A stretch of 62,349 nucleotides of DNA, filler included, from Sluysia triapertura (Eukaryota): assembly GCA_046118255.1 (NCBI GenBank). It is 5 parts of 5 records of this genome, joined end to end, with 100 filler letters (N's around TTAATTAATTAA, not from the genome) between each part and the next. Parts side by side here need not be neighbours in the genome. Positions count along the whole stretch, not along the records: positions 14,663 to 26,465 come from JBJNIA010169257.1; 4 more parts are not named here. One strand, written 5' to 3'. Made by a program: the position numbers and the translations under genes. Of this stretch, positions 1-62,349 are shown piece by piece. The notes under the pieces were generated by a model. The model had not been told where the DNA came from and did no database searches. It was given only the letters and a program-made list of their open reading frames with translations. The stretch's first letter is position 1. Every line of letters starts with the position of its first letter.

Positions 1-2859
1 CGTTATAATATGAAAAATTTTATTAATTTATAAAACTAATGATTCCTTTATATATTGTCTTCAAAAATAAATTTTTTCGTAGAACGTAATTGAATAAACA
101 AATAAATTCAGTTTTTTCTTGAAGAATACTTTATAATGACTCATTTTTACTCTTGTTTTTAACTAACAATAAAACACTCTACTCTCATTGAATTTGTTAC
201 TTATATGATATTTTGTTGCTATTTTTAGAATATCAATAATAATAATAATAATAAACTATAATAAGAATATTTTCTAATAATAAAGTTTAATGATAACTAT
301 AATAATATTTTCTAATAATTTAATACAATTATTATTAAATAATTTATTTAAATTTTACAAAAATAATTCATTTAAAATTATTTACATAAATTTTTAATTT
401 ATTTAAATTCTACATTTATATATTACGTAAAGTTTACATTTTATTTATTTAAATTATATTACATATAGATTTTAGGTATTGTTTATGTTAATTATAGTAC
501 ATAAAAAATTTACGTTACTTATTCTTACATAAATGAATATAACTAATGTGGGCTAACTAACCAGAATCATATAAAAAATCACTTAAAATTTGATCAATTT
601 GATCAATCAGTCGCAGTGTTTACCATGACATCGTTGAAGTGGCTTGCCTATAGCAAGCGAAGTTTTACATTAGTAATTTATTCTGTTACGTATGAATGAT
701 TTTTTAGCAAAAATGCGATCGCTTATATTCGACGTATTTAATTCGTGTAAGCCAGACAATTTTAATAATCAAATTTCAACTTTAATTTCCAATTTATTAT
801 GTCAAAATGTATATCTGATAGTATATATTTGATTTGTATGATTATTTATTATTATAATTATTCTTTATGTTATTAATAGTGCTGGGTGTTTTTCTTAATT
901 TAAAAACCTAACATGCAGCAAACTAATTAATTATTATGAGTCCGTTTACACTATACCACTGTACCTGTAAAAATTACGTGAAATAAATTATCAAAATTAA
1001 TCGTACAGAAATATGCTTCACCTTAACTTAACAATAATGGGCAAAAATCGCCGTTTATATCAATTAACAACAGATAACTTAAAAACTAATTACGACCAAT
1101 GTTAGCTTATTAGTTATTTGAATTAAAATTAAGTGAATAATAATAGTATAAGAACGTACTCTTTCCTATATTTCTAAACTCTAATATGACGACCGTAAAA
1201 TTTAATAAAAATAATATCAAAATCAACGTAACTTTTATTTCTAAAAAGTATGTACTAATTAAGAGTTATTTCATAAATTAAAAATAGCTATAAACTTAAT
1301 TTAGATTTTACGGTTATATAACAAAAATTCACAATCACTCCAATAATCCTATTATTATACATAATAAGACAAAAAATAATGATAATTTAACAAAATGAAT
1401 AATGATAATTATTAATAACATCAAAAACAATAAAATTATAATATAGATAATATTGAAATTATATTAAGGACCTAGCCAAAAGACTCTGCCCTGTGATACT
1501 GATTTTATAATTGACCTTAAGGGCCAACTAAAGATTCGAGATTTTAGATTTTAGTTTGATTTTGTGATTGGCCTTAATGACCAACCGTGAAAAATAGTAT
1601 TTTAAGTATATTTTATAACTCTACGTGAAGTTAACAACTTATATAAACCAAACTTACGAATTTTAATTAATCAAAATCTTCGAGAATATTGTCCAAAATC
1701 GATCTGCCAAATGTAATTATTGCTGCTGTAGATGTGTTACCCCTCTAATCGGAGGCGCGGGGATCACACAATAATTGTGAGAAGAAATTAATGGATTAAT
1801 AGCTATGGATTTGTTGAAATTGGATGATACCACGATAAAATGGAGGACTGATTTCCTTATTGGCTCTTTCTTTATTTGATAATGGCGTCGAATTAATTAA
1901 TGATGGCGCTCTTCTTTGTTTATAATTTAATTGTGATTGTAATTACCTTTGTTTGTCTTCATATAGTCATAAAGACATTTTAAAGTTTTTATTTTAATTA
2001 AACAAACTTCTTTCGAGAAGTTTCTTTTTTATTATTTTTTAATTTATAATAATAATAATTTTAATTTTGATATAATTAAATTAATAATTTTTTAAATAAT
2101 ATAAATTTTAATAATTTTTTATAATTTCATTTTTCATACAAAAATCATAAAAATAAAAAATATAAAAATAAAATTTTTTACACCTTTACACTATGAAATA
2201 CCAATAAAAATTTTGGGTAGCTGGTAAATGGTTATCATTTGAAACATGATTATAATATTCACAGTTAAAGTTAATGTCATTAAATTTAGAATGTGCTTTG
2301 ATATTGTTTCTAATTTCTTTATCTAGTTCCACTAATAGAGGATGTTTTATTTCAATTTGTGATTTTAAATTATCCACGGCAAATCGCATTAAACGCTCAA
2401 CAATTTCCACCGATCTCACAGTACCGATCATACTTACTTTTATCAATTACTTACTTACCTATTAGCACGAGTCTTTGAATACCACTTTCTTTTAAAATAC
2501 TTTCAATGATAACAATATAGCCAAAAGTATTTAACAATATAGCTCTATCTACATCTATAAACCTTTTACAAACATTTGTAAACTTTTCCCAAAAACATTA
2601 TTTAGCTTTTTTAAAATTAAGATTAAAAATTAAATCAAAATTGAAATGATATTTTATAAAATAGTCATGTGATTAATGAACTTAAGCGCTTATTTATATT
2701 TCTTACTAAATGAGTTCGCAGAGTACTCTTTGTAATTTAGCAAGTGAGCGCATGCATATTCTTTACTCGATGCACAAAGACTACGCATAAAACCTAATAA
2801 AATAATAATGATTATTATTATATTTATTAATGTTACTTTTATTATATTAAAATTATTAT

Positions 2860-3060
2860 TGTAGTGAACTCAAGACTAAAAAGTTTTAACCATATACAAA
2901 ATTACAACCAATACAACACAAAATAAAATCTTAAACAAACTTCAACACAATCTTACACAAAAAATATCAAATCATCAAACAATACACATAAAACACAAAT
3001 ACAATTCTCAAAATATCGTACACCTTAAAATCGCACAATTTCTTATCAAAATTTAACATT
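2860..3060 (+). mobile_element. Solo-LTR-like G-poor tract (right end uncertain)
   Basis: Begins TGTAGTGAACTC as at 26718; extreme C/A strand bias. Confidence 0.4.
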
Positions 3061-3899
3061 ATTGAAATTACTGTTGTACCATTCTTGTCACTAATTTTAT
3101 ATTTTCTAAATCTCTTGACTTTGTATCTATATGAAGTGTTGTGGAATTATTGTTAGATTGATTGTTATTTTATAATTTTAAACTACTTTGAGTATATGCA
3201 ATAACTTTTGATATTATTTCGAAATTCAATAATACCAGTAATTACAGATCATGATAATTTATTCATATTTATTCCTACATATTTTCATTTCTACTAAACT
3301 TTGAAAATGTTTCACTGCTGTTTCTCTTTTCTTTAATTTTACGTATTACAGTGAGTTATACATTATGTAACATTTTAAATAAAATTTCTAAATAAAAAGT
3401 GCTAAATGTTTTAAATATTGCAAATAATATTTTGTAAAAAATTTAATTATACTTGCGAAGATGGTGTTTACTTAAAATTAGAATTTTTTGATAGAAATTT
3501 ATAACAGTTTTAAAATGATTGTTTTCATTGTATAATGTTTAAGACACTGTAAAATAATTTTATTGAAAAATATTAAACAAATAATTACTTAATTTTTTGT
3601 GTTGTAATTCCGTAATTTGACACTGTTCGAGAATTTATAACAATTATTATTACGTTTAGTAAAATGCTACTTACTATTGTACGTGGTTAATTGTTATATA
3701 TTTTTTAATTATTATCATTATTATTATATTATTATTATTATTACTATTAATTTTATTACTATTATTATAATTATTATATAATCCATAAAGTTCATGTTAA
3801 ATAAGTGGCAATAACAGTGACATTTTTACAGTTGCCAGTAGCAGTGAAGATTTATTTTATAAAATAATAAATTACACAGAAACAAAATCGAATAATTAC

Positions 3900-4879
3900 T
3901 GTGACTTGACAACTAGTTAAATGATAACCATGAATTCAATAGGAAAATAGAATCATGTTTCAACATTTCCTGATTATTTTTCTAAATGAATGAATTCATC
4001 TTATAGTAAACATGAAATTACATTTGCAGCTTGTAATATCAGTTAAATTTCCTACTGAAATTAATTTTCAAATATTTTCCTCTTTAGACGTCATTATTTG
4101 TGTTATGCATGCAATGAACCTACTTATTACAACGATATCCCAAATAGTTATTTAAGTTTGAAACTGTGCGATTTGAATATTATTTTTAACGAACCTCGTA
4201 AGGAATTCTCTGACTAACATGAACAATGTAATAAAATTAAGAGGCATTGTTCAAATTTAGTAATTGTGTATAAAAAGGTTTTTCGTAATACATCACTTGT
4301 ATTTCGTTTAAATAATTAGAATTATTATTCTAACAAAGAGTATAAGAGTATGTAAAAGAGTATAAAGATGACGATCGTAAAGTTGAACATTATAATGATG
4401 GCAACGAGGTTAAACACTACAACGATAATGATTACCAATCTAACTATTATAAAGATTATGACCATAAAGTCAGAGAGTATAAAGATAATGACGAGGATGT
4501 AAAAGATTATAAAGATAATGATCATAAAGTTAAACGCAACAATAATGATTATCACGAAGTTAATGGTAGTAAACAAGATGCTTACGAAGCTAACATGATT
4601 GCCTTTTGTCCATTCGCCACAGATAATCATGGAATATGCATGAAGAATGGAATTTTTTGTCGTTATACCCACACGGCATGCGAATTGAGAATTACCGAAC
4701 TAGTCAAGAACTTTAGTTTATCGACAACGATACCTGTTAACAATAAATCCTTTACGAACTCTCTGAAAGTAATTTGTTTTTTGTAATTTATTATTGTAAC
4801 AATATTGTAAATTATGTTTGTTCTTCAGATAGCCGAACGTGCAACTTCAATGGAGATACATACGGAAGACGGAGTTTAA
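3900..4879 (+). pseudogene. Gene with 10-aa acidic repeats and an Unkempt-type CCCH zinc finger (family copy C); 5' part disrupted or unresolved
   Basis: Open frame ~4346-4768 carries (VKEYKDNDHK)-like repeats and CPFATDNHGICMKNGIFCRYTH (C-x9-C-x6-C-x3-H, 4607-4672); GT-AG intron 4769-4828; last exon ends at TAA 4879. Start coordinate is approximate. Confidence 0.6.
4352..4588 (+). repeat. Coding tandem repeat, ~8 diverged units of 30 bp (one of 27 bp)
   Basis: Units such as GTAAAAGATTATAAAGATAATGATCATAAA, all multiples of 3 and stop-free in one frame. Confidence 0.85.
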
Positions 4880-6438
4880 CATTTAAAATTTTTATAAAAC
4901 TTTATGTGAACATTATGTGTTATCTTTTAAACAAAATTTTAAAGATTGTTTTCAATTTATAATTTTAAAAAATAAGTTAATAAAATTCAATGCATATTAT
5001 TTTAATCTAATAATAAACAATTATTTTAACTTTAATCCAAAGAATATAATGTGTAATTCAAAACTTATCAATAATCATCATTTAACATAAAGAAATTTGT
5101 TTTTCTCACAACAATAAACACATTTTTCAATTGCAGATTTAAGACCATTTTCAATCTTAACTTTATTGCTCTAGTACCTAATCGTCAAACAAAATTATTG
5201 TTATCATTATTATTATCACCATAGTTTTGTCACTGTCACATTATTTGCTTGTATGATGATAATATCAGTTCATTAAAGTTATGCTGATTTTCAAATATAC
5301 TAATTCTTTATACCTGCTTATATATATAGGTACGTCTGTACTTGTCCATCTATATGAGAATTTAAAAACACCTATTCTATTTCTGAAATAATATACCTTC
5401 CTAGCAGTGTATTACAAAATAAAGTATTATTATATCTACTGTTATTGGTATTATTGTCATAATTGTTTTTATTAATAATATTATTATATTTATTTTTAAT
5501 ATTACTATTACTATTATAATATATAGTATTATTACTATTATTAATATTATTATGTTAATTTTATTATTATTATTTAATCATTGTTTTGTTCTAATATTAA
5601 ATAAAAGTAAATGGAGTTAGATTAAGATTTTATTCTGAACTATCTAAAATAAATTATCAATATATCGAACCAGGTCAATCTTCGTGGTGATGCTATACGA
5701 GATAAATTACTCGCATGGTTTGATATATTTACTATTTTGTACTAGTTAGACCAAGTTATCATCCGAAATCCAATATCGTCTATACTTGTTTAAGCTACAC
5801 GCAGGTTTCATCATTATACCTATTTGTAATCATTTATTCAACATCGGTTGTATATGTATCTAAAATTTAACGTTTCAATTAGTCACATATGCTCTTATAA
5901 TTATAATATTAACAGCATACATAGCTACAACATCGCGCGTGTTACCAATATTAATGAGTTTTGGTAATCAAAAGTCACCAAATCATGAAATTATGTTACA
6001 GATTCCATTTCATTACTTTGTTCCAATTATTTTACATACCACTATTTTTATTCAATAACAATGTTAAAGAATTCTCTTAAGAAGTTTTACTAAATGAATT
6101 GATCAATTTTTGATGTTTAAAATATGTTATCATTTATCGTTTATTGTTTTTTATTATTGAAATTGGTTTTCATTAAAAAGTTTAATTTTAATGGCCTTAG
6201 GTTGATGTTGAATTGATAAAATTAAAAATAAAGTAAGGTCAGTACTATAAGCCTTATTATTATTATTGTTTTATTTCGTTATTTAAAATTAATATTGTTA
6301 TAATCATGGAGTTTATCTATTTGCATCTTAACAATATCATAGAATAAGACCAAAAAATAAGAAATATATCTTGAAAAAAACCAAAAAATATTAAAAAAGT
6401 GAAGTTTATTTAAAAAGGATTTACAGCTGATTATTTAA

Positions 6439-8066
6439 CCCTTTCAGGGTGGGACGCCAATCTGGTAGTTTTTTTAACGATGATTCGTCAATCAATAAGA
6501 ACTTTTCAGAGATCTTTATATCATATTAAAGATAATATCACGAGCTTTCATTTGATACCAAAACATGTATTCCCTAGAAGGATAAACTTGGTATTCTCAA
6601 TAAAATAAATTTTTGACTATTTTGTTTCACTGTTTCTCGTGTTTATGCTGATTGAGTTTAGTTTTATTCGTGTGATGGATATTTCAATGTCTTCTCAATC
6701 ATTTGATGAAATTTACAATGATTCTGGTTCAAAAACAGATATTTAAAACAATTCGAATACTGATTGTTATTAGGAATCAAATGATGATGAAACAAATTTA
6801 AATGAAGGCATCGAAAATAATTCTACGAATGGGATAAGCGGTAATTTTATGCTGAAAAAGTAGATTTTTGGCGCAAATGGTGGTATAATTGAAGAAGTTG
6901 GAATAGATGAGATGATCCACTGAATTACTTTAAATATTTCTTCGATAGTGAAATAATGCACTACATAGCTAAACAAACTTATATCAAGAATAACAACCAT
7001 TCATTCTGTCTCGTAAAAATAAGCAAAATCTCAGTATTCAAAAGCTTTATGTATTTATGGCAACGGTTTTATTGATGGGAATCGATTCGAAAGCCACTAC
7101 TGGTCACGCGATCCGCTTCTTATGAACCTAATGCTAGCAAGGGACAGATTTTTACTTATTTTGAAGTATATTCATTTCGCAGATGGTAATAAACTTTTCT
7201 AATCAAGAAACAAAACAAAAGTTTTCAGATGCGTTTGAACCATTTCAAAAAGTTTGTATCGATGAAAACTTTGTTTTCTGGAAACAAAGAGTTGGGTTTC
7301 GGCAATAAATACCATTAAAAGTATCGATTTGGAATCAAACTCTTTCTTTTATATGATTGCGAAACAAAAAATGCCCAAGTACAAAAATCGTCCGAAAAGA
7401 TGAAATGGGGTTCTACTGTAAAATCATATGACAAAATACATAGGCCAATGAAGAATTTGACATGTTGATAATTGGTATTCCTCTTTTCAAATATCTTTAT
7501 AAAACAATGCTGGTGTAGAAAAATAGAAAAGGGTTTCCGAAATTAAATCAAAAGATTTGGAAATGAGACATAATATACTTCAATAATAGGCATTCATTAA
7601 CGCTAAAATGGAAAGACACACAAGAGGTTTTCATGATAACTACCGTTCATGAGGCAATCATAGAAAATAGATAGAGAAACAAATAGAAATAGAAACGGGA
7701 ATTTATAATAGACTATAACCTAAATATGGAGTGGAATTAAAAAGAAAAAAGAAGCTAGATATAAGCATTATTAACGCCAAAATGGAAAGACAAGTGTTAA
7801 CAATTGTTCAATAGGCAAACATAGAAAATAGATAGAGAAACAAATAGAAATAAATAGAAACCGGAATAAATAGTAAACTATAACCTAAATGTGGATGCTA
7901 AAACTGGAGTGGAAGTAAAAAAGGAATTAAAAAGATATATACATAATGATTGTAATATTGGGTTATGTTTGCCAGAATGTTTCACTATATATCATACGAA
8001 AAAAACTTTTAGTTGAATAAAAATTTCATTCCGAAAAAACTTGATTTTTAGAAATAGCCGAAAGGG
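6439..8066 (+). mobile_element. Degenerate piggyBac DNA transposon with both ends
   Basis: TTAA at 6435-6438 and 8067-8070; termini CCCTTTC...GAAAGGG; disrupted transposase motifs YWSRDPLL, RDRFLLILKYIHFAD, VCIDE, RFGIKLF, DNWYSS, KWKD..EVFMITTVH, DYN..M and a C-terminal GLCLPECFTIYHT Cys-rich tail. Confidence 0.93.
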
Positions 8067-8536
8067 TTAAAGAATTTTCCAAAAAGAATTATATTCAAAA
8101 AAGGACTATAACGGAAATAATAAGTCTTGGTTCCAGACAAGCAAGTTTGACGACTCAAAAGCTTAAGATTTTATTTATTAGGTAGGAGATCCATAGGTAT
8201 TAAATATCTAATCTATTAAGTAAAAGCTAACTAGAAATCATTGATCTAAGAAAATATTTAAAAAACTTTCAATTACAAATACGAAGTTAATTATGTCCTA
8301 TAAAAAAGCTAATATAATTTGTGAAAGCATTAAAAATTTATATACAATCTTTACTAAATTTGTTAATCAGGAAGTATATTCCACATGTCATAAAGTAAGA
8401 AAAGTTAATTTTTTTCTTATAAGTGAAGTTAAAAGTTCATCCTAAAAGAAGTTAACATAATTAAGAAATTTGTGATTAACAAATTAACATTAATTTCAAA
8501 ACGTAAGATTTGTTAGTCATTAAGAAACAAAGTAAC

Positions 8537-8684
8537 CTTTTTCATTTATTAACCCATCTTTATCGGTATCAGCTTCATTTATCATAGCTAGAACGTCCTT
8601 GTCTGAAACTACTACTCCTATTAACTTCATGGTCTCTTTAATTTCAGAAGAATCAATACGTCCATCTTGGTTTTTATCAAACAT
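8537..8684 (-). CDS. Exon encoding an EF-hand pair of a calmodulin-like protein; other exons not located
   Basis: Minus-strand translation MFDKNQDGRIDSSEIKETMKLIGVVVSDKDVLAMINEADTDKDGLINEK has two canonical EF-hand loops and is bounded by AG and GT. Confidence 0.85.
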
Positions 8685-8912
8685 CTTAAAAACATGAAAA
8701 GAATAATTTAAACATGAAATAAGAATAAAATTGAAATTTTTTTACAAATTATTTAATTACTGCTCAGTTTGATAAATAAGTAGCATCTAAATTTAATTTA
8801 TACTTTGTTGATATTTGTTCAGTATACTGGGATGTGGTGTAAATGCTGCTATTTATAATACCATTGCTGATACTACTACTATTATTATTATATCATTATT
8901 ATTTAATTAATA

Positions 8913-10324
8913 TTCCCTTTGTCCCGAAATATGATATAAAAAAATTAAAAAAAATTAAATTTAACATAAAAATTATATTATATACATTTTTAACAAAATA
9001 TAATTGAATATAAATAATTTTATTATAATACAAATTTAATTAAAATAAAAGATTTGGCCCTATTGTACGCTTCTTCGGAACATAAACATTTTTCAGCTAA
9101 TTGACTCGCGCGACGAAGTTTTGCCTTATTTATATAAGGAATTTTATAAGAATTTCTTTCATCCATTAACATAATTGATTCTATATATGTTTGTAATATT
9201 TTTGAAACTTTATAAAGAATATTTCTTTCTGATTTATTAAATGAATTTTGAACACAATCAATCAATTAACCAATTGCGTTTAGCGAAACTTCATGTTGCA
9301 GCGATTGTATTGAGTTAAAAGAACCCCAAATCAAGTACATCTAAATCAGGACTATTTGGAGGCTGTAACTTAAATTTAATATTCGAACTATCAGTAGAAC
9401 CTACAACAATATTTATATCATTACCATGTGTGGTTTTGCGTTATCTTGTTATACGTAAATTTTGATTTAATTGTTGGAATAACATTTTCTATAATCATTT
9501 TTTACAATGAACAGCTGTATCAGATTCCACTTTTTCGTTATTATTGTTTTTTAAGGTCTGTTCTTAGAATTTCTTTGAGTCTGTTCTTGATATACGAAGA
9601 GGCATATTCCAATTTTAGCGTCAAAATGATGCTTTAGATGTGGCGGAGACACTACAGATATGAATATCACTTATAGTTTCTCTCAGGTTCTTCTTCGTCT
9701 GACAGTAGGTAATAAGAACATTTAATTTTACGAAGATGAAACCATTTTTCGTCAATATGAAAGTAGTCATATAAAGAAATCCGTTTTGACAAGCAAAACT
9801 GTAATCTTTACAATTTATTTTTCTCCGTTAGAGTAGGTTTAACTGTAGAAGATATTCGCTTAAAACAGTTTCGCTGTTTAAATATATCAAACAAAGTTGA
9901 TTTGGAATATTAATTGCGACAAAAAGACTGCGAATCTTTCCTCGACAATTTAATGGTATCTTTTTTATTCGAGTTCAATTGCCAGAATAATTTTTTTTCT
10001 TCCGTATTTTTCCTGAGGAAACATCGGCACATATTTTCCCTTCTCTGTATTGAGTTTGTGCTCTATGCTAAATTCTACTTTTACTTGAAATGCAGCAGCA
10101 ACTTCATTGATAGCACTGTGTTGTAAACTGTTCTCTTTCATGTACTGTAATAAGTTTTCTAGGATAACATGACGTAGTTCTTCAGTCGATTATTGTTTTT
10201 AATACTTTAGTGGAACACGTTATATGAATTCATTATTTTAACGGCTATATTTTATTTATAAGTTGCAGTTATTAGAAGAAAAAAATTGAAAATGTGTCCC
10301 AAAAATGGGATATTAATGGGACAT
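8913..10324 (-). mobile_element. Degenerate Tc1/mariner transposon of the DD39D (plant-mariner/Stowaway-type) group
   Basis: Minus-strand motifs HIDEKWF (~9742-9762), QDNAKPH, QPPNSPDLDVLDLGF..NSIQSLQ and NSYKIPYINK; left end TA-TTCCCTTTGTCCC resembles a Stowaway-type TIR; right TIR is only partial. Confidence 0.85.
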
Positions 10325-11859
10325 ATATATATATCAAATGTAGATTCGGCTTTATCTTTCAGCCTTTACTAGCTATTACTTTTACTCGTAAACACTTAAC
10401 AAAAGTCGATTTATATTTCTTAGGTAAAGGTGGTTTACAGGATTTTTGCGCAACAAATCAAAGAAGAAATGGTATGACTCTTTCAAACTTTAAGGTTTAA
10501 TTTACAACTTGTATTATTAAAAATTATATTATAATTCTTCTAATAAATTCAAATAAGCAATTATAAAGTGTATTAATCAAAAATAAAACGTAAGCGTAAA
10601 ATAAACAAAGTTTTAAAAATACAAAGATTTTTTAATAGATATTAAGATTTCTCTTAATACCGAAATGATAATTTTATAATTTAAAGCTACTATTAAAATA
10701 GCTCTAAAATTGTATGATTTTAAGTAATATATTAGCCCTCCCATCAAAAATGGATGAAACTTAATAAAATAATCTTAAGTCTTCATGGAAAGAATTGTTT
10801 TTTGACAATGTCTTTTGATTGTGTGAAATAGTAATAATCGAAGCTGTAAGTGACGATTGATTGATAAAATATTCACTGAAAATTTTGATGGTAGATCCAA
10901 ATTATATATCCTGACTGTATTTTGTTGTGAATGTTATTACAAATCCTGTCTCCTTTTATACTCTTTTAAAGGAATTATCTTTCAAAAAGGTAAGTGCGAA
11001 ATCATTTTTTCAAAACTAATTAATTTTTTCTAAAATTATCCACAAAGCAATTTAAAAAACAATTTTTTCAAAGCCAAGCAATTATTTTAATTTTAAACAA
11101 CTTAAAAAGCAATAATTAATTCTTTTCTAAAAACAATTTATACTTTTATTATTATTGTTGCTTTTATTGTTTATTATTATTATCCACAATTATTATTGTG
11201 ACAAACTACTTTACAGAATAAATACAAGAATTTTATTTTTATTTATTAATTGGTTATTGCACTTACTTTAATCAAATGGTACAAAATTTTACAATAATAA
11301 GTTGCTTTATTAAACTGTTTCCAAAATAATCACCAAATTGTTACTTAAAATTTATAATTTTGACTTTGGAAAACTCCACTTTATGTAATATTTTTCACTG
11401 ATATTATACTATGTCCAATAAATTCTTCACTTCCATTATATAATTTTTATACAACTAAGTTCTCTCTATATTTAACTGCAGTTTTATAATGTAGTTATGG
11501 ATACAGTTATAATGTGGTTAAAATTGTATAGTTAAAAGCATATATATGATTTTAATGCATCTAATATGGTCAAATTCTTCCAATGTATTCGTTAATATTT
11601 TAATCACTTAAAAAAGCAGGACAATGAGTATTTCATTGAAAATATCTAACGAATGTGATAATGCAGTGTTAGTTATAGCAGCCATTTTTACAAACAATTC
11701 CTATTTCAATATCATATTGGTGTATTATGTGTCGCTGTCACGATTATTATTTATCATTATTGGCCGAATGTGAAACAAAATGTACAATATAGATAAATTT
11801 TCTATGATCTGTTAAATTAGAAAAAATTTAAGCACAATAACAAAAGATCATTTAAATTC

Positions 11860-12160
11860 TCTATCACTACTTTCTGTTCCGATAGAAATAGTTGTGACGA
11901 AAACTCTTGAGCGTTTACCAGAAACTCTTCTTGACAATAAGTACATTTAATATTGGAATGACCAGAAGCTTATACAGTGCCTAATCATAAAGAAGAAACT
12001 GTAGCGAAAATCTGTCGAAAAAGTATTCAAAATAAAAGTATTATTAATCAAGGCACATAATTTGTCAATAAGTAATTAGAAACCATCACTGAAATCTTCA
12101 AAATTATGAAATTCACAATTACATCTTATCACCCATAATGCAATAATGAAAATGTTTGTA
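11860..12160 (+). mobile_element. Gypsy LTR retrotransposon integrase fragment
   Basis: Decayed rve motifs LPET..DNKY, PEAYTVPNHKEETVAK, NQGT*FVN and TSYHP*CN. Confidence 0.65.
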
Positions 12161-12170
12161 TATAGACCTA

Positions 12171-12308
12171 AGGTGCCACTTGGTATGGTTGACTATTCTA
12201 ATCTAAAAATTGTTAGACAGGGCTGATAGCTCAGTGGTAGAGCATCGAACTACGCAACGAGAGGTCCCGAGTTCGATCCCCGGTCGGTCCATTTTATGAA
12301 GTCTGACA
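12171..12308 (+). mobile_element. tRNA-Ala-derived element with inverted termini, copy 1
   Basis: TGTTAGAC(12211)..GTCTGACA(12308) encloses GGGCTGATAGCTCAGTGGTAGAGC..GTTCGATCCCCGGTCGGTCCA-TTTT; shares the upstream arm GTGCCA..TTGACTAT with the other copies. Confidence 0.85.
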
Positions 12309-14562
12309 AAAAGATTTAAAAGAATTCTAGACGAATCCTAGAATCCTAGCTTCTTACAGTGACTCTAATCAATGAAATTGGAATTTAGATTTTTAAGCTT
12401 TCCCGTTCACTCAGGCCATTTGTCCATAAAAATAAATTCTATTTGACGTATTTAAGAATTTCTAATATACCAATGGATTTATCTTTATTAGATTCAGTCA
12501 CTGAAGAATTAAATAACATTATTTTACTTTAGTTATTGAAATTCTACCAGCAATTAGTAATCAAAACCAATTCTCAGGTTTAACAAATTTATTTATTAAA
12601 TTATATTGAAATCACCTCATTAACTACAATTATGGAAATATTAAACTCTGTTAATTTTGATATTACTTTCAATTTTACAATTAGTATATATTGAACAAAT
12701 TGTGAAATTTCTCTTTAAAACCAAATATTAGTTGCAGAATAAGCATTTAATACATTAAAGTAAACAATATATTTTTGTGCAATAGCATTGTAAAATATTG
12801 TATTTACAAAATACATTAAAGACATCAAATTTCACGAAAAAATAGTTGCAGATAATAAAATTAATCATAGACTAGACTAATTTTTTAAATAAGAATGACA
12901 TATGGCCTTGTTTAAAATACCGATTCTATAAAACTGAGCCTATATGTTTTTTGTTAAGCATCTGGTGTTTATAGGTTTTACTTATTATTATTTAGTTTTA
13001 TCATTTGCTTGCAACTTAAATAACGAATTTTGCTCGGATTTTCGTTGCCTTAAGCGAAATGTAAGTGATAACCACTTAGAATTAAACCATTTCAAGTCAT
13101 TTACATATAAAAACAAATTGTGGTATTAAACAAGCAAGGGCAAATTTAGTTTACAGAAACCCAGATTATTATTAGTAAACCAAAATAATAATTAGTAATT
13201 CCACTTAGAATCGGTTATTTACAAGTTTATTTACATTAGAATTAGCATTATTAAAATCTTACAGAATTAAGTTATCAGATATTCACAATGGGCGTAGCGT
13301 TAGAAATTATTTTTTAATCGCATAAATAATTATATTATTTGTTCGAAATGGAGTCACAAATCTTGGTACAATATGTTGAAATAATAGAATAATTGAAAAA
13401 AGTTTTGAGTTTTCTATACTTTTAATTAATAAACGAAATGTAAAATGAACTTAATCTACAAAAGGTCTTAGCAAAAAAAACAATTAACTTTCTTTTATTT
13501 AAAATTTCTGCAACAGTATCTTTAATAATCACAATAACCTTAATAACCACAATCACAATGTTTCTTTGAACGAAACACGATTTCTACACTAAAGAAAATA
13601 AATATTGTGATAATTTGCAAACAAATTAAAGTCCATTGGAGGCTAAACAAACAATTGTTTTAAACAAAAAAAGAAAAAGTTAAGCACAAAACTTTTTAAA
13701 TCTATGATGTTTGAAATCATTATAACATTAGTCACTTAAATCTTATTCATAAAATTCTTAATATTAAAATATTTATAAGTTAAATGCCAGAATTCCTCTG
13801 ATCATAGGTATAGCGAGCAAAATCTTCTTTCCACATACCCACATGACCATGTCTATAATTTGTTACATCAGACAATGCCAAATTTTATAAATAAGATAAT
13901 TATGAGAGTTTATTGAAAAAACAATTTAGTTTTTTTGGTGAAAGCGTTATTTTGTTACAAAAACCAAGAACTTTAACTTTATCTTTTGAATAAATTAAAC
14001 TAACAAAATTATTAAAAACTTTAGGCATAAGGCCTTTTACAACAATTAAAAAGTTTAAAGTAAACAAATTAACCAATTTAACGAAACATATATTGAATAA
14101 AAAAGAAACAAACAGAACAATATATAATAACATACGTGGGTACATCAAAAGGTTCGATAAATAAATAAAAATTAGAAATATAGACTAACTAAAATAAGAA
14201 TTTTGACTTAATCGAAGCGAAAATATCGAAATATCAATGGGTACTAAATTTTACTAAGAGCAAAACGCGTAATCAACTTACTCCATTATTCATAACGCAT
14301 GTCACTAAAAAGCCAAAATGTGCTTCTAAATCATGCATCATTAAAAAACTGTTATGAATGTATTTAATGAAAACTCTTCATTCTTTCTTTAAACATTCAC
14401 AGAATGTGTCAATTTTCACATATTGTGAAGGACATCGAAAATGAAATCATATAGAAACCAAAAGCTTCACTGTTGAATTATCACAAATGAAAATCGCCAT
14501 TTGTTTAATTTATTAGTCATTATTCAATTCATCTAATCTGGCAGCCATTTTGTAACTATTTG

Positions 14563-14662
14563 NNNNNNNNNNNNNNNNNNNNNNNNNNNNNNNNNNNNNN
14601 NNNNNNTTAATTAATTAANNNNNNNNNNNNNNNNNNNNNNNNNNNNNNNNNNNNNNNNNNNN
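14563..14662. other. Artificial contig-joining linker
   Basis: N44-TTAATTAATTAA-N44, with stop codons in all six frames. Confidence 0.97.
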
Positions 14663-15540
14663 GCCATGACAAACTAACATGGAAGGAAATTAAATAATAA
14701 ATGAATTAATATATAATGAAAATAATTATTGTGATATTAGAGAACACATGATTTATAATTTTTAAATTTCAATTAAATTAATTGAATAAAATAACCGATT
14801 ACAAAATCGAATTTACTTTTATTTATACATTGAATTAATTTAGAGTTTTACATTTCAATAATCAATTGTAGAACTATGAAAAATATTCGTGAAGTACATA
14901 GTGTCGAGTCGAATGTCTTCTGTGTTTATCAAACATCTTCTCATCTATCTGATTTATGGAAAATATTTATGAAAATACTTAATAAAAAATAAATCAATAT
15001 TAACATGTTTAATCATGAAAACTATATAATTATAATCTTTGAAAACAAAGCAAGTTTAACAATGCATTGTAATTATGATTATAAGAAATGAATACATTCA
15101 AAATAATAAGAATTGCGCGTGTTAAAGAAGCTGCCATGTTTAATAAAGTTATAACATTTACAAGTACTCATTTTTATTTATTATCGTTTTTATAAAAGTA
15201 AATACATTGATAGTATTATTGTGGTGAGATTCTGCTGTGAGTTTGAAACAAATCGCATTACTTAGTATCATTTATTGTTAATTTAGTTTATGGACAATAA
15301 GTTTGACATTTTATGTGCATATTATTTAGATGATGTATGAGATGTAATAATGATTAGTTAAATATATGTGCAGATATGCGAGTAATGATTATAATCCGCC
15401 GAATAAGCATGTTATTTAAAAATTATGGCGATTATTACGATGACGATAATTGTGACTATATTGCTGATATTTATATTTCAACGTAAATTATTATTAATTT
15501 ATGCTTAAAAATCAATAATTATGAAGTTGATATTTTAATT

Positions 15541-16110
15541 ATGAGAGCAGTACAAATTTTAGTTTTGATTGTCGTAATAACGACTTGTATAGTAGTGATT
15601 TATTTTTGTTATTCACTTAAATGGCCGAATTCTAATAAATTTCAATTGATCAAAAAAGTAAAATTACTAAATGACAATCAATCATTTACTAAATCATGTT
15701 ATCAAAATTTGTTACTAAGACATGACATTTTGTCGAATTATGTGAAGTATAATATAAGTACTACGAAACAAAAATTACGAATTTGGCTAGATATGGTATC
15801 ATGTTGGCAAGCTATCTTAATCATCATCACAAATAAACCCGTTTATTCTCTTGCTTTATTTAACCAATTAATAACATTGTTATTTTCCAAGATTTGTTTA
15901 GCAATTATACCCATGATAGACAATTATAAAAATAATACGTTTTTTCATTTTCCGTTGTGTTTGCAATAGTTATTCAAACTGTTATATATTTTTTTGTTAT
16001 ATCTTATCGTTTTATAAATAAAATATCAAATATTGTCGTTTATTTAAATTCCTTACTTTTTAAAGGCATTAGGCCTAATCCGTTGATAAAAATTTTTTTG
16101 GTATTAATTA
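15541..16110 (+). pseudogene. Disrupted multi-pass membrane protein of a repeated lineage-specific family
   Basis: Two overlapping hydrophobic ORFs; segments QKLRIWLDM and KGIRP have counterparts at 5.7-6.2 kb (+) and 13.9-14.4 kb (-). Confidence 0.35.
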
Positions 16111-16195
16111 AATTGTTAAACTATTTTAATAAAAAATTTAAAATAAACAAAAATATTAATAGTTTATTTGAATTAAATTACTTAATGCCCTCCAT

Positions 16196-16330
16196 AGTGC
16201 CATTTGGTAAAATTGACTATAATAAAATAAATTTGTTAGACGGAGCTGATAACTCAGTGATAAAGCATCGACTGCGCAGACAGAGGTCTCGGGTTCGATC
16301 CCCGGTCAGTCCATTTTATGAAGTCTAACA
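16196..16330 (+). mobile_element. tRNA-Ala-derived element with inverted termini, copy 2
   Basis: TGTTAGAC(16234)..GTCTAACA(16330); A box mutated, B box GGTTCGATCC present; upstream arm GTGCCATTTGGTAAAATTGACTAT. Confidence 0.85.
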
Positions 16331-16885
16331 GATATATTTAAATAATTACTTCATACTGTTTAAATTTGTTTTAATGTTTTATATCTAACAGTTTGACAAT
16401 ACCAACAAAATTAGTTTCTAGGTTCCAATATTAAATTTCGTAACAGCTTTCTAAATGATTTCCAACATGAAAATTGAACTTCGGTACGATATTTAAATTT
16501 GCTGATGCACTTATGAATTTCCGAAAATTAAATTAGAAAAAGTAGATAAGGTTTAAAATGTGTTGAGCTAAAATATCTTAAACATTAAAAACAAAATTCT
16601 TAAAATATCCCTTATGTATTTGTTTGTATTATAAATTTGTAAGTACTTGTAAAATATTGTTTAAATATTTAATTATTTTATAAATTTATTTAAATTTAAT
16701 TTGTCATTAAATAATATTTACACATGAAAAATATTTTCCACAATAATATATTTTAATTTCTATTGCAATTATAATTATTATTTTTAACAATGAATATTTA
16801 AAATAATAATTGTAGAATCAAGATTGAGAAATTGTGATTTAAATTGTGCAAATATATATTTTGAATATTTGTCTTGATAAAATTT

Positions 16886-17721
16886 ATGATTAGGAAGAAG
16901 TTTTGGAGTTGTGTTTTGTTTGGTGCATGTTCTTTAGTATACTTTGATGTACATAAAAAATTTTACTTTACTTGTTTAGCAGAAATTTATGACCCCTTTA
17001 AAATATCTAAACCGTGGAATTATGATTGGGATTTAAATAGAGATTCTGTTGATTATGCAAATAGTAAAGCAAATAGGCACATAATATTAATTAGACACGG
17101 TCAATATAATATGAATCAGGATGATAAGTTGTGTACCTTAACAAAATTAGGCAGGTCACAAGCTGAATATACTGGAAAGCGGTTAAATGAGTTGAACATC
17201 AGTTTGCTTTTAATTTTTTGATAACACTTGATGAAGATTTCAGCTTAATTCATTCATCCATGACAAGAGCTCGTGAAACGGCTGAGTGTATTTTAAAGGA
17301 GTTATCTGTTCAACCGAAATCAGTTAATTGTGATCCAGAATTAATAGAAGGATGTCCTTATAAACCAGAACCACCTCCTATTAATTTTCAGATAGATGAT
17401 CAGGTGGCAAAAGCTGACAATATGCGTTTGACGAAAGCTTTTCAAAAATATTTTTATCGAGCTCCAAATTCACAAAAAGAAGATAGTTACGAAGTCCTAG
17501 TTTGTCACGCTAACGTTATTAGGTACTTCTTGTGTTGTTGTTTACAGTTTCCACGAGAAGGATGGATAAGGTATTAAGTTATATTGTTTGATAATGATAA
17601 TAGATTTACTTTGGATCACGGAAGTATTACGTGGGTTACTATTCGACCTAATGGTTGTATTAGTATAAAAGGTATTGGGAATTCTGGCTTTATGCCTGCA
17701 GATAAAATATCTTTTATATGA
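16886..17721 (+). CDS. PGAM5: Mitochondrial serine/threonine protein phosphatase PGAM5 (histidine phosphatase superfamily); exons 16886-17201, 17237-17570, 17604-17721
   Basis: N-terminal hydrophobic segment, WNYDWD (WDXNWD-like) motif, catalytic LIRHGQY, SSMTRARETA, LVCHANVIRYF, then LDHGSITWVTIRPNG..GNSGFMP. Removing two GT-AG introns (17202-17236, 35 nt; 17571-17603, 33 nt) gives one open frame ending in TGA. Confidence 0.95.
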
Positions 17722-19183
17722 TTTATAATTAAGTTTCAAACTTCATACAAGTGTACCAAATTCTAATATAAATATTAATAAATATTATTTAGCATTTTCT
17801 TTCAGCAATATTTTATTTAATGGTTATTGTATGTTATTAATATTAGTGATGAAATTTATACTTAAATGTAATTTTAGTTCTATTATTCCTCAGTTTAAGT
17901 TTATTTTAATTGTCAATTTTTAGCACTACCTTCGCATCCTTTTATATAATGTTGAACTAAGCAGAAAGACTTCTTTATCCGGTATGACTTCAGTAATTAT
18001 TAACTTTCGATAAATATTAATTGTCTTCAAATGGTATTCGAGCCTATTCGCAGTACTCTGATGACTACTTTAAATTCTATCTATTATCTCAAAATCTTAT
18101 ACTAGAAACGGAGCGGTATTTTATGATGTACTAAATATGACTTATGCTAATATAGTTACAAGCTTAAGCTCTACAGTTAATTATTTGTGTGCAACTTCAA
18201 GACTTAGGTTTATTAAAATCTTTCCTTCGCATATGTTTTCTGTCTTAATAGTATATTAAATTTTTTAAACTTTCATCACTAATTATCTTCAGAAATTAAG
18301 AATTATTTTATTAATTAATTATATTGAAGTAAATCAAATTAAAATAACTAATAATAAAAAGGGCGGCACACAGATAGTGTTGTCGAAGCTTTATAATAAA
18401 ATTTAACTCTCAACTTTGATATACAATTAAAGTTTATAAAAAGGAGTCTAAAAAATGAGTACTTGAGAGATGCAGGAAGAATTAATACAAAATTATGGGT
18501 AAAAAATGATAAAATGTTGTTGGTGAAGGTGAAAGTATCTTATTGAATATGAGATTGTTATAAAAAGTATATCTATAAATGAACTTCAAATGTTTGTAGA
18601 ATGAGAATGAGAACCTTAAACATTATCCATTAGAATATTGGGTATGAAAAACTGAACGTGAATTGAATTTTAAAAATTAAAGCGATGGATAGCTGCTTAG
18701 ATACCAGCGAAAGAAAATCCAACTTGCATTTTAACTTATTGAGTGTAATGGAATAATTATGAAATAAGACGAACAGAATTCTCAGAGCAGAAATAGACGT
18801 TTTTAATAGCTGCATAATACTGAATAAAACAAAACGAAATAAGGTAATAAAGATAAAGAATATTTCGTAAGTTTTTCGCATTTGTAACTATGGCGACAGT
18901 TTAGGAAAATATTTTTATTTATAAATTATCCCATATTATTTATAAATTATTTATCAAACGAACAATAAAAGAATCAGGCACGTTACATATTATACTTAAT
19001 ATTAAGGGTGGTTGATCATCAGAATTCTTTAAATTTATCGCCCATAAAAAATGTACTTCTATAACGGATAAGATCATATTAGCAGCTTCGACATTTAGAA
19101 ATTCTATTCAACTTAAAATTAACTTACGCTTTACTGTGTGTATGTTTAGGTTCTATTTATTTAAATATATTTTAGTTAATTTT

Positions 19184-19521
19184 CACAACCCTTTTTAAGG
19201 TGATGTTAAACAAAAATATCACTTTATATTTACGCAACCCTTCTTAAGGTGTTGCTTTAAAAATAAATCAGTTTTAAATTTTAAATCAAAAATTACGCAA
19301 CAGTTAAGGTGTTGCTTCAAAAACAAATCAGTTTAATAAATTTGTTAAAACTAAAAACAGATTAACCCTCTTAAGGTGTATTATTTAAACTAAAAAGAAA
19401 AAAACCTTATAAAGTTTAATAAAAGTATAATAATGATAATGATTTTTATTCACGAACTCAACCTCAGTTGACAGTAATTTGATTTTAATAGTAAATTTCA
19501 CAACCCTTATTAAGATGTTGC
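19184..19521. repeat. Array of imperfect palindromes GCAAC-N12-GTTGC with a (C)TTAAG core
   Basis: Copies at ~19184, 19234-19255 (GCAACCCTTCTTAAGGTGTTGC), 19297, 19364 and 19500, plus TCAAC-N4-GTTGA at 19458. Confidence 0.85.
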
Positions 19522-20049
19522 ATAAAAAGAAAAATTAATTTTAGTATTCCCTAGCGGTGAATACGACACTCTATAACAAAAAATTACTTGGTATTCATGG
19601 ACAATAAATGGTTCATCAAAAAATTTTATTGAATCTTCAAAAAATCTTTACAAAGTGAATTCTATTTTCCTAGAAAAACATTTGTGTGTGTGAAAATTAA
19701 ATTATTCTTACCTTTTTAAATTGCTGTTCGCCATTTTTGTCCATTTAATTTTTTGATAAATTAAAACAAAATAATAAATTAAAACAAATTAAAATATTTT
19801 ATCAATTTATTTAATACTTTTTACAAATTAAACTATTAATTTATTAAAATTTTATTTCAAGTATTTATAATAATTATTTCAAAATATAAATTGAATATTA
19901 AAATATTTTTTAATAAATATTTATTTTAATATTTACAAACCTAACAAATATTAATTGTAATAAAAATAATATTTATATAATAATATTCATACAAAATATA
20001 AAAATAACACTATTTACACAAAATATAAATATAGACAAAATATATAATT

Positions 20050-21530
20050 AAAATTGAAACTTGGCAAATACTTTCCCTTTCAGGAAGATTCGTCCTCCAA
20101 TAAGATAAATGTCTAAAAAATTATTATAAACAACAAGCACATTATTATGATAATCAATTTAATGTCGGTTTAGTCTAAGTCTACAGAGTCGCTATCTTCG
20201 TCGAGGAGTTAGTCGAAACGGAAAAGTCATTGAGTGCCTTCATTGGCGTGAAATTTTCGAGAAAGCGGAGTAGAATGATGAATGTGTATATCAGTTTTTT
20301 GTTTCCGGATATTGATTGATTTTGGTGAGTGAGGTACGTGTGTTAATAATGTTGTAAACGAGGTTATACTTGCTGTTGTTGGCTGACTCGGTGGTGCGGC
20401 ACTCGTTGATGTTCAATGATTGTTCATAAGAGATGTCGTCTTTAATTTGTGGAGTGATGATCTCGAATCGGAAGATATTATAACAGAAGAAGTAGGAGAA
20501 GAAATAAGTTTTAACTTTTTTGAAGGAGGAGAGACAAGTGTGGATGAGTGTTAGAGTTAGAGGAACTTGATTTAAAAAGAGTAGGAGGGGCCTTGTTGCA
20601 ACGGGTAATAAATTGTATATCCTGTTCCCTAATGTAATCAAGCAGGGTCACCAATTCTGTGACCATCTGCCATCAAGTCAACACTGGCCAAATGGGAAAG
20701 GTTAGCCGCAGTGTTTGACACGTCCTGACAAAGATATTGTCGGTCGAAAAGGAATTAAATTATGGTTAGACAAGTTTATAATTCCCTTCATTAATCCAAA
20801 GGTAATATCCATATCCTCGATTATAAACTGGGGATTCTTGTTACGCAGAATCCCCAGGATTTGAGGGCGGACATCGTCGATGTCCTCAGCCTGTCTGAGA
20901 TCGACGTCCGTAACTACTGGTATATTGCGACGAAAATTTTGGATTCGACATCGTGGCTTAATACGGGCTTCGGTGTTTATTATAGGGGGTACAAGTGATA
21001 CAGATAATCTGCAGCCTGTTCAAACAATCTGTTTCATATTGAAATGCCACATATGCAGAGAGGGTTGGTACGTGAGTATAAGAGGAACCACTCTTCCAAC
21101 GGCTCATGTTAGCAACGTCATCAACAAAAGGGAGGAAAGAAAGGAATATAAGTGAGGTAGTGCAATGCTCCTGCTGTTACCTCAGAAAGATGTAGAGTTG
21201 ATAATTCCTCCAAACGCAACAACAATCGCTAAGGTCACTTTAATCGCTCCCGCACAGAGACTATATAGAGGGTATCAAAAGAGTTGGGAATGTTAAGAAG
21301 ATCACGTAGGGAAATAAAAGAGGAATCAGATGCCAAATTGTCTGTAAGCTCAGACTTAAGCTTACAATAAGTAATAAAAGAATTAGGAAAGAAGGTAGAA
21401 GTAGCATTAGTAGAACAAAAACTCTCTATTGCTGTATAAAAGGTTCTCACTTGATTAATTACTTTGGCCTGGGGTCGGTAATTGTGTTGTGATTGATGTT
21501 TTGATTTTTGTAAATTTGAACTGAAGTAAA
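20050..21530 (-). pseudogene. Decayed Gag-like gene: helical N-terminal region, RG-rich linker, zinc-knuckle remnants, S/P/T-rich tail
   Basis: Fragments RTFYTAIESF, VRERLK*P*RLLLRLEELS, KHCG..SHLAS, GHRIGDPA, PPSKKLKL and LLDEDSDSVDLD; GC content visibly above the flanks; no protease or RT follows. Confidence 0.4.
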
Positions 21531-21699
21531 ATGAATTGCAATAAATGACTAAGACAAAATAAAACAGTGTAACTATACAAGTTATTGTTATTATTTTAGT
21601 CTTTGTTTATTTAATCAATTTCATTTTAATAAACAATAATATTTAAAAAGAATTAATATTGCTTTAAAAATGGGTTATTGCATAGTCGTGTATTCTTCC

Positions 21700-22190
21700 T
21701 ATAAAATTTTTTAAGCTGGCGTATTCGGTAATTAGGCCTTTGCGATTTTTATTATTCCTGTCGGATAACCAGGCATTGGCACCTGAAATCCGTTATATAG
21801 GACATTAACGCCAAGGAAAGTTGGAGGCTGATAAATATCAACACTCTTATTCTCCTAAAGCCCATGATAGGCTACAACAAGAGTTAAGTTTGGTCTGATA
21901 TACTTTATGGTGAATTCGTAGGATCTACGAAAATATTTATTGTAATAAATGTCACATTCTGTAATTGTAACTCGACATAAAGGACAAGGAGGTAAAAGAG
22001 TTAAAGCGGAGTTAAATAAAAAATACAGACATCGAAAGTGGAAAGGTGTCTGCAAGGTATTGCGATGGCGTAATATTTGTGGATTGGTCTGCGGCATATT
22101 GAGCAAAGTGTAAATCGTAAAAAAGTGTCGTTTTGCTAAAAATAAAAATTATATGATAAGATAATACCTACATAAGAACGATCAATTAAT
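21700..22190 (-). pseudogene. RING-H2 finger gene with one frameshift
   Basis: CSICRRPIHKYYAIAIPCRH/FHFRCLYFLFNSALTLLPPCPLCRVTI (21975-22105) has C3H2C3 spacing; preceded by a ~35-nt GT-AG intron. Confidence 0.75.
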
Positions 22191-22299
22191 AAAATTAATT
22201 TAAATAGAACACTTAATATAGTAGTATAAGTTTATTCTAATTAATAAAATATGCATACACTAATTAAGAACTTACTCTAACTAAATGATTGACGCTATG

Positions 22300-23390
22300 A
22301 AGTATGTGATTTTAATAAAATATGAGCTTCAACACCATCCTACTCACAACCGAAAATGGACAGGTAACAGCCGTCACACATGGTTAGTGAACAGGAAAAT
22401 GCTATTACTCATATTTTATATCTTATATAATTTATACCTTAATGAAAAAATGATTCTTATAAATTAATAAAACTTATGAATTTGAAATATAACAAGTATA
22501 ACTGAAGTAACTAAGCGGAAACTTAATAAAATGTGATAACTAAATATAGAATGAAGTAGTATATATATAGTATAAATATAGTATGAACTTAAACGTGAGT
22601 AATTATAAGATTGTAGACTTATATTCTTATTTGGAATAGTAACATAATTGGTAGTTATAGCATTTTTTTAATATTTAATATACTTAAGGTGGTAGTGATT
22701 GTAGCTAGTGCTGGATAATTGATAATGTCTAAGTTGTCCAAAATTGCACACTTTATACTCCTGCCAAAATATAAGAGTATTGTGAATCTCATTGTAACGT
22801 AAGATCCAAATTTCAATAAATGTGAGATTATATTCTGGCATACAACAGATGAATACCGGTGTTGGGAAGTATTAGCGCATAATGTTGCTCTTTGCCAGAT
22901 AGTTCATCGAAGTTTTTTCTAGAAAGATTCTTTTTCTCTGATTCGTAACTAATTAATATGTTATGTTTCATTAAGGGATTTGATATATGAACAAATTTAA
23001 TAGTTGTCGAAAGTTTATTAAAAGTATATGGTTTTGTTCTAATTCTGTAGGTATGTATGGATTTAGTTTTTAAATCCCAATTTGTCATAAATTCTAAATA
23101 TAGAGTGACGTTAAATGATTGATTTTCCAAAAGACCGTCGCAAGAGACAATCCAGTATCTGGTGTATTTATTTATATCTGACTCAAAATTGCACTACTTA
23201 GTTAAACAACAATTCATTGTGATATTAGTAATCAAAGCAGTATTTCTTTGTGTTTTCCGTATATAGTGCGTTTTTTATAGTGCCTTTAATGTAATTCGTG
23301 GTTTTACTATTATCGGTTGTGTATGTACGTTAATTATACAAGTCATACATATACATGCCGACTTGACAGACTGTAAGCTAGTCATTTTCC
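22300..23390 (-). pseudogene. Decayed predicted surface glycoprotein-like gene
   Basis: ORF 22828-23130 extended upstream reads ..NITMNCC..RYWIVSCDGLLENQSFNVTLY..YRIRTKP, with several N-x-S/T sequons and an FN3-like beta pattern; inference only. Confidence 0.3.
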
Positions 23391-23620
23391 ATCCTCCATA
23401 TACTAAAGGTGAATGATTATTCGTTGCATATTCATAGACAGTCGGTGGTCTTACTGGGAATCCTGGTGGCGGTTCATAATTGTTTCTATGTGGAATGGTG
23501 TACTAATCGTCATCGTCGTTGTGATTGTATGGTAAACAGGGTTATCTACATCTGTTTGATACGAACATAATAATTGCGAGTATAACAATTGACAATGCAA
23601 TTGTTGTGGTAAAAGGCCTA

Positions 23621-23796
23621 AAAGTGCCAAGTAGTATAATTGAATATATTGAAAATGAAATAGTTAGACGGGGCTGATAGCTCAGTGGTAGAGCATTCGC
23701 ACTGCGCATCGAAGGTTCCGGGTTCGATCCTCGGTCAGTCCATTTTACGAAGTCTAACAATAGTCAATTGTACTATCATTATTCTAAATGGCTCTT
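23621..23796 (+). mobile_element. tRNA-Ala-derived element with inverted termini, copy 3 (both outer arms present)
   Basis: tRNA-like core at 23671-23742 with intact acceptor, D and T stems followed by TTTT; inner IR GTTAGAC/GTCTAAC; right arm ATAGTCAATTGTACTATCATTATTCTAAATGGC is the reverse complement of the family left arm. Confidence 0.88.
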
Positions 23797-24329
23797 AATA
23801 ATTATACGATTTATTAATGATTGTGATACTAGTATCTTATATTAATAAAACGTTATAAAAAATTTTAAGTATATATAGTAACCGTTAATTTACTTAAGAG
23901 AAAAAACTTATTAAGATATGACTTACAATTACAAGATGTGATTCAGACGATTACTACGTGCACTTTACATAAACAACAATCAGCTACATGGAAAAAATCA
24001 CAAAAATACATTACAATGTATCTCATTTACATCATCACATAACATTACAGTATTCACCACACTTTCAGCATTACATTTCAATTATAGCTACAAGATCATA
24101 AACTATAAACTTATAATTATCTCCAAGTCATCCCATCATCACTATAGCACTAAACCTTTCTCATATGTTGTATTTTATATTTTTATATATTTTATCGAGA
24201 AATTTATAAAAAATGGTCAAAACATTGACCTTATTACTAAAATTAGTTCTTCACAAATTTTTAAAATGAATAATTGGGAATTTTTGAAATGAACGAATAA
24301 GAATTTTAAAAATCGAAAAACAAAAAGGT

Positions 24330-25090
24330 TGACCAACATGACCTACAATTATGTTTTGAATAAAATTGCGATGCTGTATCGATATATCGGTTTGGACATT
24401 TCAGGTGGTGCGTTTGTTGCTTGGATTCGGTCGCCTGCTTGTTTGGATCTAGATGCGATGATGAACCTACAGTTAAAAGTCTGGATTGTATATCAACGTA
24501 TTAGTTTGGCTCAGGATGTGATGCACTACGAATCGTTCGAACCGATTTCAAATTTCAAAATGCTGAGTTTCATTTCAAGTCCGTTACACAAGTGGCATTT
24601 CAAAATCAGAATAATACACCGATATATCGTTTTGGATATGACAGACGATGTATATCTTATCGAGATTATTAGCTTAGATGTTTAAAATGCTGTAAAACGT
24701 ATAATTTTTGTTCACAAAAGATCTCCTACTGGTTCAGACCCAGATACGGTGATAAATTGACTGTTTAGAATTGAGATTATTAGTTTAGATATTGATAATG
24801 TTATAAAACTTATAATTTTTGTTTACACAGGTCACCTACCAGTGCAGATACAGAAGCTGTGACGAACCTACTTTTCGAAATTGAAAATATGTTATATAAA
24901 TTTATTAGGAAATATTGTTTTTCTTTTTACTATGACGAATATTTTAAATATCGTAAAACTTGTTAACAATGATTATTTGTCTTCTTTTAAAATCACTCCA
25001 TATATTGTGTACGAGAGAACGCAAGAATCTTCACATTCACGCACCAATACTTAAATTGTAAAAGGCAGACCACACCGACGCATAAATTAA
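24330..25090 (+). pseudogene. Disrupted gene of unknown function with internal duplications
   Basis: ORF 24329-24685 continues through stops; ~112-bp tandem duplication near 24660-24885 (IEIISLDV../IEIISLDI..) and repeated RYIxLD segments. Confidence 0.45.
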
Positions 25091-25429
25091 GATATAATAA
25101 TTTTATTTTAATAATGGCATGGTCTGCTATCTCAACCATAGAGATTATAATACTCCGATCCATTGTTCAAAGATACAGCCGTATGCATAATTTTCGCATA
25201 AGTTTTAGTACCTTTCATGATTTTAAATTTCGTTTCTTAATGATTAGTGAATTTTTACATTAGATAAAACTCATTGCTTTCTATGAAAGAATGAACTGTT
25301 TCATCGTGATAGCGCCATTGGAGTGGAGGTTGTCGATTTTAGAACTCCAAAACAAAATTTGTTTTATGGTCCTGGCGGTCACATATACATTACGAAGAAT
25401 CTTGGTCCAGGCTTCAAATCTCCATCACG

Positions 25430-25741
25430 TAATATGTTATTATTTTGTTTTCTTCAAAATTGACATGTGAACAATGTTATTTTATGCTTTTGTTTTGTGT
25501 TTGTGATAAATAAAGTCTTCATTATTTGTGTAATTATGATTTCAATACTGATAATAATAATAATAATATTAATAATAATAATAATAAATGTTCTGTGTGC
25601 ACTAAGCAGTCAATTAATACCTTTATAAACGTGTATGATAATCTGAATTTTAATGAATTTCATAAAATACATAGAGTTAAAAATAAAATACCATTCAGAA
25701 TATTATTGCATCAAATTAAATTTAATATCCTGTCATTTTAA
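25430..25741 (+). pseudogene. Decayed RING-variant/PHD-like finger gene with an Asn (AAT) expansion
   Basis: With frameshifts reads ICYY..VILCFC..CDK*SLHYLC..(N)n..KCSVC, i.e. C4HC3-like ligand order. Confidence 0.35.
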
Positions 25742-25778
<37 letters not shown>

Positions 25779-26465
25779 TATAATATAATGAAAAATTTAT
25801 GTGTTATGTTATTTAATATGAAAACAGCTTTCTGTATTTGTCTGAATTAAACTTTAAATTTAATACCTTACTTCCAAAATATTCGTAACTTTAATCGAAA
25901 TAATAATCGGTGCTTAATATCTGTCGCCATTCTATCCAAAAACACGTTTTAAAGTCTATTTCTTGTGTAGATAACATTTGTAAACAATTTTAGACAAATA
26001 TATTTGTAAGCTAGTTCTATTTGTAAATTAGTTCTATAATTTTGTAAATATAAATATTATTAATTTTTGAAAACATAAATTTTATTGTAATTTTTAATAA
26101 TTGTAGAATAATTACAAATATTAGTTCTAACAATTATGTAAATCAAAATAATCGCAATTAATCACTAATAGTTAATATTATTTATGTAAATTATGATTAT
26201 TAATTAGTGATAATTAACGTTTGGTAATTTTAATATAAAAACGTAAAAAACGTATAAAATTAAAAAATAATTTTAATTACAAACAGGAGTAATATTAAGT
26301 AAGCTAATATAAACATATGCATTGATAGGTTTTGCATCAAAATCCTACTTAAACTCACATTTATTAACAAATAGATTAATTAATTAAAATCTTAATTAAC
26401 TTAATTAAGAAAAATTACGTTTTTGTGAATAACTTTTGAATTCGGAATGCTATGTTAAATTCAAG

Positions 26466-26565
26466 NNNNNNNNNNNNNNNNNNNNNNNNNNNNNNNNNNN
26501 NNNNNNNNNTTAATTAATTAANNNNNNNNNNNNNNNNNNNNNNNNNNNNNNNNNNNNNNNNNNNN
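26466..26565. other. Artificial contig-joining linker
   Basis: Same 100-nt linker. Confidence 0.97.
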
Positions 26566-26717
26566 GGCTAATAATAAGTGGTAATATCATCACACTTAAC
26601 AGATTTAGTCAAATGTTTTTCTAAAATTTACATACCTTGTTTGTAATGTTTTGCATTAAGGCTTGCAAAATTACAATCTTTAGCATAAATGATTTTTTAT
26701 TGAAGAAAAATATTTTC

Positions 26718-26837
26718 TGTAGTGAACTCCAGATCAACTCATGACAATCACAAACAAACACCAACACAAATCAACATTTCTTACATAAAAAATTACTAAA
26801 CAAATTACTTAATACATACCAAAGTTGAGTCACCCCA
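26718..26837 (+). mobile_element. Short solo-LTR-like element
   Basis: TGTAGTGAACTC...GAGTCACCCCA imperfect TG..CA inverted ends around a G-poor body; the identical 12-mer TGTAGTGAACTC also precedes the G-poor tract at 2860. Confidence 0.5.
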
Positions 26838-28105
26838 GTAGTGATTTTTTTAATTATAACTTTGAAGTAATAATAAAATTATATATTGAAGATATTTTGT
26901 TTAAATAATAATTGGTTTTAATAGAAGTGTTGTTAATTGGAAAGAGCTTTTCTTTGTTAATGATTATTTCTGATCGTAATAAACAAATCAGTTTAGTGTG
27001 AGCTTGGAAGCAGCTTCTAATTTATCAATAATTATTATTTCTTACCAAAATTAATAGGGCTATCGAAGTCCATAATTAATTTCACCTTTTTTTTATTCGA
27101 ATCGTAATTATTTTTGTTTGTTTTTTGCGTGATAATATAGCATTTTACAGCGCGTTATATATCGCAATTTTCAAAATGGGCGTTACACCATAATAAAACT
27201 TTATTTTCGAAAATGTACGGGCTTACGCTCTAAAATTAAAACAATTTATGCAGAAAATATGGGCGTTATTATTATTATTATATTATAAGATAATTTGTTA
27301 TTACTTTATTATTATCAATCAAGTCCTGAGATGTCTTTAAGTTTATATTTTTAAAATTTGATGTTTTATTATCTTAATTCTCTTTATGACAGTTTTCCAA
27401 ATCGTGAATTTCTTTGACTCGTTTCTTATTTTGCAGAGTTGGAGGTGCTGTGTTTGTAGCATGGCTGAGTTGTTTATCCATTTCCTACAAATATAGTACC
27501 AAACTCTAAATTAAGTTATATTGCTCAAAACTAAAAATTCTGGCTAAAATTACACTTAAAAACTTCTTTTTGTATTTTCAAATATTTTAATTTTGATTTT
27601 ATATTATTTTATTTTATTACAATAAACTGCACTCACTGAAAATTGTTCCAATACATGCTCCAGATGTGATGATAATGATAATCATCAAATTTGTACTTTT
27701 ATTATAACTACAATATTTTATAAATTGATAATGTTTTTCACAACTATATTTCTATTCAAATTTCTAATGTTTTATGGCCAATGACATACAAAATAATGCA
27801 TTTGAAATTAATTATGGAATAATAATTAATTTATGATTCATTTTAAGTATTAAATTTGTAAGTATTGAAGGGTTTGAAAATATCTTGAAAGAATTGAATA
27901 TACCAAGAAAACGTTATAAAATTGTTTGAAAGATATTATACTAAATCTTTGTCTTTGAATTTGATTGTTTCTAAAAATATATATTGTTCAATTTTTTGAC
28001 CAACCTTATTACTCTTATGTATTTATAAACGCCTCTTTTTACATGAAATAATTATAAGTATAATAATTATATATTTAATTTATATGAAGTATTAAATATT
28101 TTTAG

Positions 28106-28252
28106 TTATGTATTAGTTCATCGCACAAAGCACTTATTAAATACCTTGAATCCTGAATGGCCACAAATTTCCTTGACTATGAATGAACTGTGTCTTGGTG
28201 ATGAAGAGAGACTGTTAAGAATTATATGCTATGACTGGAATTCTGATGGAAG
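28106..28252 (+). CDS. Exon of a copine-family gene (second C2 domain); other exons not located
   Basis: YVLVHRTKHLLNTLNPEWPQISLTMNELCLGDEERLLRIICYDWNSDG matches the copine C2B pattern VHRTEVIKNTLNPxW...LC.GD......CYDW..DG; flanked by tttag and gt. Confidence 0.8.
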
Positions 28253-28869
28253 GTTTATTTATATGCTCTGATATTTAATTATTTAATTATTCTAAAATAG
28301 AGTATTTCAAAAGAAACACAATTTTTATTGAAGATAATAACAAATTTCAGGAATTAATGTTTAAAAAGTTCACAGTAGTTGTTGAAAATGTCCTCTTTTA
28401 AACACAACTTTTAAACGAGAGACGAAATTGTTTTGATTTTTTCTGATGGAGAACATTGCATACGTTTTCAAATTTCTCAACCAATCGTTAGATACTTTGG
28501 TTGAATTTTTGGTTGTGTTGCTTAAATTTTAAATTGTTTACTTAATAGCGTTTGATAAATATTGCTGGCTTAAATATTACAAAGGCTGTTTTTCTTTTTT
28601 CATTTTCTTTACTCAAATGTGTTGAAAGAAATCAAATTATCCTGATTTATGTGTTACTACATAAAATTTATATATAAGTACATATTATAATGTAATGATT
28701 TTGCATTTTAAATTAAATATTAAAATAAATAATAAATAAATAATAAATTAAATATTAAATTTGAAAAATAAATAATAAGCAGTAATATACCGTAGTAAAC
28801 CATCAAATATTCAAGAATATATTAAGAAAAATCAAACATAAATACATCAACGTAACTACTTTTTTATAT

Positions 28870-29400
28870 TCAGAAATGCATAAAATTTATTAGCCTCAAA
28901 TTCTTTTTTACAGAATATATAAATAATTTTACTATTTCCAAAAGTTTCGATGATAAGATTCTAAACTATATTTTGTCTTTAAGTAAAACATTAACAAAGA
29001 AAGAATTTAAATTAAACAATGAAAATATGTACATTCTTAGTTGAAATGAAAAATGTCCAAAATGGCAGAAATATTTTCTTCAAACGACTTACCAAAAATT
29101 CTTTAAAATCTAATCTCAAATACAAAATTAATAAAAGAATCACTAATACATCACATTAATTTAGAAATACTCAATAAAGCAATTAAAATGAATTTTCAAA
29201 AAGTAAAAATACAAAATAATAATAAAATTTATAAAATGTATATAAAGAAACTTTAAAAGCACACATTAAAAATACGTATAAAAATAATAATTGAAGGGGA
29301 ATACCTTTCGGAAGCAAACGTTATTGGAAAAAATAGCAACTTGATCTAATAGGTAAAATAGGCTTAGTGAATATATCATTTGTTACAGTTCATATAGATC
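28870..29400 (+). mobile_element. Possible Helitron/Helentron Rep remnant
   Basis: GIPFGSKRYWKK*QLDLIGKIG...FVTV resembles the GSxxYW..DL....G....F.T motif that precedes the HUH core; highly decayed. Confidence 0.3.
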
Positions 29401-30221
29401 ATTTGACTATTGAAGTTACTGCTTCTTTAGAAATTATTTTGTTTTATGGTCAGTGAACAAAAGTTTTAGAATACTTATTTAGATATTTCGTTTCTTTTTT
29501 ATGGTTTTGGGTTTTTTCAGTTTTCAAAATAAGATAAAATATGGACAAATGTAGGATTAAGAAGTGAAGGAAAAAATTATTGGGAAATTTCAAAACTGAT
29601 GAATATATTTGTGTGGTCTTACATTTATCTACTATTAATGTTATTTAAAATTCCATTCTTAAATACATAATAACCAAATTAATGTTAAAATGATTTATCA
29701 AATATTTTGATTAATAATGGCATCACTGTCATACAAAATCAATTAATGGATTCGACTGCAATGTTCACTTAAATATTTACGACTGAAATTTTAGTTAAAC
29801 ATTCTCATCTCACGAAATTTCCTGCAATATACTAATCTACTTATATGTAAAATGAATTATTTATATTTCTGTACTTTAAAAATCAACATATTTTATCTAT
29901 TCATCGAAATAGTAAATGCGTATTTTTGTGATAGACAGAAAGTTAAAAGATATTGTAACTCATTAAGATAAATATGAATACATTATATATTAAACAATTT
30001 AATAAAATATTATATAATATAACATAAATATTACAGTTAATATTTAATTTAGTTCTGATTTTATTGGTGATTTTTTTACCAGTGTTGAAGATTTATCAAA
30101 GAATGTTTCAAAATTGGATTATTATAAAGTTATATTTATTATAAATTGAATACATTTTTAGTTAATAAATTTTAAAAAATGTCACAAAAAACATTACGAT
30201 AACTCTGGATGTGTTAGTTAC

Positions 30222-30233
30222 TATTATTATTAC

Positions 30234-30293
<60 letters not shown>

Positions 30294-30302
30294 TACTATT
30301 AT
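30222..30302. repeat. (ATT)n microsatellite
   Basis: Direct reading. Confidence 0.95.
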
Positions 30303-30449
30303 GAACTTATCTTAATTATTTTGAACAAAGATTTTATTGCTCTTTTTACGATAAAGACTTTTTTCTATTAAGAAATTATGAAAAATGGTTAAAAAAGATT
30401 AACACGTATAATTTTATTATTCTTAAATACAAAGCAAAGTTTTAATTTT

Positions 30450-31699
30450 AATACTTTTCTTCTATGCACATCAAGCAGCCTCATCAGTAATTGGACGTCT
30501 AAAATAAAATAAAAAATGAATTAAAGGTCGGACGAATAAAAAAATTAATTACATTATAAAACAGGATCTCGTTGTGTTTCTTTGTGCTTACTTCTGTTAA
30601 TTTCTTTTGGATAAATTCGCGTTCGGTTTGGTTATGTACATAACTTCGGTTGCACGATTGACAGATAACTGTTCTCATCGATTTAACAATGTCTAGACTC
30701 TCTTCTGTAGGACTGATTGTAGCGTTGACATATTTTACGATTAGACATGAATTATTATAGGTTTTCTGTAAACATTCAGTGGAAATATCTAGATTATCGC
30801 CGTTCGTAACAAAACTATTCTCTAATTCAAATTGAAGACTGTCTAGAATCATCTAAATTCAGCAATTGACATGGTGCACAATCCGTAGTAGTGCTTTGTG
30901 AAGTAACCTTAAAATGGTTTTCAATCATTATTTCATCATGATCAGGTTGAATTTTCAAATCATGTGTTATCAACATTGGATATTTACATTTTGTAATAGT
31001 CGTAACAATAGGTTTCGAATTAAGTAACTGCATCAACATTTCATATTCATGAACAAACATATTGATTATTGATACCATAACAGTATTTTTCTTTTTAAGG
31101 AACCAATTTGTCAAGTTCCAAGTCGTGGTCAAATTCTAACTCTAACGAACATGCCGGAATTGTTGCCCAATAAGGATAATCTTTATAAGTATTTGACGAT
31201 GATTGGTTTTTTAAATAAATACCAAGACAACACATTGAAGGACATGAACCATTTTGAGTTATTACCAACAGAGCATTAATCAGACAAATATGTAATTCCA
31301 GTTTATCTTTACTGTCATAAAATCGAAAAGCATCGTAAACTGGGATTATCATTAGTTGTAACTCTATGATAGAAACCATTTGTAGTGTTTGTAGAATCAA
31401 GATCTAAAATTTGGTAAAGGAAAAATCGACAGTGATTGAGTCTATTACGCAATGACATAGATGCTGCTTGATCAGTTGTATTTATTGTGTTGATATTAGT
31501 TTGATTTTTGGAATCAGTATGTATGTATAACGAATTGATCCATGAGATCGAATTGTACTAATGTATGACGGCTTCCACTCGAATAAGTATGCTGAAATTC
31601 TGAAAGGTAAGGATTATTTTTACTAATGATAGATTTTTTCTATGGTTTCACATAAAAAATAATTGAGAGAGTAGAAGAATCATGTAGTTTTTCATCCAT
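30450..31699 (-). pseudogene. Frameshifted ~400-codon gene, probable paralog of the CCCH family (copy A)
   Basis: ATG at 31699; three overlapping ORFs (31095-31400, 30827-31132, 30499-30852) linked by frameshifts; putative short 5' intron and terminal intron as in copies B and C; MRTVICQSCNRSYVH sits where the finger is expected. Confidence 0.5.
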
Positions 31700-32589
31700 T
31701 TTGTTTGGCGTTATAAATACTTTTTAAAATTCTTAAAAACTTTTATTTTTTAATTATAAAGTTACTTTACAAAATTTTGTATACAACATTAACTTGATTG
31801 GCCGACCAATCAGAAAACGCAAAAATTAATGATCAGTATAACACTGATTGGACGACCAATATTAAAGATTAAAAGATGAGCCACCATCAATGTTGACATG
31901 AATTCATATACAGTAATCAACAATGTCAGCATTGGTGATGGTAGATACTGATTTAGATAGTATATAAAATTAATGAAGGTTAATATTAATAATAATAACA
32001 ATAATGTTGGTATCATTACCAATACTAATTAAAAATAAAATATTTAAAGTGCATAAATTCTTTGTGAAGATCTATACATGAACTTTCTTTAATAATCTTT
32101 AATTTCTTAACATATTGAAAATTAGAGGCGAAGAAAGAATATGATATTTTATGATTAAGATATTTTATAAGATATATTATGATTGACAATAAAGTTCTAA
32201 TGTCAACTCTTTATTGTTAAAATAGCATTACAAGTTTAAATGTTATCGAAATGTATTTGATTATGGCCTAAATACCTTGAAATATTATTGTTGTGTTGTT
32301 CTGTAATGAGAGATACCTTACTTTGAATACTTTTTAATGTAGTTTTATAATTTAAAGTGTTATTATAGTTTATATAGATGAATTGTTTTGATGAACGTAA
32401 AGAAGATAAATGTGATATTGCTAAAATGTTAAGGAGTATAATATTATGTAGAATGTGTTGATTTGATGATTTTTGTAATGTAAAAAAGAAGGTGATTTTT
32501 ATAAAATTGAAAGGTTGACATTTAACTGTCATTTATTGACAGAAATTAACTTAGAAACCGTACACAGTGTATAATATACAATTTATTAC

Positions 32590-33953
32590 TCCAAAAGCAA
32601 TTCACACTCAGAACAGACCACACATATTTACAATGAAAAACCTTACCTCAAGACAACAACAGCATTTCAACTTCAACATAGAATTCATTCCTGGACAATA
32701 AAATGTGGTCGCCGATGCCTTATCACGTGTAGGTTTTACAGCATGGAATTCCAGTCAATATTCACTGTCGAAAAATCACAAAACAATTCACCATGTAGTC
32801 TAGAAATTTCTAATTTTCAATAAAACCGTCACTACACTGGAATTTTCTACGATTACCAATTATCAGATACTTTTCTACCAGTGCTAGGACAACAGCTCCG
32901 AACCAAAGCTTTTCAATATATTCATAACATGACACACGCGGAGCTAAAGCCACATATGAAGTACTACACTCAAAAGTAGTATGCCCTTCAATGTGCCAAG
33001 ACATCAAAGACTGGTACAAATCATGTTTAACTTGTCAATCTGTGAAGATTCATAAAACCGTAAACGCTTCACTTACCCACTGGCCGACTTTATATACAAT
33101 ACAAATGGACAAAGTCGGTCCCCTAACACAATTTCGTTGTTACACAGCAGATGGCCAGAAGAGTTTCCAATCAGATCAATTATAACGGACGCCATATCCA
33201 GAATTCTAATAATAAACTAGATTTCACGCTTCGGTGTACCAAGAAGGAGCCCAATTGGAGTCTATCCTTTTCAATAATCTGCTTAAACAACTAGGCAGTG
33301 CTAGACTACGAACAACTTCATACCATCCACAGTCCAACGGTATGATAGAGATTCCATAGAACTCTCAAAAACTCCTTACGTGCACTATAAATATACGATA
33401 AGTGGGTTTATGCACTACCTTTAATTTTACTAGGTTAGCGAAATATCCCTCATTCTTCAACTGGAAATTCACCAGCTCAAATAGTTTTAAGAACTAATAC
33501 TAAATAACCCTTCGAACTATTCGAAAACGACAATCACCACTCCTGCGGCAATACTTCAATGAATTAAATAAGACAACTCGTCACAATGAGAATCCTCATA
33601 TATACATTCCTAAAAACATCAGTGATAGCAAATTCATATGGCTGAAACTAGAAAATCCAAAATCTCTTCAACCAAGATACACGGTCCGTATAAAGTCATC
33701 CAATTCAATTCAAATAACAATATAGCTTCAATTGATATCGATGGAAAGTCTAAAACAGTTAACTGATGTAAGCTTAAACCAGCTATAACTCTAGTTGAAG
33801 AAGATTTTCCATTTACACCAACAAAGAAATCGGTAACCTTCAATAATACAACGACTGTATTAAACGAACAAGGTCTACACAAAATTCAATTGAACATCGT
33901 ATACCCACACTAATATTAACTATCCGTCTCTCCGTGTCTTCAAAGGTAGCTGA
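32590..33953 (+). mobile_element. Gypsy pol remnant (end of RNase H, integrase) ending in a PPT-like tract
   Basis: IEFIPGQ*NVVADALSR; HHCC zinc domain (IHNMTHAG..WYKSCLTCQ); MDKVGPL; ISRFGVP; TTSYHPQSNGMIE; LQPRYTGPYKVI; purine-rich AAAGGTAGCTGA immediately before TGTGGTGG. Confidence 0.93.
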
Positions 33954-34320
33954 TGTGGTGGCCAACCTTTAGCTTGAAATTCAAAATAATTATTTTAATT
34001 TCAATATCACATTATTAACATATTATATTTTACTTTTCAGAATTTATCAAAACCTTTGTCACATTTCAAAATATTCTAAATTTACAACTTAACAACATCA
34101 AAACTATATCTTCATTTAAACCATTAACGTACATTTCAAATTTCAGTCAAAACGTTTTAACCCACAATTTTACAACATTCGAATCACAATATACACCTTA
34201 AATTATCAAACATATTTTAAAACACATTTCAATTTCTCAATCCGTTCACACTCAAGTATGTTCACCTTTTATAAAAAATTTTAAGTTCATACATCTCAAT
34301 CATTTTAACACTTCAGGTTA
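33954..34320 (+). mobile_element. Gypsy 3' LTR (right end approximate)
   Basis: Starts TGTGGTGGCCAACC right after the PPT-like tract; strongly G-poor body; the same start (TGTAGTGGCCAACC) recurs on the minus strand at 40101. Confidence 0.7.
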
Positions 34321-34957
34321 ACAAACTTCATTGAATTAAAATTATTTAGTTATATGTGAGAAATAAGACAATTAAAAGAAAGATTATGTATCAAAGAAAT
34401 TTAAAGAATTATACATTTTAATTATTATTACTATTTTTTTCAAATTATTATTACCATTTAATTAACGCTACCATTTTGAACAATAATCCAATTACTACAT
34501 TCTATCACCAGTCGACAGTAATTCAATTAAGTTAAATCAGCATTTCGTATAAACACACGACTGATGACAGTTACTGAGTGTACAGTATCATTTTTGCTTG
34601 TCACCATCCCTCTATGTCAGTTCTTTTAACTGCATTATGACAAACATACAGTTTTACAGTTTCATTGACACTAATATAGTAGTTCATTGGACGCCATATC
34701 AATTCTAGTTTTGGAAAATGTACTTTATGTTACTGTGATTGGACGTTCAATCAAAAGAGATATGACAATATGGTTCATTTAAGAAAATAACAAAATTTTT
34801 AGTACGCAATAATTGGTTTAAATCTATTTTTAAAAATTAATTATCCATACGTGCAATTTTAGTGTTATAAATTTTAATAAATAGTTAATACAAAGTGCGA
34901 ATAATTTTTAGTGCCAATTCACGTAAGAGACAAATTTAAGGTAATCTTAACCTAAGA

Positions 34958-36269
34958 ATGTTTTCTAAACAAAGATCACATCCAATTGTTTATGAAGATG
35001 CTTCGGGTTGGAATGAAATTAAAATAAACACGACAGAAAAATTAAACCAAGAGATGTCAAATAATTTTGAAACGTCCGATGATAAAGAAATAAAATCTTC
35101 TAATTTTCAGTTCATTGATTCATATCCTAGACGTAACACGTTATTTTGTCAATCTTCTACTATAATAAATTTATTTTCCAGACCATATTCTACCCTAGAC
35201 AAATGCGAAGTTCTAATTCAAATTAAACTAAATGTTGATGATTCATTTCTTAGTTTTTCGGTTTCTTCTTCAATGCTGAAAACATATTGCAATAAACAGT
35301 CATCATCAATTATGTCTCTAAATGATATAAGCAATTTCAATCAGTATACTGTACGAAATAATGAATTACCATGAGACATACACTCAAAACTTCATAAATT
35401 ATTGTGCCATTATATTTTCGTCAAAATTATACATAAAATCTTGTTTAAAAACGATGACTCAACTAATCTAAATTCTTGGGGATTTCTCCAGCCTTTGAAG
35501 GACTTTGTACAAGAAATTAATAGCAATACAATATTTTCATCAAGTATCGTAATCTCATGATTGTATTACATTTATAGTTAAAAGAAATTAATAGCTTAGG
35601 AATCGACTCTAACTTAGTGATTAAATTTTGTCACATCGTATTTACTAAATATTCCTCATTGCCTCAACGAATTCAGTGTGTGGAAATATTATTCTACGAA
35701 AGATAAAAGTATGAAAGGTAATACAATTCCTTCGGATTTCGACATATATAACATTGAAAATTCTCATGATAAAATCGCGGCAGATTACTCAATAGAACAT
35801 TATGTTACAAACAATTCCGCTACTTCAATCATCTCATCTATTACTTATGTTGTTCAAAGCCACAATATGGGAGTCTTTTAGAACAGCACAATGTCCACTC
35901 CAATCCAACAGACTATGTCAATGTAGCAAATTTGGACAATCATGTAAATTTTATCATACCATTAGTCAAATTAATAATATTAATACCAATCTAAATATCC
36001 TACACAACTACTTACAACGTCTCAATAATCTCATGAGTGACAAACCAAAGTAAATCAATAGATAATATGAATTATGAGAATGTTCCTGCAAATACTCAAA
36101 CTATTGCTTACACTACCGTCCTCGAACTTAAAGTAATATTAGTCTTTTATTTTAGAACGTTATTTAATCTTGATCACTTTTACTTCAGGAATCACCAACC
36201 AGAGAAGTGTACAGCTGTCTAGGATGCGAATATACTACCGAACATCAGGAGCGAATTACTAACAATTAA
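34958..36269 (+). pseudogene. Disrupted ~400-codon gene with an Unkempt-type CCCH zinc finger (family copy B)
   Basis: Collinear ORFs at 34958, 35678, 35802 and 36037; FRTAQCPLQSNRLCQCSKFGQSCKFYH (C-x9-C-x6-C-x3-H, 35892-35957); terminal GT-AG intron 36133-36188. Confidence 0.6.
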
Positions 36270-36604
36270 ACTTGATATAACCTTACATCTATGTATAAAA
36301 GAAACAAATTCATGTTTACTTTGTTCTATGTTTTATTCGTGATTTCATGTGTTTATAATTTTACTGATTTTAAACTGTGTAAATCTAAATTACAATAATA
36401 TAACTTTCGAATTGTTTTCTTCAAATTATAATGCAAGGATAACCTTATTAAAATCAGTCAAAATGATCTTTTATAAATCGATATTTTACAAACTTCTAAA
36501 ACCAATAACACTCCACAAATCAAACCCAAACTCATCTTAAATGCAAGTTTTAAAACACACATATCGTTCTATCTAAACTTGTAATTAATGATATTAATAA
36601 TTAC

Positions 36605-36900
36605 ATCAGTGATGGTGATATAATCGCTGATATTACTGATAAAAATATAGAAATGTTTTCTAGACTTGGTCGGGATGGCTTTTCTAAAAAAGTTTATATT
36701 AAAGTCGGATGGAAATTCAAGAACTATTTTGATTTGAATGGTAAGGTGTGGTTAGGTTTTTAAAGTTGCAAAGTTATGAGTCATCATATTATACAATGTT
36801 ATAACTGCCAATCTTTTGATCACGCGGCTCATAATTACAGATATAAATTAAATGATCCAACATGTTTATACTGTTCTAAAAACCAAAGACTTCCTATTTG
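36605..36900 (+). mobile_element. LINE ORF1 (Gag-like zinc knuckle) remnant
   Basis: GKVWLGF*SCKVMSHHIIQCYNCQSFDHAAHNY..PTCLYCSKN follows the pattern of non-LTR ORF1 zinc knuckles. Confidence 0.7.
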
Positions 36901-38535
36901 AATTTTATGATTATTTGGATGTTACCATGGAAAAAGCCAAAGAAGTTTTATTAACAGAAGATGTTAATAGAGAAATGAATGAATAATGTAAAACAAGTAA
37001 ACGATGAAACAAGTTTATTATTCAGACAGAATCAGATTTATCGATTTTGAATAAGGAGGTTACACTTTCAGTGCTTTGATATTGCCAATCATTTTAATGA
37101 ATTTGCATGTTGCTGTGATTGCTTCAGAAAGATCAATTTTGAATTATTTCACAAATATTATACTGAATGATTTATTTTAGGCGCTTTTGAGTACTTATTT
37201 TAGAGTAGATACTAGAGCAATATAAATTATTATAATCATTATCATTATAACTATTATTTTTCCTTTATTATTAATCAAGTATTTATTTATTTTTATTGCG
37301 AATTTCAAAGTTTTATTTGTGTATATATGGAATTCTTTTCATTCGAGAAATTTTTTATTTAAATATTTCTAAATTAGAATTTTCAAGAATATCGTTATTT
37401 ATACATTTCGAATTTTAAGTATTGAAGAAATTATTTTTGGAAGTTTGATAGTTGTAAAATGGGATAAATTTAAAAGTTTAAGTTCTAGGACTAAATATAT
37501 TTTTGATTGTTTAATTTTGAGTAGTTTATACCAATTTTTAGTTTTGTAAGTTTTAAGTATTAGGTAATCCTTTAAATAATTCGCATTATTAAAGGAATAA
37601 AAATAGTTCATATCTTGTATGATGTTTACAATTAGATTAAACCTTCGAGGTTTCAGTGTAGTAGTATTTAAATTAAGACTAGTCATCAAAGTGTTACGTA
37701 GAAAGATCTGCTGAATAATAGAAGTAGCTACGATTAGTTTGAACAATATACATGTAATATCTCCCAATATTACAATTGTTCGGTTTTCTCTTAACTCTTC
37801 GAACAATTATAAAATGCTAAATTTATATTTTGGGTCCGCCTACGCTAAACAATTTACCTATAATGGACGTTTACGTAGGATTTTAAAGCTTTGTCAAATG
37901 CTAGTTAAAGAATACTATGATCTTTATCTTTTCTTATTATAATATTCGATGCAACTCTGTATCAGAAATCTTTATTTTATAAAATCCTCTTTATGCTTAA
38001 TTAGTAATCCTTATATATTCTTAGTCCTTTTTAAAAATTAATTCACTTTAGTTTAAATCAATTCTTAAAATCTTTAATCAGTATTTAAATCTTCTTCTTT
38101 ATATCTTTAACAAATTAAAAAATTCCTTAATTAACTTTTAGTCTTTAAAACTTTGCACTTTTTGTTGATTTATTTGATAAAATTCTTATTCAATGATATA
38201 ATAAAAAGAACTCTGAATGTGGGAATTTTTATTAAATAAAAGAATTCGGTAAAATAATATAAACAACTTTAATAAGGTATATGACAATGATAAAATTCGA
38301 TAAGATAATATAAACAATTTTAATTATAATAATTTTAATAATAATATGTAATTTATAAATTTAGTCGGATTTTGACTCAAGAATTACTCGTGAGTTTTCT
38401 ATTAGTTGTGTGAAGGATTTTAAGTTTATTTTAAGACCGTTGATAATCGGGTCTAATACTTATGAATAAAAGCTTACTGAATCACAAAATACAATCGAAT
38501 GATCCGAGCAAGATAGGCCAAACAATAAACAGATT

Positions 38536-38730
38536 AAGCGGTTCCAAATAGCCAAATCGATTATACCAATGAGCGGTTCCAAATAGCCAAATCGATTATA
38601 CCAATGAGCGGTTCCAAATAATAGATTAATTATACCAATTGAGCGTTTCCAAGTAGTAGATTAATGATACCAAATGATCGATTCCAAATAATAGTTTAAT
38701 TATGCCAATTGATCGCAATCAAATATACCA
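38536..38730. repeat. 35-bp minisatellite, ~5.6 copies
   Basis: GAGCGGTTCCAAATAGCCAAATCGATTATACCAAT; units start at 38536, 38571, 38606, 38641, 38676 and 38711. Confidence 0.92.
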
Positions 38731-39734
38731 AATTAAGATAATTATAAAATCACGAGACCAAAAACTTTATGTCTTATTCAAGAATTATGTTATATAATAA
38801 TTAGCTAAGGTCTTTTTATACTCTTTTTATAAATGATTGATTTAAGTGTTCATAAACGAATATCCTTTTTAAAATATTTATATTATTCATTGAAACATTA
38901 ACATCCTTTAAAATATTTATATTATTAATATTTATTGAACTAACTGTATCCGTTTTTAATTACTAAATTTCCGTCTTTATAAATAATTTTTAAACAATAT
39001 AAATAATGAATATCCGTATAATTATAATTTTATTTTTTCGTTTTGTAAACAATATGAATATCCGCATAATTATAATTTTATTATTATTAACAATTTTATT
39101 ATCATTTACAAAATTAACTTTTTATATTTTTACAATTATTATTTATTTTTCAAATTTACAATTATTACTATTATATACATAATTTTATTTTTTGGATATA
39201 TTATTTACATTATCATTAGAAGATACGCAAGGCTAATTACATTTATTTAAAACAAAAATACCATTATTAATATTACTGTAATCAGTGCAGCAATGAATGC
39301 TGTTGAAACGATGATCCATATTTTAAATACAAAGTCCTGGCCTGACATGTAACACCACTTTTATTAAATTATTTTGTGTACCTCTTAGCGCAAAATGTAG
39401 ATGTTCTGTTCTATTAGATGGAAAATGAATCCTAGCTATTATATGTTGTTCTTAGGTGGCCAGAAAATCAGAGCATATTGCACGTGTGTTTACCAGATTA
39501 TTTATATGAAAATCTAAAATAATCAAAATACTAAAATTAATTCTTGCAGGTCCGAAGACAGGTAAATTTGACACGAATATCTATATATAGTAATTTAATT
39601 TTTACTTCAGTATCTAGATTATGGAATTCGAAATACTGAGACTTGAAAGTTTGTGTGCCATGTTAATCATCATTACTAAATGCTAATTAGTTCTAGAGAA
39701 TCGAATATTCGTACACTAGGTGATTGTATAAGAC

Positions 39735-39860
39735 AAGGCTTCTTAAACTGTGGGTCGCGAGACTACTGAAAGGGGGTCGCAATGATCTGATACTTTTCAA
39801 TCATTATAAATAAAATTTTAAAATTAGTATACACACTACGTACAAATATAAATACAAATA
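39735..39860 (+). mobile_element. hAT (Charlie/Buster-like) transposon end at a contig edge
   Basis: CAAGGCTTCTTAAACTGTGGGTCGCG..GGGGTCGC resembles hAT termini with GGGTCGC subterminal repeats. Confidence 0.55.
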
Positions 39861-39960
39861 NNNNNNNNNNNNNNNNNNNNNNNNNNNNNNNNNNNNNNNN
39901 NNNNTTAATTAATTAANNNNNNNNNNNNNNNNNNNNNNNNNNNNNNNNNNNNNNNNNNNN
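39861..39960. other. Artificial contig-joining linker
   Basis: Same 100-nt linker. Confidence 0.97.
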
Positions 39961-40101
39961 TTGTTGTGAGTATTGTTGTTTTATGTGATGAATTGTGTGG
40001 TGATTGTAGTTGCGGAGTATGGTTGTGATGAATTTTACTTTAATGAAATTGTTTTTTATGAAATTACATTTTAAACTTAAATTAAGGGGTTGGCCACTAC
40101 A
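39961..40101 (-). mobile_element. LTR fragment of the same Gypsy family, truncated by the assembly gap
   Basis: Reverse complement begins TGTAGTGGCCAACCCC, followed by a C/A-rich, G-poor tract. Confidence 0.6.
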
Positions 40102-40415
40102 ATCATTATCAATATTTTTAACATATTTTTTAGCATAAATAAAAGTATTAAAAATTGCATCTAACAGTTTAATAAAAATGCTTTAGCGATTTGAAATGTA
40201 TATTCCTTTAAACTATTTATTTTGTTTTTCCTAGGAATAAACATGGTCTTGACATTAAAGCTTCAAAATTGCGGATAAAATAAATAAAGTATTTCAATGC
40301 GGTTTATGAGTGAACTATATTTTCATGGATAAAGTATATTAAAATTGAGAGGTTCAAAGGGGTTTTAGGTGAATAAATCCTGGAAGGATTGATTTGAAAG
40401 TATAGGAGTGTTGTA

Positions 40416-40880
40416 TTAGGTAGGTACATAAAATTGTGCGGTTTTATTTATTGCAAAGAAAACACATCAACTGATTTCAGTTATATTCATTCAGCCGAAT
40501 TATCTATCTAACATTTTAGACTAACTTTCACTTTTATTATCCTCATTAAAATGGAGTGTCAGGTAGATAAAAATTAACATTTCCGACATTTACTCCTTTT
40601 CTATTTTAATCCGCATTTAAACGCTTCAGAAGCCATCAGAATGATTTGTTGCGTTTCAAATCACCAAGCTTCTTCAAACGTGGGATTGAGGAACTACCAG
40701 AACAGTAGAAGTGATAGATTGTGGTGAAGAATATCTCATCGATTGCGACTGAGATATTTGCTTTTTGTAATGATTTAACAAATTCACATTGTTATCTAGA
40801 ATTTTGCATGGTTTTTATTCTTGATCAGTATACATTTTTCATAACTGTAAAAAAACCCACGATCTTATGCACCAACTTAA
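40416..40880 (+). mobile_element. Internally deleted mariner (DD34D) element
   Basis: TIRs TTAGGTAGGTACATAA / TTATGCACCAACTTAA; N-terminus MECQVDK..HFRHLLLFYFN joined to C-terminus FFKRGIEELPE..VIDCGEEY. Confidence 0.85.
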
Positions 40881-41609
40881 AGTAAAATGAAATATGTGAA
40901 ACAATTTAAAATAGTGAGTTTATTCGGTAATTTGGAATGTTCAGAATTGAGAATGATTATGCCATCTACAATTGTCAAATTTAGAGATAAGTAAACGATT
41001 AGGAAGTTTTTGTTTCGAATTTATGTAAAAAATTGTTTGATATTCTTATGATAAGTTTGAAAGGGTAAACATGTTATTGAGATGAAAAGCATAATATTAT
41101 GGTTGGAATTTTTTATTAAATAAAAGGTGATGCTTGAATTTTAGAAATTCCTGAAAGGATATATTTGTGAGTCAGTTTCGAAATTTGTTATTTGTGAGCT
41201 GAGTTTTCCGAAAAGATTAAGTGTTGTGATTTATGAATTGTTATTGTTGATAGTTTCATGCGATACATTTAAAGATTGTATATTTTTGCTTGAAATGAGT
41301 GGTGTCGCGGTGGCAAAGTTATGTATTACGAGTACATATTTAGTAGTACATTTTGTCCATTTTGTCTAGAAATAAATTACATACTTTAAATATAGAATTT
41401 AAAATTTGTTTTATTAAATTTTGTTCGATTATCTTTACTCATTTTATTCTAATAAACAACTGAGTTGTAAATCTATTTTTAAAATTATAACAGTAAACTA
41501 TGAATTAAATTATATTAATCCAAACTAAGAATTTTTGTATAATTAAAATTTAATGCCAAACTTAAAGAACGATTTTATTTTAAATTAAAATAAATTTAAC
41601 TTTATATAT

Positions 41610-42110
41610 TTTTCAAAATATCCCAGGTAGCAAAATCATAAACCCAGCGATTATAGAACAAATTCTTCGCCATTAAAACCAATAATTATATCTGTTCTAT
41701 TTTTCCCATTCACGAATTATGTCCAACAACTATCAGCTTCCCTTTAATTAATGTTTTAATTTCTAACTAATTTAATTCTATAAGAGTGTCCATGCATTGG
41801 ATCCTGTACTACAGCTGTGTATTAATTATTTATCGTTTGGGCACTATTTTCACCATGTATTTCATATACTAATGATGCACTTTATTTATTTATATCCGCC
41901 TCATATGCGCCTGTTAGTATTCATTTTTAGCGGATTTTCCTTGTTTTATTGATTTGGTGTCGCATTCGTAATGTTTTTTGAAAGATAATTAAGAGTGACC
42001 GATTCTTGCTTTTTCTTTCATGTTTGTGTGTAGCTTCTGGCTTCGATCTTTTTACTGCTACTAAAATGTGAACTTGCTCTATCAGCGATGACACGATATT
42101 TTCCAACGTT
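41610..42110 (-). mobile_element. Possible old non-LTR reverse transcriptase remnant
   Basis: Minus-strand order NVGKYRVI .. VVQDPMHG .. FCYLGY loosely follows LINE RT motifs. Confidence 0.25.
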
Positions 42111-42146
42111 GCAATTATTTCTAGTTCACTTATTACATTAATATGT

Positions 42147-43392
42147 ATTAATATATTTAAATTTATGAAATAATTTATTTAAAATATAATTAAAATTTAG
42201 TGGCAACAAATCATTTTAAAAGATTGTTTTTGATGTAAGATTTAAAAATAAAAATTTTTTTTTAAAATCGAAACAAATTTTTAATCATTTATTTAAAAAC
42301 CATATCAAATTTTTAATTTCTTAAAATATTAGATAAATCCTTGTCTGCTTAATGCCTTTTCAATCCATCTCATATTTCTAAACCATCCAAACTATTCGGG
42401 GATTTCTAAAGATTTGTCCTATTTTATCTTTGAATCCTGCCCTCGTAGTGAGGCTGATAAACCCTGATAATTTCGATTTGAAATAGCTAAAGAATTCTTC
42501 AATTGGGTTAAGCTGAGGGCAATATGATGAGAGGAATATATAAGCTATGCTTATCTCAATAAATTTATTACCTCTTTGATGAAATTTACAGTTATCCATT
42601 ATTAAAACGTCATTTTTAAATATTTGAAAATGAGGTACAAGTTTTGTATTGATAAATGCTCCATCTTTTATTTCAAATGCAATGGTTCCGGAAATTTTTA
42701 TAGCAACCATGCAACTTATGTTTGTATTCCTGTTTCCTTTTACATTTTTTTGGAGAATAACCATAGTTTCTTACTTGGTGTAAGTTAATACGAGTCTCAT
42801 GCAGGAATACTAAAGAAGAATTTTCAACGTGTTCGATTGATATAGCATAAATTTGCCTTTCAGCAATATTTTTGTTAGAATTTCGTTCTAATGGAATTTT
42901 AACTAGCCTTTTCCTTGTAAATTTCAGTCTTGAGGATTCTTGAACTGAAATTTGAGTGTAGTGTGAAACCCTTCTGATGCTAGCTCCAAAACCAACTCGT
43001 TTTGACTGTAAAAGCTGTCTTTGAGAAGTAATGAGGAGATTTTGTTTTTTATTTCAGATCTTGGTAAGGGTTTTTCTCTCTTCGCTCCCAATATCTCTTC
43101 ATCACTTATATTATCTGCCATTTTTGCATTTATGTACGCATTTTTTGAAGACATATCAGCATCTTTATCAAATATCTTGCGTATTCTTCTTAATGACTCT
43201 GCAGTGATGGATTGTTTTTTTTCTAATTTTTCTGCCCTCATGAATATTTTTATCTGATAAGTTTGTTTAATTCTTATTCCATGGGAAAATTTAATAAATT
43301 TTTTATAATTAAAGGAATGTAAACCAAGATTTATTCTAAATTATTATAATCATATTTTAAATATATTATTTCATAAATTTAAATATATTAAT
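42147..43392 (-). mobile_element. IS630/Tc1-like DDE transposon with AT-rich ~45-bp TIRs, frameshifted
   Basis: ORFs 42924-43241 and 42378-42764 (VLIMDNCKFH..FLSSYCPQLNPIEEFFS); TIR ATTAATATATTTAAATTTATGAAATAAT.TATTTAAAATAT at both ends. Confidence 0.9.
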
Positions 43393-43519
43393 GTATAACC
43401 CTGTAACTTAAATTGAATATAAATCTAATCAAATATAAAATTTGTTTTCAATAATAATTTTTGATACAATATGCGACACGTTACATCAATTTCAATAACA
43501 TGTTTAGAATGGTATATAC

Positions 43520-43777
43520 TTTTATTATGTATGCTCATTATAATACATAGAAACTTAATGAAGAAAATTAATTATGTTATCTACATTGACAAGTTTTTAA
43601 TTATCTCGGTGTTCATAACATTGATACATTTCTTGATTGTGTTTTATTATGTATGCTCATTATAATACAGAGAAACTTAATGAAGAAAATTAATTATTCT
43701 ATCTACATTGACAAGTTTTTAATTATCTTGGTGTTCATAACATTGATACATTTCTTGATTGTGTTTTATTATGTATG
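43520..43777. repeat. Recent 122-bp tandem duplication (2.1 copies)
   Basis: Near-identical units start at 43520, 43642 and 43764. Confidence 0.95.
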
Positions 43778-44122
43778 ATACCTGCTTCCATATAAACATG
43801 ATATGAAAAGTTATCATAAGAAAATATTGATCCATGTACCTTCAAAAAGTTGCAATATGTTTTCAGTCATTTTATTTTCCGACAACCCCAACAATTACCC
43901 TGAAACTGTAATTATTGATAATTTGTATGGTTAAACAATATACATGTGGTTAAACAAACACTTCAAATTTCAAATCAAAACAAAAGGTAATATTACAAAA
44001 ACAATAAAAAATGAATAATAAAAATTTCCAATCAATTTTAAGTAAATAAATTTGTGCATAAGCTTTTATTTTGTATGACTAATCAAATAGAAAACAACTT
44101 ATAATTGGACAATAGGAACGAC

Positions 44123-45022
44123 ATGGAAAGCCGATGAACCGAAGGGTTTAGTCATGATATATTTGTATTTGAAATAGATTTGATTCGTGTAAGAGAAAAT
44201 GTTTTAATTTATGTTAATTTTATTTTTAAGATGTATTCTTCAACGTGGTGAAAAAGTCGCCAAATGGCAAGACTCGTATCTATGCCAACTGTGCTTTTTA
44301 AGTAAAAATGAATTATCATCACAACACACAGACAGTACAATGTCAAAATCGAAAGCAGACCGTTCAGAGCACAGTAAAACTGTCAACAGTATAATGGATG
44401 ATGTACCCGAATCAGACAATAGGTTGTTTAATGAAGATATGTGTACCAGTATGGCCAGTACAACGATAAATGATAGCAATGATGGTTGTCTTAGTGATTC
44501 TGACTTAACGGGTACCCCCAAACGAGACGGTGTGCTTCCGAAATTAAGTGGCTACAATAAGGACTTTGATGAGGAAATGTGTTAGAATAATAACTAGATC
44601 AATAATATAGGATTTTTCGATCAATTAAATAAATTGTGTTGAAAAGAATTTAAATTAAATAAATTAATCTAAAACATAAAAGTGTCGTTTAAAAAATTTG
44701 AAAATTGGACAAATCATGTGTCGTTTTATATAACAACAATGTAAATTCCGAAAACACAAACAACGATCAAACTACCCTCCATAAGGCAAAAGTAAACTCT
44801 TCCACCGAGATTATGAAATATCACTGTGAAAGAATAATTGAAAAAACACTTGAAGGATATTCTACTAAGTAAACCATACCAAAAATTTCAGACACAAAAG
44901 GCTAGATCCACTTTTAATTATAATATTTACTCTTCTATCACATCCACATTTTTCCGATGAACAGGGTGGATCTTTTTACCAGAAACTGCTTGGTTACAAG
45001 GGGCAGAAGTTATTATGGAATA
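44123..45022 (+). pseudogene. Disrupted spliced gene of unknown function with a CxxC motif and an acidic Ser-rich region
   Basis: Exon ~44231-44580 (W..SYLCQLC, resembling the end of a PHD finger) flanked by short GT-AG introns; the downstream exon has stops. Confidence 0.35.
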
Positions 45023-45339
45023 AATCGGTTGATTTAGTTTTATATTTTATTTTAAATTCTCTTTTTACATAATTGATCGAGAAACTCTATATAATTGAAC
45101 TATATTTATTTTACTTATTATTGGTCAATATAAATAAAATTATATTTAATAGGTCAATTAAAAAATTGTAAAATTTACTAAAATTGTAACACATTATCTA
45201 AATGGAATACTTTTTAAAACATTCTACGTCTAAATATTCCTTCATTATCGAAGGATTATTAAGCATTTTAGCGTTCAGTACTTACTTCATTGTAGATATT
45301 AATGTTTATATATAAATTATCTTCCTCTTCTTTTTATTA

Positions 45340-45590
45340 TTACAGGATTTCGACCCTTATTTCAATTTTGCCATATTTCATTGCAAAAAGATTAATTAAG
45401 TTTTACAAAATTTGAATAAAAATTAATAATAAATGAAATAATTATAACAAAATTATTATAATTTTAATAATTATAACTATTATAAATTATAAATAAATAT
45501 TATAAATAAATAATTATTATAAATTTAATAATTGTAACAAAATTGAAATAAAGGTGGACAAAACTGAATAAAGGTGGAAACCCTGTAAAT
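45340..45590. mobile_element. MITE with imperfect ~30-bp TIRs (hAT-like CAGGG terminus)
   Basis: TTACAGGATTTCGACCCTTATTTCAATTTTG versus the reverse complement of CAAAACTGAATAAAGGTGGAAACCCTGTAA, around an almost pure AT interior. Confidence 0.65.
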
Positions 45591-45673
45591 GAAATAAGGA
45601 TTAATAAAATTTAATAAATTTCATAAAATTGAAATGAAAGTTTATAAAACTGCAGTAAGGACGGAAACCTTCC

Positions 45674-45674
45674 A

Positions 45675-45743
<69 letters not shown>
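45674..45743. repeat. (ATT)n microsatellite
   Basis: Direct reading. Confidence 0.95.
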
Positions 45744-46557
45744 TTTCAGTTTCAGATTCCGAATGCAGAAATGTTCGAACGGTTAGTTTTTCATTTTAAT
45801 TAAATATAATAATTCATCTTTATATTTAGCAACAATCATAAGATGCAGAATATAAATAGCAATGTAGATGTCGATAAATTTATCAATTTTAAGATTGAGT
45901 CAATTAACTAAAATTAACTTTTCTATTTCATGGAACATCTTAAACTTCATTAACGTTTTATATGCACATTATTTTCTGAAATTAATTTCATTGGATGAAC
46001 GAAGTGATACTCAGAAAAAAAACAAATTTTAAGCATCGAACATATGTTTTTCGATTTTCGAACTTTTACGAATATGAAAATTCGGTTATCATTAAACGGA
46101 AATTGCTAACTTAAGAAATATATTATGAAACGTACAATAAAATGGTTTGAAATATAGCTCAAAGAAGCGTTTCTTAACCTTTTTACTCTGCGATCCAATA
46201 AAATTTTTTCAGATTGTTCTGTGACCCAATTTTTTATTACATAAAGGAATGCTAAGAAATAAAAAAAGCCGCGGCTTATCCATGGAAACAAATATTTGAA
46301 TTTTTTAGCATTATTTATATTTATATCAGTTTAATGACTCTTTTTAACTTTATAAAGGTCACCATATTAAATCTTTATTTAAAAACTATGTTTAACTAAA
46401 GTTGTTTTAAAAGCCTCAGCTTATACACGGGATATTACGGTATATATTAATACATTGAAGACAGTATGCGATGAAAAGAATATATAGTCTGAATTTTCGC
46501 ATATATTTTCGAAATTATATAAATTAAAAATGATCATTTATTATTCGACTATATAAT

Positions 46558-46579
46558 ACACACACACACACACACACAC
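46558..46579. repeat. (CA)n microsatellite
   Basis: Direct reading. Confidence 0.9.
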
Positions 46580-46740
46580 TTCTGTGTGATGTTTCATTTA
46601 CTCATAATTGCAGTTTTTATGCGATATGTTGTTGCTTGAAATTCAAAATAACGTCAATCCGTTCTCGAGATGAATTTGAAAATGATTACGGATGATAATA
46701 GTAATAACATTAGAAAATCAATATTGAAAAGTGTTCAATC

Positions 46741-47180
46741 ACAGTGGTGACCAAATTATTGGACTAAAACAGGAAAAATATGTTTTATTAATATTTGCTA
46801 CCCTGGCTTGGAAACTCTCCAGACATGAATCTCATAGAAAATCTGTGGGTGATTGTCAAAAGTATGGAATTCTTTGATGACGAGATCAAAGACTTGTGCC
46901 ACAAGCTCATCCATGGCATCAAAAAATTATTGGATAACAAAGGAGGGCAAACAAAGTACTGATACAACAGTTTGTACATATTTGATTTGTAGTAAATTGT
47001 GTTATCATTCTACATGAATAAAATTTCTGTATGTTTTGGATCTCAGTATTTTTATCTATTATTTTACTTTCACCAGAATTTTTTGGAGAAAATAGTTATA
47101 ACATTTTACATTTTCCGTGACAATGTATTCACACACTTTTGATTAATAGTCTTTAGTCTTATTATTTGGCCACCACACTA
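46741..47180 (+). mobile_element. Internally deleted Tc1 (DD34E) element
   Basis: CAGTGGTGACCAAATTATTGGACTAAA and a related inverted end near 47150-47180; WLGNSPDMNLIENLWVIVK motif. Confidence 0.8.
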
Positions 47181-47418
47181 TATAGTAGTAGTTTTATTCA
47201 TTTAACTTAGTATCATATTTTCATCAGTTAGCATACTTATTCTATATATTCTATTCAAACTCTATTATCATTATTATTATGTTAATTCATCCAATTAAAT
47301 TAAGTGGAATTCGTACCTGTCAAACACTCATTCAATATTATAGTTTATTAACATATAGTCATACACATTACATTACACTATAATATCAGTGATTATAAAA
47401 TCATATATATATATATAT

Positions 47419-48100
47419 AAGGGTGTCCCAGAAATAACCGAACCGCAAACGTAAATAAACATTAGATATCAAAAACGACAAATGTAATTTCTTCTTTTAA
47501 GTCATTTTATGTTATCTTAGCTTCTTCGAATGACTTGTTATATTATTGATTTTTTCTGGCATCACTCTTGATTTTTGTTCAGTGTGCGCTTCTGGACCCT
47601 CATTCTTAAAAATGCAGCAAAGTACTAAATGAGCATGTTAACAGCTAGAATCTCAGAGAAGTCAATGTTCCTGGAGTTACAATCTGTGCTGGAACCGGCA
47701 GCACTGTTAATAGTTAACGTTACCTTGATATGATGAAGACTAAAGTGTTTCATATTCTTAATGAGTTCTCTCATTTCTGTGATCTTCATTTTCAACAAGA
47801 TGGAGCATCTGCGTATAACACCAAAGATGTTCGACAATGGATTGATGAAACATTTTCTGGACGTTGGATTAGACGCCGAGGATCAATCAAATAGCCTTTC
47901 AGATCCATGGATCTGACACCGCCTGATTTTTTTCTGTGGAAAGTTCTAAAAATCCTAGGACAATTGATCAACTAAAACAAAGTATTCAGCAGGGATGTTG
48001 TGCTTGCATTGAAGTTCAAGGCGGACATTTTGAACATTTGTAAATACTAAATATACCTATTAAATTTGTCGTTTTTGTTATCTAATTTTTATTTAATTTT
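47419..48100 (+). mobile_element. Deleted rosa/DD41D-type Tc1/mariner element
   Basis: AGGGTGTCCCAG terminus after (TA)n; FQQDGASAY..WIDETFSGRWIRRRG..*PFRSMDLTPPDFFLW has 41 residues between the last two Asp; subterminal IR 47452-47490 / 48060-48095. Confidence 0.85.
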
Positions 48101-49329
48101 TATATAACAATAGTATGCTTCGTATTATCAATATTTTGTAAATAATTTTATTTAAATATATCTTAATATGTTTAATACTTTTTATGAACAAAGATTTGTC
48201 TAAGATAAATATCGACATTATAGATAAACATTGTAGAATTATGCGTCTAATTGGTTTAATCCCATATGTGATATTTATATAACATCGATTAAATGGAATG
48301 AGTAGAACGAATAATCAAATAGAACAACTAAGTATTATTTAATGAAACATGAGTATTAATTGCAACTTAATAGTAATAATAGTAATAATAATAATTGCTG
48401 TACCATCGATATGTAGTATTTATTTAAATAAAACGTACTACTAATTATAATAAATAGTAAATAATTGAAAATAATCTACATAATAATAATTTGAGTATAA
48501 ACAAAAAACAATAAAAACTATATATCATTGTAGATAATAATGAATTCATAGTAATATATAATTAACAAACATAATTATAAAAAATATTTTTATAGTTATT
48601 TTTTATTTTATATAATTTTAGTTGTAATTTATTCAATTATACACATTATCGTTTCTGATTAAAAGGGTCTGAAATTGGGAAGTGAGTAACAAAAAGCAGA
48701 AGCAGAAATACACATTTTAAATTGGTCAATATTATCTTAGCATCAGTAAATCTAATATGATCAGCATGTACTCTAACAGCTCGATGGTTGAATCACTTAG
48801 ATTCGCGCCAATATACCAAAACTGTTTTATAACGAATATCAAAGTCTTCATACAACATGTGAAGGAAATGATTGGATCAGTACATTTTAACATACGGATT
48901 AATAAAAAATTTAACAAAAGAGCATTTAATGTGAAGAGCTTAAAGGTGCTCTTGAGAGTGGTGTTGATGACAATTAATTGTATATTAATGATTTTATTGT
49001 AGGTTTAAGGGCGCATATTGAATGTGGTCAGATGATGTATAGAAAATTATTTGTGAATGAATTTTATGTAAATTTATAAGTGTAGGTGGTAATAAAAGTA
49101 CTGTAAATAGCTGGGACACTAGCAGTTTACTGTAATACTTTGAGTGAAGTACTTACTTTTTTGTAGTCTATTGTACTTTAGCTTGTTTTGAAATCGAAAT
49201 GGCTTTTAATAATTCGTCTAATCGTTCTGAATAAGCTGACTAGATTTTAGTATTATTTTTTACAAATTTATTATTATTATTATTGACTAAATTTTAGTTT
49301 CTGTATTTACATAAATAATTAAAGTTCGT

Positions 49330-49805
49330 TTGGGTTGCTGCATAAGTTCGTGCATACTGAAAATCATGCAAAAAATTCCAAATAACAAAATGACATTTAT
49401 TAAATCATTAAAAAAATAAATATCTCACACTCTCAATCGGTGAAATATTCTCCACCACAATCGATCTCACTTCCTTTCACCGTTCTGGCAGTTTTTCAAT
49501 CCCATGTTTGAAGAAGCTTGGTGATTTTTTTGTCGAAAAATTCTTCAATCCACGTTTTATTGCTTCTTTGTTTTCAAATGTGACACCAGAAAGATTGTTC
49601 TACATGGAGCGGAAAAGATGAAAATTTGTTGGGGCTGACTTTGCTAAATTTCGAAAACTACTTTTGTGCTGTTCGTTCACTGACTGCCTTTTGTTCATAA
49701 ATGTTGATTAAAATAGAAAAGGAGTAGATGCCGGAAATGTTCATTTTTATCTACCTGGCACTTCATTTTAATGAGGGTAATGAAAGTGAAAGTTAGTCTA
49801 AAATG
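49330..49805 (-). mobile_element. Second internally deleted copy of the same mariner family
   Basis: Minus strand MKCQVDKNEHFRHLLLFYFNQ, APTNFHLFRSM and FFKHGIEKLPER; TIR TTGGGTTGCTGCATAAGTTCGTG at ~49330. Confidence 0.85.
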
Positions 49806-50901
49806 ATTTAAATAGATAATTAAGCTGAATGAATATAACTCAAATAAGTTCAAACAAGAAGTTGGTGTGTTTTCTTTGCAACAAAGAAAACTGCACAAAT
49901 TTATGCAAATATTCGGTCTACTTATTTTCAAGTAGTAGACAATAACGATAGTAATGAAATAAAAGTAATGTCTTAAAGAGGTGTTTGAGAATTTTAGAAC
50001 ATTTATGAATTGTTGTGTGACTATATTGCAGTTACATTGTGATTTTGTAAGCAAAATTAATGAAGCCCTATAACTTATACTTATAAAATCTTCATTATCT
50101 TTGTGGAATGGGAATATTCCATTGACTGGTATATAAACTAGCATCAGTTTAATGAGAATCGTCATTTTCTCATATAATTTAGTTGCTATTTTATTTATTT
50201 TCTTTATTTTATCATTTATTTTTGGATTGCAAATTTTTGGTTTATCAATCGACAATCAAACAATTAACAATCAATTCCGTGTTTATTAAGGTGATACTAA
50301 TTGGTGGAAACTTTATTTTTACATTAAATCCACTTAAATTTATTTTATAGAGAAATCAATTAAAGCTTTTAAAATTTAAAATTAAATTAAGAAGTTTTTT
50401 TTGAAACTGATAATTACGAAGTTAAACGAGCATTTAATAAGAACCTCGTTAAGGAGCATTGTTATTTTGATGAAGTATTAGCTTATACAGTTATAGAAAT
50501 GTTTTCTTTACGACATAAGACGTTTACTGTAACCGAACCTTACTCAGAAATATTGTTAAATTTTGAATTATTTTTAGAAACTTCATTATCGATAAATTGA
50601 GAAATCTTTTGAATGATATTAAAAATTTTTCGATTCACATAATATAAATACTTAAATATTTTCAAATACGGAAAACATTTAATTTAAATGCGAAATTTTT
50701 TGATTTGTGCAATTGTAATTAAACCCAATCAAATTAATCACAAAAAATTAATCTCTAATTTAACCAAATAAACAAATGAAGTTTAAACGTAGTTTATCAT
50801 ACTTTAACCCCTTAACGCGTGTTATTTATTAAAGAAAAAGGTTATAAATAATCGTTTTTTTTTATTTCACATAATTAATAGATACATGTATTTGAATGTA
50901 A

Positions 50902-51001
50902 NNNNNNNNNNNNNNNNNNNNNNNNNNNNNNNNNNNNNNNNNNNNTTAATTAATTAANNNNNNNNNNNNNNNNNNNNNNNNNNNNNNNNNNNNNNNNNNN
51001 N
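50902..51001. other. Artificial contig-joining linker
   Basis: Same 100-nt linker. Confidence 0.97.
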
Positions 51002-51856
51002 AATTCCAACACTATCCTTAAAATATTTTAATTCGATGTGAATTCATCTTTACTTACGAGCAAAATATAATTCTAGTAAATATTTATAATTCATAATAAA
51101 TACAATTTTACAAAAATATGTTGTTAATATTCACGGTATAAATAAATAATTTGTTTTCTTCTGCATCTGTTTTCATGCATTTTGTATGTTTTATTTTTAG
51201 TTGTGTCAGTTATCGGTGAAGCTTTGCTAAATCTTTTTCTTACTTAATCTTTTGATAGGTAAAGTCAAAAGAAAGCCCACTGTAATTAACATGAATCATG
51301 CAATGATCATTATTAAATTCATGTAACCAAACAAAATACTGTTGGTGTTTATTTTACTCACTTGTCGAAATTTTAATGAGAAACTTATTGTAATTAAGAA
51401 ATTAAATTAAATATCTGAACAATCAATACAAATGTAAATTTTTAGAAGAATAATTTGAGACAAACATTCCAAATTCTAAAAAATTTGATTTTATTTTTAT
51501 ATTAAAGTAAATTTATTTCAAGTTGCATTTTAAAGTTTTAAAATGCATGTAAAATTTTGCATAAATTAATGCTTGATCCAAAAGCTTGGTATCTTAATAT
51601 TGATTAGATGATAGATACTTATAAACTTTGGTCCTTTATATTACAATGTTTGAATTACTTTAAAAATATTTTATAAAATAACTGATAAACAAACTATTAA
51701 ATAAATTTCTTTGTTTTTTTAATTAAGAACTTTATATTGTATTTTCTTTTTTTACTTGTAATCTAGTAATTATTTGTTTCAATTTTCGATGATGTTATGA
51801 TTCATTTTAAAATGATTTTTGTGAACATACTTTAAAATTTAAAAATTATTATTTTT

Positions 51857-54800
51857 ATGACTAATTATTTAGGTAAAAAAATAAGCCTTATATCTAAAGC
51901 TGAAATTAGATATGAAGGTATTTTATATACTATTGACTTTAATGAGTCTACTGTCGCTCTTTCGAAAGGTAACTGATAAACATTTTATTTTATTTGTAAT
52001 AAGTGAAATCATTCGGAACAGAAGGCAGGCATGTTTCAAGGCCTATATTACCACGTGATGAAATTTATGAATACATTATTTTTCGTGGTAGTGATATTAA
52101 GGACATAACTGTTTGTGAATACAATCCATGTATAGAAGATTCATCCATTGTTCATATCGTAATTAATATATTTGTAACATTTTGTATTTAAGGAACATCA
52201 AACTCCTAAGTCACCCGAAAATAAAACTGAAGCAAAAGTAAACGATTCTAAACAATCGTTCCCACATTCTAATTTTTCTCCTGTAGAAGAATCGTCACGA
52301 AAAGATTCATACACTCATGATACATTTTATAATAAAGAAATCAAAGATCAAAAAGTTAAAAATGAAGATATAGAAAAGGTAGCATCAAATGATTTTCGTA
52401 TTTTTATGAATCGAGATCAACATCAAACCAATCGAAAAGATTTTGAATATCACAATTATAATCGTCGTGATTATCATCGATCAAGAATGAATAGAAATAG
52501 TTACGAAACTGGTATTTTTGGATTACCTAATAATAAATCTTTTGGAAATAGTCAAAATAAAGGTGCCCCAGAATCAATATCAGTGGATTTCGATTTTGAG
52601 TCATCTAATGCGTTAATGGTTGAAGAATTAGCTAAATTGTCAGTAGATAAAAAAGTCTTTCCGGATACTGCATCAGACGCTGATGAAACTATTCCGAAAG
52701 TGTATTATGACAAAGATAAATCATTTTTTGATAATATCAGTTCGGAAACTCAAAATCAGCAGTTAGTCCATTAAGAATATTTTTGTCATAACTCTTATTT
52801 ATGGTATTAAACTTTTAAATTGAATATTGTCAACTTTTAATAGAATTTGACAATAAATCATTTTTGAGTAGTTTTAAACAAGTCAATAAAAGCCGCGTTT
52901 AGGCTTGTTTCTTTTTCTGAACAAGAGAATACCCATTCAATAATTTATTTTTCTAAAATCGCGATTAATTTTTTAAAATTAATATTCTGAGGTCGAAAAG
53001 CAAACAAAGGTAGAATAATGAAATTTTGAATATAGACTATTTTATTAGCAAGTCGAAAAGGTTGTGAATGAAGAAACGAAACAAACCAGCATATAACTAT
53101 ATGTCAAATGAATGTGTAATTAAATTTTTTATGACCAAAATAATTTAGAAGAAATTTAATGTATTAATGAAATGGACCGTATATTTGAATTAACAGCAGG
53201 GCAAATTTAACTATATAATAATAAAGTAAGTACTCAAAGGCACTTAAAATAAATTAAGTTTCAGAAATAAATCTTTTAATATTTCACAGGCTCCGGTATT
53301 TGGCATTCTCTGGCAGCTGGTTGTATATTTTTAGAACAAATGGTACATAACCTATCACCTATTTTATTATTACTGTGGATTCTGCATAAATTGCTATATC
53401 TTAAAGACATTCATTTTGGTTTTCAAAGTCTTTATTCCCAAGAATGGAAATGAAGAATAAATTTGCCTTAATATATCATTTGAAAATACTATAAAGCAGT
53501 GTTAAAACATGAAAAAGCGGAAAGATACAACTGCCTAACTACTCATTGATGATTATTATCTAAAGTAACTTTTGTTTTATCAATTGTGATAGTAATTTTT
53601 TATCACGAAAGTAAATTAAATTTGATTATCAAATTTAACCACTTTTGTAAGTGAGCATTAATCATATTTGAATTAGTTTTATTTGATTAAATTTTACTTA
53701 ACGAATTATTCTAATCCAATTGCATTCGATTAATTATGAGGACTCGAAATTAGGGATAAATAAAATATCTAAATTTAAATAATTGGTAATTTAAGTTATA
53801 ATTATGTACTTAATTAGGTGTGATCTCTTTAACTGCATACTTTAATATACTTTAAATATGTTTCCGCACCCACGCGAAATGATAAGTAGTAAGAGGTTTG
53901 TCTATAATGAGTGTCTTATAACCTAATGGTAGGCACCTTTATACGATTTTATCAATAATAATTGTAGTTTAAGTCAGTCATAATGTATATATTCGGAGGG
54001 CAACTATTTAGCGATATTTTTGTACTGATAATGCTTTATTAATCTTTACAATGCAATTTGTATACTTCAGTTTTAATCTTACTAATTTAACTATTATCAA
54101 ATTTGACTATTACACAATGTACGCAAGCTTAAGGAATGTCTATGCTGATTATTAATTATGTTATAAATGATAAAGTAAACGACATGTATTATATTACGAT
54201 TTTGTTTCGTGGAAGTTATATTAAATTAAACAGTTGTATTGCAGAACAAAAAATTGATAATAAATACAAATATATTGAAGAACACAATAAGAGGTAATAA
54301 ACCGAATTTATATTAAGTTTTACTTATTATAGTGTTAATTAAAGATTATTTTAAAAATAACGTAAAAACTGCAAAAATACTTAAGAAGTTGAGTGTATTT
54401 AAAAATTGTCTTAAGCAGTGTTTATTGAGAATCCTAGTGATCTTTACTATACAATTTCCCAAATGATCGGTGACGAACGAATTGCAAAAAACTTTAAATT
54501 TATCATCTGATACTTTAACGTATTGAATGTCAAATATCGATGTTTCTTAGTGATTTGCGATTCTAATATAGTTTGCCTCGTAAGTTTTAATCCATGTTAC
54601 ATAGGATGAATGATTTTTTGCAAATATCGAGTGAAGTTATCACTGAAGGTTAACAAATATTCAAAACACTACTTCGAATTGTTAGCGAAGATCAATAATT
54701 ATTCAAATCACCAAGTATTGTCATATAATATAATTCTTACAATAATATTATAATGTAATATAATAATAGAAGTAAACTAACAAATTTATTTCTCGTCTTT

Positions 54801-55560
54801 TACATTGAAAAATCATCTTATAGTAATTTTCTACTATTAAACTTTGGCCAATAGTTTATTATGTAATAATTTTCTGTGGTTGATTTTCTTTAGTTGATTC
54901 TTTCTTAAATTGTATTATTATATCATATTGCTTTACCATTTTTGCTATAATCTACATAATATTACTTCATACTTTATATAATTTTAATAAAGTATACTAT
55001 CATAATGAATTGTTAGATTTTATAATGTTTATTGTCATACATACAATATTCTAAGAAACAATTTCAAGCTTAATTTGTAAATAAAATAAAATAAAATTTA
55101 TCTGATTTTTGCCCTTATAATTATTATATAATGTTATTAGTTTTTCTTTAGTCACTTTTTATAATGTAAATTTGGACTAATTAACAATTTCAATTTTAGA
55201 GATCAACGTCGGAATGAACGTAAAATTAACCAAGAAACATTTGGAGGCGATATTTCTGAGTCACCTTCAATGTATCGCAGAGGTAATTATCGTGGTTACA
55301 AACGGGGTAGTGGTTATAATCGTGGTTATAATCGCGGCGATGGTGGTAATAATACTAATACTTACCATAGCCAAAGAGGTGAGCATCATGGTTTTATACG
55401 TCGCGCTGGTAGCAATACTTCATACAGAGGAAGTTCACGTGGATATTCTACAAATGCTGGATTATTATCACGTAGAGGAGCAAGCAGCGGATCCGGAGTA
55501 TTAGCTTCAGAAAAAGGCTTAAAGCAGAATGATTCTTCTTTTGGTTCAAATAATGACTAA
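51857..55560 (+). CDS. LSM14: LSM14/RAP55/Trailer hitch/CAR-1 family P-body protein; exons 51857-51968, 52004-52158, 52193-52761, 55200-55560
   Basis: [50 protein letters not shown] (LSm14 domain), DFDFESSNA (FDF), [15 protein letters not shown] (FFD), [10 protein letters not shown] (TFG) and an RGG-rich tail. GT-AG introns of 35, 34 and ~2440 nt keep the frame. Confidence 0.95.
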
Positions 55561-57873
55561 ACTAAAGAAGATGCATATATCGTTGTCTGTGTTTATTTAT
55601 GTATGAAAATTTTTAATAAATAAAGTTTTTATCAGGAAATTTATAATTGTTCTAATTATATTTATTATTGGAGAAGTTTTAAAAAATTTTAATCAAAAAA
55701 CTGAAACTCAAGAAAAAATGTTGCACTTAAATTTTTCGAACTAGATAAAGCAAAAAATAATGCAATTGTTGTGTTAGAATGTACCCAAGAAGAATTTCTG
55801 GTGTTCGATTTATAGTTTTGGAAAATATAAGTATCATAAAATAATATTCAATTAAATTATGCAAAATATTGTTTGTCGTAATTTATAAAAATATCCTTAT
55901 TTTCAAGTTTTCAAGATTTCTCAATTTCTTGATATATGGAATATGACATTTTAGAATTTGAAGAATCTTTAACAATGAGGGATAATTGCTTTGTAAGTTT
56001 TAATTTATATAATATTGTCAATACAAATAAATATAAATATTGATTTATTAATTTAAAATTTCGCTAGTAAAATGTGATAATTTTCATGCTACTTCAAGCG
56101 CTTAAGTTGGTCGTTTTAATGGATAAAGTTTAATTGTTTCAAGAAATGTATATCGTAGTAAGTTTTGTGGTACCGAATATATTTAAGCCAAAAATGAGAA
56201 AAAAGAATCACTGATTGAATTAGATATTTTATAGTTTTATTTTTATCACAATACACAGAGTTTGTCAAGCATTTATTTACTGATTAATAGAATAATAACA
56301 GAATTATGATAATAAATAAAAATAAAAATTTTAATGATAATATTAATTATCCCAAACGTGTGTTTTAAAAATTATTTTTTAAATGGTGTAGCCCTAAGTC
56401 GAAAACTGAAAAAATGGCATGGTACCCGCACGTGACAATGAATACAAATACGCAGAAAATTTAAAATTATTTAAAACGAGATTGACGTTAATATAAATTA
56501 ATTGTCACAATATAATTATTACACAAAAATTCTGTATGAAAATTTATCAACAATAATTGACAAAAACTTGCGAATTCTAATAGTAAACCAGTGTATTTAC
56601 ATAATAAATGTTTTAACCAAATCTTTAAATTCATGGAACCACTTTAATACAATTTTCATTAGAATTACAATTTCATTACAAAGATCTGAAAAATAAAATA
56701 GACAGTAGTTCGATTTCTTGCAGGATTTCCGTTACATTAATAAAGTAACTGAAATTTTCACAATCATTCGTAAAATTTTGTCCTGCCATTTTGGAAAGGC
56801 ACTTAAAATCATTAATAACTTATTGAAGAACATTTAAAGTATCTTTAAATTAGTAAAGTCTCGAAGTATTGTATATCTACATTCTTGTTGATACCTTTTT
56901 CTAATTGTCACCTCTTATAAAAATATTAAATCTATATTTTAAGTAGTGGAACAAAATCACATTGTTTTGATATCCATTGTCATTTGTAACTCTCGTTTTA
57001 AATAGACTTGTAAAATCATGTATTAACTAATTTTAAAAGAATGTTATTAAATAAATTTTATCATTAAAATGCTTTAAAGAATTGACGTACTTACTAATTT
57101 GAGAAGTTATATTTGATCTTCAACATATTTAATAATTTTATCTTATTGACAGGCCAATTGCTGCTAGTCTTGGATCACCGGCGAACTCTATCTAATTATC
57201 GTTTGACGCATCATTTTGTGAAATTTTTTTTAGAAGAAACATAACTGCAATAAAAGCGTTTGTGCATAACTGACAATTCGGATACAAAGCTAATGTATTG
57301 CTGTATAGGTTACACTTAATATTAATTAGTTGTTTATTTTATATATAGACGAATTGATAGGATAACTATTCTGAGCATGATTGTGGTGCTATCTAATGAC
57401 ATAGTTTGATTCATAAGAATTATATTCATTATGGAATATATTAAAATATTTAGTCCATTCATGATCAAAAATTGTTTAGGGTACATAAATAAATTGTTTT
57501 TCGAATATTTACGTTTATGTACATAAAAAGCGATTCGTCAAAATTAATAGTGTTATTTTGAAAGTTGTTTACATATATTACCAATGAACCTTCATCGTAA
57601 TAATAATTGAAATGAATGCTTTTCAAGATGAATCCTAAGGATCTTGCGAAACTTAAATTTAGAGTCTTGCAAGGTGTCAATGCATTGACATATATCATAT
57701 ATCTATTCATTTAATTTTTGGAGCACATAACACATCTTTAATTTGAACTTTCTGATAACAAATAGTTAAGAATTTAAAGCGTACCTTATTTAAGAGGCAT
57801 CGAGTGGTATTTTTAAAATAGTTTCATTCTTTCGATTTTATCTTTTTGGAACTGATTATTAAAAAATGAGTAA

Positions 57874-58028
57874 TGTTAGACTTAATTAAATGGACTTACC
57901 GGGATTCTAACCCCGACCCTCTTACCTCACATTGTGCAGTCTTGATCACTGAGCTATCATAGCGGTCTAACAATTTTATTTTTTTATTATAGTCAATTTT
58001 ATACTATCATTATTCTAAATGGCACTTT
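57874..58028 (-). mobile_element. tRNA-Ala-derived element with inverted termini, copy 4 (diverged)
   Basis: TGTTAGAC(57874)..GTCTAACA(57972); reverse strand reads TGATAGCTCAGTG..CCCGGTAAGTCCATTT; full-length arm ATAGTCAATTTTATACTATCATTATTCTAAATGGCAC ends near 58025. Confidence 0.8.
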
Positions 58029-59581
58029 ATTCTCTTAACATACACAAATTCTACAAAGTAAACAGTAAAACTTTTACAAATAAATAAAATATAATAACTA
58101 TAATGATTTTAATATATTAAGCTTAAGGCTTAGATATTTATCAAATATCGAATTTTAGTTAAAAATTAACCTAACCATTTACGGTCTAGGACAAATAAAT
58201 GAATTTTAAGTATTATTTTTAAAAAACTCTATTTTGTTAAGATTAGAGTGTTATTACACATAAATAAAAAATGACCTCTTCATGGAAGTATACATAGCTG
58301 CATAAATTAATGATTTCCAAATTTGTATTAAAATTACTGAGTTAATTCAAAAAATTTCTCTGTTTATATATTAATAGAATCCATGTTGAAATTCATGTGA
58401 AAAGTAATACATTTAAATTTTGGTTTTAAATATTTAGTTAAATTTTTCTTTGGTTTTTTAAATATTCTTTTTAATTAAATTTTTCTTAAATTATTAATTT
58501 AACTTGTATTAAATTTTATTTTAATTTTTTAAAACGTTTATAATATTTTAATAATATTTATATTATTTTTTATAATATAAATAATAATAATAAAAACAAT
58601 TATCAGTAATTATCAATAATAATCATCATCCATTTTCAAAATAAAATGTTTTTAATGTTTAATGCATCTAAAAATAAACCAAACTCCAACAATTTGAATA
58701 CATGATATTCTGTGGTCAAATTACCAAATTAACAAGTACATACGTAATTATATGTTTGCGAAAAATATCTAAGCCTTACAATAAATTAATGTTATTATTA
58801 TTGTTATTATTCTAATTCTTATATTATTAATTTTAAAATTATTATTATTGTAGAATAATTATTATTGTAGATTAATTATTATAATTTTAATACACTATTA
58901 TTATTTGATTACTTATTATTATTACTATTATTATTACAATTATCGTTATTATAATATTGTTACTACATCTAAACCAAGGGTGATGCAAACAAAACTGTAA
59001 TGTTCCAAACATCACACAAATATAAAAATGCAATGCAGTTTTAATGTTGTTGAATTTAATGTTTTTATATTTAGTGGTTTTATCGTTAATACGCTATTAA
59101 TTAGATTAACAAACATTAATTCATGAAAAGAAATATTAAATTTATAAACTTTTAAAACGTTCTCTTTATAAACGTGGACTTAAGGTCCTTGATAATATAA
59201 ATTGAACAAAAAATCTCTATGTATTACGCGACTTGTAAAAACAACAATAATAGAACGTGAATAATATATTGTCAAAATTACTTTATATATTTTATTGTCT
59301 TACAATATTTTATTTTGTAGATATTAATTTTTATTTTATATAAATATTATCTTTATTATAATTAGGTAAATAAATTAAATTTATAAAATGATAAGATTAA
59401 ATTTATAAAATAATAAGAAAAAATTAATAAATTAAAAAAGTATGAAATTTAAATAAAATTTGAAAAAAATAAAATAAAAAGTTTGAAAGTAAGAATTTAA
59501 AAAATAAAATTTAAATTAGTAATAATTAATAAAAGTTAATTTGCTTTAAACAATCAATTTTTTAAATTGCTGAAAGACAAC

Positions 59582-60065
59582 ATGGAAGACTACAAATTTT
59601 GATATAAATAGGTTAGCAAATTTCTAAAATACAAAACAAAAATTTTTACAGTTTAGGTAACTCTTGATTTTCAGAAGAATTGTTTTTATCCACGAACAAG
59701 TAATTTTATTTTATCAAGATTGATTCACCAATTTAGGGAATCATAAAATCATACTTAAAGTAATTTTTATTTCATGCAACATCTTAAAAGGAGTTGCGAA
59801 ATTTCCTCATGAATTTTCATTACAATCAACCGAGGTTGAATTGCACAATATAAAATTATTATTACAATTATTGTTTATTTTTTGGGGTGTAATTTTTAGT
59901 GTAAGTAAATTTTTTTAATAATAAACCTTAATGAGTTAGGTTTCATTAATCTATAGACTGAATTAATTTTTAATAAACTGAATTTTTAAAGCAACATCTT
60001 AAGAAGGGTTGCGCAATTTACTAAAATATTATTAATTTTTAAAGTAACACTTTAATACGGGTTGC
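59582..60065 (+). repeat. Inverted-orientation homolog of 19184-19744 (small spliced gene remnant plus palindrome array)
   Basis: GCAACATCTTAAAAGGAGTTGC (59776), TCAACCGAGGTTGA (59826), GCAACATCTTAAGAAGGGTTGC (59991) and a degenerate copy at 60042; ATTCACC..TAGGGAAT is shared with 19546-19562. Confidence 0.8.
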
Positions 60066-62349
60066 GTAATTATAAAATATCTAATTAATAAATTAATTAA
60101 ACTCTTAACTTTATTGATATCCTACTCTAAGTATATGAGTAGTAAAAAACTTTATTAAGTAAAAGTATTAAAAATCCTAATAGTACGTCTCCAAATAGTA
60201 TATATTAGGCTAACCGACTCCTTAGATATTTTGTAAGATTAAGTTTTTAATAGAAAAACTTGAAATAAAAATAGCTAACATTGTTCATTTGATAACATAA
60301 GAGATTACGTACAATTTGACAAGCCAAGCTCCGGCAATCAGCAACGTCTCCAGCAACACAGCATATAGGTTCCGATATATTCTCCGAGCGATCCTCCTGT
60401 CTCATAAACAATCTATTTACTTTATAACGATACTATATAACGCATCTATACTAAAGTTTGATAACTTAAACGATTCTAAGTAAAACACAATCATATCGTA
60501 TCCTCTAACTGACATCATTAAACATCCAAAGGTTTGTTTCATGAACATACAAGTCTTTTGTTCATTCAGTCTTTAATTCACGTCAATTCAAATTTAAAAT
60601 TTTAATTTGTCTTTGTGTTTTATTTTTAAAGACGGTACAGCTATCGACATAAGAATCTTATTATAATTAATTAACTTAATGTTACTCGATGTACTTAGTG
60701 TCGGACGTGCGGTCACACGTTGAGTAATCGTTGTCAAATATGCAACGGACTTTACACATTTTGCTCTATAACTTTTTGTCTGAAACTCTCGAAAAATGAA
60801 TCAAGGAAATTCAGTAAATAATACACATTGAGAACGTTCAGAATAATATTTTAAAATATGACAATGTCTTAAACTATCTTGCAAATTAAGCAATTTTCTG
60901 CGTACAACTTGATTATATAACGTATAACAAATATAATCAACAGTTTTACAAAACACTCGTCTAACTGGTTGAGAATAATTTTCAAAATTACTGATATCTC
61001 TAAAAATATTTTGAATTAGTCTAGAACCCTTTTCGGATTCCATTCTGAGAAAAGTTTGTCTCTAAGAACATCATCGCTGAGGAATGTTTCATATCTCTCA
61101 ACGTTAATTCTCATAAATGTTTAACATCTAACAACGTTAATTATAAGAAATGTTTGATATCTAACAACGTCGTAATCTATTCTAAATCTATTTAAAACCT
61201 GCATAAGGAAACTCATAATATTTTAAATTAAAGTCTCAATAACTTCATAGTGAATATACATCATCTGAGCAGTAATACGAATATTTGTTTATTTTTAGCT
61301 AATTCAAAAATCATAGTAAAATATGTAAGAAAATAAATTGCAATAAAATGTATGATTATAAAATTAAATTGTAAAATTTTAGAGTATTAAAATTAAAATT
61401 AAATTATACTAAAAATAACAAAAGAAAATTAGGATCATATTATGATACGGAAGTAATCACGCATTCAAAAAAATAATATAATTTTTTAATTAACGTATAA
61501 TTTTTAATTAAAAAATAATTTTTTGTAAAATGTAATTTTTAACAAAAGGATAATTTTCACCAAAAACATTAATTTATTACGTAGAATTTGGAGTCATAAT
61601 GGTTCCGTACTTAAAATTGTGCTAAACGGTTGGTAGATCATTAAAAATAAAAATAAATTAAAAAATGATAACTGATAATGGCTATGATGAGGACTCATTC
61701 AATAAAAGGCATAATATTTACGTATTTGGTTATTACAATTTGATCTAATTGATTTGAGTTTAATTACAAGATTTTGTGGTTTGAAGTTTTATAATTCATG
61801 AATTGTGTGGAGCACAGTGAATTAATAATGTGTGAAGTTTATTTGGTGTAATATAATTGCTGATAAATTTAACGGTTAAATATATTTTAGCGTAGGATTT
61901 TTGTATTGCGTAAGTTGAAGTAGTGATATGTAGAAAATATTTTATATGTAATTATGTATAACTAGAATTGACTTTTATGAATTTGTGTATGAGAACGACG
62001 ATGAGATTACAGTGTGTGGTTGAAACACCGCAGCAGTAACTAACTTTTTCAATCAACAATCAAAAAATATGTCCGATATAAGGCTTTCCGCACATTATTA
62101 AAAAATATTTTAGCTAGATTTTTTATAATAATCATTGAAATTATTACAAAATACCTTGATTATACTTGTCTCTTAATATCATATCGATAGGCTAAAAATA
62201 ATCAAAATACACTCAATCTCTATGAGATAACACATACCCAAATCAATCTGATGTCATATTTCCAATCTATGTGAAAAATCCCTATGACTAAAATTAAAGT
62301 GTATTAAAACTTGTTTAACTTTAACTTTAAATTATATAATGTACTTTTG

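Follow-up and report, generated by a model that had tools for sequence, protein, structure and literature searches.

About six broken genes without identified relatives, two of them with RING-type zinc fingers, adjoin a repeated palindrome array in the AT-rich genome of an animal with very short introns (33–35 nt in host genes). We tentatively read this island as what is left of the accessory region, or cargo, of a large mobile DNA element that carried several intron-bearing genes, belongs to no assigned family and is now dead, with a patchwork of unrelated relics close behind. A mobile, non-host origin of the relic is plausible because its genes are dead, compact and orphan and adjoin a dispersed module, and because the flanking host gene PGAM5 is intact, whereas every island gene is broken. 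To this extent the initial annotation, which proposed the remains of a large mobile element or virus, is sustained; viral origin and linkage of the genes in a single unit are unsupported. Nothing binds the genes into one unit, since none recurs on the other four contigs, the module has other neighbors elsewhere, no termini are seen and the two plus-strand genes lack the codon bias.

Organization and decay of the gene block

The window, i.e., the whole stretch of DNA analyzed, consists of five contigs joined by N spacers, 62 kb in all. All formerly coding segments lie on a single contig (JBJNIA010169257.1, 14663–26465) and on the strands first assigned to them, and the right edge of the island is the contig end (Table 1). 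Because the contig ends at 26465, the description of the island as lacking pol says little. The spacers between genes measure 8–18% GC, in agreement with the AT spacers described initially, and the intron-like stretches of 29–42 nt are short and host-like, as had been proposed. GC content among the genes ranges from 26 to 38%.

Table 1 Features of the island and its right-hand limit, ordered by position in the window
Feature	Position	Strand	Remarks
Dispersed module, ~630 bp	19159–19790	-	Short spliced-looking unit, then palindrome array
Five imperfect palindromes, ~20–22 bp	19186–19520		TTAA-containing core; repeat family D1
Intron-like stretch, 42 nt	19670–19711	-	Within the small spliced unit
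Near-pure AT spacer	19790–20060		8.5% GC; minus strand T-rich, then A-rich
Gene C, broken orphan gene	20170–21625	-	38% GC; Ser/Pro-rich tail; initially called Gag-like
Broken RING-H2 gene	21665–22135	-	32-nt intron candidate at 22136–22167
Broken orphan gene or genes (membrane)	22290–23620	-	At least 9 breaks in all; long downstream region
tRNA-derived dispersed repeat	23623–23799	+	tRNA-like core 23671–23742; inverted arms; 4 copies in window
Stop-free orphan frame, 116 codons	23942–24289	+	Divergent from the minus-strand block
Broken orphan gene	24338–25263	+	111-bp tandem duplication, 24659–24890
Broken gene with C4HC3 finger	25264–25738	+	Finger 25466–25600; AAT run inside
Artificial contig join	26466–26565		Island cut here

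Coding signal was measured as the minimum number of frame breaks compared with 100 dinucleotide shuffles, with segment limits set after the ORFs had been seen. Five of the six tested segments have fewer breaks than shuffles: none of 100 shuffles was as good for the membrane gene or for either plus-strand gene, 1–2 were for gene C and 2–4 for the RING gene. The exception is the small spliced unit (32–47 of 100), which thus displays no coding signal. The 116-codon frame, absent from the initial list of genes, is matched in length by 2 of 1000 shuffles, and no Pfam or PHROG family was found for it. Break density in the island is 1.3–2.0 per 100 codons and resembles that of other relics in the window (2.3 for a gypsy element, 1.2 and 1.7 for orphan genes on contig 3), which lends no support to the suggestion that the genes were inactivated together. 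Relative to host exons, third positions favor C over G in three cases, with p 4e-7 for the RING gene, 0.024 for gene C and 0.005 for the 116-codon frame, and likewise in the gypsy relic (p 0.038); the membrane gene falls short of significance (p 0.18), and both plus-strand genes lack the bias (p 0.85–0.89). A 15-nt start shared by the two plus-strand frames was considered as a repeated motif and discarded, with 3 matches at up to 2 mismatches against 2 expected.

Zinc-finger genes

Taking the RING-H2 spacing of eight Cys/His ligands as the criterion, all eight are found at 21975–22105, across one frameshift between 22046 and 22040 that splits the motif. Weak matches link the first half to Pfam RING models (E 0.014 and 0.031), and four PDB matches (E 0.19–0.95) comprise three chains named RING or E3 ligase and yeast Rtc1, whose match covers a Cys/His stretch. 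For the second half, none of 36 candidates from a word-indexed search of longer proteins matched. The ligand pattern, with weak Pfam and PDB support, identifies a RING-H2 E3 ligase domain, and the RING-H2 gene of the initial annotation is retained.

A second Cys/His finger on the plus strand, likewise described before, is also present. It has the C4HC3 ligand order and carries one stop. RINGv (MARCH-type) fingers have C4HC3 ligands in canonical spacing, usually followed by two membrane helices; compared with these the spacing is short at two places, and we take it to fall between the RINGv and PHD types. No Pfam family passes in the correct frame, and a Pfam scan of five pieces returned one match, at E 0.19. 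The two fingers lie less than 4 kb apart and each is the sole match to its own pattern in the window; neither pattern, both drawn after the data had been seen, occurred in 500 shuffles.

Orphan genes and the tRNA-derived repeat

The membrane gene encodes a hydrophobic helix (23560–23610) and a Pro/Tyr-rich stretch corresponding to the Pro-rich tail (23428–23478) that had been assigned to a membrane fragment; hydrophobic 19-mers are common in these frames (31 across six frames). Its description as a sequon-rich glycoprotein gains no support from any tool; sequons are not enriched (4 in 224 residues, P 0.28; 4 in 194 residues, P 0.08). No family passes in searches covering Pfam, PHROGs for the 3' part and the window itself. 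The plus-strand gene at 24338–25263 has no relatives in Pfam or PHROGs and no usable match in the protein atlas; intron-like stretches of 29–31 nt lie within its tandem duplication, and its single-sequence fold has a pLDDT of 39. The tRNA-derived repeat, overlooked in the initial annotation, is a separate insertion.

Gene C had been called a Gag-like zinc-knuckle gene, a label that finds no support here: no CCHC knuckle was recognized in any single frame with up to one stop allowed, and no Gag fold was matched. Its core has no usable match in the protein atlas or among 81 candidates from a word-indexed search of longer proteins. A phmmer search with one frame against 1.84 billion proteins gave no matches and mainly tests the two ends of the query, because its middle is probably out of frame. 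The single-sequence model (pLDDT 52) has a strand-helix-strands layout without a match in PDB or BFVD; a wide PDB search also gave none (best Z 4.7, rmsd 4.4, 95 residues aligned), and neither Pfam nor PDB holds a match for the gene itself. Reading its breaks as unrecognized introns was rejected, with only two candidates, both at the 5' end, as was paralogy with the contig-3 genes (E 0.24 or worse).

A dispersed module with a palindrome array

The module is non-coding and present at three loci in 62 kb, with a second copy on contig 5 (59514–60120) and a fragment on contig 4 (45907–45943), a recurrence missed initially; neither of these contigs holds the island genes. The two copies share 67% identity over 346 nt in blastn (E 1e-23) with a local score of 375 against 156 ± 12 for shuffles, and none of 200 shuffles equaled the contig-4 fragment. 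The contig-5 copy has different neighbors, and homology stops at the module edge. Among the segments elsewhere in the window noted as similar in style, only that at 59.5–60.1 kb is homologous, solely through the module. By eye, a gene, an AT spacer, a short spliced unit and TTAA-core hairpins follow one another on contig 1 as they do here; the hairpins there do not align with the module.

The palindromes are spaced by 49, 60, 67 and 139 bp, out of codon register, and their pattern has 6 matches in the window against 0.03 expected; folds more stable than those of shuffled sequences are given by two of the five units (z -3.8 and -2.7). This is an array of the homologous region (hr) type, a feature not specific to viruses. 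An interpretation as coding repeats was rejected because the spacings are mostly not multiples of 3 and divergence is even across codon positions. Of the small spliced gene said to end in this array, the array and the splice-like sites hold, the donor and acceptor recurring at matching places in the contig-5 copy (59612–59651, 40 nt); protein coding does not, given the shuffle result and the 8, 7 and 7 differences between the copies at the three codon positions.

The AT spacer beside the module is probably a terminator plus promoter. Comparable spacers occur at 59300–59514 and 2000–2190; homology to the contig-5 spacer does not exceed AT-rich controls. The module was rejected as a solo LTR, since its AT part is not above controls and there is no duplication, and no second module copy that would make paired LTRs exists on the island contig up to the cut at 26465. 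Helitron 3' ends have a hairpin closely before CTRR, with insertion between A and T; hairpins are present in the two module copies, a fixed CTRR end common to both is not.

Searches for relatives and termini

Compared with the other four contigs no island gene recurs, only the module reaching or exceeding the control maximum of 31.3 bits, and the gene order proposed for a multi-gene element was not found again within the 62-kb window. Pfam returned no match for six whole read-through frames of the island or for nine further pieces; among 119 pieces (34 from the island) the island matches were the RING half only, plus others at chance level (E ~0.05). In these last two sets several pieces were in the wrong frame. 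PHROGs matched none of 30 pieces, and ten exact protein look-ups found nothing. Other relics in the window, gypsy, Tc1-like, piggyBac-like and others, are recognized by Pfam.

Terminal repeats, whether inverted or direct, and a target duplication were not detected at the island as cut at 26465, so that the proposed element has no defined termini. As far as decay and the cut contig allow, none of the genes that are hallmarks of mobility or of viruses was recognized, and Pfam matched no DNA polymerase, PIF, LEF, capsid or packaging ATPase in six frames and ORFs. Pfam also detected no reverse transcriptase (RT), including the Penelope type, up to the contig end. RepHel was likewise not recognized in the island; non-autonomous Helitron copies lack it. 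Polintons/Mavericks carry pPolB, integrase, capsid, ATPase and long terminal inverted repeats; none of these was found on the contig, which holds only one possible end.

Discussion

A single element is favored by the coding signal in five of six segments and in the 116-codon frame, by the breakage of all genes, by the module at three loci with matching splice-like sites in two copies, by the contig-1 layout and by the C-over-G bias of the RING gene, gene C and the 116-codon frame; against it stand the lack of gene recurrence, termini and hallmark genes, the contig-5 module copy without these genes, the unaligned contig-1 hairpins, the GC range and the missing or insignificant codon bias of the other genes. 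In such an element each gene would have been its own transcription unit, with AT spacers serving as terminator plus promoter, and transcription would have diverged from about 23.8–23.9 kb. The micro-introns on the sense strand, together with transcription in both directions, suggest that the intermediate was DNA and not RNA. A dimeric replication or recombination protein encoded by the element may have bound the spaced imperfect palindromes, which may also have marked an origin or an end, and short derivatives with only the module could have spread more widely. The cargo, RING-type ubiquitin ligases and a small membrane protein with a Pro/Tyr tail, may have acted on host ubiquitin-dependent membrane traffic, with the mobilizing enzyme lying beyond the contig end or supplied in trans. 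The tRNA-derived repeat would have inserted later.

The main alternative, close behind and likewise less probable than not, is a graveyard of repeats: a palindrome element, non-autonomous and independent of the rest, would have come to lie beside a tRNA-derived repeat and several dead genes or TE fragments unrelated to one another. One insertion, the tRNA-derived repeat, is proven, the module occurs without the genes, composition differs between blocks, relics of other elements are present in the window, and three co-oriented genes are expected by chance one time in four. Such an origin accords less well with the tidy head-to-tail spacing by short AT spacers, with the failure of Pfam to recognize island genes while it still recognizes the other relics, and with two ubiquitin-ligase-like fingers, each unique in the window, within 4 kb.

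A retroelement relic is clearly improbable. Gene C would be ORF1/Gag and the block the accessory part of a giant Terminon-like or Burro-like retroelement, or else the source would be a Gag element without pol, and 5' truncation would explain why its 3' end, the module, is over-represented. Short module copies do outnumber the long one, contig 3 holds a knuckle-bearing ORF1-like relic without recognized RT, and the gene C core appears by eye, and in its model, to have the strand-helix-strand layout that is a feature of non-LTR ORF1. Terminons carry accessory ORFs that include membrane domains, and most are 5'-truncated (PMC6431247). However, gene C has no CCHC in any single frame with up to one stop and no similarity to the contig-3 relic, and the genes are divergent with sense introns. 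The order of a non-LTR element (ORF1, endonuclease-RT, tail) is not found either, as gene C is followed by the AT spacer and the module, with no RT adjoining the putative 3' end and no poly(A) tail beyond the array. A hammerhead ribozyme, the 3' feature of Terminon/Penelope-like elements, was rejected: no core motif occurs on either strand at the three arrays, where decay could hide one, and Rfam has no match other than tRNA at E below 0.5.

Equally improbable is a cluster of host pseudogenes, derived from lineage-specific RING ligases and membrane proteins in the genome of a fast-evolving parasite and adjoining a repeat that has nothing to do with them. In its favor one can cite host-like intron lengths, broken orphan genes of like kind on contigs 1, 3 and 5 and a possible absence of the host's proteins from databases (none of ten exact look-ups matched). 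Against it are the death of six neighboring genes beside an intact host gene and the codon bias, which in three of the six departs from that of host exons.

Returning to the mobile-element reading, if the genes travel with the module they would represent, in a lineage that has been little sampled, either giant mobile elements with cargo that form a new family or the fossil of an animal DNA virus not known before, and the module would be a probe for intact copies; by extrapolation, three matches in 62 kb suggest a high copy number. If they do not, the locus is an ordinary repeat graveyard in which two unannotated non-autonomous repeat families are new. It is quite unlikely that the island, the module copies on contigs 5 and 4 and the layouts on contigs 1 and 3 together represent undescribed, once abundant, large intron-bearing DNA elements or endogenous viruses of a reduced-genome animal lineage, with hr-like palindrome origins, ubiquitin-ligase and membrane cargo, and proteins without relatives among 1.8 billion representatives.

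Comparison with known systems

Pol-less Gag elements include TR-GAG, HeT-A, HAL1 and MaLR. With these the island shares a possible Gag/ORF1 without pol, the Gag identity here being putative; none of the four is known to carry multi-gene intron-bearing cargo. Burro giant gypsy elements of planarians resemble the island in that a mobile element of an invertebrate carries cargo related to ubiquitin and to envelope proteins, but between their LTRs a single huge polyprotein comprises Gag, env and pol (PMC6431247), in contrast to the separate small intron-bearing genes and missing LTR pair here. Terminons, giant Penelope-like retroelements, likewise have several accessory ORFs, membrane domains among them, and an end module that is repeated and has truncated copies (PMC6431247); the island differs in its divergent gene block and in lacking RT and, at the array, a hammerhead motif and telomeric repeat. 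Gene-capturing Helitrons (PMC6431247) are alike in that one end bears short hairpins, that the gene pieces are co-oriented and contain introns, and that no target duplication was found. Unlike them, the island has no recognized RepHel and no common CTRR end placed at a constant short interval after the last hairpin, and its cargo has no counterpart among known host genes.

Baculoviruses and other Naldaviricetes commonly carry RING genes. In comparison with their homologous regions (hrs), the island has host-type micro-introns and no recognized core viral gene, and module copies sit on separate host contigs beside host genes. The likeness lies in spaced imperfect palindromes between compact genes and, for endogenous Naldaviricetes copies, in stops and TE insertions like those of the broken island (PMC12548425). 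Both halves of the arrangement have precedents: palindrome arrays are known as origins and enhancers in invertebrate dsDNA viruses (PMC12548425), and giant planarian elements are known with ubiquitin-related cargo (PMC6431247).

Genomic context

At the island (19140-26465), dead genes for which there is no explanation do form a cluster, and it adjoins a new dispersed palindrome module; the observation in the initial annotation is partly confirmed, and its interpretation partly supported. The window (GC ~26%) comprises five contigs with N44-TTAATTAATTAA-N44 spacers between them, at 14563, 26466, 39861 and 50902, and the right edge of the island is exactly the end of contig 2. To judge from an LSM14 exon whose nearest match among solved chains is human LSM14A (E 1e-15), the host is an animal; its PGAM5 gene is intact. 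Introns of the host genes seen are 33-35 nt long, which we take to be reminiscent of orthonectids and other reduced parasites. Median introns of 57 bp in Intoshia linei and 27 bp in Dicyema are given in PMC6543705. A search with a transposase gave no placement for the host.

Positions of island features and of other repeats and relics in the window
Feature	Position	Strand
Module, ~630 bp	19159-19790	
Five imperfect palindromes, TTAA-containing core	19186-19520	
Long second module copy	59514-60120	
Module fragment	45907-45943	
Two TTAA-core hairpins (1500-1585) and a short unit that looks spliced, set off from an orphan gene by a spacer of 9% GC	1400-2700	-
Gene C	20170-21625	-
RING gene (RING-H2 ligands, 21975-22105)	21665-22135	-
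Membrane gene	22290-23620	-
116-codon stop-free frame	23942-24289	
Plus-strand genes (C4HC3 finger, 25466-25600)	24338-25263, 25264-25738	+
PGAM5 gene	16.9-17.7 kb	
tRNA-derived repeat	12173-12320	+
tRNA-derived repeat	16197-16342	+
tRNA-derived repeat	23623-23799	+
tRNA-derived repeat	57864-58030	-
Acidic repeat region, then CCCH finger (Pfam zf-CCCH_UNK, E 1.5e-7), the window's second such finger	4346-4783	+
Broken orphan gene, long open frames; palindrome just upstream (31795-31812)	30500-31700	-
Gypsy relic	32.6-33.9 kb	
Co-oriented broken orphan genes just downstream of gypsy relic: CCCH finger (Pfam E 0.0025), then ORF1-like relic (knuckle 36797-36823; no RT recognised)	34940-36950	+
35-bp units in tandem, 4.4 copies, no relation to palindrome module	38537-38712	
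Dispersed repeat, opposite orientations, 81-84% identical	40427-40815, 49360-49905	
Tc1/IS630-like transposon relic (DDE_3, E 1e-9; inverted ends of 64 bp)	42133-43406	
AT-rich and self-inverted (70% over 217 nt); contig-4 module fragment follows 350 bp downstream	45350-45558	
Broken orphan gene(s) convergent on contig-5 module copy; 33-bp tandem repeat within (61083-61170)	60180-61250	-

A dispersed palindrome module

The palindrome array described initially is present, and two of its five members fold clearly better than shuffles. The palindromes are part of the module, whose long second copy is 67% identical over 346 nt (blastn, E 1e-23), with a local alignment score of 375 against 156 ± 12 for shuffles. 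Intron-like stretches of 42 and 40 nt occupy matching places in the two long copies, and differences between them are even by codon position (8/7/7), as would be seen in dead or non-coding copies. Each long copy comes after a spacer of 7-9% GC; homology between these spacers does not rise above AT-rich controls, and outside the module the neighbours differ. The island-like style noted on contig 1 holds by eye as a layout that matches the left end of the island: an AT spacer separates the gene from a short spliced unit, and two hairpins with TTAA cores, at a distance of 57 nt from each other, come next. Its sequence, however, cannot be aligned with the module.

Decay of the island genes and the case for their unity

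In a frameshift-aware break count against 100 dinucleotide shuffles, with segment limits picked after the ORFs were seen, the membrane gene and both plus-strand genes were better than 100/100 shuffles, gene C than 98-99/100 and the RING gene than 96-98/100; antisense strands looked random, which bears out once-coding genes on the strands first proposed. The 'small spliced gene' did no better than shuffles, and its coding status is not supported. The additional 116-codon frame was matched in 2/1000 shuffles. Point stops and frameshifts, few of which introns explain, interrupt the reading frames, so the island genes are dead. Decay is indeed alike across them, at 1.3-2.0 breaks per 100 codons, but unrelated relics in the window are similar, so that this density is compatible with the proposed joint inactivation without speaking for it.

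Neither recurrence of the genes nor defined termini, to which the initial annotation had looked, emerged: in tblastx against the other four contigs only the module was at or above shuffled controls; when 17 pieces of the island were compared by phmmer with the window in six-frame translation, no match was better than E 0.02; and the island yielded neither terminal repeats nor a target duplication. A tRNA-derived repeat stands immediately upstream of the membrane fragment. Its four copies have in common a ~50 bp 5' leader; short inverted sequences lie on either side of the tRNA-like core in three of them, and in the 23623 copy make up long inverted arms; the repeat appears closer to a foldback element than to a plain SINE. 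Compared with host exons, the RING gene, gene C and the 116-codon frame have an excess of C over G at third codon positions, as does the gypsy relic; this excess is absent in the membrane gene and the two plus-strand genes. Because of the lack of recurrence and termini, the tRNA-derived insertion and the uneven third-position bias, unity of the island is supported within the window by regular spacing and a shared theme, and by nothing further. A patchwork of independent relics is only a little less likely than the reading preferred below.

Zinc fingers and gene labels

The RING-H2 assignment stands: all eight ligands are present, spanning one frameshift, and the first half weakly matches Pfam RING models (E 0.014 and 0.031) and four PDB chains, three of them named RING or E3 ligase. 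The second Cys/His finger is there as C4HC3, but no Pfam family was called for it, and its spacing is an exact fit to neither RINGv nor PHD. The two patterns, drawn post hoc, occurred in 0 of 500 shuffles and are each unmatched elsewhere in the window.

The 'Gag-like zinc knuckle' of gene C is not supported, as no CCHC lies within one frame, Cys and Gly-His residues falling in different frames; sequence, language-model and fold searches were all blank, and a clearer knuckle-bearing relic at 36450-36900 does not align with gene C. By eye, the core of gene C resembles the non-LTR ORF1 layout, the resemblance that would speak for a retroelement relic; the ORF1-plus-RT combination of non-LTR retrotransposons was not found at the island, and this origin is improbable. 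Statistics do not support the 'sequon-rich glycoprotein' (sequon enrichment P 0.28 and 0.08); AT-rich frames here often contain hydrophobic stretches. That the dead genes are host pseudogenes, with a third-position bias that departs from host exons in some and not in others, is equally improbable.

Proposed origin and comparison with known systems

We tentatively prefer to see in the island what is left of a large DNA element, now dead, whose cargo region it was. What has been demonstrated is that the genes are dead, that the fingers are present and that the module has dispersed; the rest of this reading we infer. The genes, carrying micro-introns, would each have been transcribed on their own, and the cargo of RING and membrane proteins would have acted on ubiquitin-dependent traffic; the palindromes may have been bound by a dimeric replication or recombination protein, the mobilising gene would lie off the contig, and short derivatives with the module alone could have spread. 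It is rather unlikely that an undescribed class of large intron-bearing DNA elements or endogenous viruses lies behind the island, the module copies and the similar layouts on contigs 1 and 3.

The island shows the defining features of no known family, all of these comparisons apart from those for a hammerhead and for ORF1 plus RT being limited by the contig cut at 26465; no hammerhead, a Terminon/Penelope-like feature, was found in the island. No paper on Intoshia with an endogenous virus or capsid, or on pol-less Gag elements with RING fingers, was found in a literature scope that leaves out most subscription journals, and PMC13644364 and PMC7854359 contributed nothing bearing on the island. 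In its way of working the island can be likened to hr-bearing invertebrate dsDNA viruses, as portrayed in PMC12548425, and it can be likened also to the cargo-rich giant elements (Terminons, Burro and Helitrons) of PMC6431247.

What the first reader, a model, noticed from the sequence alone, without database searches (positions are those of the whole stretch)
23621..23796. tRNA-cored mobile element with nested inverted repeats (neither an ordinary SINE nor an ordinary MITE)
Seen: four copies on three contigs (12171-12308, 16196-16330, 23621-23796, 57874-58028). Each has a ~72-nt tRNA-like core (A box, B box, T-run right after the discriminator base) inside an 8-bp inverted repeat TGTTAGAC..GTCTAACA, giving a ~97-bp TG..CA unit. 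All four share an outer arm GTGCCA..TTGACTAT on the tRNA 5' side. Copy 3 has the reverse complement of that arm on its 3' side, matching the full-length 5' arm of copy 4 over ~33 bp. There is no poly-A tail and no LINE-derived tail. Known: SINEs have a head-body-tail layout without TIRs; Cassandra TRIMs carry 5S rRNA inside LTRs. Inference: either a non-autonomous DNA transposon that captured a whole Pol III gene, or a minimal tRNA-derived LTR (a tRNA analogue of Cassandra) whose TG..CA ends are integrase substrates. Three copies lacking the right outer arm suggests the inner GTCTAACA end is itself a mobility boundary.
Basis: partly seen in the sequence, partly recalled or inferred. Interest (0 to 1): 0.8.

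Follow-up and report, generated by a model that had tools for sequence, protein, structure and literature searches.

The report
Repeated tRNA-like pseudogene with inverted arms
A short repeat built around a decayed tRNA-like gene occurs twice in this AT-rich animal-type contig, and one copy sits between inverted arms like a miniature DNA transposon, but two copies cannot show that it moves or how.

Summary
The repeat is real. Two copies lie in the piece: c2 at 16196-16330 and c3 at 23623-23795. They align over about 137 bp, from AGTGCCA, 47-48 nt upstream of a tRNA-like core, to GTCTAACA, 17 nt downstream of it, and similarity then stops (BLAST E 3e-31). The core has A and B boxes and a TTTT run right after the discriminator base, but neither copy is a sound tRNA. 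c3 scores 48 bits with an odd anticodon arm. c2 scores 22 bits, below the Rfam threshold. The core is no better conserved than its flanks.

Only c3 has a right arm. That arm is the reverse complement of the shared left arm and is the best non-self hit of a left-arm model anywhere in the piece. No target-site duplication, PBS/PPT, paired LTR or tail was found.

My best reading, at confidence 0.4, is decayed copies of a non-autonomous repeat spread as DNA (MITE-like) that carries a tRNA-derived Pol III unit. An ordinary SINE is unlikely. The "tRNA analogue of Cassandra" already exists (Helenus/TRIMp3, Kojima 2024), and its defining features are not met here. No further copies could be retrieved, so copy number, ends and mobility stay untested. 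Interest is moderate.

The parts
23623..23647 (+). c3 left outer arm (AGTGCCA...TTGAATAT), shared with c2
   Evidence: Aligns to c2 16196-16220. Pairs with 23760-23795 in the DNA fold.
23648..23661 (+). c3 AT-rich spacer between the outer arm and the inner repeat; absent from the right side
   Evidence: a 13-14 nt gap when the left arm is aligned to the reverse complement of the right arm.
23662..23669 (+). c3 inner inverted repeat, left half (AGTTAGAC; 7 of 8 bases complementary to the right half)
   Evidence: Direct reading; pairs in the RNA fold.
23671..23742 (+). c3 tRNA-like core. A box TAGCTCAGTGG, B box GGTTCGATCC, G3:T70 in the acceptor stem, 18-nt anticodon arm (one base too many).
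   Evidence: Rfam RF00005 48.4 bits, E 5e-8. ARAGORN 'tRNA-???', anticodon not assignable.
23743..23751 (+). c3 trailer TTTTACGAA. The T4 run is a Pol III terminator-like signal directly after the discriminator base.
   Evidence: Direct reading; 16/17 identical to c2 together with the inner repeat.
23752..23759 (+). c3 inner inverted repeat, right half (GTCTAACA); last position shared with c2
23760..23795 (-). c3 right outer arm. It is the reverse complement of the left arm (AGAGCCATTTAG + 11-nt insert + TACAATTGACTAT) and abuts the inner repeat directly.
   Evidence: Empirical p 0.01-0.03. Best non-self hit of the left-arm HMM in the piece, minus strand 23775-23757. Hairpin z = -2.4. Closer to c2's left arm than to c3's own.
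16196..16220 (+). c2 left outer arm (AGTGCCATTTGG...AATTGACTAT)
16234..16241 (+). c2 inner inverted repeat, left half (TGTTAGAC)
16243..16313 (+). c2 tRNA-like core, degenerate. Four G>A changes break the D stem and the A box, and there are indels in the anticodon arm.
   Evidence: Rfam tRNA 22.4 bits, below the gathering score of 29. Not called by ARAGORN. Fold no better than shuffles.
16314..16330 (+). c2 trailer TTTTATGAA plus the inner repeat right half GTCTAACA. Similarity to c3 ends here, and no right outer arm follows.
   Evidence: no arm.

Best explanation
c2 and c3 are two decayed copies of a short, non-coding interspersed repeat. Its unit is a tRNA-derived Pol III-type pseudogene (A box, B box, T4 terminator) together with about 48 nt of upstream and 17 nt of downstream sequence. 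The copied unit includes sequence that a Pol III transcript of the core would not contain, so the family most likely spread as DNA.

The fullest copy, c3 (173 bp), has the layout of a miniature inverted-repeat element: arms of about 25-36 nt plus a 7-8 nt inner repeat enclose the tRNA-like cargo. A transposase supplied in trans would bind these arms. c2 would then be a one-armed, immobile relic.

Shown: the repeat, its limits in these two copies, the tRNA-likeness, the non-functionality of the cores, and the inverted arm of c3.

Inferred: mobility, DNA-level transposition, the role of the arms, and Pol III transcription.
For: - c2 and c3 align over about 137 bp (E 3e-31; nhmmer 1e-44 and 1e-47), with sharp loss of similarity on both sides.
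- Flanks and core are equally conserved: 38/48 for the left arm, 61/75 for the core, 16/17 for the trailer. Selection is therefore not acting on a tRNA, and the whole unit decays together.
- The cores are defective. c3 has an 18-nt anticodon arm and no assignable anticodon. c2 scores below the Rfam threshold.
- T4 follows the discriminator base directly, and the shared leader is 47-48 nt long. Both argue against copying through a Pol III transcript.
- c3's right arm is the top inverted hit of the left-arm model in the whole piece and lies exactly at the element's edge. Its empirical p is 0.01-0.03 and the hairpin z is -2.4.
- That right arm resembles c2's left arm more than c3's own, so it is not a recent local inverted duplication.
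Against: - Only two copies could be examined.
- No target-site duplication rises above background.
Three independent truncations at the same base would be odd for a TIR element.
- The arm match has two indels and is only moderately significant.
- No transposase gene or autonomous partner is in the piece.
- No further copies were found in any searchable collection.
- A single 137-bp duplication plus one local inversion could give the same picture.
Confidence: 0.4

Rival explanations
1. These are dispersed tRNA pseudogenes made by ordinary small-scale duplication, not by transposition. One approximately 137-bp segment (a tRNA gene with its flanks) was duplicated within this locus and decayed, and c3's right arm is a local rearrangement.
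For: Only two copies, 7.4 kb apart and in the same orientation. No TSD. With two copies, the limits of similarity are simply the limits of one duplication event.
Against: c3's right arm resembles c2's left arm more than its own, which a local inversion of c3's arm would not give. About 17% divergence with shared sharp ends fits an older family.
Confidence: 0.2
2. These are solo LTRs of a Helenus-type TRIM (TRIMp3): a non-autonomous LTR retrotransposon whose LTR contains a tRNA-like Pol III promoter and which is mobilised by a Gypsy or Copia element.
For: Such elements exist in fungi, plants and six animal phyla. Their tRNA-like parts are usually non-functional, and solo LTRs are common (PMC10886601). 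c2's inner unit is TG..CA with a short terminal inverted repeat. A 137-bp unit read from TGCCA to TAACA would fall in the known LTR size range of 120-323 bp.
Against: Similarity passes 38 nt beyond the inner TG, and c3 has AG there. There is no 4-5 bp TSD at either candidate boundary (direct reading). No TGG primer-binding site follows either copy. There is no second unit within about 1.3 kb, and a host PGAM5 gene lies between the two copies. A T4 run straight after the tRNA-like part would stop a Pol III transcript inside the 5' LTR (inference).
Confidence: 0.12
3. This is an unusual tRNA-derived retroposon (SINE-like), copied through RNA that starts upstream of the tRNA-like part and reads through the weak T4 run.
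For: It has internal A and B boxes. Four Ts can be a weak terminator in some organisms (general knowledge). The ends are asymmetric in c2. An 8-mer AATTACTT flanks c2.
Against: Pol III starts close to the A box, not 48-57 nt upstream. There is no A-rich, simple-repeat or LINE-like tail. The flanking 8-mer is matched or beaten in 21% of random flank pairs. The left arm is not a second tRNA-derived monomer.
Confidence: 0.1
4. These are working tRNA genes of one family whose conserved flanks are regulatory.
For: c3 passes the Rfam tRNA threshold and has canonical A and B boxes, the G18 G19 and T-loop positions, and a terminator.
Against: c3's anticodon arm has an extra base and no assignable anticodon. 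c2 is below threshold with a broken D stem. The core is no better conserved than the flanks.
Confidence: 0.03

Closest known systems
MITEs (miniature inverted-repeat transposable elements; non-autonomous DNA transposons)
   Same: c3 is 173 bp, non-coding and AT-rich in its arms. It has inverted terminal arms of about 25-36 nt and folds as one hairpin.
   Different: The interior is an almost complete tRNA-like Pol III unit with its own terminator, which I do not know from described MITE families (own knowledge; the literature searches found no precedent). No TSD is visible, c2 lacks one arm, and no autonomous partner is known.
Helenus / TRIMp3 (Kojima 2024, PMC10886601) and Cassandra
   Same: A short non-autonomous element carries a non-functional small-RNA-gene-like sequence with Pol III boxes. 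It inflates tRNA pseudogene counts.
   Different: Helenus has two direct LTRs, a PBS, a PPT and 4-5 bp TSDs, and is 311-1263 bp long. None of these is seen here. This unit has a T4 run right after the tRNA-like part and, in c3, inverted rather than direct arms.
tRNA-derived SINEs (SINE2)
   Same: A tRNA-related sequence with A and B boxes, dispersed and decaying. The 23-nt T-arm/acceptor string even recurs in SINE heads from termite-gut metagenome contigs.
   Different: This unit has a shared 47-48 nt leader upstream of the tRNA-like start, a terminator directly after it, and no body or tail. The termite SINE bodies are unrelated.

Membership tests
tRNA-derived SINE | tRNA-related head with internal Pol III A and B boxes | tested here: met
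   Rfam tRNA 48.4 bits (c3) and 22.4 bits (c2). The A box is intact in c3 and the B box in both.
tRNA-derived SINE | The element begins at or near the tRNA-like 5' end (the Pol III start) | tested here: not met
   Similarity starts 47-48 nt upstream, at AGTGCCA.
tRNA-derived SINE | A body and a 3' tail (A-rich, simple-repeat or LINE-derived), with no terminator between head and tail | tested here: not met
   TTTT follows the discriminator base directly. Similarity ends 17 nt later. The downstream flanks are unrelated and there is no A run.
tRNA-derived SINE | Variable-length target-site duplications | tested here: inconclusive
   The best flanking direct repeat is an 8-mer at c2. It is equalled or beaten in 21% of random flank pairs, and nothing is seen at c3. 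Two old copies are too few.
MITE / non-autonomous TIR DNA transposon | Terminal inverted repeats | tested here: inconclusive
   c3: yes (p 0.01-0.03; top inverted hit; hairpin z -2.4). c2: no right arm.
MITE / non-autonomous TIR DNA transposon | Fixed-length target-site duplication typical of a superfamily (TA, TTAA, 3 bp, 8 bp and so on) | tested here: inconclusive
   None is recognisable at c3's outer ends (flanks ...CCTAAA | element | TAATAA...). An AT-rich context and a single two-armed copy prevent a call.
MITE / non-autonomous TIR DNA transposon | Small, non-coding, many dispersed copies with the same ends | tested here: inconclusive
   173 bp and non-coding: met. Only 2 copies are visible, sharing the left end and the inner right end. 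The genome-wide count is not available.
MITE / non-autonomous TIR DNA transposon | An autonomous partner with the same terminal repeats that encodes a transposase | not testable with these tools
   No transposase domain in the piece. The source genome is not in any searchable collection.
Helenus / TRIMp3 (PMC10886601) | A tRNA-like sequence with conserved boxes A and B inside the repeat unit | tested here: met
Helenus / TRIMp3 (PMC10886601) | Two direct LTRs enclosing a short internal region with a PBS and a PPT (whole element 311-1263 bp) | tested here: not met
   There is no second unit within about 1.3 kb of either copy. The copies are 7.4 kb apart around a host PGAM5 gene. No TGG-type PBS follows GTCTAACA. 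A solo-LTR state cannot be excluded.
Helenus / TRIMp3 (PMC10886601) | LTR ends TG...CA flanked by 4-6 bp TSDs | tested here: not met
   TG..CA holds only for c2's inner 97 bp, and similarity continues 38 nt beyond that TG. c3 has AG. The 4- and 5-bp flanks differ at both candidate boundaries.
Functional tRNA gene | A canonical cloverleaf with a 7-nt anticodon loop and an assignable anticodon, with the core under purifying selection | tested here: not met
   ARAGORN gives 'tRNA-???' for c3 and nothing for c2. c2 is below the Rfam threshold. Core identity (81%) is about equal to flank identity (79-94%).
Helitron (non-autonomous) | 5'-TC ... CTRR-3' ends, inserted between host A and T | tested here: not met
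   Direct reading. The unit starts AGTGCC and ends TAACA. The conserved CA after CTAA belongs to the unit, and no T follows.

The most novel reading that the evidence does not exclude
A family of TIR-bounded DNA transposons whose only cargo is a nearly whole tRNA-type Pol III transcription unit (boxes A and B plus terminator). It would amplify in an extremely AT-rich animal genome and scatter TFIIIC/Pol III binding sites. It would be a DNA-transposon counterpart to SINEs and to Helenus/TRIMp3, possibly with a second, asymmetric way of copying that ends at the inner GTCTAACA repeat.
Probability: 0.25. Interest if true: 0.6.

Novelty: new variant of a known kind. Interest (0 to 1): 0.4.

Why it matters
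If the family really moves as DNA with a tRNA-type Pol III unit as cargo, it adds a third route by which small-RNA genes become interspersed repeats, beside SINEs and TRIMp3. That would matter for tRNA gene prediction in AT-rich genomes, because such copies inflate pseudogene counts. It would also matter for how TFIIIC sites and possible insulators are spread. If it is only a duplicated pseudogene or a solo Helenus-type LTR, it is routine repeat annotation.

Tried and rejected
- More copies elsewhere. Exact-pattern scans of metagenome contigs, viral contigs and prokaryotic genome contigs found no copy. The 12 metagenome hits to the T-arm/acceptor 23-mer are mostly unrelated SINE heads, chiefly on contigs I take for termite-gut metagenomes, plus one prokaryote-type tRNA.
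- Source genome. An exact look-up of a window ORF in public assemblies found nothing.
- Sequence strings of the element in the paper library: none relevant.
- Target-site duplications. The AATTACTT pair at c2 and weaker pairs at c3 are not above background.
- A displaced right arm in c2 behind a second TCTAACAG: not significant, p about 0.16.
- Left arm as a decayed tRNA half (a dimeric element): no similarity above background.
- Helitron ends: absent by direct reading.
- The two copies as the LTRs of one retrotransposon: rejected, because the interval holds an intron-bearing host PGAM5 gene.
- Steps left out. I did not run the large profile search, because the neighbouring protein was already identified and the claim does not rest on absence of relatives. 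Exons were searched separately by reference, and only exon lengths and reading frame were computed.

Full report
**Setting**

The usable piece is 14663-26465. It is very AT-rich, about 25% G+C, with the tRNA-like cores standing out at 55-58%. It is eukaryotic. A PGAM5-type histidine phosphatase gene lies at 16886-17721 on the + strand, in three exons split by introns of 35 and 33 nt (Pfam His_Phos_1; PGAM5 hits; frames and junctions). The best word-search hits are only about 50% identical (a Strongylus vulgaris fragment and a fish fragment). The host is therefore an unidentified AT-rich animal-type genome, possibly a nematode or another small invertebrate. I do not take it for human. No other ORF matched a Pfam family convincingly.

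Yes, for the two copies I can see.
- c2 (16196-16330) and c3 (23623-23759) align end to end over about 137 bp. BLAST gives E 3e-31 and nhmmer gives E 1e-44 and 1e-47.
- Identity by segment is 38/48 in the left arm, 61/75 in the tRNA-like core and 16/17 in the trailer plus inner repeat. It falls to background immediately outside.
- Rfam calls c3's core a tRNA at 48.4 bits (threshold 29). It calls c2's core at 22.4 bits, which is below threshold.
- ARAGORN reports only c3 and cannot assign an anticodon.
- c3 has a canonical A box, D arm, T arm and B box, but its anticodon arm is one base too long.
- c2 carries four G>A changes that break the D stem and the A box, plus indels in the anticodon arm.
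- All seven substitutions in the core are transitions.
- In both copies TTTT follows the discriminator base directly.

- The inner repeat is 8 bp and TG..CA only in c2. c3 has AGTTAGAC.
- An inverted repeat of 7 bp or more in this geometry occurs at 4.3% of random positions in the piece, so it is weak evidence alone.
- TTGACTAT reads TTGAATAT in c3.

**The outer inverted arm**

To the right of GTCTAACA, c3 continues with 36 nt (23760-23795). Their reverse complement reads as the family's left arm with an 11-nt insertion and without the 13-14 nt spacer.

Ungapped scores alone were marginal against shuffles. Three further tests support the arm:
- Against all windows of the piece, the arm without the inner repeat ranks at p 0.01-0.03.
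- A left-arm HMM finds this spot, on the minus strand, as its best non-self hit in the entire piece.
- The 173-nt element folds into one long hairpin with z = -2.4.

The arm is closer to c2's left arm than to c3's own. It was therefore probably inherited from a two-armed source copy rather than made by a recent local inversion. c2 has no such arm.

**What it is not**

- A working tRNA gene family is unlikely. The cores are defective and no better conserved than the flanks.
- An ordinary SINE is unlikely. The shared unit begins 47-48 nt upstream of the tRNA-like start, a T4 run follows the core, and there is no body or tail. The left arm is not a second, decayed tRNA monomer.
- Helitron ends are absent by direct reading.
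- The two copies are not the LTRs of one element. The 7.4 kb between them holds the intron-bearing PGAM5 gene.

**The LTR idea and the literature**

Kojima (2024, PMC10886601) defined Helenus, a group of TRIMs whose LTRs carry a tRNA-like sequence with boxes A and B. Helenus is found in fungi, one plant and six animal phyla. It has a PBS, a PPT and 4-5 bp TSDs, is 311-1263 bp long, and is common as solo LTRs. Together with Cassandra and Ajax it is named TRIMp3.

The defining features are not met here:
- There are no paired units.
- There is no PBS.
- There is no TSD.
- Similarity runs through the supposed 5' TG end.
- A terminator-like T4 run sits directly after the promoter-bearing part.

A solo-LTR origin cannot be excluded from two old copies, so I keep it as a rival at about 0.12.

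**Best explanation**

The unit contains sequence that a Pol III transcript of the core would not include, and the whole unit decays evenly. It was therefore most likely copied as DNA. c3 has the anatomy of a MITE with a tRNA-derived Pol III unit as its interior. On this reading c2 is a one-armed relic.

I put this at 0.4, because the weaknesses are real:
- There are only two copies.
- No TSD is above background.
- There is no autonomous partner.
That fits a symmetric TIR element poorly and hints at an asymmetric copying process that I cannot name.
- A plain local duplication plus a rearrangement remains possible (0.2).

**Limits**

No further copy could be fetched, and no paper holds the element's sequence strings. 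Literature searches for MITEs with tRNA-like interiors found no precedent. That is absence in a keyword search, not proof of novelty.

**Verdict**

This is a real repeat of a tRNA-like pseudogene with co-copied flanks. The DNA-transposon reading is plausible but unproven. The LTR reading is unsupported here and no longer novel. Interest is moderate (0.4). The question is fully decidable with the source genome.

Noticed in passing
window 16886-17721 (+): A PGAM5-type mitochondrial Ser/Thr phosphatase gene. It has an N-terminal hydrophobic segment, a WNYDWD motif and an RHG catalytic motif, in three exons (16886-17201, 17237-17570, 17604-17721) with very short introns of 35 and 33 nt. c2 lies about 550 bp upstream in the same orientation.
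   Followed up: partly
window 19177-19533: Five spaced copies (49-139 nt apart) of a small hairpin-like motif, GCAACCCTTnTTAAGGTGTTGC (GCAAC/GTTGC arms), in an otherwise AT-rich intergenic stretch. Not explained.
   Followed up: no
window 20163-21162: An island of 39-43% G+C in a 25% G+C context. It has no Pfam-recognisable ORF on either strand and no Rfam match. It could be a decayed mobile-element fragment or a non-coding gene.
   Followed up: partly
window 16385-16392: A second TCTAACAG 8-mer lies 55 nt downstream of c2's GTCTAACAG end. The sequence after it resembles the inverted arm only at background level (p about 0.16).
   Followed up: yes
window 24380-24404 / 24620-24644 and 24659-24716 / 24770-24827: Local direct repeats (84% identity, spacings 240 and 111 nt) downstream of c3. 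Also (ATA)n/(AAT)n microsatellites at 25551-25587 and 25742-25789.
   Followed up: no
L001-L009, L011, L012 (metagenome contigs, most of which I take from memory to be termite-gut samples): The 23-nt string GGGTTCGATCCNCGGTCAGTCCA of the core recurs in the tRNA-related heads of SINE-like repeats with an unrelated body, in contigs of 38-54% G+C. L010 carries a prokaryote-type tRNA with the same acceptor stem (GGGCTGA/TCAGTCC, G3:T70). I take both for convergence on common tRNA features.
   Followed up: partly
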